A stretch of 64,000 bases of DNA from Escherichia coli (GTDB lineage: Bacteria; Pseudomonadota; Gammaproteobacteria; Enterobacterales; Enterobacteriaceae), in NCBI RefSeq assembly GCF_003790525.1, contig NZ_CP033635.1; one strand, 5' to 3'. Positions 1 to 64,000 of this stretch are shown in pieces; positions within the stretch are counted from its first letter, which is position 1, and every line of letters starts with the position of its first letter. The translations under genes and the position numbers were made by a program. The notes under the pieces are model-generated. The model was given only the letters and a program-made list of their open reading frames with translations. It ran no database searches and was not told where the DNA came from.

Positions 1-965
1 TCAAATTCAACGCGGCGAACTTCTCCATCCCAATTTTTCAGCATGTCAATTGCCGCACGGGCCATCTTATCGACAGGTTGTCGAACAGCAGTTAAAGAAG
101 GGACGTTGTAAACCGATTCTTGTGTTGCATTAAAGCAGACCAGCGCAACATCTTCAGGAACGCGCAGCCCATGTTCTGCCAGGGCGCGTAAACAACCGAG
201 AGCCTGTTGTTCATTCGTCGCAAACAGGGCGCGTGGCAGTTGGTTCTCAAGCATGCGTTTTGTCGCTTCGTAACCGCCGGCGCGGGTATAGTTGGTCGAA
301 AAAATCCATGAGGGATTGACCACTAACGATGAGGCTTCCAGCGCCTGCCGCCAACCCCGGATACGATCCTGAGTATTCAGCATTTCACGTGGGCCGCAGA
401 TGATGCCGATGTCGCGGTATCCGTGATCAATCAGATGTTGTGTTACCAGCATTGCCGCCAGTTGTTCATCAACCTGGATAACGCTGACGTTAAGTCCAGG
501 ATCCACACGATCGAGCATGACGCAGGGGGTACCGCTCTCCTGAATCAAATTGATATAAGGATGGCGATCAACACTGGTGTAGATCAGCCCGTCAACCTGA
601 CGGTGCAGCATATTATTAATGAGTTCACGTTCACGGCAGCTACTGTCGCCTGCGTCTCCCAGCAGGAGTACTTTGCCATCAGCAAAGGCTTCGTGCTGCA
701 GAGCATGAGCTATAGAAGCGATAAACGGGTTCGAGATGTCCGGCACGACTAGCCCGTAAGTTTGCGTACTCCCTGAAGCCAGCGCACGCGCGATGCCATT
801 GGGTCGATAACCGGTTTTCTTAATTGCCTGTAGTACACGTTGCCGAGTCGCTTCGGCAACGGGGCGCGGACCATTATTAATAACGTAACTAACGACAGCG
901 ACGGATGTCCCTGCTTCTTTTGCCACGTCAGAGCGTGTTACGCGTTGTGAATGTGATTGAGTCAC
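1..965 (-). CDS. LacI-family transcriptional regulator (3' end runs off the window start)
   Basis: Minus-strand frame from a GTG at 965..963 translates to MTQSHSQRVTRSDVAKEAGTSVAVVSYVINNGPRPVAEATRQRV..., a typical LacI-type N-terminal HTH followed by a periplasmic-binding-like sugar domain. No stop occurs before position 1, which is why it is absent from the ORF track. Confidence 0.6.
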   Translation of the reverse strand, partial: MTQSHSQRVTRSDVAKEAGTSVAVVSYVINNGPRPVAEATRQRVLQAIKKTGYRPNGIARALASGSTQTYGLVVPDISNPFIASIAHALQHEAFADGKVLLLGDAGDSSCRERELINNMLHRQVDGLIYTSVDRHPYINLIQESGTPCVMLDRVDPGLNVSVIQVDEQLAAMLVTQHLIDHGYRDIGIICGPREMLNTQDRIRGWRQALEASSLVVNPSWIFSTNYTRAGGYEATKRMLENQLPRALFATNEQQALGCLRALAEHGLRVPEDVALVCFNATQESVYNVPSLTAVRQPVDKMARAAIDMLKNWDGEVRRVEF

Positions 966-1069
966 GAAGCACCTACCTAATTGCGTTCAGAGTGATTTTT
1001 TCCAGACAGCATAAGGCGTTATGACCCAAAAATCTTTGGTAAAGAACGCGCATCTCACGTTCTCTGGCC

Positions 1070-2470
1070 TTAAATTGCATCCTCGGGTAAGTTGAGATCC
1101 CGCCCGCGAGTCTCTGGTGCAAAGAACGTGGTCACCAGTCCAATCGCGGCCATAAAGGCGAAATAGATAGCGATTGGCCACCAGTGTCCGTAAAACGAGA
1201 GTAGCGCAGAGGCGATAAGTGGCGCTGTCCCGCCAGACATAATGGAACCGAGCTCTTTTGCAAATGCCATTTTGGTATAACGATTAGTGACACCGAAAAG
1301 CTCAACGCCCCACGCAGCCTGAACACCAAAAATACCCAGTGAAGCAAGCCCCATCCCGGTAATGATCGTCGGGATAACAATCCACGGCTCACGGGAATCC
1401 AGCAGCATAAATGCTGGAAAGGCATACAGGATCAGTAACAGGCAGAACCAACGATAGATGATACGTCTACCGAATCTATCGGACAGCCAACCCGCCAGAG
1501 GAATAATGGCAAATCCCAGAACGGATGCAATAAGTACGGCTGCCGTGGGTACGGACTCATCTACCATTAGTACTTTAGCGACATAACCAATGATAAACCC
1601 CTGAGCGAGATAAGAAGGACCATTCTCACCTATGCGTAATCCGACCATAGTCCAGAAGGCACGGGTCCGTTTCCAGAAGCTACGAGTGTCATGTTGTTGT
1701 TGTGCTTTTCCCTCACGAAGAACCTTTTCTCGTTCAGCCTGCAGAAGGGCTTTTTGACGTTCAAAGACTGGTGTTTCGCGTATATGACGACGAATTAATA
1801 GAGCGGCAGCAGCAATAAGAATGCTACAAAGAAAAGGAATACGCCATCCCCAGTTTAATAAGTCATCCTTGTCCATTTGCAGGACGATGAGCCAAACCAG
1901 TGAAGCCAGTAATGTTCCGCTGTTCGACCCCAGACCAATAACAGATGAAACTAGTCCACGTCGTTTAACGGGAGCATATTCACCAAGCATCACAGTACCG
2001 CCTGAAAGCTCCGCGCCAGCTCCCAGCCCCTGAGAAAATCGAAGGATAACCAGACATATCGGTGCCCAGACGCCTATCTGGGCGTAACTGGGGATTAATC
2101 CTATTAGCATGGTCGACATGCCCATCAATCCAATAGTGATAACCATGACAATTTTCCGACCATGTTTATCGCCTATCCAGCCGAACAGTAATGCACCAAT
2201 AGGGCGGGCAATAAACCCAACAGAATAGGCGGCAAAGCTGGAAAGTAATGCTATGACGGGTGTCACCTCCGGAAAAAAGACATCGCCAAAGATAATACCT
2301 GCGGCAAGTCCGTACAGAGCAAAATCGGCATACTCCATTGTAGTGCCTAGCCAGCAGGAAAAGGTAGCTCTCCAAAACTCGCGACGTCCCTCGGGGGTTT
2401 CCAGACGCTCCTGAGCTGCCTGTTGGTTATCCACTAGGGGAACAGAGGATGATGGATGATGTGTGTTCAT
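1070..2470 (-). CDS. MFS metabolite:H+ symporter (MHS-type, ProP/KgtP/ShiA-like)
   Basis: 466-aa ORF with about 12 predicted hydrophobic segments, the GxxxDKxGRK motif (WIGDKHGRKIVM) after TM2 and a long charged central loop. Adjacent and co-oriented with the LacI-family gene. Confidence 0.8.
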   Translation of the reverse strand: MNTHHPSSSVPLVDNQQAAQERLETPEGRREFWRATFSCWLGTTMEYADFALYGLAAGIIFGDVFFPEVTPVIALLSSFAAYSVGFIARPIGALLFGWIGDKHGRKIVMVITIGLMGMSTMLIGLIPSYAQIGVWAPICLVILRFSQGLGAGAELSGGTVMLGEYAPVKRRGLVSSVIGLGSNSGTLLASLVWLIVLQMDKDDLLNWGWRIPFLCSILIAAAALLIRRHIRETPVFERQKALLQAEREKVLREGKAQQQHDTRSFWKRTRAFWTMVGLRIGENGPSYLAQGFIIGYVAKVLMVDESVPTAAVLIASVLGFAIIPLAGWLSDRFGRRIIYRWFCLLLILYAFPAFMLLDSREPWIVIPTIITGMGLASLGIFGVQAAWGVELFGVTNRYTKMAFAKELGSIMSGGTAPLIASALLSFYGHWWPIAIYFAFMAAIGLVTTFFAPETRGRDLNLPEDAI

Positions 2471-2897
2471 AAGAACTCCTTGATATTATCTGTCAGATAT
2501 ACATCACAGGTAGATATCTTTCTTAAATCTACTCATGTAGATATTGTGTTTTATTACATATAAATAAATCTACTCGCGTAGACAAACCAGTCAATGGAAG
2601 TAAAATCGTGATAGAGATCACCCATAAGGTGTAAGCGCAAAGCTGGCGTTGTCTGTATCCCCGCTCCTGCCGGGCTAATTTACGCTTAAAACATCAGCAA
2701 TACACCAGCGTATTCAGTAGCGACAAGCATGAGTCACACTCAAACTCCCGACCATCACCATCCTTGAAAGGTTACAGATCCTGATATACCTGTGTTTATA
2801 ATTACCCTACTGTATTTTCATCATGAAACTGAATCGCTACACAGAGCTGTTTATCTGCAGAGTACAGGCTGGATATGGTTTATTATTACCGTAAGGT

Positions 2898-4311
2898 GTC
2901 AACGACGGATGAAAAGTGGCTCTTCCGCAACCTGGGTGGAAGAAAATGGATGAAACTTTCTGGTGAATAAAGATCTAAGCTGTTTTAAGTTATGGGCAAC
3001 GCAATGCACTCTCTTAAGACACTTCTACAGTTACCTTGCGGATGGAGATGCAGTCGACAAATTATTAGCTCTGACGGTATAACCCTCCATCTCCACGGAA
3101 AACGCAAAACAGCACAAGTCCTGAATGCTTTAAGCGTAGCGACTCTGTTCATAGTTATCGTCGGCGCCGGATACAGCATCTACCCTGCTTAGGGCAGACG
3201 CTATGGCTTGTATTTTCCGTCCGCCACTGGTACTGCCGTAACCCGGCTTGTTCACGTAAAATTTTTGCCGGGTCGCTTGCCCCCTTCGCCGGTTCACTCC
3301 CAGCATTCTTCACAGGTGTTACAAAATTTACAACATCAACTGGGATTAATAGCCGGAGGTGAGGCCGGGAAACAGGCAGCAACGGCAGTGGGGCTCCGTT
3401 GCAGTGCTGATACTCTTCTTCGCAGGGTTATTAATACCCCGGAGACGAAACAGTCAGGCGCGCCTCATGTCGGTATTGATGAGTGGGCGTGGCATCGGGG
3501 CTACCATTACGGTACGTTAATCGTCAATCTTTATACTCACCGTCCCCTCGTCCTGCTTCCCGGTTGCGATCAGAGTACGCTGGCGACCTGGTTCAGAAAA
3601 TATCCGGAAATACAGGTTGTCTCACGTGACCGTGGCGGAGTCTATGCGACAGCAGCACGTGAAGGTGCACCTCAGGCCAGACAGATAGCTGATCGATGGC
3701 ACCTGCTAAAAAATATTGGCGATGCGCCTGAACGAATGATGTACAGACAGATGCCTCTGATACGTCTTGTTGCCAGTGGGTTGTCACCAAAGAAATCACC
3801 TGAGCCAGAACTGTCTGTGCCTGTAGCATCGCTCCGTCGTCCGGAACGCCTTAAACAGCAAACCCGCCAAAAATGGCATCAGCGTTGGACAGAGGTTATG
3901 GCACTACATAACAAGGGATGTGGGTTCAGGGAAATATCCCGTATTACAGACTTATCACGTGTGACAGACAGTCTCTGGGTGTGTTCAGGAACATTCCCTG
4001 AAATGTCAACCCGGCCTCCAGAGCGAGGACTTATGGACCCATGGAAGGAGTGGTTAAAAGAGCAACGAGAAAGTGGTAACTTCGGCGCGTGGCTGCGAGG
4101 ATGGAAGCTGATGCTGCGGCTATATGTGAGGCAATCAGCAGTCGCTGGAATAATGGGGGGTGTCGAAAGTCATGTAAATCGGCTAAAAATGCTGAAAGGC
4201 CAGATGTATGGTCGAGCCGGATTTGAACTACTCAGGCAGAGGGTCATGAGTCCACTGGCATGAAAATCTCCATCCAGGTTGCGGAAGAGCCACTTTTCAT
4301 CCGTCGTTGAC
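2898..4311 (+). mobile_element. Insertion sequence (ISL3-family-like), about 1.41 kb, with perfect 38-bp terminal inverted repeats
   Basis: gtcaacgacggatgaaaagtggctcttccgcaacctgg at 2898..2935 is exactly reverse-complemented at 4274..4311. A transposase-like reading frame fills the interior. Confidence 0.6.
2992..4263 (+). pseudogene. IS transposase interrupted by an in-frame TAG stop at 3190..3192
   Basis: Track ORFs 2992..3192 and 3208..4263 are in the same frame, separated only by an amber codon. The C-terminal part has DDE-type transposase character (DEWAWHRGYHYGTL... DRWHLLKN). Combined length of about 423 codons fits ISL3-family transposases. Confidence 0.5.
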
Positions 4312-5098
4312 AGCTTGGGGGGTAGTGCATCGGTACCTCTAGGTCAAAGGAGGTATTCATATCCATATTAACGACTTGAATATGTTGACAGTACTGATTC
4401 AGATTAACGAAAAACGACCGAGCTTCTCTACTACGCACCTCACCTATCCAGAGGATTGATGAGTATCCGCATCGGCTACGACGGTGCGTAACGATGAGCT
4501 TTGAACAGGGCAAACTCTTTCATGACCCGGCCTTGGCAGTACATCAATCAGACCCTGTGACCTCTATTTGCAACTGACGTTTGTCGATAGTATTGATGAT
4601 ATGCTAGTGCAGGGTAAGAAATTACGAAATATGTTTAATCGGCAAGATTTTGAGTAACGCCTCAACATGCTCAATGAGTCATGTGGTCTGATGAGCATAA
4701 GGCTTTAGCCAGCTGATATAATCCCGAACTATGCCGTAGTTAGGGCAAAGAATGCGGTAGACGGGTAGGCGTAACTGAACTGGAAATACCAGTATTGTTC
4801 ATTACGATAAGGTGCGAAGTAAAGCATCGTGAACGGCTTTAGCCTGTTTGCCACAAGAATAATGACCGTTTTCAATCGGTTTTAGGTGGATGATGAGGGG
4901 GATTTTACTCAGTAGGGACGACGTCAAAGCCTATCCAGAGATAAATGGAAAAGATAGTATTCGAAATTGAGAACGGTTGGGGTTGGTTATCGTTCTGTTT
5001 TAGCAACTAAACAATAACTCCCCAACCGTTATCATTTCCAGCACACGATAATCTGCAATGAACATTAAAAATTCACGGCGGCGGTCGCTTTCCTTAAT

Positions 5099-6061
5099 TT
5101 ACGTCTCCTCTTGGGAGTGGATAATATGGGTGCCTGTTTCGCCACGCAGTGCCGCGGACAGGCATTCAGGCGTGGTGATAATCACTCTTTTACCTCCACG
5201 TTCCAGGAACTCCAGACTGGCAAGAATCTTCGGTAACATACTCCCAGGCGGGAAGTGACCCTCCTGCATGTAACGGGCCATCGTTAGGACATCCACTGTA
5301 TCCAGTGCATGCTGGTTGGGTTTCCCAAAATGAATACTCACTTTTTCCACGCCGGTGGTGATCACCAGAATGTCGGCGTGAATTTCGCGAGCCAGTAGCG
5401 CGCTAGAGAGATCTTTGTCGATAACCGCGTCCACGCTTTGGTAATCCCCTGCGTCAGTACGCACCACCGGAATGCCACCGCCGCCCGCGCCAATCACCAC
5501 AAAGCCTTGCTGGATCAGAGTCTTAATGGCAGGTGCTTCGACAATACGTTTCGGTTCCGGCGAGGCGACCACGCGGCGATAGCCCCGTCCGGCATCTTCA
5601 ACAAAACGCCAGTCAGGGTTTGCCTTTTGTAGTTCATCACGCTGGTTTTCACTAAAGAATGCACCGATGGGCTTGGTGGGATGGACAAACCCCGGATCGT
5701 TTTTATCCACTTCCACCTGAGTCACCACGGTGACGGCTTTTTTCTCGCCGTGAGGCGCCAGCCGGTTGTTCAGCGCCTGCTGGATCAGATAGCCAATGCC
5801 GCCTTGCGTATCCGCCACACAGTTCGCCAGCGGCGTTAAGGGTAGCCCTTCGCGCTCGTGGGCTATCTCCGCGCGGCGTAAATCCAGACCGACCTGCGGC
5901 CCGTTGCCGTGGGTCAGCACAATGTCGTAATCGGAAGCCAGCATTTCCAGAACCGTATCGGCGACGGCCTTCACCGCCTCCGCCTGATGCTCAATCGACT
6001 GGCTGGCGTTATCTTTGATAATGCTGTTGCCACCAATGGCAACGACCACAAGTTCTTTCAT
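5099..6061 (-). CDS. Carbamate kinase (ArcC/YahI-like)
   Basis: 320 aa beginning MKELVVVAIGGNSI, with DIVLTHGNGPQVG and a GGGGIPV motif characteristic of the carbamate kinase / amino acid kinase fold. Last gene of the minus-strand operon. Confidence 0.8.
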   Translation of the reverse strand: MKELVVVAIGGNSIIKDNASQSIEHQAEAVKAVADTVLEMLASDYDIVLTHGNGPQVGLDLRRAEIAHEREGLPLTPLANCVADTQGGIGYLIQQALNNRLAPHGEKKAVTVVTQVEVDKNDPGFVHPTKPIGAFFSENQRDELQKANPDWRFVEDAGRGYRRVVASPEPKRIVEAPAIKTLIQQGFVVIGAGGGGIPVVRTDAGDYQSVDAVIDKDLSSALLAREIHADILVITTGVEKVSIHFGKPNQHALDTVDVLTMARYMQEGHFPPGSMLPKILASLEFLERGGKRVIITTPECLSAALRGETGTHIIHSQEET

Positions 6062-6087
6062 AGAATTATCTTCCGTTTGCAGGCTAT

Positions 6088-7638
6088 TCAGGTCGTTTTA
6101 GTCTCTTCCTGCTCAGACGCAGCCACTGTTTCACGGCTATCAATAACATGCTTGAGGGCAAACATAGCAAGCATCATCAGGTAGGCCACAACAAACACAA
6201 TCGAGCTGCCTTCCGCAAAGCCAACCGCTGGGGAGTGAATCACGCCAAACAGCGATAACAGTGCTCCAAAGGATGCAGCTATCGCCCCGCGCAGCGGCTT
6301 ATTCATAATGGCAAAGATCGCAATGCATCCCCACAGCATGCTGGCCAGCGGTGCACCGCTTCCCAGATGCATCAGTCCATCGTAATAGACGCCTTTGCTG
6401 TGCAACAGGTCGCTACCAAGTTTCTCAGCGGATGTTCCGGCTGCGCCCATCACGCTGTTAACGATGGTCAATGCCCAGTTGGCGACCCATGGGAACAGAC
6501 AGATGAAAATAACGGGAACCTCGACTTTAGGAGTTTCTCGCACCACCTGATTGGCGGTTACCACACCGATAAAAACCAGAATTGGCACTATAGCAGTCAT
6601 GGGAATAATGGCGAGCATAAACGCGCCCAACCCAAACAATGGCACCAGGAACATAGTGATGCCTGATGCGAGGGTATAGCAGATACTAGCGCCCATAGCT
6701 TTCCAGCCTGCATGCCCAACATATACGGTTACCGGGAACGGATTACCCAGCATGCAACCGAGCATGGAGGCAAAGCCGTTCGCCATCATGACCTTACGGG
6801 TGTTGTATTCATCACCAGCCGCGTGCGCACTTTCAATGTTCTCGAGGTCAAAAATGTAGTTAGCCAGGCCCAAAGGAACTGCAGAAGCCAGATATGGCAG
6901 AGCGTGCGGCAAACCTTGCAGGAAGCTCCTTACATGAATTTCCGGCGGGTTGAAGCCGAAGGAAGACATCGACGCTTTAATGTCTTCCGGGCTTTGTAAA
7001 CCGGATATCCACGCTAGGGACGTACCAGCAATCAGCAACAGCAAACCGGTAGGAATATGGGGAAAAATCGGCTTCTTACCGAACCAGTTAATGAAGATCA
7101 ATAACAGGACGATGAAAGAAACTGTCGGCGCTTCGAACGCTTGCAGCATCGGGTTCATTGCCAGCAGTAATAACCCCAGTCCGGACAGACAAGAAAGCAG
7201 CACTGTACGCGGGATCATCTTGCGGATAGTCTCACCCAGGAAGGAGCCACCGACCAGGATCAACGCTTCGACAAAGCACCACACCAATCCTATCTGAATA
7301 GCAAAGTTGGCATCTTTGGTTTGCTGATAAACCGGCATCAGCACCAGGAATGTCACGGTAAAGATTGAGGGTGCGCTCGGTCCAGACGGCAGCGCCGTTA
7401 CATCGCTACGACCGGTTTTCTTCACCATCTGTAGACCAAACCAGGAGTAGCAGACACTGGCCGCCAGCACTGCAAGACCAAAGGCAGGCGCAATGCGTCC
7501 ATAGACAATTTCAGTAGGGATTCCGACGACAAAAATTAGCAGACCCATCATTGTCAGCAGGTTAGTCAGATTGTTGGTCATCAGTCCAAAGTAAGCCGCC
7601 CAGTCACCACGTTTCCATTCTAGTTTTATGCTGTTCAT
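6088..7638 (-). CDS. Polytopic membrane permease (possibly NCS2/AzgA-like nucleobase-type transporter)
   Basis: 516 aa, highly hydrophobic with many predicted TM segments, embedded between the DUF1116 and carbamate kinase genes. Family assignment is tentative. Confidence 0.45.
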   Translation of the reverse strand: MNSIKLEWKRGDWAAYFGLMTNNLTNLLTMMGLLIFVVGIPTEIVYGRIAPAFGLAVLAASVCYSWFGLQMVKKTGRSDVTALPSGPSAPSIFTVTFLVLMPVYQQTKDANFAIQIGLVWCFVEALILVGGSFLGETIRKMIPRTVLLSCLSGLGLLLLAMNPMLQAFEAPTVSFIVLLLIFINWFGKKPIFPHIPTGLLLLIAGTSLAWISGLQSPEDIKASMSSFGFNPPEIHVRSFLQGLPHALPYLASAVPLGLANYIFDLENIESAHAAGDEYNTRKVMMANGFASMLGCMLGNPFPVTVYVGHAGWKAMGASICYTLASGITMFLVPLFGLGAFMLAIIPMTAIVPILVFIGVVTANQVVRETPKVEVPVIFICLFPWVANWALTIVNSVMGAAGTSAEKLGSDLLHSKGVYYDGLMHLGSGAPLASMLWGCIAIFAIMNKPLRGAIAASFGALLSLFGVIHSPAVGFAEGSSIVFVVAYLMMLAMFALKHVIDSRETVAASEQEETKTT

Positions 7639-7750
7639 GGAATCTCCTTAACAGGTTAAGCATCGTTTGCGATCATGGAGATCGCCCAGCCCTGAAGGTA
7701 AACAACGTTTTCCGCTACTGTGGGGCTAACTGCGTTAGCCCCGGTTATTG

Positions 7751-9169
7751 TTATTGGCAGTAGTGGTCACGCCAGTTGAGGATCGCCTTTTCAAAACAAG
7801 TGAACGGCGGGTGAACAATTCCTGCGCCGATCATGCCGATCCCTGCGTCTTTGTGCGCAATGGCTGTGTTAATTACCGGCAGAATGCCTGTACTGCCTAC
7901 ACGTGTAATATCGATAGCGGTCGGTACGCCCATAAAACCAAGCAGGGGAATGGTGACGTTGGGGTTTTCTCCGAGAGTGATTTCTCTCATTTTACGTGAG
8001 AAATCAATAGCTTCCTCAACTGTTCCGCCCACCAGTGACACAATAGCTGGTGCCGTCGCCATAGCGAAACCGCCAACGCCGTAGGTTTCGGTAATTGCAC
8101 TATCACCGATATCACGTCCGGAATCCTCTAGCTTATAGCCCGCAAACATCGGCCCAATCACCTGCTGCGCCGGACCGGTAAACCACTGGCCCGGCAAACC
8201 GCTAATACGAAGACCGAACTCAACACCATTGCGTGCCATCGTTGTCACCACGGTGCTGTATTCAATGCCGTGCGCAGCGTCCATTGCGGCTTTACACATT
8301 GCCATCCATGTTGGTCCTGAGAAGTAATCACTACTGAGGACAAACTCGAACACCTCACGCTGCTGCTCAACAGGGTAGCCAGTCTGAATAATCCACGGCG
8401 TCAGCGTCTGAATCAGCAGCGCCGTCCCGGCGTTGTTGCGGTTATGGCACTCATCGCCCATATGCAGCGCCTGCGCTAACATCAAGTGCAGATCGATTTC
8501 GCCCGCCAGCTTCATAGCATCGCGCAACATAGGTCCCAGTACATCTCGCATCCAGTTAAGACGCTCTATAACGCTCTGGTCGTTAGCGCCCATACGCAGG
8601 ATCTTTGCCATCTGCTCGCTCATATTGGTATATGCGCGGTTTCCATAGGTTTTGTTCTCGACGATGTGCATAAACATCGATGCAGACGTGACACCCGCCA
8701 TTGAGCCGACACAGTCATGTTCGTGGCACGGAGAGAAGATGATTTCACCTGAAGCAGCTAGTTCGGCGGCATCATCCAGATCTTTCGCCAGTCCTTCAAA
8801 TACCAGAGCCCCGGTTACTGCGCCCTTCATTGCGCCGCACATTTTTTCCCAGTGGATTGGCGGCCCGGCGTGAAGGATAGTGTTACGGGTCATACCCGGC
8901 ACGACGTTGATCGCCTGATCATAGCCAATTAGCACAGGATGCGACTGGATAATGCGTTCCAGCGCCAGCTGATTAGCAGCTGCAATTTTGTCTGCCAGTG
9001 GTGAAGCGGCAATGTCGTCCAGTGCCGTTACCACTTGTATGTTTCCTTGGCCTGGCGGTGTCCAGTCAAGTTGGGTTACCGGTACATTCTGCTTTTTCAT
9101 GTCATCGCTGAACATTTCGATACCGACATTAATAACGTTCAGCGGCTGATTAAACAGTGTCTGGCTCAT
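7751..9169 (-). CDS. DUF1116-family protein (YahG/YlbE/AllG-like, putative carbamoyltransferase subunit)
   Basis: 472 aa. Its start codon overlaps the upstream FdrA-like stop by one base (TGATG), indicating translational coupling. Same size and operon position as K-12 YahG. Confidence 0.7.
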   Translation of the reverse strand: MSQTLFNQPLNVINVGIEMFSDDMKKQNVPVTQLDWTPPGQGNIQVVTALDDIAASPLADKIAAANQLALERIIQSHPVLIGYDQAINVVPGMTRNTILHAGPPIHWEKMCGAMKGAVTGALVFEGLAKDLDDAAELAASGEIIFSPCHEHDCVGSMAGVTSASMFMHIVENKTYGNRAYTNMSEQMAKILRMGANDQSVIERLNWMRDVLGPMLRDAMKLAGEIDLHLMLAQALHMGDECHNRNNAGTALLIQTLTPWIIQTGYPVEQQREVFEFVLSSDYFSGPTWMAMCKAAMDAAHGIEYSTVVTTMARNGVEFGLRISGLPGQWFTGPAQQVIGPMFAGYKLEDSGRDIGDSAITETYGVGGFAMATAPAIVSLVGGTVEEAIDFSRKMREITLGENPNVTIPLLGFMGVPTAIDITRVGSTGILPVINTAIAHKDAGIGMIGAGIVHPPFTCFEKAILNWRDHYCQ

Positions 9170-19556: not shown

Positions 19557-19633
19557 CGACACTGCTCCTGAACGATAATTGCGTATATTCTGTAATTAAG
19601 ATAATTGCATATCTTCTGCAATTAAACAGAAAC

Positions 19634-19675
19634 ACCCTGCAGTCTATTGCTGCAGGGTTGTCTGTTATCTGTTTT
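19634..19675 (+). terminator. Rho-independent terminator downstream of the tia-like gene
   Basis: Perfect 9-bp stem accctgcag / ctgcagggt with a 7-nt loop, followed by a T-rich tract. Confidence 0.5.
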
Positions 19676-19737
19676 ACAGATAATTTCTGATTTTTATTAT
19701 CCTGTTCTCTTCATAATAATGTTGTCGATATACTCCG

Positions 19738-21240
19738 ATGAATATCAGAAAACTGTTTTGTCCGGGCGACACACCCCGGATTTTATTGTTTTTATTCTTT
19801 TTTGTTATTTCTGTGATAATCACAATTGCATGCGGATACACTGAGAAGAATGCCACAGGAAATGTGCTGCTTCTGTTTCTCCTTCTGCTCCTTGCACACA
19901 GAAATACCCTCACATCCATTACAACGCTGTTATTTCTGTTCTGTTGTGCACTGTATGCGCCTGCGGGTATGACGTACGGTAAAATCAACAACAGTTTTAT
20001 TGTCGCGTTGCTGCAGACCACGGCTGATGAGGCTGCAGAGTTTACCGGGATGATTCCTGTTTATCATTTTCTGGTCAGTGCCGCGATTCTGGTATTCATG
20101 GTGATTTTCTGGCGGACACACCACCGCGGTCACCGTAACTGGCTGGCACTGCTGCTGTTCGTATTATGCTCTGTAAACAGCTGGCCGTTGCGGATGGTTA
20201 AAGGAACTGTTGTGGGGACAACTGACACATTGCGTGAAATGCAACATTATAAACAACTGAGTCAGCACGGGGCTGACAACTGGAAAATCCTGCCGGGAAC
20301 ACCGTTATATGACACAATTGTTATTGTCACTGGTGAGAGTGTGCGCAGGGATTATATGTCGGTATATGGCTATCCCGTGCCAACCACGCCGTGGCTGAAT
20401 ACGGCTCCCGGTTTATTTATTGACGGCTATACATCGGCAGCAGCCAGTACCGTACCTTCCCTGAGCCGGACACTGATTTATGACTATGAGCAGAACCCTG
20501 ACTCCGGCAACAACGTGGTGGCGCTGGCAGCAAAAGCAGGATACAGCACATGGTGGATATCCAATCAGGGAAAGCTGGGGGAGCATGATACACGCATCTC
20601 TGTTATTGCTTCTGATGCGGAGCATACCGTTTTCCTCAAGAAAGGCAGCTTTGCTTCCCGTAAAACGGATGACATGTTGTTGTTACAGGAAACAGAACGT
20701 GCACTGGCGGATAAATCCTCTCCGAAGGTGATATTCCTGCACATGATTGGCTCTCATCCGAATCCGTGTGACCGACTTAACTCCTGGCCGAATCATTACC
20801 TGGAGCAGTATCCCCGAAAGGTTGCCTGTTACCTCGCCAGCATCAGTAAACTGGATAACTTTCTCGGTCAGCTTGATGGTATCCTTCGCCGGCATTCCCG
20901 TCATTTCGTCATGCTTTACTTTTCTGACCATGGGCTGTCGGTCAGCGACAGTGCTAATCCTGTTCATCATGATGGTCATGTGCAGGGAGGCTACAGCGTT
21001 CCCCTGATTATTACCGCCAGTGATATCACGTCTCATCAGTCCGTCAGCAGAAAAATCAGTGCCCGTCATTTCGCAGGTATTTTTCAGTGGCTGACCGGCA
21101 TTCGTACTGAAAATATACCGCCATTCAATCCGCTGACAGACGAAGATAATGAACCCGTTATGGTTTTTAACGGAGAGAGGAATGTACTGGCAGACAGTCT
21201 GAAACCACAGCCTCTGATTCTTCCGGTCAAGGGAAAATAA
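19738..21240 (+). CDS. Sulfatase-superfamily phosphoethanolamine transferase (EptA/YhbX-like membrane protein)
   Basis: 500 aa; hydrophobic N-terminal domain with several TM helices followed by a periplasmic sulfatase-like domain (VIVTGESVRRDYMSVYGY..., HMIGSHPNP..., LYFSDHG). Start codon is uncertain. Confidence 0.65.
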   Translation: MNIRKLFCPGDTPRILLFLFFFVISVIITIACGYTEKNATGNVLLLFLLLLLAHRNTLTSITTLLFLFCCALYAPAGMTYGKINNSFIVALLQTTADEAAEFTGMIPVYHFLVSAAILVFMVIFWRTHHRGHRNWLALLLFVLCSVNSWPLRMVKGTVVGTTDTLREMQHYKQLSQHGADNWKILPGTPLYDTIVIVTGESVRRDYMSVYGYPVPTTPWLNTAPGLFIDGYTSAAASTVPSLSRTLIYDYEQNPDSGNNVVALAAKAGYSTWWISNQGKLGEHDTRISVIASDAEHTVFLKKGSFASRKTDDMLLLQETERALADKSSPKVIFLHMIGSHPNPCDRLNSWPNHYLEQYPRKVACYLASISKLDNFLGQLDGILRRHSRHFVMLYFSDHGLSVSDSANPVHHDGHVQGGYSVPLIITASDITSHQSVSRKISARHFAGIFQWLTGIRTENIPPFNPLTDEDNEPVMVFNGERNVLADSLKPQPLILPVKGK

Positions 21241-21598
21241 GCGTAATGTTCATCACCAGATTATGTACGATGAGTTTTCCACTGTTTATAGCAATTATCT
21301 TGCTAATAACCAGACAGGAGTAACCAGACCAACCGAAAACACCGGGGAGGTGATTACCCGCTGGCAGAGGAAATCCGGTTTTTTTGATGTCAGCCATAAC
21401 GTGTTTGACAATAAAGCATTATGAAAGGGTGTTAATGAGTCCATGGGATAATTCATAAAAATAATTTACTGTGTTATCCTTTTCAAAAGAAATATTCAGA
21501 AGATAACCCCTGGCTGACAACCAGGGAAAGGGGACATTAACAGTATTATTATTGGTGGATAAATTATTACTTGTGTGCAGGATACACTAATGCAATAT

Positions 21599-22642
21599 CT
21601 ACTGATACTGTATGCCAGAATGTTTCCTGCCTGCTGCTGAAAACGGCAATATCCAGGGCCAGACATATTCACCATTCATATTTCTGCATTTCTGTACAAT
21701 TTTCTCAGAAAGCGTCTCATCAATTCTTTCACGCAACTTCTCCTGCTGTCTTAAAATACTTTCGTATATTTCGAAATCATCTTCCTGCATCAGCATTTCG
21801 GCGCATTTAATGATTTCTGCCCGTTCATGCAGCACAGAGGAATGGTTATAGAGCCAGTTTACAAACAGCAATGCTTCCGGATATTGTCCCCATAATGGTG
21901 AGTATGTTGTATAATAATCTTCGGCAGTATCCGGCCCTGCAGAATAGTTATGCCATACAGCAAGAGGAAATGGATGCAGATTTCCGCACAGCATTTCCGC
22001 GATGTAAGTATTTGCCGCAAATCCGCGACGAAATGCAGTTGCAGCTTTTACCAGTTCCCCATTAAGAAAATGCAGAAGACCAAGTTCATACCAGTAAGGT
22101 GAAAATTCATCAGCATGTTTTTTCAGTACACTGAAGGCTCGCTCATGATCACCTGTTCGTAACAGTTCTGAACCCAACAACCAGCGGGCACCCTGATTAT
22201 CTTCAGGATTGTATGCCAGTATTTTATCAGTAAGCATAACCGCATCCTGATGACGCTGTAAGTGCACATTTGCGAGAATTGCTGCATAAAGCGCGCGCAG
22301 ATAAGGCCGGTTTTCGGGATGCATCCAGATGATTTCACCACTGAAACTTTCCGGGATGAGACGATTACCGGCCGCCAGTCCTTTAAGCGCGGCGTTCAGA
22401 GCCTTACGCGGGGCATTCTGCTCCAGAAATGCATATGCCAGATGAGCGTGTATATCAATAAAGTCAGGCTCCCGTTGAGCAAGATGCCTGAGTTTGTTGA
22501 TGTAACTCGTCTCGCTGATTTCATCAGTGTCGTATGCATCAAGCACTTCTTCAAACTCCCCCAGTAATGGGCCAAACCAGGTATCCGGAAATACGAAATA
22601 ACCCTTGTTATCGTGCACTTCAAAGCATAATCTATCGTTCAT
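21599..22642 (-). CDS. Hypothetical protein, predicted helical-repeat (TPR-like) fold, no signal peptide
   Basis: 347-aa ORF with no family recognised by eye. Lies between the integrase and the PEtN transferase and is flanked by AT-rich intergenic DNA. Confidence 0.5.
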   Translation of the reverse strand: MNDRLCFEVHDNKGYFVFPDTWFGPLLGEFEEVLDAYDTDEISETSYINKLRHLAQREPDFIDIHAHLAYAFLEQNAPRKALNAALKGLAAGNRLIPESFSGEIIWMHPENRPYLRALYAAILANVHLQRHQDAVMLTDKILAYNPEDNQGARWLLGSELLRTGDHERAFSVLKKHADEFSPYWYELGLLHFLNGELVKAATAFRRGFAANTYIAEMLCGNLHPFPLAVWHNYSAGPDTAEDYYTTYSPLWGQYPEALLFVNWLYNHSSVLHERAEIIKCAEMLMQEDDFEIYESILRQQEKLRERIDETLSEKIVQKCRNMNGEYVWPWILPFSAAGRKHSGIQYQ

Positions 22643-23053
22643 TTTCTGAGCCTGTAAAACATGTGGTGATATAGTCTGAGAGCATAAAAGTTGAGATTCT
22701 GTGTATCAAGTCCTGTCTTGGCACCGAATGAATATTGCTTACGAAGCCCCTTCATGCTTTCCTTGAGAACAATAATTTTATCTTTATGTGAATCTCATTT
22801 TTTATAATGATGTCAGATGATTGAAATGCTAAATTATATCTGAATCAACTTTTCCTTTGCTAAAGGTATCGAAATAACTGCAAGATTGTATTTTGTAATT
22901 GCCAATTTAAAAATGTCAATTTGTTTTTAATTATGTTTTTGTAATAAGTTTGAAGACACAAAAAAATAATATAATAACAAAAATCCTCCAGCCTTGTAGG
23001 CCAGAGGATAAAATACTTAATTGAGGAAAACATCAGGGAAAAGTATTTCTGAC

Positions 23054-24238
23054 TTAACTTTCCCGGCTGGAGAGTGAATCAATGTAATCAGCGTACCATT
23101 GCATCATTTCACGGCGGCCATCGAGATACAGGGCATGATTATAGGTACCCCTGATGGAATTTTTATCCACATGAGCTAACTGCATTTCAATCCAGGCGGA
23201 GTTAAAGCCTTGTTCATGCAGAATTGTACTCATGGTGTGTCTGAAACCGTGCCCTGTGAGTCTTCCCTTATATCCAAGTAATTCAATTACTTGGTTAATG
23301 CTTTCCTTACTAATTGGTTTGCGGGGATCATTTCTACCGATAAAGACTAGGGGATGATGTTTTGAGATTGGTTCAAGCTGCTTAAATAGCATAATAACCT
23401 GCTCAGAGAGCGGCACAATATGAGGTCGCTTCATCTTCATTACTTCTGCCGGGATCTCCCACAATTTTGTCTCAAAATCGATATCTTCCCAGCGTGCAAA
23501 ACGCAGTTCTTGTGTTCGTACGCCGGTTAACATAATGATCTGAGTAGCTGTCTTAGTGATTATACTTCCGGTATAACCCGCCAGATCGTTGAGGAAGTGG
23601 GGAAGTTCATTAGCAGTAAGAAAGGGAAAATGTACTTTTTTCGGTGTAGCTAAAGCACTGGCAAGATCGGGGGCTGGGTTATAGTCTGCCCGGCCAGTAA
23701 CAATTGCATAGCGGAACACCTCACCACAGCGCTGGCGGACCTTGCGCATTTTCTCCAGAGCTCCACGTTTTTCCATTTTACGCAGTGCTTCCAGTAACTC
23801 CATTGGTTTGATTTCGGCAATAGGGCGCTTGCCAATGTAGGGAAAAATGTCTTTTTCAAAGGTATCAATGATTTCATCACGATAGCGTAATGACCACCGA
23901 TCGGCTTTTGACTGGTGCCATTCGCGAGCAATAGCCTCGAACGTATTTTTCAGACTTATTTGCTGCGCGATTTTTTCTTCCTTTTTTGCCTCCCCTGGAT
24001 CGCCTCCAGCAGCGAGGAGTTTCCTGGCTTCACTGCGTTTCTCGCGAGCATCGGCTAGCGTTACATCGGGGTATACGCCAATAGAAAGCATCTTTTCTTT
24101 ACCAGCAAAGCGGTACTTCATGCGCCAGTATTTAGAACCATTAGTGTTAATCAGTAGATACATACCGCCGCCATCAGCAAGCTTATAGGGTTTGTCTTTG
24201 GGTTTTGCGGTTTTCACTTTGATATCGGTTAATGCCAT
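23054..24238 (-). CDS. P4-type (tyrosine recombinase) integrase next to tRNA-Sec
   Basis: 394 aa; N-terminus MALTDIKVKTAKPKDKPYKLADGGGMYLLINTNGSKYWRMKYRFAGKEKMLSIGVYPDVTLADAREKR is the classic P4/CP4-57 integrase N-terminal domain; C-terminal catalytic region has GHGFRHT and LAH..........Y motifs. Confidence 0.9.
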   Translation of the reverse strand: MALTDIKVKTAKPKDKPYKLADGGGMYLLINTNGSKYWRMKYRFAGKEKMLSIGVYPDVTLADAREKRSEARKLLAAGGDPGEAKKEEKIAQQISLKNTFEAIAREWHQSKADRWSLRYRDEIIDTFEKDIFPYIGKRPIAEIKPMELLEALRKMEKRGALEKMRKVRQRCGEVFRYAIVTGRADYNPAPDLASALATPKKVHFPFLTANELPHFLNDLAGYTGSIITKTATQIIMLTGVRTQELRFARWEDIDFETKLWEIPAEVMKMKRPHIVPLSEQVIMLFKQLEPISKHHPLVFIGRNDPRKPISKESINQVIELLGYKGRLTGHGFRHTMSTILHEQGFNSAWIEMQLAHVDKNSIRGTYNHALYLDGRREMMQWYADYIDSLSSRES

Positions 24239-24537
24239 GACATCCTCCGGCTTTTGATGAATTCATGTTCCTGAGGGGGATTTCTGCCAGTAACTAACCT
24301 GATACCCCCAATACACCCCTTGTATAACAAAGATGTTGTTAAAAGCCGTTGTTATGTATCACATTTTTCCTATTATGGGGGTGCTTGTATTTCAATAGGA
24401 AATAACACCCCCTAAAGTACCCCCAAAAGAAACTTGATACGGGGTGAAGTAGGTTGACCTCAGGATACAAATAAATACTGATATACAAGGGATTAGAAGA
24501 GATTTATTGACATTGGGAGAGTTCAGAAGAGGTAAAC

Positions 24538-24632
24538 TGGCGGAAGATCACAGGAGTCGAACCTGCCCGGGACCGCTGGCGGCCCCAACTGGATTTGAAG
24601 TCCAGCCGCCTCACCGGAGACGACGATCTTCC
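24538..24632 (-). tRNA. selC: tRNA-Sec (selenocysteine, selC)
   Basis: Reverse complement of 24538..24632 matches the 95-nt E. coli selC sequence (GGAAGATCGTCGTCTCCGGTGAGGCGGCTGGACTTCAAATCCAGTTGGGGCCGCCAGCGGTCCCGGGCAGGTTCGACTCCTGTGATCTTCCGCCA) as recalled. Confidence 0.9.
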
Positions 24633-24924
24633 GCGCCTCGATTGCTACATGGAGGCGGGGCGCATTATAGCTACTTCCTTGAGTTTCTACATCCCCCAGA
24701 TCAGTTTTTTCCGCCTAATACATGCAGCGTATTATCACGAAAGCATTATAGTTCATATAAAACCCATACTTTACAATGATATATGAGCGTAATTTACGCT
24801 ACCACGATCACATAAAACAAGAATCATAAATTAATAACCAGATATCGGAATATTCGCTCTCGCAGGGATGGTTTACAAAATGCGTTATCGGTCTCAGCAC
24901 CCCTATAGCATCAAGGAAAAGCAG

Positions 24925-26307
24925 ATGAAGAGTGAAGTGTTGTCCGTTAAAGAGAAAATTGGTTATGGCATGGGAGACGCCGCCAGCCACATTATTTTCG
25001 ATAACGTAATGTTATATATGATGTTCTTTTATACCGATATTTTTGGCATTCCTGCCGGATTTGTCGGAACCATGTTTTTGGTCGCTCGTGCACTGGATGC
25101 GATTTCCGATCCTTGCATGGGGTTGTTGGCCGATCGAACGCGCTCTCGCTGGGGTAAATTTCGTCCGTGGGTACTGTTTGGCGCACTGCCATTTGGGATC
25201 GTCTGTGTACTGGCCTATAGCACGCCAGATCTCAGTATGAACGGAAAAATGATTTATGCAGCAATTACTTACACCCTACTTACCTTACTTTATACCATCG
25301 TTAATATCCCTTACTGCGCATTGGGTGGTGTAATCACCAATGACCCGACTCAGCGTATCTCGCTGCAATCCTGGCGTTTTGTGCTGGCGACTGCGGGAGG
25401 CATGCTCTCTACTGTTCTGATGATGCCGCTGGTTAATTTAATTGGTGGTGATAATAAACCACTCGGTTTCCAGGGCGGTATCGCGGTCCTTTCCGTGGTG
25501 GCATTCATGATGCTGGCATTTTGTTTCTTCACCACTAAAGAACGCGTTGAAGCACCACCTACAACGACGTCTATGAGGGAAGATTTACGTGATATCTGGC
25601 AAAACGACCAGTGGCGTATTGTCGGTTTACTAACCATTTTCAATATTCTGGCGGTATGCGTACGCGGCGGGGCGATGATGTATTACGTCACATGGATTTT
25701 GGGTACGCCGGAAGTGTTTGTCGCTTTTCTTACCACTTATTGCGTGGGTAACCTGATTGGTTCCGCACTGGCGAAACCGCTGACCGACTGGAAATGTAAA
25801 GTCACTATCTTCTGGTGGACGAACGCCCTGCTGGCAGTGATTAGCCTCGCGATGTTCTTTGTTCCTATGCAGGCCAGCATCACCATGTTTGTCTTCATCT
25901 TCGTGATTGGTGTGTTGCATCAACTGGTGACACCTATCCAGTGGGTAATGATGTCCGATACCGTCGACTACGGCGAGTGGTGTAATGGTAAACGCCTGAC
26001 CGGGATCAGTTTTGCTGGCACGCTGTTTGTGCTCAAACTGGGGTTGGCCTTCGGCGGCGCTCTTATCGGCTGGATGCTGGCTTATGGCGGATATGATGCG
26101 GCAGAAAAAGCGCAGAACAGCGCCACGATTAGCATCATTATCGCGCTATTCACGATTGTTCCGGCGATCTGTTATTTGCTGAGCGCGATTATCGCTAAAC
26201 GCTACTACTCACTCACGACGCACAATCTGAAAACCGTTATGGAACAGCTGGCCCAGGGCAAACGCCGTTGCCAGCAACAATTCACCTCTCAAGAAGTGCA
26301 GAACTAA
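24925..26307 (+). CDS. yicJ: GPH-family (glycoside-pentoside-hexuronide) MFS symporter YicJ
   Basis: Start chosen at MKSEVLSVKEKIGYGMGDAASH (460 aa), matching K-12 YicJ; the track ORF extends 19 codons further upstream. Confidence 0.85.
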   Translation: MKSEVLSVKEKIGYGMGDAASHIIFDNVMLYMMFFYTDIFGIPAGFVGTMFLVARALDAISDPCMGLLADRTRSRWGKFRPWVLFGALPFGIVCVLAYSTPDLSMNGKMIYAAITYTLLTLLYTIVNIPYCALGGVITNDPTQRISLQSWRFVLATAGGMLSTVLMMPLVNLIGGDNKPLGFQGGIAVLSVVAFMMLAFCFFTTKERVEAPPTTTSMREDLRDIWQNDQWRIVGLLTIFNILAVCVRGGAMMYYVTWILGTPEVFVAFLTTYCVGNLIGSALAKPLTDWKCKVTIFWWTNALLAVISLAMFFVPMQASITMFVFIFVIGVLHQLVTPIQWVMMSDTVDYGEWCNGKRLTGISFAGTLFVLKLGLAFGGALIGWMLAYGGYDAAEKAQNSATISIIIALFTIVPAICYLLSAIIAKRYYSLTTHNLKTVMEQLAQGKRRCQQQFTSQEVQN

Positions 26308-26316
26308 GGAACGGCA

Positions 26317-28635
26317 ATGAAAATTAGCGACGGAAACTGGTTGATTCAACCTGGCCTCAATTTGATTCACCCGCTTCAGGTGTTCGAGGTTGAACAGCAG
26401 GGTAATGAAATGGTGGTCTATGCTGCCCCCCGTGATGTGCGTGAACGTACCTGGCAGCTTGATACGCCTTTATTTACGCTGCGCTTTTTCTCCCCACAGG
26501 AAGGTATTGTCGGTGTACGGATTGAGCATTTTCAGGGGGCGCTGAATAACGGTCCTCATTACCCGCTCAATATTTTGCAGGACGTGAAGGTCACAATCGA
26601 AAACACAGAACGTTACGCTGAGTTTAAAAGTGGCAACTTAAGTGCGCGTGTCAGCAAAGGTGAGTTCTGGTCACTGGATTTTCTGCGCAACGGCGAACGT
26701 ATTACCGGTAGTCAGGTGAAAAATAATGGCTACGTGCAGGACACGAATAATCAACGAAATTATATGTTTGAGCGGCTGGATCTTGGCGTTGGCGAAACAG
26801 TTTACGGTCTGGGAGAGCGCTTTACTGCCCTGGTGCGCAATGGCCAAACGGTAGAGACCTGGAACCGGGACGGCGGCACAAGTACTGAACAGGCGTATAA
26901 AAATATTCCGTTCTATATGACTAACCGTGGTTATGGGGTACTGGTCAATCATCCTCAATGCGTCTCTTTTGAAGTGGGATCGGAGAAAGTCTCCAAAGTG
27001 CAGTTCAGCGTTGAGAGTGAATATCTCGAATACTTTGTTATCGACGGCCCGACGCCGAAAGCGGTACTTGATCGTTATACCCGTTTTACTGGTCGTCCGG
27101 CGCTGCCGCCCGCGTGGTCCTTCGGTCTGTGGCTAACCACTTCATTTACCACCAACTACGACGAAGCGACGGTAAACAGCTTTATCGATGGTATGGCGGA
27201 ACGCAATCTGCCGCTGCATGTTTTCCACTTTGACTGTTTCTGGATGAAAGCCTTCCAGTGGTGCGATTTTGAGTGGGACCCGCTGACTTTCCCGGACCCG
27301 GAAGGGATGATCCGCCGTCTGAAAGCGAAAGGGCTAAAAATCTGCGTCTGGATTAACCCTTATATCGGGCAAAAATCCCCTGTCTTTAAAGAGTTACAAG
27401 AGAAAGGTTATTTACTCAAACGCCCGGACGGTTCGCTGTGGCAGTGGGATAAATGGCAGCCAGGTCTGGCGATTTATGACTTTACCAATCCGGATGCCTG
27501 CAAATGGTACGCCGACAAACTGAAAGGTCTGGTCGCGATGGGCGTTGATTGCTTTAAGACCGACTTTGGCGAACGTATTCCAACCGATGTTCAATGGTTT
27601 GACGGTTCCGATCCGCAGAAAATGCATAACCATTATGCGTACATCTACAACGAACTGGTGTGGAACGTGCTCAAGGACACCGTTGGTGAGGAAGAAGCCG
27701 TCTTGTTTGCCCGCTCGGCCTCCGTTGGTGCGCAGAAATTTCCGGTACACTGGGGTGGCGACTGTTACGCTAACTACGAATCAATGGCGGAAAGCCTGCG
27801 CGGTGGTTTGTCTATTGGCCTTTCAGGTTTTGGCTTCTGGAGCCACGATATCGGCGGCTTTGAAAATACCGCTCCGGCGCACGTTTACAAACGCTGGTGC
27901 GCGTTTGGTTTGCTCTCCAGCCATAGCCGTTTACACGGCAGCAAATCTTATCGTGTGCCGTGGGCCTATGATGATGAGTCCTGTGATGTGGTGCGCTTCT
28001 TCACGCAACTGAAATGCCGCATGATGCCGTATCTGTATCGTGAGGCTGCTCGTGCGAACGCGCGGGGTACGCCGATGATGCGGGCCATGATGATGGAGTT
28101 CCCGGACGATCCGGCTTGTGATTACCTTGACCGTCAATACATGTTAGGCGACAACGTGATGGTTGCTCCGGTGTTCACTGAATCGGGCGATGTGCAGTTC
28201 TACTTGCCGGAAGGTCGCTGGACACACCTGTGGCACAACGATGAACTCGATGGTAGTCGCTGGCATAAACAGCAGCACGGCTTCCTGAGTCTGCCCGTTT
28301 ATGTGCGTGATAACACCCTACTGGCGCTGGGCAACAACGAGCAACGTCCCGATTACGAGTGGCACGAAGGCACGGCATTCCACCTCTTTAATCTGCAAGA
28401 CGGGCATGAAGCCATCTGTGAAGTGCCCGCTGCCGATGGTTCCGTTCTTTTCACCCTGAAAGCGGCGCGTACTGGCAACACAATTACTGTGAATGGTACG
28501 GGCGAGGCGAAGAACTGGACGCTGTGCTTGCGCAATGTTGTGAAAGTAAATGGTCTGCAAGGCGGTTCGCAGGCTGAAAGTGAGCTGGGGCTGGTGGTGA
28601 CGCCTCAAGGGAATGCGCTGACAATTACGTTGTAA
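26317..28635 (+). CDS. yicI: Alpha-xylosidase (GH31) YicI
   Basis: 772 aa with GH31 catalytic region motifs (WIDMNE-like KTDFGE, HWGGD); conserved synteny with yicJ. Confidence 0.9.
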
Positions 28636-28929
28636 TCTATTGAAGAATGCCGGATACGAATGGTTTTGTGTCGTATCCGGTAAATAATCTCACATCTGGT
28701 AATAAATATTTCTTCCATCGTATTTGCGAGCATGATCACGATTATTCATCACGAAAATGTGATCTGTGCTGAAAAATATCCCTTAACCGCCTTGCTTTGT
28801 TTTATCACTGTCCGGATTACGGACATATTTTAGTATTGTTGTGAAATTATTCTGCTTTATATTTACCCTCAGAGATGGCAACTGAAGCTCTTCCATATGG
28901 GGCTTCTTAATCTGTGATAAGGGTAAAAA

Positions 28930-30483
28930 ATGCAAATGATTACCTCGCGACAAAACAGATTATTACGATTCCTTCTACCACGAAGGGAATATACGACTAT
29001 TGTTACAATTGCCGGCTATTTAAATGTTTCGGAAAAAACCATTCAACGTGATTTACGTTTACTTGAGCAATGGCTGGGGCAATGGAGAATAAATGTTGAG
29101 AAGCGTGCTGGCGCGGGTGTGATGTTAAGCGCGGAGAATATTGCTGATTTGCTGCATCTTGATCATTTGTTGGGAGCAGAATGTGAAGAGATTGATGGTG
29201 TAATGAATAATGCCAGGCGCGTTAAAATAGCGTCGCAGTTATTAAGTGAAACACCGAATGAAACGTCGATCAGTAAATTGTCAGAACGCTACTTTATCAG
29301 CGGAGCCTCTATTGTTAATGACCTGAGAGTAATTGAGTCCTGGCTTGCGCCGTTGGGGTTATCATTGATCCGCAGCCCAAGTGGTACGCATATTGAAGGT
29401 AGTGAAGGGCAAGTCCGACAGGCAATGGCATTACTGATTAACGGCATTATTAACCATAATGAGCCGCAAGGTGTCGTGTATTCACGTCTGGATCCCGGAA
29501 GCTATAAAGCATTAGTCCATTATTTTGGAGAGGAAGAAGTGTTATTTGTCCAGTCATTGTTACTGGATATGGAAAATGAATTAAGTTGGTCTTTGGGAGA
29601 ACCTTATTACGTTAACATTTTTACTCACATCCTTATTATGATGTATCGCAACACGCACGGGAATGCGTTATCAAGAGAAGAAGATCAAACCAGGCAATAT
29701 GATGAAAATATCTTTAATGTTGCCAGTCAGATGATTCATAAGATAGAACAACGAATTGCACATACATTGCCCGATGATGAAGTCTGGTTTATTTATCAAT
29801 ATATCATTTCATCAGGTGTGGCGATTGATGGACAAAAAGATGTGAGCATTATTTCACATATGCAGGCCAGCAATGAAGCGCGTCTGATTACCTGGCGTTT
29901 AATTACGGTATTCAGTGACATCGTGGACTGCGATTTTAGTGAAGACAGCGCATTATATGATGGCTTAATGGTGCATATTAAACCGCTGATTAACCGACTA
30001 AATTATCGTATTCATATCCGTAATCCATTGTTGGAAGATATTAAAGCAGAACTAGCGGATGTCTGGCGGTTGACGCAATATGTGGTGAATCAGGTATTTA
30101 AAACCTGGGGTGAGAATGCAGTGAGCGAGGATGAAGTGGGTTACCTGACCGTTCATTTTCAGGCTGCGATGGAGCGGCAAATTGCCCGTAAACGTGTATT
30201 ACTGGTCTGTTCAACCGGAATCGGAACTTCGCATCTACTGAAAAGCCGTATTCTGCGAGCATTTCCTGAATGGACGATTGTTGATGTTATTTCAGCAGCG
30301 AATTTATCACAGGTTTTGCCTGACAATATCGAACTGATTATTTCGACAATTAATTTGCCTACAGTCACTATGCCGGTCGCTTATGTTACCGCTTTTTTTA
30401 ATGATGCCGATATTAAGCGGGTCACTGAAATGGTGATTACGGAAAAATTACATCATGCGACGTCTCGGGTCGTTGAAATTTAA
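28930..30483 (+). CDS. PRD-domain transcriptional regulator with PTS EIIB-like domain (MtlR/LicR/ManR-type)
   Basis: 517 aa: N-terminal HTH, central PRD-like helical regions, C-terminal EIIB(Gat)-like segment LLVCSTGIGTSHLLKSRI. Confidence 0.7.
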   Translation: MQMITSRQNRLLRFLLPRREYTTIVTIAGYLNVSEKTIQRDLRLLEQWLGQWRINVEKRAGAGVMLSAENIADLLHLDHLLGAECEEIDGVMNNARRVKIASQLLSETPNETSISKLSERYFISGASIVNDLRVIESWLAPLGLSLIRSPSGTHIEGSEGQVRQAMALLINGIINHNEPQGVVYSRLDPGSYKALVHYFGEEEVLFVQSLLLDMENELSWSLGEPYYVNIFTHILIMMYRNTHGNALSREEDQTRQYDENIFNVASQMIHKIEQRIAHTLPDDEVWFIYQYIISSGVAIDGQKDVSIISHMQASNEARLITWRLITVFSDIVDCDFSEDSALYDGLMVHIKPLINRLNYRIHIRNPLLEDIKAELADVWRLTQYVVNQVFKTWGENAVSEDEVGYLTVHFQAAMERQIARKRVLLVCSTGIGTSHLLKSRILRAFPEWTIVDVISAANLSQVLPDNIELIISTINLPTVTMPVAYVTAFFNDADIKRVTEMVITEKLHHATSRVVEI

Positions 30484-30509
30484 TGTCAGAATTTTATGAG
30501 GTATGACGA

Positions 30510-30980
30510 ATGGACATAACAAAAATCCTGAATACGAATCGCGTTATTTTAGATATGCAAGCGACGAATAAAGCGGAGGCGATTGAAGAATTAACTAATC
30601 TTCTCAAAAAAGATGGTGCGATCGATTGTCGGGAAACCTTTATTAAAGATGTCTGGCAGCGCGAAGCGGAAGGCTCGACTGGTTTTGAAAATCATATTGC
30701 GATCCCGCATGGTAAATCTTCTGCGGTAATTAATACTACGCTGGCAATTGGCCGTACCCGCCAGGATATTCCCTGGGAAACGCTGGATGGCAGTAGCGTG
30801 CGCTGTATTATTTTATTTGCGGTACGTCTTGAAGATCAAAATACCACCCATATCCGTTTACTTTCCCAGGTCGCGGGCGCGCTGGCGGATGATGACATCA
30901 TAGAACAATTGTTAGTTGAGACGAGTCCGCAAAAAATCATTGATCTCTTTAGTCAGTATGCACAATCCGATGTCTGCTAA
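30510..30980 (+). CDS. PTS EIIA component (fructose/mannitol type-2 family)
   Basis: 156 aa with ENHIAIPHGKS active-site histidine region. Confidence 0.75.
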   Translation: MDITKILNTNRVILDMQATNKAEAIEELTNLLKKDGAIDCRETFIKDVWQREAEGSTGFENHIAIPHGKSSAVINTTLAIGRTRQDIPWETLDGSSVRCIILFAVRLEDQNTTHIRLLSQVAGALADDDIIEQLLVETSPQKIIDLFSQYAQSDVC

Positions 30981-30997
30981 ATAACAGGGAGTATGTC

Positions 30998-31312
30998 ATG
31001 AATATTGTCTGTGTTGCCGCCTGTACGGCGGGTATTGCTCATACCTATATTGCTCGTGAAAAGTTAATCAAAGGAGCAAAAGCTCTGGGCCATACCATTA
31101 AAGTTGAAACCCAGGGAACCATTGGTACAGAAAATGAATTACAGGCGGCAGATATCTCTGCTGCTGACGTCGTGATTCTTGCTGTAGATGTGAAAATAAA
31201 AGGAGAAGAACGCTTCACCAATAAACGTATTGTGCGAGTAAAGACAGAGATCGTCATTAAATCGCCCGTTCAATTTCTTGAAAAGGTCGAAAAATCACTG
31301 GGAAACAAATGA
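30998..31312 (+). CDS. PTS EIIB component (fructose-like)
   Basis: 104 aa; N-terminal active-site cysteine context MNIVCVAACTAGIAHTYIA. Confidence 0.75.
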   Translation: MNIVCVAACTAGIAHTYIAREKLIKGAKALGHTIKVETQGTIGTENELQAADISAADVVILAVDVKIKGEERFTNKRIVRVKTEIVIKSPVQFLEKVEKSLGNK

Positions 31313-31336
31313 TCCTTATACTGGAGGGATCTTAAT

Positions 31337-32428
31337 ATGAAAGAAAATAAAATTCCGGTTTCACAGGAAATTAAAAAACATTTATTAACCGGCATCTCGT
31401 GGATGATACCCCTTATTGTGGCCGCCGGGATATGTATTGCGTTGGGGCAAGTTCTTGGCGGTACAGATGTTGGTGAAAAAACAGGAACAATCCCGTGGAT
31501 GCTTAATCAGATTGGCGGCTGGGGAATGGGGCTGATTGTGCCGCTGATTAGCGCGGCAATTGCCTATTCTATTGCTGATCGTCCCGGTTTTGCCCCGGGC
31601 CTGATTGTCGGCTTTCTCTGTGGGCAAATCCATACCGGATTTATTGGCGGTATGTTGGGTGGTTTCCTGGTGGGCTACACCATTTTGCTACTTAAACGCT
31701 ATATCCGCCTGCCGCAGTCGATGCAAGGACTCATGCCAATCATGGTGTTGCCGGTATTAAGCACCATTATCGGTGGGCTGTTAATGATGACGCTGATTGG
31801 TAAACCCATCGCCTGGTTACAAGAAGCACTGATTCATTTGCTCGAGTCGATGCAGGGCGGATCGCGCTTCCTGATGGGGGCCATACTTGGCGCGATGGCA
31901 ACCTTCGATTTCGGTGGTCCGGTCAACAAAACCATGTCGCTGTTTTCCGATGGCTTGCTGGTCAGTGGCGTCTACGGACCAGAAGCCGTGAAATTTGTCG
32001 GCTCAATCATCCCTCCGTTTGGCATCACACTTTCGTTCTTACTGACACGGCATAAATACACCCGTGCGGAGCGCGAGGCGCTGAAAGCCGCGTTTCCGAT
32101 GGGGATCTGCATGATCACTGAAGGAGTCATTCCGATCGCCGCGCGTGACCTGCTGCGAGTAGTGGGATCTTGTGTGGTGGCATCGGCGGTCGCGGGCGGC
32201 TTAATCATGGTGTGGGGCGTGGAGAGTCCGGTTCCGCATGGCGGCATGTTTGTTGTGCCTCTGTTCACCCATCCTCTGCTGTTTTGCCTGGCGCTGGGTA
32301 TAGGCACGGTGATTTGTGGCGTGATGCTTTCACTCTGGAAGAAACCGGTAACGGAACGCGACGAAGAGTTTGACGAACTGAGCGATCAAAAGCTGAAAGA
32401 TGAAGAGATCACTTTCACCCTCGAATAA
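31337..32428 (+). CDS. PTS EIIC permease (fructose-like)
   Basis: 363-aa polytopic membrane protein immediately after EIIA and EIIB. Confidence 0.75.
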   Translation: MKENKIPVSQEIKKHLLTGISWMIPLIVAAGICIALGQVLGGTDVGEKTGTIPWMLNQIGGWGMGLIVPLISAAIAYSIADRPGFAPGLIVGFLCGQIHTGFIGGMLGGFLVGYTILLLKRYIRLPQSMQGLMPIMVLPVLSTIIGGLLMMTLIGKPIAWLQEALIHLLESMQGGSRFLMGAILGAMATFDFGGPVNKTMSLFSDGLLVSGVYGPEAVKFVGSIIPPFGITLSFLLTRHKYTRAEREALKAAFPMGICMITEGVIPIAARDLLRVVGSCVVASAVAGGLIMVWGVESPVPHGGMFVVPLFTHPLLFCLALGIGTVICGVMLSLWKKPVTERDEEFDELSDQKLKDEEITFTLE

Positions 32429-32439
32429 CCGGAGGCCCT

Positions 32440-33291
32440 ATGTTTGCCGATATGAAAAGTATGGTGATGAAAGCCTGGCATGAACATTACGCCTTACTGG
32501 CGATCAACTGTATGAATCTGGAAAGTGCTCACGCAGCTATCCGCGTGGCGGAGAAGAATCGCGCTCCGATCATTCTCAATCTCTATCAGGGGCATCTGGC
32601 GCATTTTCCAGCACCCGTCGCGGCGGCAGTGGTTAAAACGCTCGCGGAATCTGCCTCAGTACCGGTCGCTCTGGCGCTTGATCATGGCAAAAATCCGGAC
32701 TGTATTCGTCAGGCGTTTCGTGCTGGTTTCAGCGGATTAATGATTGATGCTTCTGCTTTTCCCCTGGAGGAAAACGTGCGCCAGACCAGGGCGGTGGTGG
32801 AACTCGCCGCCAGCGCGCAGCTCTGCGTGGAAGGCGAACTGGGCCATCTGGCAGATGCGCCGCGTTACGACCAGGCCGCCAATGCAGACCTGATGACGCA
32901 ACCCACTGATGTGGAAACGTTTATCGCGCAGACAGGCATTGATCTACTGGCCGTCTCGGTAGGCACGGCGCACGGCATGTACGCGCCTGGTGTTGTACCT
33001 GCTATTGATTTTCAGCGTCTGGCGGAGATTTTCCACTGCTCGAGCGTGCCTCTGGCATTACATGGCGGTAGCGGTACGCCGTTCGATCAGCTCCAGCTCT
33101 GTACGACGCTGGGGGTAGCAAAAATCAACGTGGGGGCGGCCATTTTTGAACGGGGGAAATCCGCGCTCCTGCATACCCTCTGTCACGATATATCCATTGA
33201 ACTGGTGGACGCGCTGAAAGCTATGGAACTGGCCTTCGAAGAAGCGATTACACCGTATTTACAGGCGAGCGGCTCTATCGGCAAAGCCTGA
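32440..33291 (+). CDS. Class II ketose-bisphosphate aldolase (GatY/KbaY/Fba-like), paralog 1
   Basis: 283 aa with class II aldolase signature (LALDHGKNPD, HGGSGTP). Confidence 0.7.
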   Translation: MFADMKSMVMKAWHEHYALLAINCMNLESAHAAIRVAEKNRAPIILNLYQGHLAHFPAPVAAAVVKTLAESASVPVALALDHGKNPDCIRQAFRAGFSGLMIDASAFPLEENVRQTRAVVELAASAQLCVEGELGHLADAPRYDQAANADLMTQPTDVETFIAQTGIDLLAVSVGTAHGMYAPGVVPAIDFQRLAEIFHCSSVPLALHGGSGTPFDQLQLCTTLGVAKINVGAAIFERGKSALLHTLCHDISIELVDALKAMELAFEEAITPYLQASGSIGKA

Positions 33292-33371
33292 TTCATTTTC
33301 TGTCATGGCCTTTATGCCAGTGCAATAACGCACCGGCAGGGCGGACTACACGCTGAAACTGGAGATTTAAC

Positions 33372-34232
33372 ATGTTAGTTTCGATGAAAGAATTACTGCA
33401 ACCTACCCGCCAGCACGGCTTTGCCATTGGCGCATTTAATGTGGCGGATAACTGTTTCCTTCGCGCAGTCGTGGATGAAGCAGAAGCGACAAATACTCCG
33501 GCGATTATTGCCATCCATCCCAGCGAACATGATTTTGTGGGCGATGCCTTTTTCGCTCACGTTCGCGAAATTACCCAGCGTAGTCCGGTCCCGTTTGTAC
33601 TGCACCTCGATCATGGTGCCTCTGTAGAGCATGTTTTGCGTGCGATTCGCTGCGGATTTACCTCAGTAATGATCGACGGTTCGCTGCTGCCGTATGAAGA
33701 AAACGTGGCGCTGACCGCAGAAGTGGTTCGCCTCGCTCACGCGGTTGGAGTGTCGGTTGAGGGTGAACTGGGAACCATCGGACAAACAGGAACGTCGGTA
33801 GAAGGTGGTGTTTCACAAGTGACCTACACAGATCCGGCGCAGGCCGCCGATTTTATTGCTCGTACAGGTGCCGACACTCTGGCTGTGGCGATTGGTACAG
33901 CGCATGGCATCTATCCAAAAGGGATGCAGCCGAAGCTGCAAATGGACATTTTGCGCGACATTGCCGGACGTATTGATATTCCGCTGGTGCTACACGGTGG
34001 TTCGGCAAACCCGGACGCGGAGATTGCTGAATCAGTTACGCTCGGCGTCGGCAAAATCAATATCTCCAGCGATATGAAATACGCCTATTTCCAGAAAGTG
34101 CGTGAAATTCTCGCTAAAGAGAGCTGGTGGGACCCGAACGTCATCTATCCGGATGCGATTAACGCGGCGCGGGAAGTCATTCGCCAGAAAATGAAACTGT
34201 TCGGTTCGATCGGTAAAGCGTCACTGTACTAA
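33372..34232 (+). CDS. Class II ketose-bisphosphate aldolase (GatY/KbaY/Fba-like), paralog 2
   Basis: 286 aa with class II aldolase signature (LHLDHGAS, VLHGGSANP, GVGKINISSD). Confidence 0.75.
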   Translation: MLVSMKELLQPTRQHGFAIGAFNVADNCFLRAVVDEAEATNTPAIIAIHPSEHDFVGDAFFAHVREITQRSPVPFVLHLDHGASVEHVLRAIRCGFTSVMIDGSLLPYEENVALTAEVVRLAHAVGVSVEGELGTIGQTGTSVEGGVSQVTYTDPAQAADFIARTGADTLAVAIGTAHGIYPKGMQPKLQMDILRDIAGRIDIPLVLHGGSANPDAEIAESVTLGVGKINISSDMKYAYFQKVREILAKESWWDPNVIYPDAINAAREVIRQKMKLFGSIGKASLY

Positions 34233-34279
34233 GCCAGAAGGGCGGGGCAACCCGCCTTTTACGCAACAAGGAACGAGAT

Positions 34280-35212
34280 ATGCACTATCTGGGGTTGGAT
34301 ATTGGTGGGACCAAAATCGCCGCCGTCGTCATGGATGCGCATGGCTGGGAGATTCGCCGTTACCGCTGCCCGACGCAAAAGTCGACATATCAACAATTTG
34401 TCTCATGCGTTGTGGCGCTTATCGAGCAGATTAGGCGGGACGTTCAACGACCGATGCTGACAGGGATCGCCTTACCCGGCAGTATCTCGCCACTCACTGG
34501 CCTGATTAAAAACGCGAATATTCAGGTGATTAACGGTCATGCGTTACAGGCTGATTTGCAGCAATTGCTTGGGCAACCGGTGGTGATAGCCAATGATGGT
34601 AACTGTTTCGCGCTATCAGAAGCTTGCGACGGTGCCGGGCAAGATTATGACGTGGTATTTGGTATTACGCTTGGTTCGGGCTGCGGCGGTGGCATTGCCA
34701 TCAAGCAACGACCGTTTATAGGGGCCTGGGGAAATGCTGCCGAATGCGGTCATATCACGTTGCCAGGCTATATGGAGCAGGAAGATGGTCCATCAGTCAG
34801 TTGCTATTGCGGCAAACACAACTGCGTGGAGTCGTTTGTTTCCGGCAGCGGTTTTAGTGAACGCTATCAACAGATGACTGGTAACTTGCTCACTCCTGCG
34901 GCGATTGTCACCCTGGCACAACGTGGTGATGCTTGTGCCATGCAGCAGGTGGCACGTTTTCGCCAACAGCTTGCCCGCACGCTGGCAACCATCGTTAACG
35001 TTGTTGACCCTGGCGTGATTGTCATCGGCGGCGGGCTTTCGAATGTGGAACTGCTTATCGCCGATCTGAACACAGAAGTCGCTCCTCTGGTTTTCACCGA
35101 CCAATTCACCACCCCCATTGTAAAAGCACTGCACGGCGACAGTAGCGGAATGCGTGGCGCTGCCTGGCTTGCTATGCGCAACGGAGAAGCCAATGAAACG
35201 TTCACAAATTAA
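34280..35212 (+). CDS. ROK-family sugar kinase
   Basis: 310 aa; N-terminal LGLDIGGTKIAAVV ATP-binding motif and cysteine-rich zinc motif (CYCGKHNC). Confidence 0.75.
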   Translation: MHYLGLDIGGTKIAAVVMDAHGWEIRRYRCPTQKSTYQQFVSCVVALIEQIRRDVQRPMLTGIALPGSISPLTGLIKNANIQVINGHALQADLQQLLGQPVVIANDGNCFALSEACDGAGQDYDVVFGITLGSGCGGGIAIKQRPFIGAWGNAAECGHITLPGYMEQEDGPSVSCYCGKHNCVESFVSGSGFSERYQQMTGNLLTPAAIVTLAQRGDACAMQQVARFRQQLARTLATIVNVVDPGVIVIGGGLSNVELLIADLNTEVAPLVFTDQFTTPIVKALHGDSSGMRGAAWLAMRNGEANETFTN

Positions 35213-35873
35213 TTATGTTATTGATAAAGCACATGCCATTGCGCAGACCTTCCGCGTTTGTTTGCCAGAGTTCGCCTATTTTACGGTGGATGACTGGCTG
35301 CAGCTGGAACGGGATAACTGGCAAGAAGTGGTCGACTTACAGCTCGGTTGGGATATCACCGATTTTGGTCGTGGTGATTTCAACCAAACGGGACTAACAC
35401 TGCTAACGATGCGCAACGGCGCGCTGGGGGCGGCGGCATATCCAAAACCGTATGCTGAGAAAATGTTGCAGATCCAACAAGATCAGCAAACTCCCTGGCA
35501 TTTTCACACCCACAAAATGGAAGATATCCTCAATCGGGGCGGTGGAGACTTATGCATGCAGTTGGCCTGGGCCAACGAAGCCAATCTCTGTGATGATCAA
35601 CGAGTCATTACCGTGAGTGTTGATGGTCAGCGGCGTACCATGAAACCTGGTGAAACGCTGGTGCTAAAGCCGGGGCAGGGCATTTGCCTGCCGCCGCGTC
35701 TGTATCATCGCTTCTGGGCGGAAAAAGCGTTTGTTCTCGGCTGGGAAATCTCGATGGTAAATGATGACCAACACGATAACTATTTTCTTGAGCCGGGAGG
35801 ACGTTTTCCGGCGATAGAAGAAGATGAACCGGTGAAATGGTTATTGTGCAGTGAGTATGGAATTTTGCGCTAA
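35193..35873 (+). CDS. D-lyxose/D-mannose isomerase-like cupin
   Basis: About 226 aa from the ATG at 35193 (MKRSQINYVIDKAHAIA...); cupin-type metal site context (WHFHTHKMEDI). The start overlaps the ROK kinase 3' end by 20 nt. Confidence 0.65.
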   Translation: MKRSQINYVIDKAHAIAQTFRVCLPEFAYFTVDDWLQLERDNWQEVVDLQLGWDITDFGRGDFNQTGLTLLTMRNGALGAAAYPKPYAEKMLQIQQDQQTPWHFHTHKMEDILNRGGGDLCMQLAWANEANLCDDQRVITVSVDGQRRTMKPGETLVLKPGQGICLPPRLYHRFWAEKAFVLGWEISMVNDDQHDNYFLEPGGRFPAIEEDEPVKWLLCSEYGILR

Positions 35874-35882
35874 TAACGGGGA

Positions 35883-35918
35883 ACGCTAGCGCTGATATCC
35901 GCTAGCGTCCTTATTTTT
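35883..35918. terminator. Bidirectional hairpin between convergent lyxose-isomerase-like gene and yicH
   Basis: Perfect 9-bp stem acgctagcg / cgctagcgt with an 8-nt loop, followed by a T-rich tract. Confidence 0.5.
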
Positions 35919-37626
35919 ACTGCACCGACTCCGTCGACGTAACTTCACCACTGGAAACTACGCCCGCATTCATGGTTTGAGTCACTTGCTGCTTTGCGGC
36001 ATTCACGGCATGCAATTGCCCGCTAACCGTAGGTTTCAGCGGGATATTGGCCTGAATATTGCCGCTGGCGGTAAGCTGAATATTGCCGTCGCCAGTCAAC
36101 GGTAATTCAGGCCATCCCCACTGTTGCAAAATATTCACCGGCACACCGCGTCCATTCAGGCTGATATGGGTCTGACGTTGTGGCGTTTGTGAAACACTGG
36201 CGGTGGCTTCCAGAATGCCTTTTTCAGTAAATGCACTCAGTTCGCTGATATTCACCGTGCTGCTGTTGGCGGTCAGCGCCAGCGATGGGCGACGAACATC
36301 AACACGATTGAATGTCGCGGCGGCGGCATTCAGATTCGCCGAACCACTCCAGACGCCCCATTTATGATCGGTAACCAGCGTCAGGTTGGCACCGTAACCA
36401 TCGAGCGCGGTGAGCTGCCACGGGAAGTCAGGGTCGATATCAATGATCAGATTGCGGCTGGCGCTAAATCTCTTCAGTTGCAGGCTGTTTAACCAACCGG
36501 GTGTCGTTTCCATCCACAACTGTTGCCAGTTTTTTGGCAAGGTATATTCCAGTCCGGCAATTGCCGCATCATCGAGGATCAACATTTTCCCGTCACGCAA
36601 CCAGTTCCCTGACGTTCTGACCATGCCCCCTTCCCAGCGGCTGGTGAACTGGCGCAGTGCTACGCCCTGCGGGGAAAATTCCGCGTTTATAATCGGATCA
36701 AATAAATGCAGCGAGCCATAAATAAACTCGCTGGCGTTCATCGACAGTTTACCTTCCTGTGTCTGCCAGTCATCTTTACTGAAGGTCATGTTGCGCAAGC
36801 TGAGATCGAGGTCGGTCACCGCCCAGTCCGGACCTTGCAAACGAGCGTCGATGACTTCCAGGCGACCAATCTGCAACGACGGGACAGAGCGTAATGGCGC
36901 AAAGAAGTCGGTTAGCGATTTTTCGCTTTGTAGACGGATATCCGCCATGCGCAGGTTTTCCACTTGCCAGCTGCCGTCAGCGTTACGCTGCGCGTTTCCG
37001 GTTAATGTCCCGCGGGCGATGTCGGCACCCAGGTTAGTCAGCGTAACGCGATCGTTATCAATACTGCCTTCAATCAGTACATTGGTGGCAGGAACATCAT
37101 TGAGCGAAAGCGATCCGGCACTAAACTGAATCTGCGCCTTCGTACCCAGCACTTTACCGGCTTCTGGTGACCAAGGAACCACGCCGCCATTTACCCGCTG
37201 CGCGCTCAGTTTCCATTCGCTATTCGGGCTATTAAACGCCATATCACGTAGTTGCAGACGATCGGCTTTGAACGGTAGCGGCGCGGTCTGGTCGGTGAGA
37301 TTCAGCGTCCCGTTTTCCAGCAGGATGGTATCGACATGGCGTGGTTCGGTCAGTTGCCGACTGCTTAGCGCAATGTCGACACTTTTTGCCACCAGGGTCG
37401 CGGGCTGGCCATCACGGCCAAACGTGACGTTCTCCAGCACGATATGAGATGGCGCGGAAAAACGGTGATCCATCGCCCCGAAGGCCAGATGATAGTCGCT
37501 ATTCTCGGAAACCCATGCGCTGATATGTTCTGCTCCCCAGCGAGTTTGCAGCAGAAAATAGAGGCCAGCGATCACCACTAACAGAGCGATGAGAATGTAG
37601 AGAAGCAGCTTCCCAATAAATTTCAT
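35917..37626 (-). CDS. yicH: AsmA-family protein YicH
   Basis: Start chosen at MKFIGKLLLYILIALL (569 aa), with N-terminal signal anchor. Confidence 0.85.
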   Translation of the reverse strand: MKFIGKLLLYILIALLVVIAGLYFLLQTRWGAEHISAWVSENSDYHLAFGAMDHRFSAPSHIVLENVTFGRDGQPATLVAKSVDIALSSRQLTEPRHVDTILLENGTLNLTDQTAPLPFKADRLQLRDMAFNSPNSEWKLSAQRVNGGVVPWSPEAGKVLGTKAQIQFSAGSLSLNDVPATNVLIEGSIDNDRVTLTNLGADIARGTLTGNAQRNADGSWQVENLRMADIRLQSEKSLTDFFAPLRSVPSLQIGRLEVIDARLQGPDWAVTDLDLSLRNMTFSKDDWQTQEGKLSMNASEFIYGSLHLFDPIINAEFSPQGVALRQFTSRWEGGMVRTSGNWLRDGKMLILDDAAIAGLEYTLPKNWQQLWMETTPGWLNSLQLKRFSASRNLIIDIDPDFPWQLTALDGYGANLTLVTDHKWGVWSGSANLNAAAATFNRVDVRRPSLALTANSSTVNISELSAFTEKGILEATASVSQTPQRQTHISLNGRGVPVNILQQWGWPELPLTGDGNIQLTASGNIQANIPLKPTVSGQLHAVNAAKQQVTQTMNAGVVSSGEVTSTESVQ

Positions 37627-37746
37627 GGTCTTCCATCCCGTGAAATGCACATAAGGGAGTTATGCACGATTTACGCGCAATCCTCAAGGCGGGAATGGTG
37701 AAAGAGGTGAGACTGCGGCGGTAATTATCTTACCGCCGCCAGTGAA

Positions 37747-39138
37747 TTACTGTTTTTCTGGTGGGAAAATCAGATTCAGCACGATGGCAGTAATACCGCC
37801 CGCGGCGATCCCGGAGGAGAGCAGGTTTTTCAGCCATTCAGGGGCAAACTGCAAAATCAGCGGCTGCTGAGACACGCCCAGACCAACCGCCAGCGACAGC
37901 GCGATAATCAGAATCGCCCGACGGTTCAGCGGCTCACGAGACACAATGCGCACACCGGAGGCAGCGATGGTGCCAAACATTACAAGCGTTGCGCCGCCCA
38001 GAACCGGTTCTGGAATGTGTTGCACAAAACCGCTCACTGCCGGGAACAGACCCAGCACGATCAACATCAGCGCGACGACAAAACCGACATAGCGGCTGGC
38101 AACACCGGTTAACTGGATCACCCCGTTGTTCTGCCCGAAGCAGGAGTTCGGGAAGGTATTAAATACCGCCGAGACAAACGAGTTCAGGCCGTTTGCCAGC
38201 ACGCCGCCTTTCAGGCGTTTCATGTACAGCGGACCGGAAACCGGCTGTTCGGAAACGTCAGAGGTCGCCGTGATATCGCCAATGGTTTCCAGCGAAGTGA
38301 TCATAAAGACCAGCATCAGCGGCAGCAGCAGACTCCATTCAATGCCAAGACCGTAATAGAGCGGCGTTGGCACCATAATCAGTTCTTGCGTCATCGGTTC
38401 GTTGCTTTCTGGCAACATGTCCATAAACCACGCCAGCGCATATCCGGCCGCCATCGCAATCACCAGTGAGGCCACGCGTAAGTAAGGGTTACGTTGACGG
38501 TTAAGCAGGATAATTAAGGCTAAGACCACGCCTGCCAGCAGCAGATTTTTCGGTGCGCCGAAGGTGTTATCGCTCATGGCTGCGTAACCGCCGCCAATGG
38601 AGGTCAGCCCCACCTGAATTAGCGACAGGCCGATAATCATCACCACAACGCCAGAAACCAGCGGCGTAATAATGCGGCGCGCCAGATGCAGAACGCGGGA
38701 GATCACCATCTCGGTACAACTTGCCAGCATCAACGTGCCGAACAAAGCCGCCATCATGGTAGGAACATCAGCACCACCGGTCTTCAGCGCTGTGCCGCCC
38801 ATAATCAGCGGAGCAACAAAGTTGAAGCTGGTGCCCTGAATAGACAACAACCCGGAGCCAACCGGACCCCAGGCCTTAATTTGAATAATCGATGCCACAC
38901 CGGAGGCAAACAGCGACATACTAATAATGTGTTGCGTGTCTTGTGCCGGTAAACCCAGCGCCTGGCAGATTAATAGCGCTGGCGTGATCACCGCAACGAA
39001 CATCGCCAGCAAATGCTGACATGCGGCAAACAGGGTTTGAGGAAGCGGCGGACGATCTTCAAGACGGTAAATCAGTTCGCTGTTTTGAGTCTGCGCAACC
39101 GGTTGCGCATTTTCTGACTCGAGGGTGGAAACAGACAT
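37747..39138 (-). CDS. xanP: Xanthine permease XanP (NCS2 family)
   Basis: Start chosen at [12 protein letters not shown] (463 aa), matching K-12 XanP (YicE). Confidence 0.9.
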
Positions 39139-39417
39139 CGAAAACAATCCCGTGGTAGCAAAGCGGGCATTTTAGCTGACCGAAAGAGAAAAGCAAACGT
39201 TTGCTACATCCTCGTTTAAATATTTAAATGAGATAAATGTACTTTTTTATATAACTTTTAGTTGTTTTCTGCTTAAAATCCATGCCATTTTTCTATTTTC
39301 AGCGAAGAATTCGAACCAGGAAAGCATGACTCGATACTCGTCATATTTCGCCTTACTGCAAATGCGCGATGAAGTATGACGAGTATGAAAGAGTGATGCG
39401 GACACAAAGGAGTAACT

Positions 39418-40623
39418 ATGTTTCATCTCGATACTTTAGCAACGCTTGTTGCCGCAACGCTGACGTTGCTGCTCGGGCGCAAGTTGGTCCATTCCGTCTC
39501 CTTTTTGAAGAAATACACCATACCGGAACCTGTTGCGGGTGGTTTATTAGTGGCGCTGGCGCTGCTGATACTGAAAAAAAGCATGGGCTGGGAAGTCAAC
39601 TTTGATATGTCCCTGCGCGATCCGTTGATGCTGGCTTTCTTCGCCACCATTGGCCTGAACGCCAACATTGCCAGTTTGCGTGCCGGTGGGCGTGTGGTTG
39701 GCATCTTCTTGATTGTGGTTGTTGGCCTGTTGGTGATGCAAAATGCCATTGGCATTGGTATGGCTAGCCTGTTAGGGCTTGATCCGCTGATGGGGCTGTT
39801 GGCCGGTTCTATTACGCTTTCCGGCGGTCACGGTACGGGAGCTGCATGGAGTAAATTGTTCATTGAACGTTATGGCTTCACCAATGCGACAGAAGTGGCG
39901 ATGGCCTGTGCAACGTTCGGTTTGGTGCTGGGCGGCTTGATTGGCGGTCCGGTGGCACGCTATCTGGTGAAACACTCCACCACACCGAACGGTATTCCGG
40001 ATGACCAGGAAGTTCCGACCGCGTTCGAAAAGCCGGATGTGGGCCGCATGATCACCTCGCTGGTGTTGATTGAAACTATCGCGCTGATTGCTATCTGCCT
40101 GACGGTGGGGAAAATTGTTGCGCAACTTTTGGCTGGTACTGCTTTTGAACTACCGACCTTCGTCTGTGTACTATTTGTTGGCGTGATTCTGAGCAACGGT
40201 CTGTCAATGATGGGCTTTTACCGCGTCTTTGAGCGAGCGGTATCCGTGCTGGGTAACGTAAGCCTGTCGTTGTTCCTGGCGATGGCGTTGATGGGGCTGA
40301 AACTGTGGGAGCTGGCTTCGCTGGCGCTGCCGATGCTGGCGATTCTGGTGGTACAGACCATCTTCATGGCGTTGTATGCCATCTTCGTTACCTGGCGCAT
40401 GATGGGCAAAAACTACGATGCGGCAGTGCTGGCTGCGGGTCACTGTGGCTTTGGCCTTGGCGCAACGCCAACAGCAATCGCCAACATGCAGGCGATCACT
40501 GAACGCTTTGGCCCGTCGCACATGGCGTTCCTGGTAGTGCCGATGGTCGGTGCGTTCTTTATCGATATCGTCAATGCGCTGGTGATTAAGCTGTATTTGA
40601 TGTTGCCGATTTTTGCCGGTTAA
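39418..40623 (+). CDS. gltS: Sodium/glutamate symporter GltS
   Basis: 401 aa beginning MFHLDTLATLVAATLTLLLGRKL; conserved position between xanP and recG. Confidence 0.9.
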   Translation: MFHLDTLATLVAATLTLLLGRKLVHSVSFLKKYTIPEPVAGGLLVALALLILKKSMGWEVNFDMSLRDPLMLAFFATIGLNANIASLRAGGRVVGIFLIVVVGLLVMQNAIGIGMASLLGLDPLMGLLAGSITLSGGHGTGAAWSKLFIERYGFTNATEVAMACATFGLVLGGLIGGPVARYLVKHSTTPNGIPDDQEVPTAFEKPDVGRMITSLVLIETIALIAICLTVGKIVAQLLAGTAFELPTFVCVLFVGVILSNGLSMMGFYRVFERAVSVLGNVSLSLFLAMALMGLKLWELASLALPMLAILVVQTIFMALYAIFVTWRMMGKNYDAAVLAAGHCGFGLGATPTAIANMQAITERFGPSHMAFLVVPMVGAFFIDIVNALVIKLYLMLPIFAG

Positions 40624-40631
40624 CCGATGAA

Positions 40632-40659
40632 GCGGCGGTATTCTCACCGCCGCCTTTTA
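40632..40659 (+). terminator. Hairpin terminator between convergent gltS and recG
   Basis: Stem gcggcggt / accgccgc with a short loop, followed by a T-run. Confidence 0.5.
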
Positions 40660-42738
40660 CGCATTCGAGTAACGTTCCGTCTCCGGCATCCAGCGTTCTA
40701 TCAGGGCTTTTGCCTGTTGTGGGTAACGTTCGTGAATATGTCGCGCCAGGCGCTGAACTTCCGGGATCATCGCCTGATCGCGCAGTAAATCCGCCACTTT
40801 AAATTCAGCATTACCCGTCTGACGCGTACCTAACAGTTCACCCGGTCCGCGAATCTCTAAGTCTTTCTGTGCAATCACAAAACCGTCGTTGCTGTCGCGC
40901 AGCACTTGCAGCCGAATTTGCGCGGTTTTGGAGAGCGGCGTTTTGTAGAGCAGCACGCAGTGAGAAGCCACCGCACCACGACCTACACGCCCGCGAAGCT
41001 GGTGTAACTGCGCCAGACCCAGACGCTCCGGGTTTTCGATAATCATCAGACTGGCGTTAGGCACATCAACACCGACTTCAATAACGGTAGTGGCAACCAG
41101 CAGGTGTAGTTCACCTTGTTTAAACGACGCCATCACCGCCTGTTTATCGGCAGGTTTCATCCGCCCGTGTACCAGGCCGACGTTCAGTTCCGGCAACGCC
41201 AGTTTCAACTCTTCCCAGGTTGCTTCCGCCGCCTGCGCTTCCAGCAATTCCGACTCTTCAATCAACGTACAAACCCAGTATGCCTGACGACCTTCAGTTA
41301 TGCAGGCGTGGCGCACGCGGTCAATAATGTCGGTACGGCGGGTATCAGGAATAGCGACCGTAGTCACTGGCGTGCGTCCTGGCGGCAGCTCATCTATCAC
41401 CGAGGTATCGAGATCGGCATACGCAGTCATCGCCAGCGTGCGGGGGATGGGCGTGGCGGTCATGATCAACTGATGCGGATGGAAGCCCTGCTGCTGGCCT
41501 TTCTCCCATAACGCCAGACGCTGATGCACGCCAAAACGATGCTGTTCGTCGATAATCACCAGCGCCAGACCGTTAAACTGCACCTGTTCCTGGAAGATGG
41601 CGTGTGTTCCGACAATCATCTGCACCTGACCGCTGGCGATGGCTTCCTGCTGTGCCAGCCGCGCTTTACCTTTCTGCTTACCGGCGAGCCAGCCCACTTC
41701 GATACCGAGCGGTGCAAACCAGTTACGGAAGTTATTGGCGTGCTGTTCGGCGAGTAATTCGGTTGGTGCCATCAATGCCACCTGTTTGCCGTGGGCAATC
41801 GCACGCAGCGCGGCGAGGGCGGCGACCAGCGTTTTACCGGAACCTACATCGCCCTGTACCAGGCGCATCATCGGCACATCCAGCGCCATATCGCGCTCGA
41901 TCTCCGCCGCTACGCGTGCCTGTGCGCCCGTTGGCTTGAACGGTAAGGCGGCGAGGAGTTTATTTTTCAGCGCGTCATTGGCGCTCAGTGGCTGGGCATG
42001 AAAACGCTGTGCTCCGGCACGTAAGGCTAACATGCTGAGGTTGTGCGCCAGCAGTTCCTCCAGAATCAGACGGCGTTGTGCCGGATGCTGGCCGGTTTCC
42101 AGATCGCTAAGCTGTAGCGTCGGCGGCGGGCGGTGCAAAGTGCGCAACGCTTCCGGTAGCGTCATCATTCCTTGTGACAGTTCCGGCGGCAGGAGTTCTT
42201 CAATGGCGCAGGTGTCGAGCAGATCAAGCGCCTGGTCGGTTAATTTACGCAGCGTGGCCTGCTTTACGCCTTCGGTTGTTGGATAAACCGGCGTAAGCGT
42301 TTCCTGCAACTCTGGCGTACTGAGATCGCCCTGCACGCGGTATTCCGGGTGGATCATCTCCGCACCATATTTACCGCGCTTTGCTTCTCCATAGGCCAGC
42401 ACGCGGCGGCCCGTCGCCAGGCTATTTTTCATTGCCGCGTTGAAGTTGAAAAAGCGCATGGTGAGAATGCCGGAACCGTCGCTGATCTGGCAGGTCATCA
42501 TCCGCCGACCGCCGAAGGAGATATTGCAGTTCAGCACTTCGCCTTCCACCGTGGCATAAACGCCCGGTAGTAGTTCTCCGATGGGGTAGAGATGGGTGCG
42601 ATCTTCGTAGCGCAGGGGAAGGTGTAAGAGTAGATCCTGCACGGTATGCAGGTTGATTTTCGCCAGCTTGTTACTAAGCGCTGCGCCAACGCCCGTTAGG
42701 GAACTGAGCGGGACAGCATCTAACAGGCGACCTTTCAT
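40657..42738 (-). CDS. recG: ATP-dependent DNA helicase RecG
   Basis: Start chosen at MKGRLLDAVPLSSLTGVGA (693 aa); Walker A GDVGSGKT and helicase motifs present. Confidence 0.9.
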   Translation of the reverse strand: MKGRLLDAVPLSSLTGVGAALSNKLAKINLHTVQDLLLHLPLRYEDRTHLYPIGELLPGVYATVEGEVLNCNISFGGRRMMTCQISDGSGILTMRFFNFNAAMKNSLATGRRVLAYGEAKRGKYGAEMIHPEYRVQGDLSTPELQETLTPVYPTTEGVKQATLRKLTDQALDLLDTCAIEELLPPELSQGMMTLPEALRTLHRPPPTLQLSDLETGQHPAQRRLILEELLAHNLSMLALRAGAQRFHAQPLSANDALKNKLLAALPFKPTGAQARVAAEIERDMALDVPMMRLVQGDVGSGKTLVAALAALRAIAHGKQVALMAPTELLAEQHANNFRNWFAPLGIEVGWLAGKQKGKARLAQQEAIASGQVQMIVGTHAIFQEQVQFNGLALVIIDEQHRFGVHQRLALWEKGQQQGFHPHQLIMTATPIPRTLAMTAYADLDTSVIDELPPGRTPVTTVAIPDTRRTDIIDRVRHACITEGRQAYWVCTLIEESELLEAQAAEATWEELKLALPELNVGLVHGRMKPADKQAVMASFKQGELHLLVATTVIEVGVDVPNASLMIIENPERLGLAQLHQLRGRVGRGAVASHCVLLYKTPLSKTAQIRLQVLRDSNDGFVIAQKDLEIRGPGELLGTRQTGNAEFKVADLLRDQAMIPEVQRLARHIHERYPQQAKALIERWMPETERYSNA

Positions 42739-42743
42739 GGCAC

Positions 42744-43433
42744 TTATCCTGCAGCCTGCATGGTAGCCCACCAGTCGGCATCAGCTTCAATTTCGCCCTG
42801 CTGATTGACGTGGGGGTAAGGCAGGCCTTTGCGTTTTGCGACTTTCGCCAGCACCGGATAGCCGCCTTCAAACAACAGGCGTTGTTGCTCTGCTTCCGGC
42901 AACATGCTGTTTTCACGCAGGTACATGCCCGCATTTTGCCGCTGGCGCTGGGCTTCGTAAAGAATGAGGGCTGAGGCAACGGAAACATTCAGCGATTGCA
43001 CCATGCCAATCATCGGAATGATGATGTCCCGATCCGCCAGGGCCAACGCTTCCTGCGTGATGCCTGTTTTCTCCTGTCCCATCAAAATACAGGTCGGGCG
43101 AGTGTAATCAATTTCGCGGAAATCGACAGCGTTATCAGAAAGATGGGTTGCCAGAATCTGCATGCCCTGGCCTTTCAGATGAGCGACGGCATCGCCAATG
43201 GTGCGGTGCGTTTTCACCTGTACCCAGCTGTTACTACCCGCAGCTGCCGAAGCCATGGTGCGCATCCGGCTACCAGGCCAGACAGCATGAACTTCATGTA
43301 CACCAACGGCATCTGCGGTACGAATAATCGCAGAAACGTTATGAGGTTTGTGGACCTGCTCCATGCAGACGGTCAGATCAGGCTGCCGCCTGGCGAGCAT
43401 TTCGCAGATACGTGCATAACGTGTTGGGTTCAT
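42744..43433 (-). CDS. trmH: tRNA (guanosine18-2'-O)-methyltransferase TrmH (SpoU)
   Basis: 229 aa beginning MNPTRYARICEMLARRQPDLTVCMEQVHKPHNVSAIIRTADAVG; last gene of the rpoZ-spoT-trmH-recG arrangement. Confidence 0.9.
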   Translation of the reverse strand: MNPTRYARICEMLARRQPDLTVCMEQVHKPHNVSAIIRTADAVGVHEVHAVWPGSRMRTMASAAAGSNSWVQVKTHRTIGDAVAHLKGQGMQILATHLSDNAVDFREIDYTRPTCILMGQEKTGITQEALALADRDIIIPMIGMVQSLNVSVASALILYEAQRQRQNAGMYLRENSMLPEAEQQRLLFEGGYPVLAKVAKRKGLPYPHVNQQGEIEADADWWATMQAAG

Positions 43434-43439
43434 AAAACA

Positions 43440-45548
43440 TTAATTTCGGTTTCGGGTGACTTTAATCACGTCTGGCATCACGCGGATTTTGCGCATGATA
43501 TTCGCCAGATGCACACGGTCACGGGCGGTCAGACGAATAAAGGCGCTGTAGACGCGACCATCTTTCTCTTCCGTATTCAAACTTTGAATATTCGAGGTCG
43601 TGGTGTTAATTGCCGCTGTCAGGTTTGCCAGCGCGCCCTGATGATTGAACATCTCCACCTTGATTTCGGTGATGAACTCCTGCGCCGTCTCTTTATCCCA
43701 TTCCACAGCCATAAACTTCTCTGGCTCTTTCTGGTAGCCACGGATGTTACGGCAGGATTCATGGTGGATCACCAGACCTTTACCGGGGCTCACGTGGGCG
43801 ATAATCGGGTCGCCAGGAATAGGGCGGCAGCATTTCGCAAAGGTGATCAGCACGCCATCGGCACCTTTAATGGGCAGATGTCCGTGACTTTGGGTTGCCG
43901 GTGGAATGGAGGCGTCCCCATGTTGCAGATTTTTCGCGACCACCACGCTCATTGCGTTACCAAGGCCGATTTCAGCCAGCAGATCGTCAAGCGTTGCCAG
44001 CTTCATGCGGTCCAGCTCGCGCTGAATATTTTCCTGCGGGATTTCATTGAGCTTACGGCTACCACCCAACGCATGGTTGAGCAGACGACGTCCCAGGCTT
44101 ACAGAATCATCACGCTTGAGGTTTTTCAGCAACTGACGAATTTTGGCGCGCGCTTTCGAGCTGACGACAAAGTTCAGCCACGCGGCATTCGGGCGAGCGC
44201 CCGGTGCGGTAATGATTTCAACGGTTTGACCGCTGGTAAGCGGCTGCGACAGCGGGTAAGGCTGACGGTCGACACGCGCGCCCACGCAGGCATGACCGAT
44301 ATCGGTATGCACCGCATAAGCGAAGTCGACGGGCGTTGCACCGGCAGGCAGTTCGACAATGCGCCCTTCCGGTGTGAAAACGTAAATCTCATCCGGGAAG
44401 AGATCGGATTTAACGCTCTCGATAAATTCAAACGAGCTACCGGCACTCTGTTGCAGCTCCAGCAGGCTTTGCATCCAGCGCTGGGCGCGGATTTGCGCGG
44501 TGGTGCTGGTTTCGCCGTGCTCTTTATAAGCCCAGTGCGCGGCAACACCCATCTCCGCCATCTGATCCATATCTTCGGTACGGATTTGGACCTCAACCGG
44601 CACGCCGTGCGGGCCAATCATCGAGGTGTGCAAAGACTGATAGCCGTTCGCTTTTGGAATGGCGATGTAGTCTTTCACGCGACCCGGACGCGGCTTGTAC
44701 AGGCTATGCATTTGCCCGAGCACGCGATAACAGGTGTCGGAATCATTGACGATCACGCGGAAAGCGTAGATGTCCATGATTGAGTGAAAACGCTGCTCTT
44801 TGAGCACCATTTTGCAGTAGATCGAATAAAGATGCTTCTCGCGACCACTGACGCGGCACGGTATTCCCGCTTCCTGCAAACGCCCTTCGATTTCAGAGAG
44901 GATTTTTTGGATCATCTCTTTACGGTTGCCGCGTGCGGCTTTCACCACTTCTTTGATTACGCGGTAACGGTTGGGATACAGCGCCTCAAAACCCAGCTCT
45001 TCGAGTTCGGTTTTAATGTGGTGGATACCTAAACGGTGCGCCAGCGGGCTGTAAATTTCGAGTGTTTCACGGGCGATGCGGCGACGTTTGTCCGGGCGAA
45101 GTGAGCCCAGCGTGCGCATGTTGTGGGTACGGTCGGCAAGTTTGATGAGAATGACGCGGATATCCTGCACCATCGCCATAATCATCTTGCGAAAGTTTTC
45201 GGCCTGCGCCTCTTTCTTATCGCGGAACTTGAGCTTATCAAGTTTCGACACCCCCTCTACCAGCTCGGCGACGCTTTTACCAAAAAGCTGTTCCATGTCC
45301 TGGTAGGTGGCGGGAGTATCTTCAATCACGTCATGCAGCAGCGCCGCCATCAGCGTTTCATAGTCGAGTTTCATCTCGGCCAGAATGCAGGCAACCGCCA
45401 CCGGGTGCGTGATATAGGGTTCACCGCTTGAACGTGTTTGCCCCTCGTGAGCATCACGTGCAACGAGATACGCCTGCCGCAGACGCTTGATTTGGTCTTC
45501 CGGCAGGTAGGTTTGAATCAGTTGATTCAGGCTTTCAAACAGATACAA
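43440..45548 (-). CDS. spoT: Bifunctional (p)ppGpp synthetase/hydrolase SpoT
   Basis: 702 aa beginning MYLFESLNQLIQTYLPEDQIKRLRQAY; HD hydrolase domain motifs present. Confidence 0.95.
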   Translation of the reverse strand: MYLFESLNQLIQTYLPEDQIKRLRQAYLVARDAHEGQTRSSGEPYITHPVAVACILAEMKLDYETLMAALLHDVIEDTPATYQDMEQLFGKSVAELVEGVSKLDKLKFRDKKEAQAENFRKMIMAMVQDIRVILIKLADRTHNMRTLGSLRPDKRRRIARETLEIYSPLAHRLGIHHIKTELEELGFEALYPNRYRVIKEVVKAARGNRKEMIQKILSEIEGRLQEAGIPCRVSGREKHLYSIYCKMVLKEQRFHSIMDIYAFRVIVNDSDTCYRVLGQMHSLYKPRPGRVKDYIAIPKANGYQSLHTSMIGPHGVPVEVQIRTEDMDQMAEMGVAAHWAYKEHGETSTTAQIRAQRWMQSLLELQQSAGSSFEFIESVKSDLFPDEIYVFTPEGRIVELPAGATPVDFAYAVHTDIGHACVGARVDRQPYPLSQPLTSGQTVEIITAPGARPNAAWLNFVVSSKARAKIRQLLKNLKRDDSVSLGRRLLNHALGGSRKLNEIPQENIQRELDRMKLATLDDLLAEIGLGNAMSVVVAKNLQHGDASIPPATQSHGHLPIKGADGVLITFAKCCRPIPGDPIIAHVSPGKGLVIHHESCRNIRGYQKEPEKFMAVEWDKETAQEFITEIKVEMFNHQGALANLTAAINTTTSNIQSLNTEEKDGRVYSAFIRLTARDRVHLANIMRKIRVMPDVIKVTRNRN

Positions 45549-45566
45549 GGGCGACCCGCTTTGTGA

Positions 45567-45842
45567 TTAACGACGACCTTCAGCAATAGCGGTAACGGCT
45601 TGTAATTCAGCGGCTTCCTGCTCTTGCTGTTCCTGGCGTTCACGAACGTCGAGGATCTGGTTGTTGATCAGACCTTCTTCGATTTCGCGCAGCGCGATTA
45701 CAGTGGTTTTATCGTTTTCTTCCGGTACCAGCGGATCCTTTCCGCCTACCTGCATCTGACGAGCGCGACGCGCGGCGACCAGTACCAGGTCAAAACGGTT
45801 ACCAATTTTCTCTACAGCGTCCTGAACAGTTACGCGTGCCAT
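45567..45842 (-). CDS. rpoZ: RNA polymerase omega subunit
   Basis: 91 aa, [31 protein letters not shown]... Confidence 0.95.
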
Positions 45843-45896
45843 ACTTAAAAAGCTCCACAGGTGAAGAAATGACTGGGCATGATACTGAAATCAGGT

Positions 45897-46684
<788 letters not shown>

Positions 46685-46685
46685 C

Positions 46686-49073
<2,388 letters not shown>

Positions 49074-49363
49074 GGTTCTCTCCCTAAAAATCTGTCTGGC
49101 AGGGTAGCGATTTGTGCGTATTGTCACGATTGAGATTTTTTAAGGTGAGAGGAAATTGATAACTTTTAGTTATGTGAAATCGCTATTTTCTGTAGCGTAG
49201 ATGTATTCTTCTGACTTCTTGTCTGAGAAAATGCATAAGAAAAAATAGGTTAAAATTGAGGGTGGAAAAGAAAGGTGCAATGTTTAGCCATTGTGTTCAC
49301 CGCACCTGGACTTTGGCTTACGCATCGGGTATCTCAATCAACAAAAAGAGTTTTTAGTTTCTG

Positions 49364-50188
49364 CTATTTCTTCTCTGTAATTTTTACACTGTTTTCCAAC
49401 TGCTTGATGCTGACCTGCGGGGTCGGCAACTCTTCAGGCATGGTTCCGCCAAGTTCCTGAATGGTTTGCCTCACCTTGCTACCCACGTCAAAGTGTGTGG
49501 TATTAGCTTGCTGTTTTGAATTCACGCCATCCCGCTTGAGTTTTTCTTCTGTTTGGGTAGCTCGAAAGAGATTAGCCGCCAGTTCTGTTGAACCCATATG
49601 ATCCAGGATCTTCTGACTCTTTTTCAGCCCCTTCCGCTGATGGATGGCTTTCTGATCTAATCCACCATACAGTCCCCGGTAACCATGATTCTGAAATATG
49701 GCGAAATCGGTAGCTGTCGCTACCCCAGCTTGCTGCGCTGCCTCAACTAATTGTTTGTTATGTTCTTTCAACTCATTTCTCAGAAAAAGACGCTTTTCGT
49801 CTTCACGAAGTTGCCTGAAAGCTTCATCGTCAGCCAGCTCCTGCCGTCGGGTCTGGATAGCAAAATAAGTTTGCCCTGCCGCAATAACCGGTTTCGCAGG
49901 GTCGCCGTTTTGTACTACCAGGTAACAGGCATAGCGGGAGAGATGAACATCTTCAAGTTCTCGTTGAGCCCCTGAACCTAATACAACCATTTTGGTGGTT
50001 TCAACGAAATGGTCAGATGCAGCTTGATTGCTGGCTTCGCACGCTTGAGTCGCGCGGGCCAGTACCTTTTGAAAATTGCGCCAGTCCCGATAATCCAGTA
50101 ACGGAGCCAATTCTCTCGCTGACCAAAATTCTTGCCCTTCAGTGCCATAATGCCGTATTTCTTCAAAAGGTTGATGATGTTCGTTCAT
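49364..50188 (-). CDS. dinD: DNA-damage-inducible protein DinD
   Basis: Start chosen at MNEHHQPFEEIRHYGTEGQEFW (274 aa). Confidence 0.85.
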   Translation of the reverse strand: MNEHHQPFEEIRHYGTEGQEFWSARELAPLLDYRDWRNFQKVLARATQACEASNQAASDHFVETTKMVVLGSGAQRELEDVHLSRYACYLVVQNGDPAKPVIAAGQTYFAIQTRRQELADDEAFRQLREDEKRLFLRNELKEHNKQLVEAAQQAGVATATDFAIFQNHGYRGLYGGLDQKAIHQRKGLKKSQKILDHMGSTELAANLFRATQTEEKLKRDGVNSKQQANTTHFDVGSKVRQTIQELGGTMPEELPTPQVSIKQLENSVKITEKK

Positions 50189-50409
50189 TGCCCACTCCAT
50201 GTGATATCGATTGCAAGGAAAGTAAGTTTACAACTGTGTTTATATACAGTTGTGAGTATCTCACGTTCTCACTGCGCTGGGCAAAAAAACATCGCAAAAT
50301 CTGGAGCAGGCACGCAAAACAGAATTGAATGTTGCGGGGAGGAAAAATGCCGCTCTGTTTGAGTGGGCGGCATTTGTGAAGGCTGAAAAGGAAGAATTGG
50401 CGTTACGAG

Positions 50410-51273
50410 TTATTCAATGTTCTGAATCTGCTCGCGCATCTGCTCAATCAACACTTTCAGCTCAATCGCGGAGTTTGTCACTTCGGCATTGATAGACTTC
50501 GAAGCAAGAGTGTTCGACTCGCGGTTGAACTCCTGCATCATAAAGTCCAGACGACGGCCAACCGCTTCTTTTTTCTTCAGAATGTTGTAGGTCTCTTTGA
50601 CATGCGCTTCGAGGCGATCCAGTTCTTCGGCAACGTCAATTCGTTGTGCCAGCAGAACCAACTCCTGCTCCAGACGGTTGTTTTCCAGTTGCACCTGAGC
50701 ATCTTCCAGCTTCGCGACCAGACGCTCACGCTGCCATTGCAGGATTTCCGGCATATGGGCGCGGACTTTGACCACTTCGGCGCTGACGCCTTCCAGACGC
50801 TGCTCAATCAACACTTTCAGCGCCTGACCTTCGGTTTCACGTGCGATGATAAAGTCGTCCAGCGTACCATCCAACGCCGCGAGAATTTCAGCGGCAATCG
50901 CGTCGAGATCCTGCTCCTGGGCTGCCATCACGCCCGGCCAGCGTAGAATATCAACCGGATTGATTTCCCCTTCGTCACTCTGCATTTTTACCCAGTTCGC
51001 GGCAGTTACCAGCTGTTTAGCCAGTTTTTCGTTGAGGATCAGCTCACCTTGCGCGCTAACATCTGGCTCATAGCGCAGGGTACATTCCACTTTACCGCGC
51101 GTCAGGCGAGAACGAATACGCTCACGAACGACAGGTTCAAGGCTACGGAACTGCTCCGGCAGACGAAAGTAAGTTTCCAGATAACGCTGGTTTACCGAGC
51201 GCATTTCCCAGGTTGCGCTCCCCCATTCACCCTTGATTTCACGCCGGGCGTAGGCGGTCATACTGCGGATCAT
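50410..51273 (-). CDS. yicC: YicC-family protein
   Basis: 287 aa beginning MIRSMTAYARREIKGEWGSATWEMRSVNQRYLE. Confidence 0.9.
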   Translation of the reverse strand: MIRSMTAYARREIKGEWGSATWEMRSVNQRYLETYFRLPEQFRSLEPVVRERIRSRLTRGKVECTLRYEPDVSAQGELILNEKLAKQLVTAANWVKMQSDEGEINPVDILRWPGVMAAQEQDLDAIAAEILAALDGTLDDFIIARETEGQALKVLIEQRLEGVSAEVVKVRAHMPEILQWQRERLVAKLEDAQVQLENNRLEQELVLLAQRIDVAEELDRLEAHVKETYNILKKKEAVGRRLDFMMQEFNRESNTLASKSINAEVTNSAIELKVLIEQMREQIQNIE

Positions 51274-51399
51274 AGACGTTCCTGTTTATAAAAGGAGAGG
51301 TGGAAGGATTATAGCCATCGATGCCTTGTCAGGATAGGAATAACCGCCGGAAGTCCGTATAATGCGCAGCCACATTTGTTTCAAGCCGGAGATTTCAAT

Positions 51400-52116
51400 A
51401 TGCGTCCAGCAGGCCGTAGCAATAATCAGGTGCGTCCCGTTACCCTGACTCGTAACTATACAAAACATGCAGAAGGCTCGGTGCTGGTCGAATTTGGCGA
51501 TACCAAAGTATTGTGTACCGCCTCTATTGAAGAAGGCGTGCCGCGCTTCCTGAAAGGTCAGGGCCAGGGCTGGATCACCGCAGAGTACGGCATGCTGCCA
51601 CGTTCTACCCACACCCGTAACGCGCGTGAAGCAGCGAAAGGTAAGCAGGGTGGGCGCACAATGGAAATCCAGCGTCTGATCGCCCGTGCTCTTCGCGCAG
51701 CAGTAGATTTGAAAGCGCTGGGTGAGTTCACTATTACGCTGGACTGCGACGTGCTTCAGGCTGATGGTGGCACGCGTACCGCTTCGATTACGGGTGCCTG
51801 CGTGGCGCTGGCAGATGCGTTACAGAAGCTGGTGGAAAACGGCAAGCTGAAAACCAACCCGATGAAAGGGATGGTAGCCGCGGTTTCTGTCGGGATTGTG
51901 AACGGCGAAGCGGTTTGCGATCTGGAATACGTTGAAGACTCTGCCGCAGAGACCGACATGAACGTAGTGATGACCGAAGACGGGCGCATCATTGAAGTGC
52001 AGGGGACGGCAGAAGGCGAGCCGTTCACCCATGAAGAGCTGCTCACCTTGTTGGCGCTGGCCCGAGGGGGAATCGAATCCATTGTAGCGACGCAGAAGGC
52101 GGCGCTGGCAAACTGA
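51400..52116 (+). CDS. rph: Ribonuclease PH, apparently full length
   Basis: Start chosen at [20 protein letters not shown]; 238 aa ending ...ATQKAALAN. The stop is followed directly by the attenuator hairpin. Confidence 0.9.
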
Positions 52117-52121
52117 TTTTT

Positions 52122-52150
52122 AAGGCGACTGATGAGTCGCCTTTTTTTTG
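52122..52150 (+). terminator. rph-pyrE intercistronic attenuator / intrinsic terminator
   Basis: Hairpin aaggcgact gatg agtcgcctt followed by a T8 run, immediately upstream of pyrE. Confidence 0.7.
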
Positions 52151-52181
52151 TCTGTAGAAAAGTAAGATGAGGAGCGAAGGC

Positions 52182-52823
52182 ATGAAACTATATCAGCGCC
52201 AGTTTATTGAATTTGCGCTTAGCAAGCAGGTGTTAAAGTTTGGCGAGTTTACGCTGAAATCCGGGCGCAAAAGCCCCTATTTCTTCAACGCCGGGCTGTT
52301 TAATACCGGGCGCGATCTGGCACTGTTAGGCCGTTTTTACGCTGAAGCATTGGTGGATTCCGGCATTGAGTTCGATCTGCTGTTTGGCCCTGCTTACAAA
52401 GGGATCCCGATTGCCACCACAACTGCCGTGGCGATGGCGGAGCATCATGACCTGGACCTGCCGTACTGCTTTAACCGCAAAGAAGCAAAAGACCACGGTG
52501 AAGGCGGCAATCTGGTTGGTAGCGCGTTACAAGGACGCGTAATGCTGGTGGATGATGTGATCACCGCCGGAACGGCGATTCGCGAGTCGATGGAAATTAT
52601 TCAGGCCAATGGCGCGACGCTTGCTGGCGTATTGATTTCGCTCGATCGTCAGGAACGGGGGCGCGGCGAGATTTCGGCAATTCAGGAAGTTGAGCGTGAT
52701 TACAACTGCAAAGTGATCTCTATCATCACCCTGAAAGACCTGATTGCTTACCTCGAAGAGAAGCCAGAAATGGCGGAACATCTGGCGGCGGTTAAGGCCT
52801 ACCGCGAAGAGTTTGGCGTTTAA
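52182..52823 (+). CDS. pyrE: Orotate phosphoribosyltransferase
   Basis: Start chosen at [36 protein letters not shown] (213 aa); PRPP-binding motif [12 protein letters not shown]. Confidence 0.9.
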
Positions 52824-52859
52824 AGAAACTCGCCGGATGAAAAGTCATCCGGCGTCATA

Positions 52860-53456
52860 TTACTGCAACTGTGCAGCAATTAGCGGCCAGCGGGCGTCAA
52901 AGTCATCCGTCGGGCGGTATTTAAACTCGCTGCGGACAAAGCGTGACAGCATACCTTCACAGAAGGCCAGGATCTGGCTTGCCAGCAGGGTTTCATCCGT
53001 CGCGTAGCCTTCGCCCTCACGCATTCTCTTTTCACGCAATACCTGACGCAACTGCGCTTCAATACGCTCGAATAGCTGGTTGATGCGCCCTTGCAGGCGA
53101 TCCTGTTCAAACATTAGTGCATGACCAGTGAGGATGCGGGTCAGGCCAGGATTACGCTCACCAAAACCGAGAAGCAGCAACACAATCAGACGCAGGCGCG
53201 CTGTGGTGTCTTTCTCATCTTTCAGAATCAGATTGATGCGAGTAATCAGGCTATCTTCGATAAACTCAATCAGGCTATCGAACATGCGGGTCTTACTGGG
53301 GAAGTGGCGATACAGTGCCGCTTCGGAAACGCCGACAGAGGCGGCCAGTTTTGCCGTCGTGATACGTTGGCTTCCATCGCTGGATTCCAGCATCAGCGCC
53401 AGAGACTGAAGTATTTCCTCGCGACGGTTCCTTTTCGCAGTTTGTTTTTCTGCCAT
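52860..53456 (-). CDS. slmA: Nucleoid occlusion factor SlmA (TetR family)
   Basis: Start chosen at [24 protein letters not shown] (198 aa). Confidence 0.9.
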
Positions 53457-53562
53457 GTTACAAAATACCCCTGAAAATAAGCACTTGCCAGGCGGCACCC
53501 ACGCTATGACCGCAAACGAAATGTTTGCGGCTATGTTATGACGTTATTCGGATGCGTATGTG

Positions 53563-54018
53563 TTACTGACGACCAGAGTGACCAAAGCCGCCTTCACCGC
53601 GGTCGGTGGCGTCGAAATCTTCCACCAGATTAAATTCAGCCTGTACTACCGGAACAAAAATCATCTGGGCGATGCGTTCGCCAGGTTGAATGGTGAAGCT
53701 GTCCTGACCACGGTTCCATACGGAAATCATCAACTGGCCCTGATAGTCAGAATCGATCAATCCTACCAGGTTACCAAGCACGATACCGTGCTTATGTCCC
53801 AATCCGGAGCGCGGCAGCATCATTGCCGCCAGTGAAGGATCGGCAATATGAATCGCCAGCCCGGTCGGAACCAGCGTAGTGTCACCCGGAGCCAGTTCTA
53901 CGGCGTCGTCGAGACAGGCACGCAGGTCAAGTCCGGCAGAGCCAGAGGTGGCATAAGTCGGGAGCGGAAATTCCTTCCCAACGCGCGGGTCCAGAATCTT
54001 AACGTCGATTTTTTTCAT
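53563..54018 (-). CDS. dut: dUTP pyrophosphatase
   Basis: [35 protein letters not shown]...; about 151 aa. Confidence 0.9.
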
Positions 54019-55219
54019 CATAACGGGTCACGATCTCGTCGAGTAATAATTGGCCAAGGAGCTCTTTGCGCTCAAGCGGTAAGACTTTATCTCCGTCCTG
54101 CCAGAAAAGGTGTAATGCGTTGTTGTCGCTGTTAAATCCTTGAGTTGGCTGGGAAACATCGTTCGCGCAGATCAGATCAAGGTTTTTACGGATACGTTTT
54201 TGCCGGGCGTATTCTTCCACATTATTTGTTTCGGCGGCAAATCCAACGACGTAGGGTCGATGGTCTTTTAGTGCGGCAACGCCTGCGACGATATCGGGGT
54301 TTTTAACCATTTTTATTGTTAATTCATCACCCTGCGTGGCCTGCTTTTTGATTTTTTCTGGGGCCACGGTAGCTGCGCGATAATCCGCCACGGCGGCGCA
54401 ACCGATAAAAATATTTTGCTGCTGTACAGAAGCATTCACGGCGGCTTCCATTTCCAGCGCGGTCATCACATCAACACGGTTAACAAACGGTGGCGTCGGT
54501 AGTGAAACCGGACCTGATACCAGCGTGACGTTCGCGCCACGACGGGCTGCGGCGGCGGCGATAGCAAAACCCATCTTGCCGGAGCTGTGATTAGAGATAT
54601 AACGCACGGGATCGAGCGGTTCACGCGTCGGACCGGCGGTAATCATAATGTTCAGATGTTTCAGGTCGTTGACGGGCGAAAAATGCGCTACCGCCATATC
54701 CACAATGGTTAACGGATCGAGCATTCGCCCTGGGCCGATATCACCACAAGCCTGACTGCCGCTGTCTGGCCCCCAGATGAGCAAACCACGCGAGGCAAGC
54801 ACCTCTAAATTATGCTGGGTGGCGGCGGCACGGTACATCTGCTGGTTCATGGCGGGGAGCACGGCTACAGGCGCAGGTGTAGCCAGACAAATCGTCGATA
54901 CCAGGTCATTCGCCATTCCGGCAGCAACACGGGCAATTAAATCTGCCGTGGCAGGGGCGAGAATCACTAAATCAGCCCATTTACCCAGCTCAATATGGCC
55001 CATAGCGGCTTCGGCTGCCGGGTCCAGCAGACTGTCGGAAACGGGATAACCAGAAACCGCCTGCAAGCTAAGTGGGGTGATAAAGGCTTTTGCCGCTTCG
55101 GTCATGGCTACGCGGACGTCGGCCCCGCGATCGCGCAAACGACGCACCAGTTCAGGGGTTTTATAGGCAGCAATACCGCCGCTGACGCCGAGAACGATTT
55201 TTTTACCGGCCAGGCTCAT
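53999..55219 (-). CDS. coaBC: Bifunctional phosphopantothenoylcysteine decarboxylase / synthetase
   Basis: Start chosen at [29 protein letters not shown] (406 aa). Confidence 0.9.
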
Positions 55220-55384
55220 GATGATTTTTCCTGTTGGGTGACACCAGAAGTTGGCGATTTTATCACAATACTTTTGTTGTCGTGCCTTCACCTGAGAATC
55301 ACTTTGCGAGGCGCTTTCCAGGATTGAAAACTGGCCGTCGATTTAACGGAACGGCTATGACAGGATGCGAGCACCACAAAGGAG

Positions 55385-56059
55385 GTGAAGGTGAAAAACA
55401 ATGCACAGCTGTTGATGCCGCGCGAAAAAATGCTGAAGTTTGGTATTAGCGCCTTAACGGATGTCGAGCTGCTGGCGCTATTTCTGCGTACCGGAACGCG
55501 CGGTAAAGATGTATTAACCCTGGCAAAAGAGATGCTGGAGAATTTCGGCTCTCTTTATGGCTTGTTAACCTCTGAATATGAACAGTTTAGTGGCGTTCAT
55601 GGAATTGGCGTGGCGAAATTCGCCCAGTTAAAGGGGATTGCCGAACTGGCGCGGCGTTACTACAACGTGCGGATGCGTGAAGAAAGCCCTTTACTCAGCC
55701 CGGAGATGACGCGGGAATTTTTACAAAGCCAGCTTACGGGCGAGGAGCGGGAGATCTTTATGGTGATCTTTCTCGACTCACAACACCGGGTTATAACGCA
55801 TAGCCGTCTTTTTTCCGGCACGCTAAACCATGTTGAAGTCCATCCTCGGGAAATTATCCGCGAAGCGATAAAAATAAATGCCTCGGCGCTGATCCTTGCA
55901 CATAATCACCCTTCGGGTTGTGCTGAACCCAGTAAAGCGGATAAACTCATTACTGAACGGATAATAAAGAGTTGTCAGTTCATGGATTTACGCGTGCTCG
56001 ACCATATCGTGATTGGGCGTGGAGAGTATGTTTCTTTTGCCGAACGCGGCTGGATTTAA
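55385..56059 (+). CDS. yicR: RadC-like JAB-domain protein YicR
   Basis: ...[44 protein letters not shown] motif HNHPSG. The true start may be the GTG two codons downstream. Confidence 0.85.
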
Positions 56060-56254
56060 CCCGCTATGCGCGATCCTTCGGGATCTTTGTCTGTTCGGGA
56101 CTTGAGCACATCGCTGAGTCAGCGTATACTACGCCACCTTTGAGAATCTCGGGTTTGGCATTTGGGCCTGGCAATCGAGAGTTCACATAGAACTGCGATG
56201 ACCGGGCTGTAAAGCCTGACGAGGCGCCAATACCCCATACGAAGCTCGAGCTAA

Positions 56255-56512
<258 letters not shown>

Positions 56513-56529
56513 GTACTTAGAGGAAATAA

Positions 56530-56700
<171 letters not shown>

Positions 56701-56724
56701 TTTTTGCTTTGATGTAACGAAAAA

Positions 56725-56747
56725 CCTCGCCCCGGCGGGGTTTTTTG
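56725..56747 (+). terminator. Rho-independent terminator after rpmG
   Basis: GC-rich hairpin (ccccggcgggg) followed by a T6 run. Confidence 0.5.
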
Positions 56748-56797
56748 TTATCTGCCTGCCCCCATATTGACTGCATCTGTTCATTCCTGGAGATGCT

Positions 56798-57607
56798 ATG
56801 CCTGAATTACCCGAAGTTGAAACCAGCCGCCGCGGCATAGAACCGCATCTCGTTGGTGCAACCATTCTTCATGCGGTGGTGCGCAACGGACGCTTGCGCT
56901 GGCCGGTTTCAGAAGAGATCTACCGTTTAAGCGACCAACCAGTGCTTAGCGTGCAGCGGCGGGCTAAATATCTGCTGCTGGAGCTGCCTGAGGGCTGGAT
57001 TATCATTCATTTGGGGATGTCTGGCAGCCTGCGCATCCTTCCAGAAGAACTTCCCCCTGAAAAGCATGACCATGTTGATTTGGTGATGAGCAACGGTAAA
57101 GTGCTGCGCTACACCGATCCGCGCCGCTTTGGTGCCTGGCTGTGGACCAAAGAGCTGGAAGGGCACAACGTGCTGGCCCATCTTGGACCGGAGCCGCTTA
57201 GCGACGATTTCAACGGTGAGTACCTGCATCAGAAGTGCGCGAAGAAAAAAACGGCGATTAAACCATGGCTGATGGATAACAAGCTGGTGGTAGGCGTAGG
57301 GAATATCTATGCCAGCGAATCTCTGTTTGCTGCGGGGATCCATCCGGATCGGCTGGCGTCATCACTGTCGCTGGCAGAGTGTGAATTGTTAGCTCGGGTG
57401 ATTAAAGCGGTGTTGCTGCGTTCGATTGAGCAGGGTGGTACAACGCTGAAAGATTTTCTGCAAAGTGATGGTAAACCGGGCTATTTCGCGCAGGAATTGC
57501 AGGTTTACGGGCGAAAAGGCGAGCCGTGTCGGGTGTGCGGTACGCCGATTGTGGCGACTAAACATGCGCAGCGGGCAACGTTTTATTGTCGGCAGTGCCA
57601 GAAGTAA
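56798..57607 (+). CDS. mutM: Formamidopyrimidine-DNA glycosylase
   Basis: 269 aa beginning [24 protein letters not shown]-terminal zinc finger [26 protein letters not shown]. Confidence 0.95.
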
Positions 57608-57645
57608 TTGATGCGAGCCGGATGGCATACCATCCGGCATAAACG

Positions 57646-59410
<1,765 letters not shown>

Positions 59411-59761
59411 AGTAAATAGCTGACTTATGGATGTGCTGGGGATTCTATGTATTTAGCTGTGGCTTTACCATTACTTTTCCCGTTTTTGACTTAAATAGCA
59501 ATTTACCCGCCAATTCTTGCTGAACATCTATACTTTTTTTGTATTTTTATGCGATTCATTGATTTCTGCAGTACGTGCAGGAAGGAATCGCAGAGCAACA
59601 GTAAAAGAATATGGTTGCTAATGATTTTATTTGATTGATTTCTTTATTGAAAATCAACAATGTGCTTAAAAATCATTCGGGTCGGATTGCCGCGAAAGAA
59701 GTGATACACTAGCGCGTCAATATCAGTGCGGTATCAGTATTCAGGTAGCTGTTGAGCCTGG

Positions 59762-59773
59762 GGCGGTAGCGTG
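59762..59773 (+). promoter_or_regulatory. ops element (GGCGGTAGCGTG) within a JUMPstart-like leader of the waaQ operon
   Basis: Exact 12-nt ops motif on the coding strand about 50 nt upstream of the waaQ start, in the waaA-waaQ divergent intergenic region. Confidence 0.7.
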
Positions 59774-59822
59774 CTTTTTCTGCTTCACCTTAATCGGATA
59801 ATCTCAACAAAAAGAGTTACTT

Positions 59823-60881
59823 GTGGATAAGCCATTTCGAAGAATTTTGCTCATTAAGATGCGTTTTCATGGGGATATGTTATTAACTACTCCCGTCATT
59901 AGTTCGCTGAAAAAAAATTACCCTGACGCAAAAATCGATGTGCTGCTTTATCAGGACACCATCCCGATCCTGTCTGAAAATCCAGAGATTAACGCGCTCT
60001 ACGGCATAAAAAATAAAAAAGCAAAAGCCTCAGAAAAAATTGCCAACTTTTTCCATCTCATCAAGATATTACGTGCCAATAAGTATGACCTTATCGTTAA
60101 TCTTACCGATCAATGGATGGTTGCTATACTGGTTCGCTTATTAAATGCCCGTGTGAAAATTTCCCAGGATTATCATCATCGGCAGTCTGCTTTTTGGCGT
60201 AATAGTTTCACTCATTTGGTGCCGTTGCAGGGTGGAAATGTGGTGGAAAGTAACTTATCCGTGCTGACGCCATTGGGACTTGAATCGTTGGTGAAGCAGA
60301 CAACCATGAGTTACCCGCCTGCAAGCTGGAAACGTATGCGTCGCGAACTTGATCACGCTGGTGTTGGACAAAATTATGTGGTTATCCAACCTACGGCGCG
60401 GCAAATCTTCAAATGCTGGGACAACGCCAAGTTTTCCGCTGTGATTGATGCCTTACATGCTCGTGGTTATGAAGTCGTTCTGACGTCCGGCCCAGATAAA
60501 GACGATCTGGCCTGCGTCAATGAAATTGCGCAGGGATGCCAGACGCCACCAGTAACGGCGCTGGCCGGAAAGGTGACCTTCCCGGAACTTGGTGCGTTAA
60601 TCGATCATGCGCAGCTGTTTATTGGCGTTGATTCCGCACCGGCGCATATTGCCGCTGCAGTTAATACGCCGCTGATATCGCTGTTTGGTGCGACAGACCA
60701 TATTTTCTGGCGTCCCTGGTCAAATAACATGATTCAATTCTGGGCGGGAGATTACCGGGAAATGCCAACGCGCGATCAGCGTGACCGAAATGAGATGTAT
60801 CTTTCGGTTATTCCGGCGGCAGATGTCATTGCAGCTGTCGATAAATTACTTCCCTCCTCCACGACAGGTACGTCGTTATGA
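59823..60881 (+). CDS. waaQ: LPS heptosyltransferase III WaaQ (start codon uncertain; GTG at 59823 or a downstream TTG/ATG)
   Basis: GT9 heptosyltransferase-like sequence ...ILLIKMRFHGDMLLTTPVISSLKKNYPDAKIDVLLYQDT...; first gene after the ops leader. Confidence 0.85.
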   Translation: MDKPFRRILLIKMRFHGDMLLTTPVISSLKKNYPDAKIDVLLYQDTIPILSENPEINALYGIKNKKAKASEKIANFFHLIKILRANKYDLIVNLTDQWMVAILVRLLNARVKISQDYHHRQSAFWRNSFTHLVPLQGGNVVESNLSVLTPLGLESLVKQTTMSYPPASWKRMRRELDHAGVGQNYVVIQPTARQIFKCWDNAKFSAVIDALHARGYEVVLTSGPDKDDLACVNEIAQGCQTPPVTALAGKVTFPELGALIDHAQLFIGVDSAPAHIAAAVNTPLISLFGATDHIFWRPWSNNMIQFWAGDYREMPTRDQRDRNEMYLSVIPAADVIAAVDKLLPSSTTGTSL

Positions 60882-62002
60882 TCGTTGCTTTTTGTTTATA
60901 TAAATATTTTCCCTTTGGCGGTTTGCAGCGCGATTTTATGCGTATTGCTCAGACAGTTGCCGCCCGAGGTCATCATGTTCGGGTTTATACCCAGTCGTGG
61001 GAAGGCGAATGCCCTGATGTATTTGAACTGATCAAAGTGCCGGTTAATTCGCATACCAATCACGGGCGCAATGCGGAATATTTTGCCTGGGTGCAAAAAC
61101 ATTTACGTGAACACCCCGTCGATAGAGTCGTTGGATTTAATAAAATGCCGGGGCTGGACGTTTATTATGCCGCTGATGTTTGTTATGCCGAGAAAGTAGC
61201 GCAGGAGAAAGGCTTTTTCTATCGCCTGACGTCACGTTATCGCCATTATGCCGCCTTTGAGCGGGCAACCTTCGAACAGGGCAAGCCGACACAGCTGCTG
61301 ATGCTGACAGATAAGCAAATCGCCGATTTCCAGAAACATTATCAGACTGAAGCGGAACGTTTTCATATTCTGCCACCGGGGATTTATCCTGATCGTAAAT
61401 ATAGCCAGCAACCAGCGAATAGCCGTGAAATCTTCCGTAAGAAGAATGGAATAACCGAACAACAATATTTATTGTTGCAGGTCGGTTCAGACTTCACGCG
61501 TAAAGGTGTCGATCGTTCCATTGAAGCACTTGCTTCGTTACCGGATTCGCTGCGCCACAACACATTACTATATGTTGTTGGGCAGGATAAACCGCGAAAA
61601 TTTGAGGCGCTGGCAGAAAAACGCGGCGTGCGCAGTAATGTTCACTTCTTCTCGGGGCGCAACGATGTCTCGGAATTAATGGCGGCGGCGGATTTATTAC
61701 TTCATCCTGCCTACCAGGAAGCGGCGGGAATTGTGTTGCTGGAAGCGATAACTGCAGGATTACCGGTACTAACAACAGCCGTTTGTGGCTATGCGCATTA
61801 TATTGTCGACGCCAATTGCGGCGAGGCTATTGCTGAGCCATTCCGCCAGGAAACATTGAATGAGATTTTACGCAAAGCGTTAACGCAATCTTCATTGCGC
61901 CAGGCCTGGGCGGAAAATGCGCGACATTATGCTGATACACAAGATTTATACAGTCTGCCAGAGAAAGCGGCGGACATCATAACGGGTGGTCTGGATGGTT
62001 GA
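60878..62002 (+). CDS. waaG: LPS core glucosyltransferase I WaaG
   Basis: 374 aa beginning [47 protein letters not shown] overlap with the waaQ stop. Confidence 0.9.
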
Positions 62003-62792
62003 ACTTAAAGAGCCGTTTGCCACGTTATGGCGCGGTAAAGATCCTTTTGAGGAAGTTAAAACCTTGCAGGGTGAGGTATTTCGTGAACTGGAAACTCGCC
62101 GCACTCTGCGCTTTGAAATGGCGGGCAAAAGCTATTTTCTCAAATGGCATCGCGGCACGACCCTGAAAGAGATAATCAAAAATTTACTCTCATTGCGGAT
62201 GCCAGTATTAGGCGCAGACCGCGAATGGAATGCGATTCATCGACTGCGGGATGTCGGCGTTGATACTATGTATGGGGTGGCATTCGGCGAAAAAGGCATT
62301 AATCCGCTGACCAGAACCTCGTTTATTATTACCGAAGATCTGACACCAACCATCAGTCTGGAAGATTACTGTGCTGACTGGGCGACCAACCCACCAGATG
62401 TTCGCGTAAAGCGTATGCTTATTAAGCGTGTCGCGACGATGGTGCGCGATATGCATGCTGCGGGCATTAACCACCGTGACTGTTATATCTGTCATTTCCT
62501 GCTGCACTTGCCTTTTTCCGGTAAGGAAGAGGAGTTAAAAATTTCAGTAATTGACCTGCACCGGGCGCAGCTTCGCACGCGCGTTCCATGTCGTTGGCGC
62601 GATAAAGATCTTATTGGACTTTATTTTTCTTCGATGAATATTGGCCTGACTCAACGGGATATCTGGCGGTTTATGAAAGTGTATTTTGTCGCCCCGCTTA
62701 AAGACATTCTCAAGCAGGAACAAGGGCTGCTGTCGCAAGCAGAAGAAAAAGCCACAAAAATCAGGGAAAGAACGATTCGAAAATCGTTGTAA
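61995..62792 (+). CDS. waaP: LPS core heptose kinase WaaP
   Basis: Start chosen at [21 protein letters not shown] (265 aa); overlaps the waaG 3' end. Confidence 0.9.
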
Positions 62793-62807
62793 TTTCCGGA
62801 GAGAAAT

Positions 62808-63824
62808 ATGAGTGCCCACTATTTTAATCCACAAGAGATGATCAATAAGACAATCATCTTCGATGAAAGGCCAGAGGCGTCAGTGGCATCATCATTCCAT
62901 GTTGCTTATGGCATTGATCAGAACTTTCTTTTTGGTTGTGGTGTTTCAATCACGTCAGTTTTGTTACATAACAACGACGTGAGTTTTGTCTTCCACGTTT
63001 TTATTGATGATATCCCTGACGCCGATATCCAGCGTTTATCCCAATTGGCGAAAAGCTATCATACCTGTATCCAGATCCATCTGGTAAATTGTGAACGGCT
63101 TAAGGTATTACCGACGACCAAAAATTGGTCTATTGCCATGTATTTCCGTTTTGTAATTGCAGATTACTTTATTGATCAACAAGATAAGATCCTGTACCTG
63201 GATGCTGATATCGCCTGTCAGGGAACCTTAAAACCGCTGATAACAATGGATCTTGCCAATAACGTTGCTGCTGTTGTTACTGAACGCGATGCTAACTGGT
63301 GGTCGTTACGGGCTCAAAGTCTGCAGTGTAATGAACTTGAAAAGGGTTACTTTAATTCAGGTGTCCTGTTAATTAATACACCTGCGTGGGCGCAGGAGTC
63401 CGTTTCTGCTAAAGCGATGTCGATGCTTGCTGATAAAGCCGTCGTTTCCCGTTTAACCTATATGGATCAAGATATACTAAATCTTATCCTGTTAGGGAAA
63501 GTTAAATTCATTGATGCTAAATACAATACGCAATTTAGTTTAAATTATGAATTAAAAAAATCATTTATTTGTCCAATTAATGATGAAGCCGTATTAATTC
63601 ATTATGTCGGCCCGACAAAACCCTGGCATTACTGGGCCGGTTATCCAAGCGCGCAGCCATTTATCAAAGCCAAAGAAGCATCGCCCTGGAAAAATGAACA
63701 GTTAATGCGGCCAATTAACTCAAATTATGCTCGTTATTGCGCCAAGCATAATTTTAAACAAAATAAACCAATTAACGGGATAATGAATTATATTTATTAT
63801 TTTTATTTAAAGATAATAAAATGA
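62808..63824 (+). CDS. LPS outer-core GT8 glycosyltransferase (WaaO/WaaI family)
   Basis: 338 aa with GT8 features (GIDQNFLFGCGVSITSVLLHN, DADIACQG DxD-type motif, NSGVLLIN). Its position directly after waaP differs from K-12, where waaS and waaB follow waaP. Confidence 0.75.
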   Translation: MSAHYFNPQEMINKTIIFDERPEASVASSFHVAYGIDQNFLFGCGVSITSVLLHNNDVSFVFHVFIDDIPDADIQRLSQLAKSYHTCIQIHLVNCERLKVLPTTKNWSIAMYFRFVIADYFIDQQDKILYLDADIACQGTLKPLITMDLANNVAAVVTERDANWWSLRAQSLQCNELEKGYFNSGVLLINTPAWAQESVSAKAMSMLADKAVVSRLTYMDQDILNLILLGKVKFIDAKYNTQFSLNYELKKSFICPINDEAVLIHYVGPTKPWHYWAGYPSAQPFIKAKEASPWKNEQLMRPINSNYARYCAKHNFKQNKPINGIMNYIYYFYLKIIK

Positions 63825-63839
63825 CATTGAGAAAAGTTA

Positions 63840-64000
63840 AATGAATGAATTTATAAAAGAACGGTTTTCGTATTTAGCAGATAATAAAAAAGAAAACGTC
63901 CCAGAGCTAAATGTTTCCTACGGTATCGATAAGAATTTTTTGTATGGTGCTGGCGTTTCAATTTCTTCCGTTTTGATTAATAATTCAGATATTAATTTTG
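63840..64000 (+). CDS. Second GT8 glycosyltransferase (WaaT/WaaJ/WaaR-like), 5' part only; runs off the window end
   Basis: Translation MNEFIKERFSYLADNKKENVPELNVSYGIDKNFLYGAGVSISSVLINNSDINF parallels the N-terminus of the preceding GT8 protein. Confidence 0.6.

Follow-up and report, generated by a model that had tools for sequence, protein, structure and literature searches.

The sequence analyzed, referred to throughout as the window, is a 64,000-nucleotide stretch of Escherichia coli DNA that includes rph and pyrE, both on the plus strand, with a transcription attenuator between them. The rph-pyrE operon is a textbook case of transcription-translation coupling for UTP sensing. The anatomy of the operon, its allele, its identity to the K-12 sequence and the frequency of the allele in the population were each determined directly. 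MG1655 was used as the reference for alignment (NC_000913.3, positions 3813500-3818500), in which rph is annotated as “truncated RNase PH”.

Genes and attenuator of the rph-pyrE locus

The rph gene (51400..52116, plus strand) begins with an ATG at 51400 and ends with a TGA at 52114..52116. Translation of the open reading frame gives 238 codons plus the stop and a product ending in ...ATQKAALAN, and the first-pass annotation had described the gene as full length on these grounds. The profile matches bear this out. The RNase PH equivalog model TIGR01966 scores 380.8 bits against a cutoff of 141.5, with protein residues 2-236 aligned to profile positions 1-235 of 236, and the two Pfam domains of RNase PH (PF01138 and PF03725) are both above cutoff. 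The closest relatives of solved structure are RNase PH enzymes, the best PDB match being 1r6l (“Ribonuclease PH”; E = 3.7e-104, residues 2-237). SMS-3-5 carries an identical gene, annotated as “rph: ribonuclease PH” with a length of 717 nt. Relative to MG1655, the gene carries 15 substitutions, of which 13 are synonymous and two are missense (V138A and I216T, K-12 residue first). The window enzyme has Ala138 (codon 138, position 51812) and Thr216 (codon 216, position 52046), and the K-12 counterparts are Val and Ile.

A scan for promoters upstream of rph returned no consensus promoter; a perfect TATAAT is present at 51358..51363 without a good −35 element at standard spacing. The scanned region is identical to that of MG1655, as are the rph 5′ region and the attenuator in the alignment.

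The native rph stop codon (TGA, 52114..52116, plus strand) is separated from the attenuator hairpin only by TTTTT (52117..52121). The attenuator itself (52122..52149, plus strand) was located by terminator scan, by folding and by identity to MG1655. It consists of a hairpin at 52122..52143 with a 9-bp stem and a 4-nt loop, AAGGCGAC-TGAT-GAGTCGCCTT, in which five of the nine pairs are G-C, leading into a run of eight T residues at 52142..52149. Note that the first two T residues of this run are also the last two bases of the stem. The hairpin and T8 run had previously been placed at 52122..52150; both elements are present and the attenuator is intact, but the run ends at 52149, position 52150 being a G.

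The predicted folding energy of the 31-nt attenuator element is −14.7 kcal/mol, versus −3.4 ± 1.8 for dinucleotide shuffles (z = −6.25), and none of 200 shuffles was equally stable. The hairpin also forms the core of both the minimum free energy structure and the centroid structure in a 61 nt context. No alternative anti-terminator hairpin appeared in the folds of either the 31-nt element or the 61 nt context, and an Rfam scan of the window gave no family over the attenuator, its only matches being tRNA-Sec and JUMPstart. A generic terminator scan of a 1.8-kb region yielded four sites where 2.2 were expected, a count that is not significant by itself. The attenuator call was therefore decided by base-for-base identity to the characterized K-12 attenuator and not by the generic scan. 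The alignment shows zero differences between the window and MG1655 across 52071..52188, an interval that runs from the 3′ end of rph through attenuator and leader into the start of pyrE. Because the two sequences are identical from the G run to pyrE codon 2, the attenuator is the element that has been studied experimentally in K-12. The region thus contains an intrinsic terminator of K-12 sequence between an upstream open reading frame and pyrE. The argument that a ribosome halted at a stop codon beside a hairpin will have the 5′ arm of that hairpin within its footprint is established knowledge, and the 5-nt gap places the rph TGA within this distance.

Downstream of the attenuator lies the pyrE leader (52150..52181, plus strand), which is identical to that of MG1655 and includes the sequence GAGGAG at 52169..52174. 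Situated 7 nt before the ATG, this motif resembles a Shine-Dalgarno sequence and would serve as that of pyrE. The pyrE gene (52182..52823, plus strand) encodes an orotate phosphoribosyltransferase of 213 amino acids that matches TIGR00336 with 240.7 bits (cutoff 106.8). The window and MG1655 proteins share 211 of 213 residues, the differences being P3L and L85M. Codon 3 (52188..52190) is CTA, a rare leucine codon, in the window versus CCA (proline) in K-12, and it is the only non-textbook detail within the operon. Beyond pyrE, a 10-bp G+C-rich hairpin occupies 52831..52854, between the convergent ends of pyrE (52823) and slmA (52860). It resembles a terminator on the minus strand and probably ends slmA transcription, and perhaps that of pyrE too.

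The G run and the rph-1 allele

In the rph-1 allele, a single-nucleotide frameshift eliminates RNase PH activity, lowers pyrE expression and causes partial pyrimidine starvation, according to PMC3378859 and PMC9997739, both of which cite Jensen 1993. The site of this one-base deletion is a run of five G residues (52066..52070, plus strand) that is intact in the window. Alignment to MG1655 revealed a single indel in the aligned region, namely GGGGG at these positions versus GGGG in MG1655. Because the four-G run of MG1655 is the rph-1 deletion, its rph translation amounts to 228 amino acids ending in ...ARGESNPL, and its stop codon now falls 34 nt short of the hairpin. The translation of MG1655, together with the sequence, identifies this stop as the TAG at 52085..52087 (plus strand), which is out of frame in the window. 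The gap from stop to hairpin is accordingly 5 nt in the window versus 34 nt for rph-1. When one G was put back into MG1655 rph, the product became 238 amino acids long with a C-terminus exactly as in the window.

Neither the one-base deletion in the G run nor a 228-amino-acid product ending in GESNPL, the marks of rph-1, is found in the window by alignment. What is found is the wild-type rph+ arrangement, with five G residues near codon 223, a product of 238 amino acids and a stop codon adjoining the attenuator. The first-pass annotation had held that MG1655 carries the rph-1 frameshift and that the window does not, and had proposed alignment to MG1655 rph as the check, to be overturned by the same frameshift. 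The alignment (five G versus four, with a 228-amino-acid product in MG1655) agrees with this on both counts, and the frameshift is absent from the window.

To count alleles, short queries centered on the G run were searched against 5,426 complete E. coli genomes, with the megablast seed forced across the run. The 33-mer with five G residues (the intact form) was present in 5,244 of the 5,426 genomes and the 32-mer with four (the rph-1 form) in 169. The other 13 genomes matched neither query, and two of these had no match at all to the 901-nt region. Among the matches listed for the four-G allele (60 of 169), all were K-12 laboratory lines or genomes of K-12 size; they included MG1655, BW25113, J53, HMS174, MFDpir and others, many with rph at MG1655-like coordinates. 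A 49-mer covering the stop codon, hairpin and T-tract was at least 99% identical in 4,584 of the 5,426 genomes and 95-99% identical in 825. The intact rph-pyrE allele with its attenuator is the norm in E. coli (∼97% of sequenced genomes), and MG1655 is the exception. Given 5,244 genomes with the intact run versus 169 with the deletion, the five-G allele is the norm of the species and not a notable property of this strain. In a small way these counts bring home that it is the reference strain that is the outlier; the finding as a whole carries very little biological weight.

Homopolymer runs are error-prone on some sequencing platforms and the window is a single sequence. The fifth G could in principle be a sequencing or assembly error, in which case the rph gene of the strain would really be frameshifted. 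This is exceedingly improbable, as the five-G 33-mer recurs in 5,244 independent complete genomes, 22 genomes match the window at 100% over the whole 901-nt region, and the four-G form is confined to K-12-like genomes among the matches listed. We therefore read the five-G run as genuine.

Lineage of the source strain and its selC island

Over the 901-nt region, the window has 100% identity to SMS-3-5 and to 21 further isolates from humans, dogs, chickens, a pangolin and water. BLAST searches of window positions 25001..39000 and 39001..64000 both gave 100% identity with SMS-3-5 and related strains, and about 20 isolates besides SMS-3-5 share this identity over the 39 kb. Near-identity to MG1655 over the locus and its flanks, the mark of K-12 lineage, was not seen, the identity being ∼98%. 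A 33-mer carrying the CTA variant of pyrE was found in 23 of the 5,426 complete genomes, all of them SMS-3-5-like isolates and none K-12, so that this codon is usable as a lineage marker. The window is identical to none of the 5,426 complete genomes. Sequence identity places it in a natural-isolate, SMS-3-5-like clade with a selC island of its own.

A laboratory derivative of K-12 in which rph-1 had been repaired, whether by reversion, by P1 transduction of rph+ or by engineering, would also have an intact G run. Such strains exist (for example, MG1693 transduced to rph+, PMC3378859, and a true reversion of rph-1 made by engineering, PMC5933015), and the attenuator and rph 5′ region of the window do match MG1655 exactly. 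The remainder of the sequence leaves this origin almost no probability. The rph gene differs from that of MG1655 by 15 substitutions, V138A and I216T among them; the 39 kb from 25001 to 64000 match SMS-3-5 and other wild isolates at 100%; the P3L variant of pyrE occurs in only 23 genomes, none of which is K-12; and the 24-kb selC island is without a full-length match in K-12. The natural-isolate origin is thus retained, and the earlier statement that the source strain lacks the rph-1 lesion is upheld by the five-G run.

The intact rph-pyrE locus is a provenance marker that sets the window outside the MG1655/W3110 branch of K-12. Since the window is not from that branch, the source strain would not be expected to show the two defects, partial pyrimidine starvation and lack of RNase PH, by which work on physiology and RNA processing is complicated in MG1655 and W3110.

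Collinearity of the whole window with SMS-3-5 was considered and rejected, because window positions 1..25000 are not collinear and are fully covered by TUM9803 only. The annotation of the left part of SMS-3-5 (a P4-like element, SIR2 and ETT2 genes) is not applicable to window positions 1..25000. This part of the window is a genomic island of ∼24 kb at selC (∼1..24640), with a tyrosine integrase (23054..24238, minus strand) beside tRNA-Sec (24542..24632, minus strand). Full coverage of positions 1..25000 was obtained in one of the 5,426 genomes, TUM9803, at 99.9% with one extra IS3 copy. In the TUM9803 annotation, the genes of the island include a TPR protein, PhoX and an outer-membrane protein; an allantoin/oxamate-like cluster of fdrA, YlbE, an AllH-family protein, carbamate kinase and a xanthine permease; and an MFS transporter, a LacI regulator and remnants of ISL3 and IS3. 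An open reading frame of 500 amino acids at 19738..21240 (plus strand) is annotated in TUM9803 as a phosphoethanolamine transferase. The TUM9803 counterpart is shorter (488 amino acids) and has an IS3 element at or just past its 3′ end. Matches of this frame to the CptA, EptA and MCR models are weak, the best being 110 bits versus a cutoff of 404, and the MCR score being ∼30 versus 1250. By these scores it is classed as a divergent member of the family and not as MCR.

In the right part of the window, a JUMPstart RNA (Rfam RF01707) was detected at 59735..59773 on the plus strand, with 55.2 bits versus a cutoff of 35. It lies just upstream of the rfaQ-waaG-rfaP operon for the lipopolysaccharide core, as placed by collinearity with SMS-3-5, and this is its expected location.

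Expected regulation and comparison with known operons

For the coupling mechanism and the phenotype, the account below draws on published work or on inference. The ribosome-occlusion mechanism was derived from work on K-12, and Jensen 1993 and Bonekamp 1984 are cited here through secondary sources. Expression of pyrE is governed by a UTP-modulated attenuator whose function is tied to translation of the upstream frame; through this link between translation and attenuation, pyrE expression is set by where the rph stop codon lies with respect to the attenuator loop (PMC2784333; PMC5933015). An 82-bp deletion that recurs in evolution experiments with MG1655 moves the rph stop codon to just downstream of the attenuator loop (PMC2784333; PMC5933015). 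Array data for two strains with the 82-bp deletion did not make up-regulation of pyrE evident (PMC2784333).

The geometry of the window, with a stop codon 5 nt from the 5′ arm and no competing anti-terminator fold, fits the needs of this model. Applied to the window, transcription would begin upstream of rph, and the intrinsic terminator formed by the hairpin (52122..52143) and the U8 run would have to be passed before pyrE is reached. At low UTP, RNA polymerase would be slowed and the ribosome would follow it closely to the rph stop codon. Since the rph frame ends 5 nt before the hairpin, a ribosome close behind the polymerase at this stop would cover the 5′ arm, so that no terminator would form and transcription would read through into pyrE. 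With plentiful UTP, the polymerase would outrun the ribosome, the hairpin would form and transcription would terminate at the U8 run. In K-12 carrying rph-1, with one G lost, translation ends 34 nt short of the hairpin, so that anti-termination fails and too little pyrE is expressed. Because the five-G run is undeleted in the window, active RNase PH and normal regulation of pyrE are expected, and, from its sequence identity, the operon should work by the K-12 mechanism. No feature of the window sequence contradicts the reading of an intact operon.

Codon identity near the start of an open reading frame can affect translation. The CTA at codon 3, which sits 7 nt into the pyrE frame and is confined to 23 of the 5,426 genomes, might together with L85M cause control of pyrE to differ in this lineage despite the intact rph and hairpin. 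We regard this as very unlikely, since the attenuator, the leader and the Shine-Dalgarno region are the same as in K-12, and the window PyrE is 99% identical to that of K-12 and far above the TIGR00336 cutoff. Only a slightly better chance is given to the related idea that the clade-restricted change from CCA to CTA and L85M measurably alter translation of pyrE or the activity of orotate phosphoribosyltransferase. If this were true, the pyrimidine economy of the SMS-3-5-like lineage would be altered, and the output of the operon would be non-textbook even though the attenuator is intact.

The preferred reading, which we hold with near certainty, is that the window comes from a natural E. coli outside K-12 and carries the bicistronic rph-pyrE operon in its wild-type form, in which the translation-coupled, UTP-sensitive intercistronic attenuator is intact. 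This is a textbook operon in its usual wild-type condition and as such is already known.

Three known systems can be set beside it. The rph-1 locus of K-12 MG1655 and W3110 shares the locus and the attenuator sequence with the window, but has one G fewer (four, against five in the window), encodes 228 amino acids instead of 238, and places its stop codon 34 nt instead of 5 nt ahead of the hairpin. SMS-3-5 (NC_010498.1) has the same RNase PH and PyrE sequences as the window, P3L included; at selC, however, it carries a P4-like satellite with a SIR2 gene, whereas the window has a different island with its best match in TUM9803. The wild-type rph+ operon of E. coli, as described by Poulsen, Bonekamp and Jensen (1984-1993) and cited here through PMC5933015 and PMC2784333, has the same gene order and the same 238-amino-acid C-terminus. 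It also has the same 5-nt gap between stop codon and hairpin, the same hairpin and the same U8 run, and the window differs from the K-12 form of this operon only by neutral-looking polymorphism (15 substitutions in rph and two residues in PyrE).

Follow-up and report, generated by a model that had tools for sequence, protein, structure and literature searches.

An ops-led waaQ operon of probable R1 core type in a 64-kb sequence of Escherichia coli

Introduction

To which lipopolysaccharide (LPS) core type does an Escherichia coli waa locus belong when the sequence stops partway through the waaQ operon, and what would its leader do? This question is raised by the window analysed here, a stretch of E. 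coli DNA of 64,000 nucleotides that ends within the second gene after waaP. The original prediction had placed an ops element in front of waaQ and had described an outer-core gene order different from that of K-12. The locus is very probably an R1-type core waaQ operon, led by ops and predicted to be antiterminated by RfaH. The choice of R1 over R4 comes from the nearest genomes, and the defining genes, waaV and the R1 waaL, lie beyond position 64000. Nothing in this locus is novel, as both the R1 core operon and the ops/JUMPstart/RfaH control of waaQ are already known.

Genes of the Locus

The following genes were read at the end of the window:

58133..59410, minus strand: waaA (kdtA), Kdo transferase, divergent neighbour (NCBIfam NF004385, 905 bits, full length; PGAP)
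59823..60881, plus strand: waaQ (rfaQ), LPS core heptosyltransferase III, GTG start (NCBIfam NF007742 RfaQ equivalog, 712.7 bits, cutoff 467; PGAP in SMS-3-5)
60878..62002, plus strand: waaG, GT4 glucosyltransferase I (GlcI onto HepII), overlapping waaQ and waaP (PGAP waaG)
61995..62792, plus strand: waaP (rfaP), core heptose(I) kinase (NCBIfam NF011703 RfaP equivalog, 479 bits, cutoff 170)
62808..63824, plus strand: waaO, first GT8 glycosyltransferase, R1/R4 allele, for the second outer-core hexose (PF01501, E=1e-80; PF08437; NF011718, 609 bits)
63841..64000, plus strand: 5' end of waaT, second GT8 glycosyltransferase, 53 codons, cut by the window end (PF01501, E=2e-4, 21.4 bits)

The waaA gene bounds the intergenic and leader region of 412 nt on the 5' side of waaQ. 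For waaP, the NF011703 alignment begins at residue 4 of the open reading frame that opens at 61986, which is consistent with the PGAP start at 61995. WaaG matches only generic GT4 models in NCBIfam. The two GT8 genes that had been predicted after waaP are both present, with waaO complete and the second recognized by PF01501 in a fragment of 160 nt. The score of this waaT fragment is below the gathering score of PF01501 only because the gene is truncated; its full-length counterpart in E. coli SMS-3-5, a GT8 protein of 331 aa, matches the same family with E=4e-72. The fragment is 100% identical to the N-terminus of that protein and 98% identical to the WaaT of R4, and it does not resemble WaaY, WaaB or WaaS to any meaningful degree.

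Gene Order and Core Type

The locus was compared with actual K-12, R1, R2, R3 and R4 loci, the type of each being verified in silico by published typing primers (PMC13293308). The control loci gave amplicons of 1442 bp (K-12), 380 bp (R4, from waaW to waaX), 1021 bp (R3) and 610 bp (R2), and SMS-3-5 gave the R1-diagnostic amplicon of 842 bp, from waaW to waaV.

The locus resembles the K-12 waaQ operon in its JUMPstart/ops and RirA-equivalent segment, in having waaQ-waaG-waaP as its first genes and in having waaA as the divergent neighbour. It differs from K-12 in what follows, since waaS-waaB stand directly after waaP in MG1655, where the window has GT8 genes, and in K-12 waaL is part of the opposite operon. 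A tblastn search of the window with K-12 WaaS, WaaB, WaaZ and WaaU gave no match. The proteins are divergent as well: WaaQ, WaaG and WaaP of the window are only 73%, 90% (90.4% for WaaG) and 84% identical to those of K-12, whereas they are 97-99% identical to those of R3 (O157:H7), with 99.1% for WaaQ. The gene order is thus not that of K-12, as had been predicted.

A GT8 gene directly after waaP is found in all four non-K-12 types, so that the predicted list of R1, R2, R3 and R4 was accurate, also with regard to R2. An initially assumed R2 order with waaS-waaB after waaP was wrong and was discarded; the R2 control P470, typed by its 610 bp amplicon, carries a GT8 gene at this position. The gene that follows is the one that separates the types: it is the second GT8 gene, waaT, in R1 and R4, the GT4 gene waaB in R2 and the kinase gene waaY (rfaY) in R3. 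In the window, the order waaQ-waaG-waaP-waaO-waaT of R1 and R4 is observed. The R2 order is absent, the second gene being a GT8 gene without similarity to WaaB, and so is the R3 order of waaI followed by waaY, since the N-terminus of the second GT8 is unlike WaaY. WaaO of the window is 95.9% identical to R4 WaaO, 55% to the GT8 protein WaaI of R3, 51% to K-12 WaaO and 29% to the GT8 protein after waaP in R2. At the DNA level, waaO-waaT was found only in 2,526 genomes, which also carry waaY-waaW of the R1/R4 type. Since a second GT8 gene follows in R1 and R4 alone, the window itself limits the core type to these two. It had been stated that the window ends before the genes that distinguish the types; this applies to R1 versus R4, which cannot be read within the window, but not to R2, R3 and K-12, which are already set apart by waaT.

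R1 or R4

The R1 locus (waaQGPOTYWVL; prototype F470, also E. coli C) has the same order and the same family for every gene in the window, and no difference from it was detected. Positions 59400-64000 are 100% identical at the DNA level to 21 complete genomes, which are R1 by gene content and, in the case of SMS-3-5, also by amplicon. The allele of the window is SMS-3-5-like and differs by approximately 2.3% from the predominant R1 allele. E. coli W is presumably another strain with an R1 core.

The best-surviving alternative is an operon with the same ops mechanism and an R4 core (waaQGPOTYWXL), in which waaX, encoding a GT25 beta-1,4-galactosyltransferase, and the R4 ligase replace waaV and the R1 ligase at the distal end; this is improbable. 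Both types share waaQ-waaG-waaP-waaO-waaT-waaY-waaW, and the genes in the window are 97.4-100% identical at the DNA level between SMS-3-5 (R1) and Rb-50 (R4), and are therefore not diagnostic of R1 versus R4. For the same reason, separating the two by identity to one R4 locus failed, and only the nearest-neighbour argument works. Approximately 695 of the 2,526 genomes with this waaO-waaT are without the R1 distal part, and R1 and R4 are about equally common in phylogroup F (PMC13293308). The 30 complete genomes closest to the window over 59400-64000, including the 21 fully identical ones, speak against an R4 core: all of them continue with waaT-waaY-waaW-waaV(GT2)-waaL and cover the full R1 operon of 9.5 kb at 99.9-100%, and none is R4. 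In waaO, Rb-50 also differs at 2.6% of positions, in contrast to the R1 genomes, to which the window is identical. SMS-3-5, which we take to be a member of phylogroup F, continues beyond waaO with GT8-waaY-waaW-GT2-ligase (PGAP). A tblastn search of SMS-3-5 with WaaX gave no match, while waaX and the R4-type waaL are present in the R4 control Rb-50, and the R4 ligase is only 35% identical to that of R1. R1 is the commonest core type, accounting for about 34% of the 5,426 genomes analysed.

A distal part that is hybrid, rearranged or disrupted by an insertion sequence, and hence neither canonical R1 nor canonical R4, is less probable still. Such variants exist, for example the R1/R4 mixture of ECOR46, but are rare, with about 1% of genomes being untypable (PMC13293308). 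In STLEFF_29, a near-identical genome, an IS1 interrupts this region, and the source strain itself is outside the complete-genome collection; the part of the operon in the window, on the other hand, is intact and identical to that of canonical R1 genomes. An IS1 in waaT, as in E. coli B, would be another variant of this kind. Positions 24538-64000 of the window are 99.996-100% identical to SMS-3-5, while positions 1-24537 differ from it in having another selC island, which was otherwise found only in TUM9803 in the complete-genome collection. The source is therefore a relative and not SMS-3-5 as first assumed. TUM9803 is rejected as the source as well, since its WaaQ and WaaG have the same accessions as those of the O157 R3 locus. 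That the combination of an SMS-3-5-like backbone with a TUM9803-type selC island would extend to a recombinant or hybrid distal waa end, of R1/R4 type or new, is likewise very doubtful.

The ops/JUMPstart Leader

The region between waaA and waaQ holds three nested elements:

59717..59788, plus strand: RirA-like leader segment, homologue of the 73-nt K-12 RirA sRNA/waaQ 5' UTR (local alignment to MG1655 rirA)
59735..59773, plus strand: JUMPstart, 39 nt, a small stem-loop ending in ops (Rfam RF01707; identical to K-12)
59762..59773, plus strand: ops (operon polarity suppressor), 12 nt, GGCGGTAGCGTG on the non-template strand (exact match)

The predicted ops was found exactly in place: GGCGGTAGCGTG matches the 12-nt consensus GGCGGTAGnnTG of the non-template strand, and waaQ starts 49 nt downstream. 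No other exact copy occurs in the 64-kb window, where 0.01 would be expected from shuffled sequences, and the element closes, on the 3' side, a full-length match to RF01707 (model positions 1-38 of 38; 55.2 bits, 20 bits above the gathering score of 35; E=6.5e-12). The element is thus found within a JUMPstart, in the same orientation as the genes and 5' of the first gene of a long polysaccharide operon. A second ops-like site at 30789, with one mismatch, is located inside a PTS gene and was dismissed as chance, and a weak Rfam miRNA match between waaA and waaQ, which scores 21 bits where the gathering score is 93, was regarded as noise.

Positions 59732-59779, which include JUMPstart and ops, are identical to the K-12 waaQ leader. 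The rirA gene is annotated in MG1655; when it is aligned locally to the window, its counterpart spans 59717-59788, with 5 mismatches and 1 gap. For the K-12 leader, both dependence on RfaH and an sRNA, RirA, have been described (PMC6358824, PMC5995543), with the function of RirA given in PMC6358824, and GGCGGTAGCGTG is identical to the 'ops12' oligo of the structural work on RfaH:ops (PMC5995543). The ops is unchanged in all five reference core-type loci that contain the leader, despite a protein divergence of 15-27% in the adjacent waaQ and waaP, and is for that reason uninformative with regard to the core type. The predicted RfaH-dependent leader is well supported by this canonical element in the right place and orientation. 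That the ops match is a coincidence or relic without a role in transcription is the least probable reading of all, given the 0.01 exact matches expected by chance, the 39-nt JUMPstart context, the invariance of the element among diverged loci and the experimentally shown RfaH dependence of the identical K-12 sequence.

By homology to K-12 RirA, the ops would be located in the transcribed 5' leader in the source strain, and the 5' end of the RirA-like segment at 59717 is probably the transcription start. A consensus promoter scan gave no strong or convincing sigma-70 site at this start. Reading the sequence by eye, a possible extended -10 (TGaTACACT) was noted at 59702-59710.

Proposed Operon Expression and Core Assembly

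Transcription would start between waaA and waaQ, probably close to 59717, and RNA polymerase would transcribe the JUMPstart and pause at the ops (59762-59773). In the paused complex, the exposed non-template strand of the ops is expected to recruit RfaH by forming a small hairpin. The factor would then remain on the polymerase, where it would suppress pausing and Rho-dependent termination and couple translation, allowing expression of the nine-gene operon of about 9.5 kb to its end. Recruitment and antitermination at this locus are inferred from the literature on the identical K-12 sequence. The window has no rfaH gene.

In the assembly of the core, WaaG would add GlcI, WaaP would phosphorylate HepI and WaaQ would add HepIII, with WaaO adding the second hexose and WaaT adding GalI. 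Past the window end, judging from the nearest genomes, the operon most likely continues with waaY-waaW-waaV-waaL. Among the products of these genes, WaaV, a GT2 beta-glucosyltransferase, and the R1-type ligase would define the R1 core.

Implications

The second gene after waaP, whether a GT8 gene, waaB or waaY, separates R1 and R4 from R2, R3 and K-12, and a truncated waa locus is more informative than had been assumed. Beyond correct annotation, the significance of the locus is small, as it has the commonest core type and textbook control of waaQ. Knowledge of the core type, R1 or at worst R4, helps to predict the O-antigen ligation site and susceptibility to phages and antibodies, and aids strain typing.

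Genes of the waa region

The waa region comprises a divergent waaA, the operon genes waaQ, waaG and waaP, one complete GT8 glycosyltransferase gene and the start of a second.

58133-59410, minus strand: waaA, divergent neighbour
59823-60881, plus strand: waaQ, GTG start, RfaQ equivalog (712.7 bits)
60878-62002, plus strand: waaG, GT4, 90% identity to K-12 WaaG
61995-62792, plus strand: waaP, RfaP equivalog (479 bits)
62808-63824, plus strand: waaO (PGAP name), complete GT8 gene (PF01501, E=1e-80)
from 63841, plus strand: waaT, second GT8 gene, first 53 codons (PF01501, E=2e-4 on the fragment)

Each complete ORF of the region matches its family model along the entire length, and thus no truncation or disruption is present inside the window. 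The 53-codon fragment matches, at 100% identity, the N-terminus of a GT8 protein of 331 aa (PF01501, E=4e-72) from SMS-3-5, a near-identical genome of core type R1. The protein encoded at 62808-63824 (+) is named 'lipopolysaccharide 3-alpha-galactosyltransferase' by both NCBIfam NF011718 and PGAP in K-12-type, R1, R2, R3 and R4 genomes alike. This name does not agree with the R1 literature, in which GlcI is added by WaaG, GlcII by WaaO, GalI by WaaT, GalII by WaaW and the side-branch beta-glucose by WaaV; the curated K-12 entry also says glucosyltransferase.

Core type

One reference locus per core type was compared, and the type of each was verified in silico with the primers of PMC13293308.

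Reference loci and the genes that follow waaP
Core type; strain; amplicon; genes after waaP
R1; SMS-3-5; 842 bp; waaO (GT8), then waaT (GT8)
R4; Rb-50; 380 bp; waaO (GT8), then waaT (GT8)
R3; O157:H7 TR01; 1021 bp; waaI (GT8, 55% identical to the window's), then waaY (kinase)
R2; P470; 610 bp; different GT8 (29% identical to the window's), then waaB (GT4)
K-12; MG1655; 1442 bp; waaS (no Pfam domain), then waaB (GT4)

These gene orders bear out the original prediction that a GT8 gene directly after waaP indicates R1, R2, R3 or R4 and not K-12. In addition, tblastn with K-12 WaaS, WaaB, WaaZ and WaaU, and with R4 WaaX, gave no match in the window or the SMS-3-5 locus, so the K-12 waaS/waaB order, which would speak against that prediction, was not found. 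The window had also been said to stop before the type-distinguishing genes. This is too strict, since the second gene after waaP, whose start lies in the window, narrows the type to R1 or R4, but it holds for the choice between these two, which cannot be read from the window's own sequence. Between SMS-3-5 (R1) and Rb-50 (R4), in-window identity is 100% for the leader, 99.4% for waaQ, 98.1% for waaG, 99.0% for waaP, 97.4% for waaO and 99.4% for the waaT start. Divergence begins in waaW (94.9%) and is complete in waaV/waaX and waaL, where R1 WaaV and R4 WaaX are unrelated proteins and the WaaL proteins are 35% identical.

The nearest relatives point to R1. In SMS-3-5 the operon runs on from waaT through waaY, waaW and waaV (GT2) to waaL. 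Twenty-one complete E. coli genomes, SMS-3-5 among them, match positions 59400-64000 at 100% identity, and the 9.5 kb R1 operon is covered at 99.9-100% in all 21 of these and in all 30 top matches to this segment. Because 30 of the 30 nearest genomes are R1, the strain very probably has an R1 core, with the R1-defining distal genes outside the window. An R4 core would fit the near-identical proximal genes and leader of Rb-50 but is very unlikely given these relatives. A hybrid or disrupted distal operon end, which would lie past the intact genes seen here, is more improbable still.

The waaO-waaT DNA (62808-64000) occurs in 2,526 of 5,426 genomes and R1/R4-type waaY-waaW in the same number, which is consistent with the narrowing to R1 or R4. 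R1-specific waaV-waaL is also present in 1,831 of the 2,526, an R1 share of 34% of the 5,426 genomes; survey frequencies are 35.4% for R1 and 12.3% for R4 (PMC13293308). Past the window, at 27274-28308 of the SMS-3-5 locus sequence (L001, own coordinates) and about 6 kb beyond the waa cluster end, lies waaH, encoding a UDP-glucuronate:LPS(HepIII) glycosyltransferase, the N-terminal part of which is 34% identical to the GT2 protein WaaV of R1.

The ops and JUMPstart leader

The predicted 12-nt ops element was confirmed as an exact GGCGGTAGCGTG at 59762-59773 on the plus strand. No second exact copy occurs in the 64 kb, and 0.01 copies are expected from dinucleotide-preserving shuffles. It forms the 3' end of a full-length match to the Rfam JUMPstart model RF01707 (59735-59773, 55.2 bits, gathering score 35, E=6.5e-12), and is situated between waaA and waaQ, in an intergenic region of 412 nt, in the same orientation as waaQ, whose GTG is 49 nt downstream. 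A consensus promoter scan gave no strong site at the inferred transcription start of the leader.

The 12-nt ops is found in the leader of all RfaH-controlled operons; RNA polymerase pauses there, and a small hairpin in the non-template strand (C3:G8) flips out T6, which is read by RfaH, with G4, G5, A7 and G8 essential for recruitment (PMC5995543). RfaH blocks premature termination and couples translation over the long waaQ and rfb operons, its loss leads to a truncated LPS core, and RirA, a product of the waaQ leader, titrates it (PMC6358824). All literature-defined ops positions are intact in the window copy, and the waaQ operon would be RfaH-dependent in this strain, judging from sequence identity.

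The five reference loci that contain the leader all have the identical 12-mer, and ops is therefore not informative on core type. The K-12 leader is the same at every base over 59732-59779, spanning JUMPstart and ops. The annotated 73-nt K-12 RirA sRNA differs from its counterpart at 59717-59788 by five mismatches and one gap. In the middle of the intergenic region, at about 59500-59665, essentially no alignment with K-12 is possible. Conservation holds on either side of this stretch and in the JUMPstart/ops/RirA segment. Rb-50 (R4) and the window share 100% identity across the entire leader. These patterns fit a division of the proximal waa region into two deep allelic classes, K-12/R2 versus R1/R3/R4, with WaaQ identities of 73% and 99%, respectively.

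An ops-like GGCAGTAGCGTG with one mismatch (G4 to A) lies at 30789-30800 (+), within a PTS fructose-type IIA ORF (30510-30980). This is most likely a coincidence; 0.27 such one-mismatch sites are expected by chance, and a G4C substitution abolishes RfaH recruitment (PMC5995543).

The SMS-3-5-like backbone and the selC island

Positions 24538-64000 are 99.996-100% identical to SMS-3-5. The window is not SMS-3-5 itself, as is clear from the different selC island left of tRNA-Sec.

1-24632: selC-integrated island, missing from the otherwise near-identical SMS-3-5
19738-21240, plus strand: 500-aa, very divergent phosphoethanolamine transferase-like protein
23054-24238, minus strand: integrase of the selC island
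24538-24632, minus strand: tRNA-Sec
about 28930-35870, plus strand: sugar-utilisation cluster, genes without K-12 names in the SMS-3-5 annotation

At its selC site, SMS-3-5 instead has a P4-like satellite that carries a SIR2 gene. Of 5,426 complete genomes, only TUM9803 has the full island, and this strain differs from the window in the type of its waa locus. The cargo of the island includes PhoX, an fdrA/ylbE/carbamate kinase/xanthine permease cluster, IS remnants and an outer-membrane protein. The island also encodes the 500-aa protein. Its best NCBIfam match is the CptA subfamily (110 bits against a cutoff of 404), and every EptA and MCR cutoff is far above its score; its target might be LPS or another part of the envelope. 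The sugar-utilisation cluster encodes a BglG-family regulator with PTS regulation domains, PTS IIA/IIB/IIC of the fructose family, two aldolases, a ROK protein and a D-lyxose/D-mannose isomerase.

Conclusions

The evidence supports a core type of R1 or R4 from the window alone, and of R1 from the nearest relatives. Everything in the waa region is already known: it represents the commonest E. coli core type, preceded by a textbook ops/JUMPstart leader.
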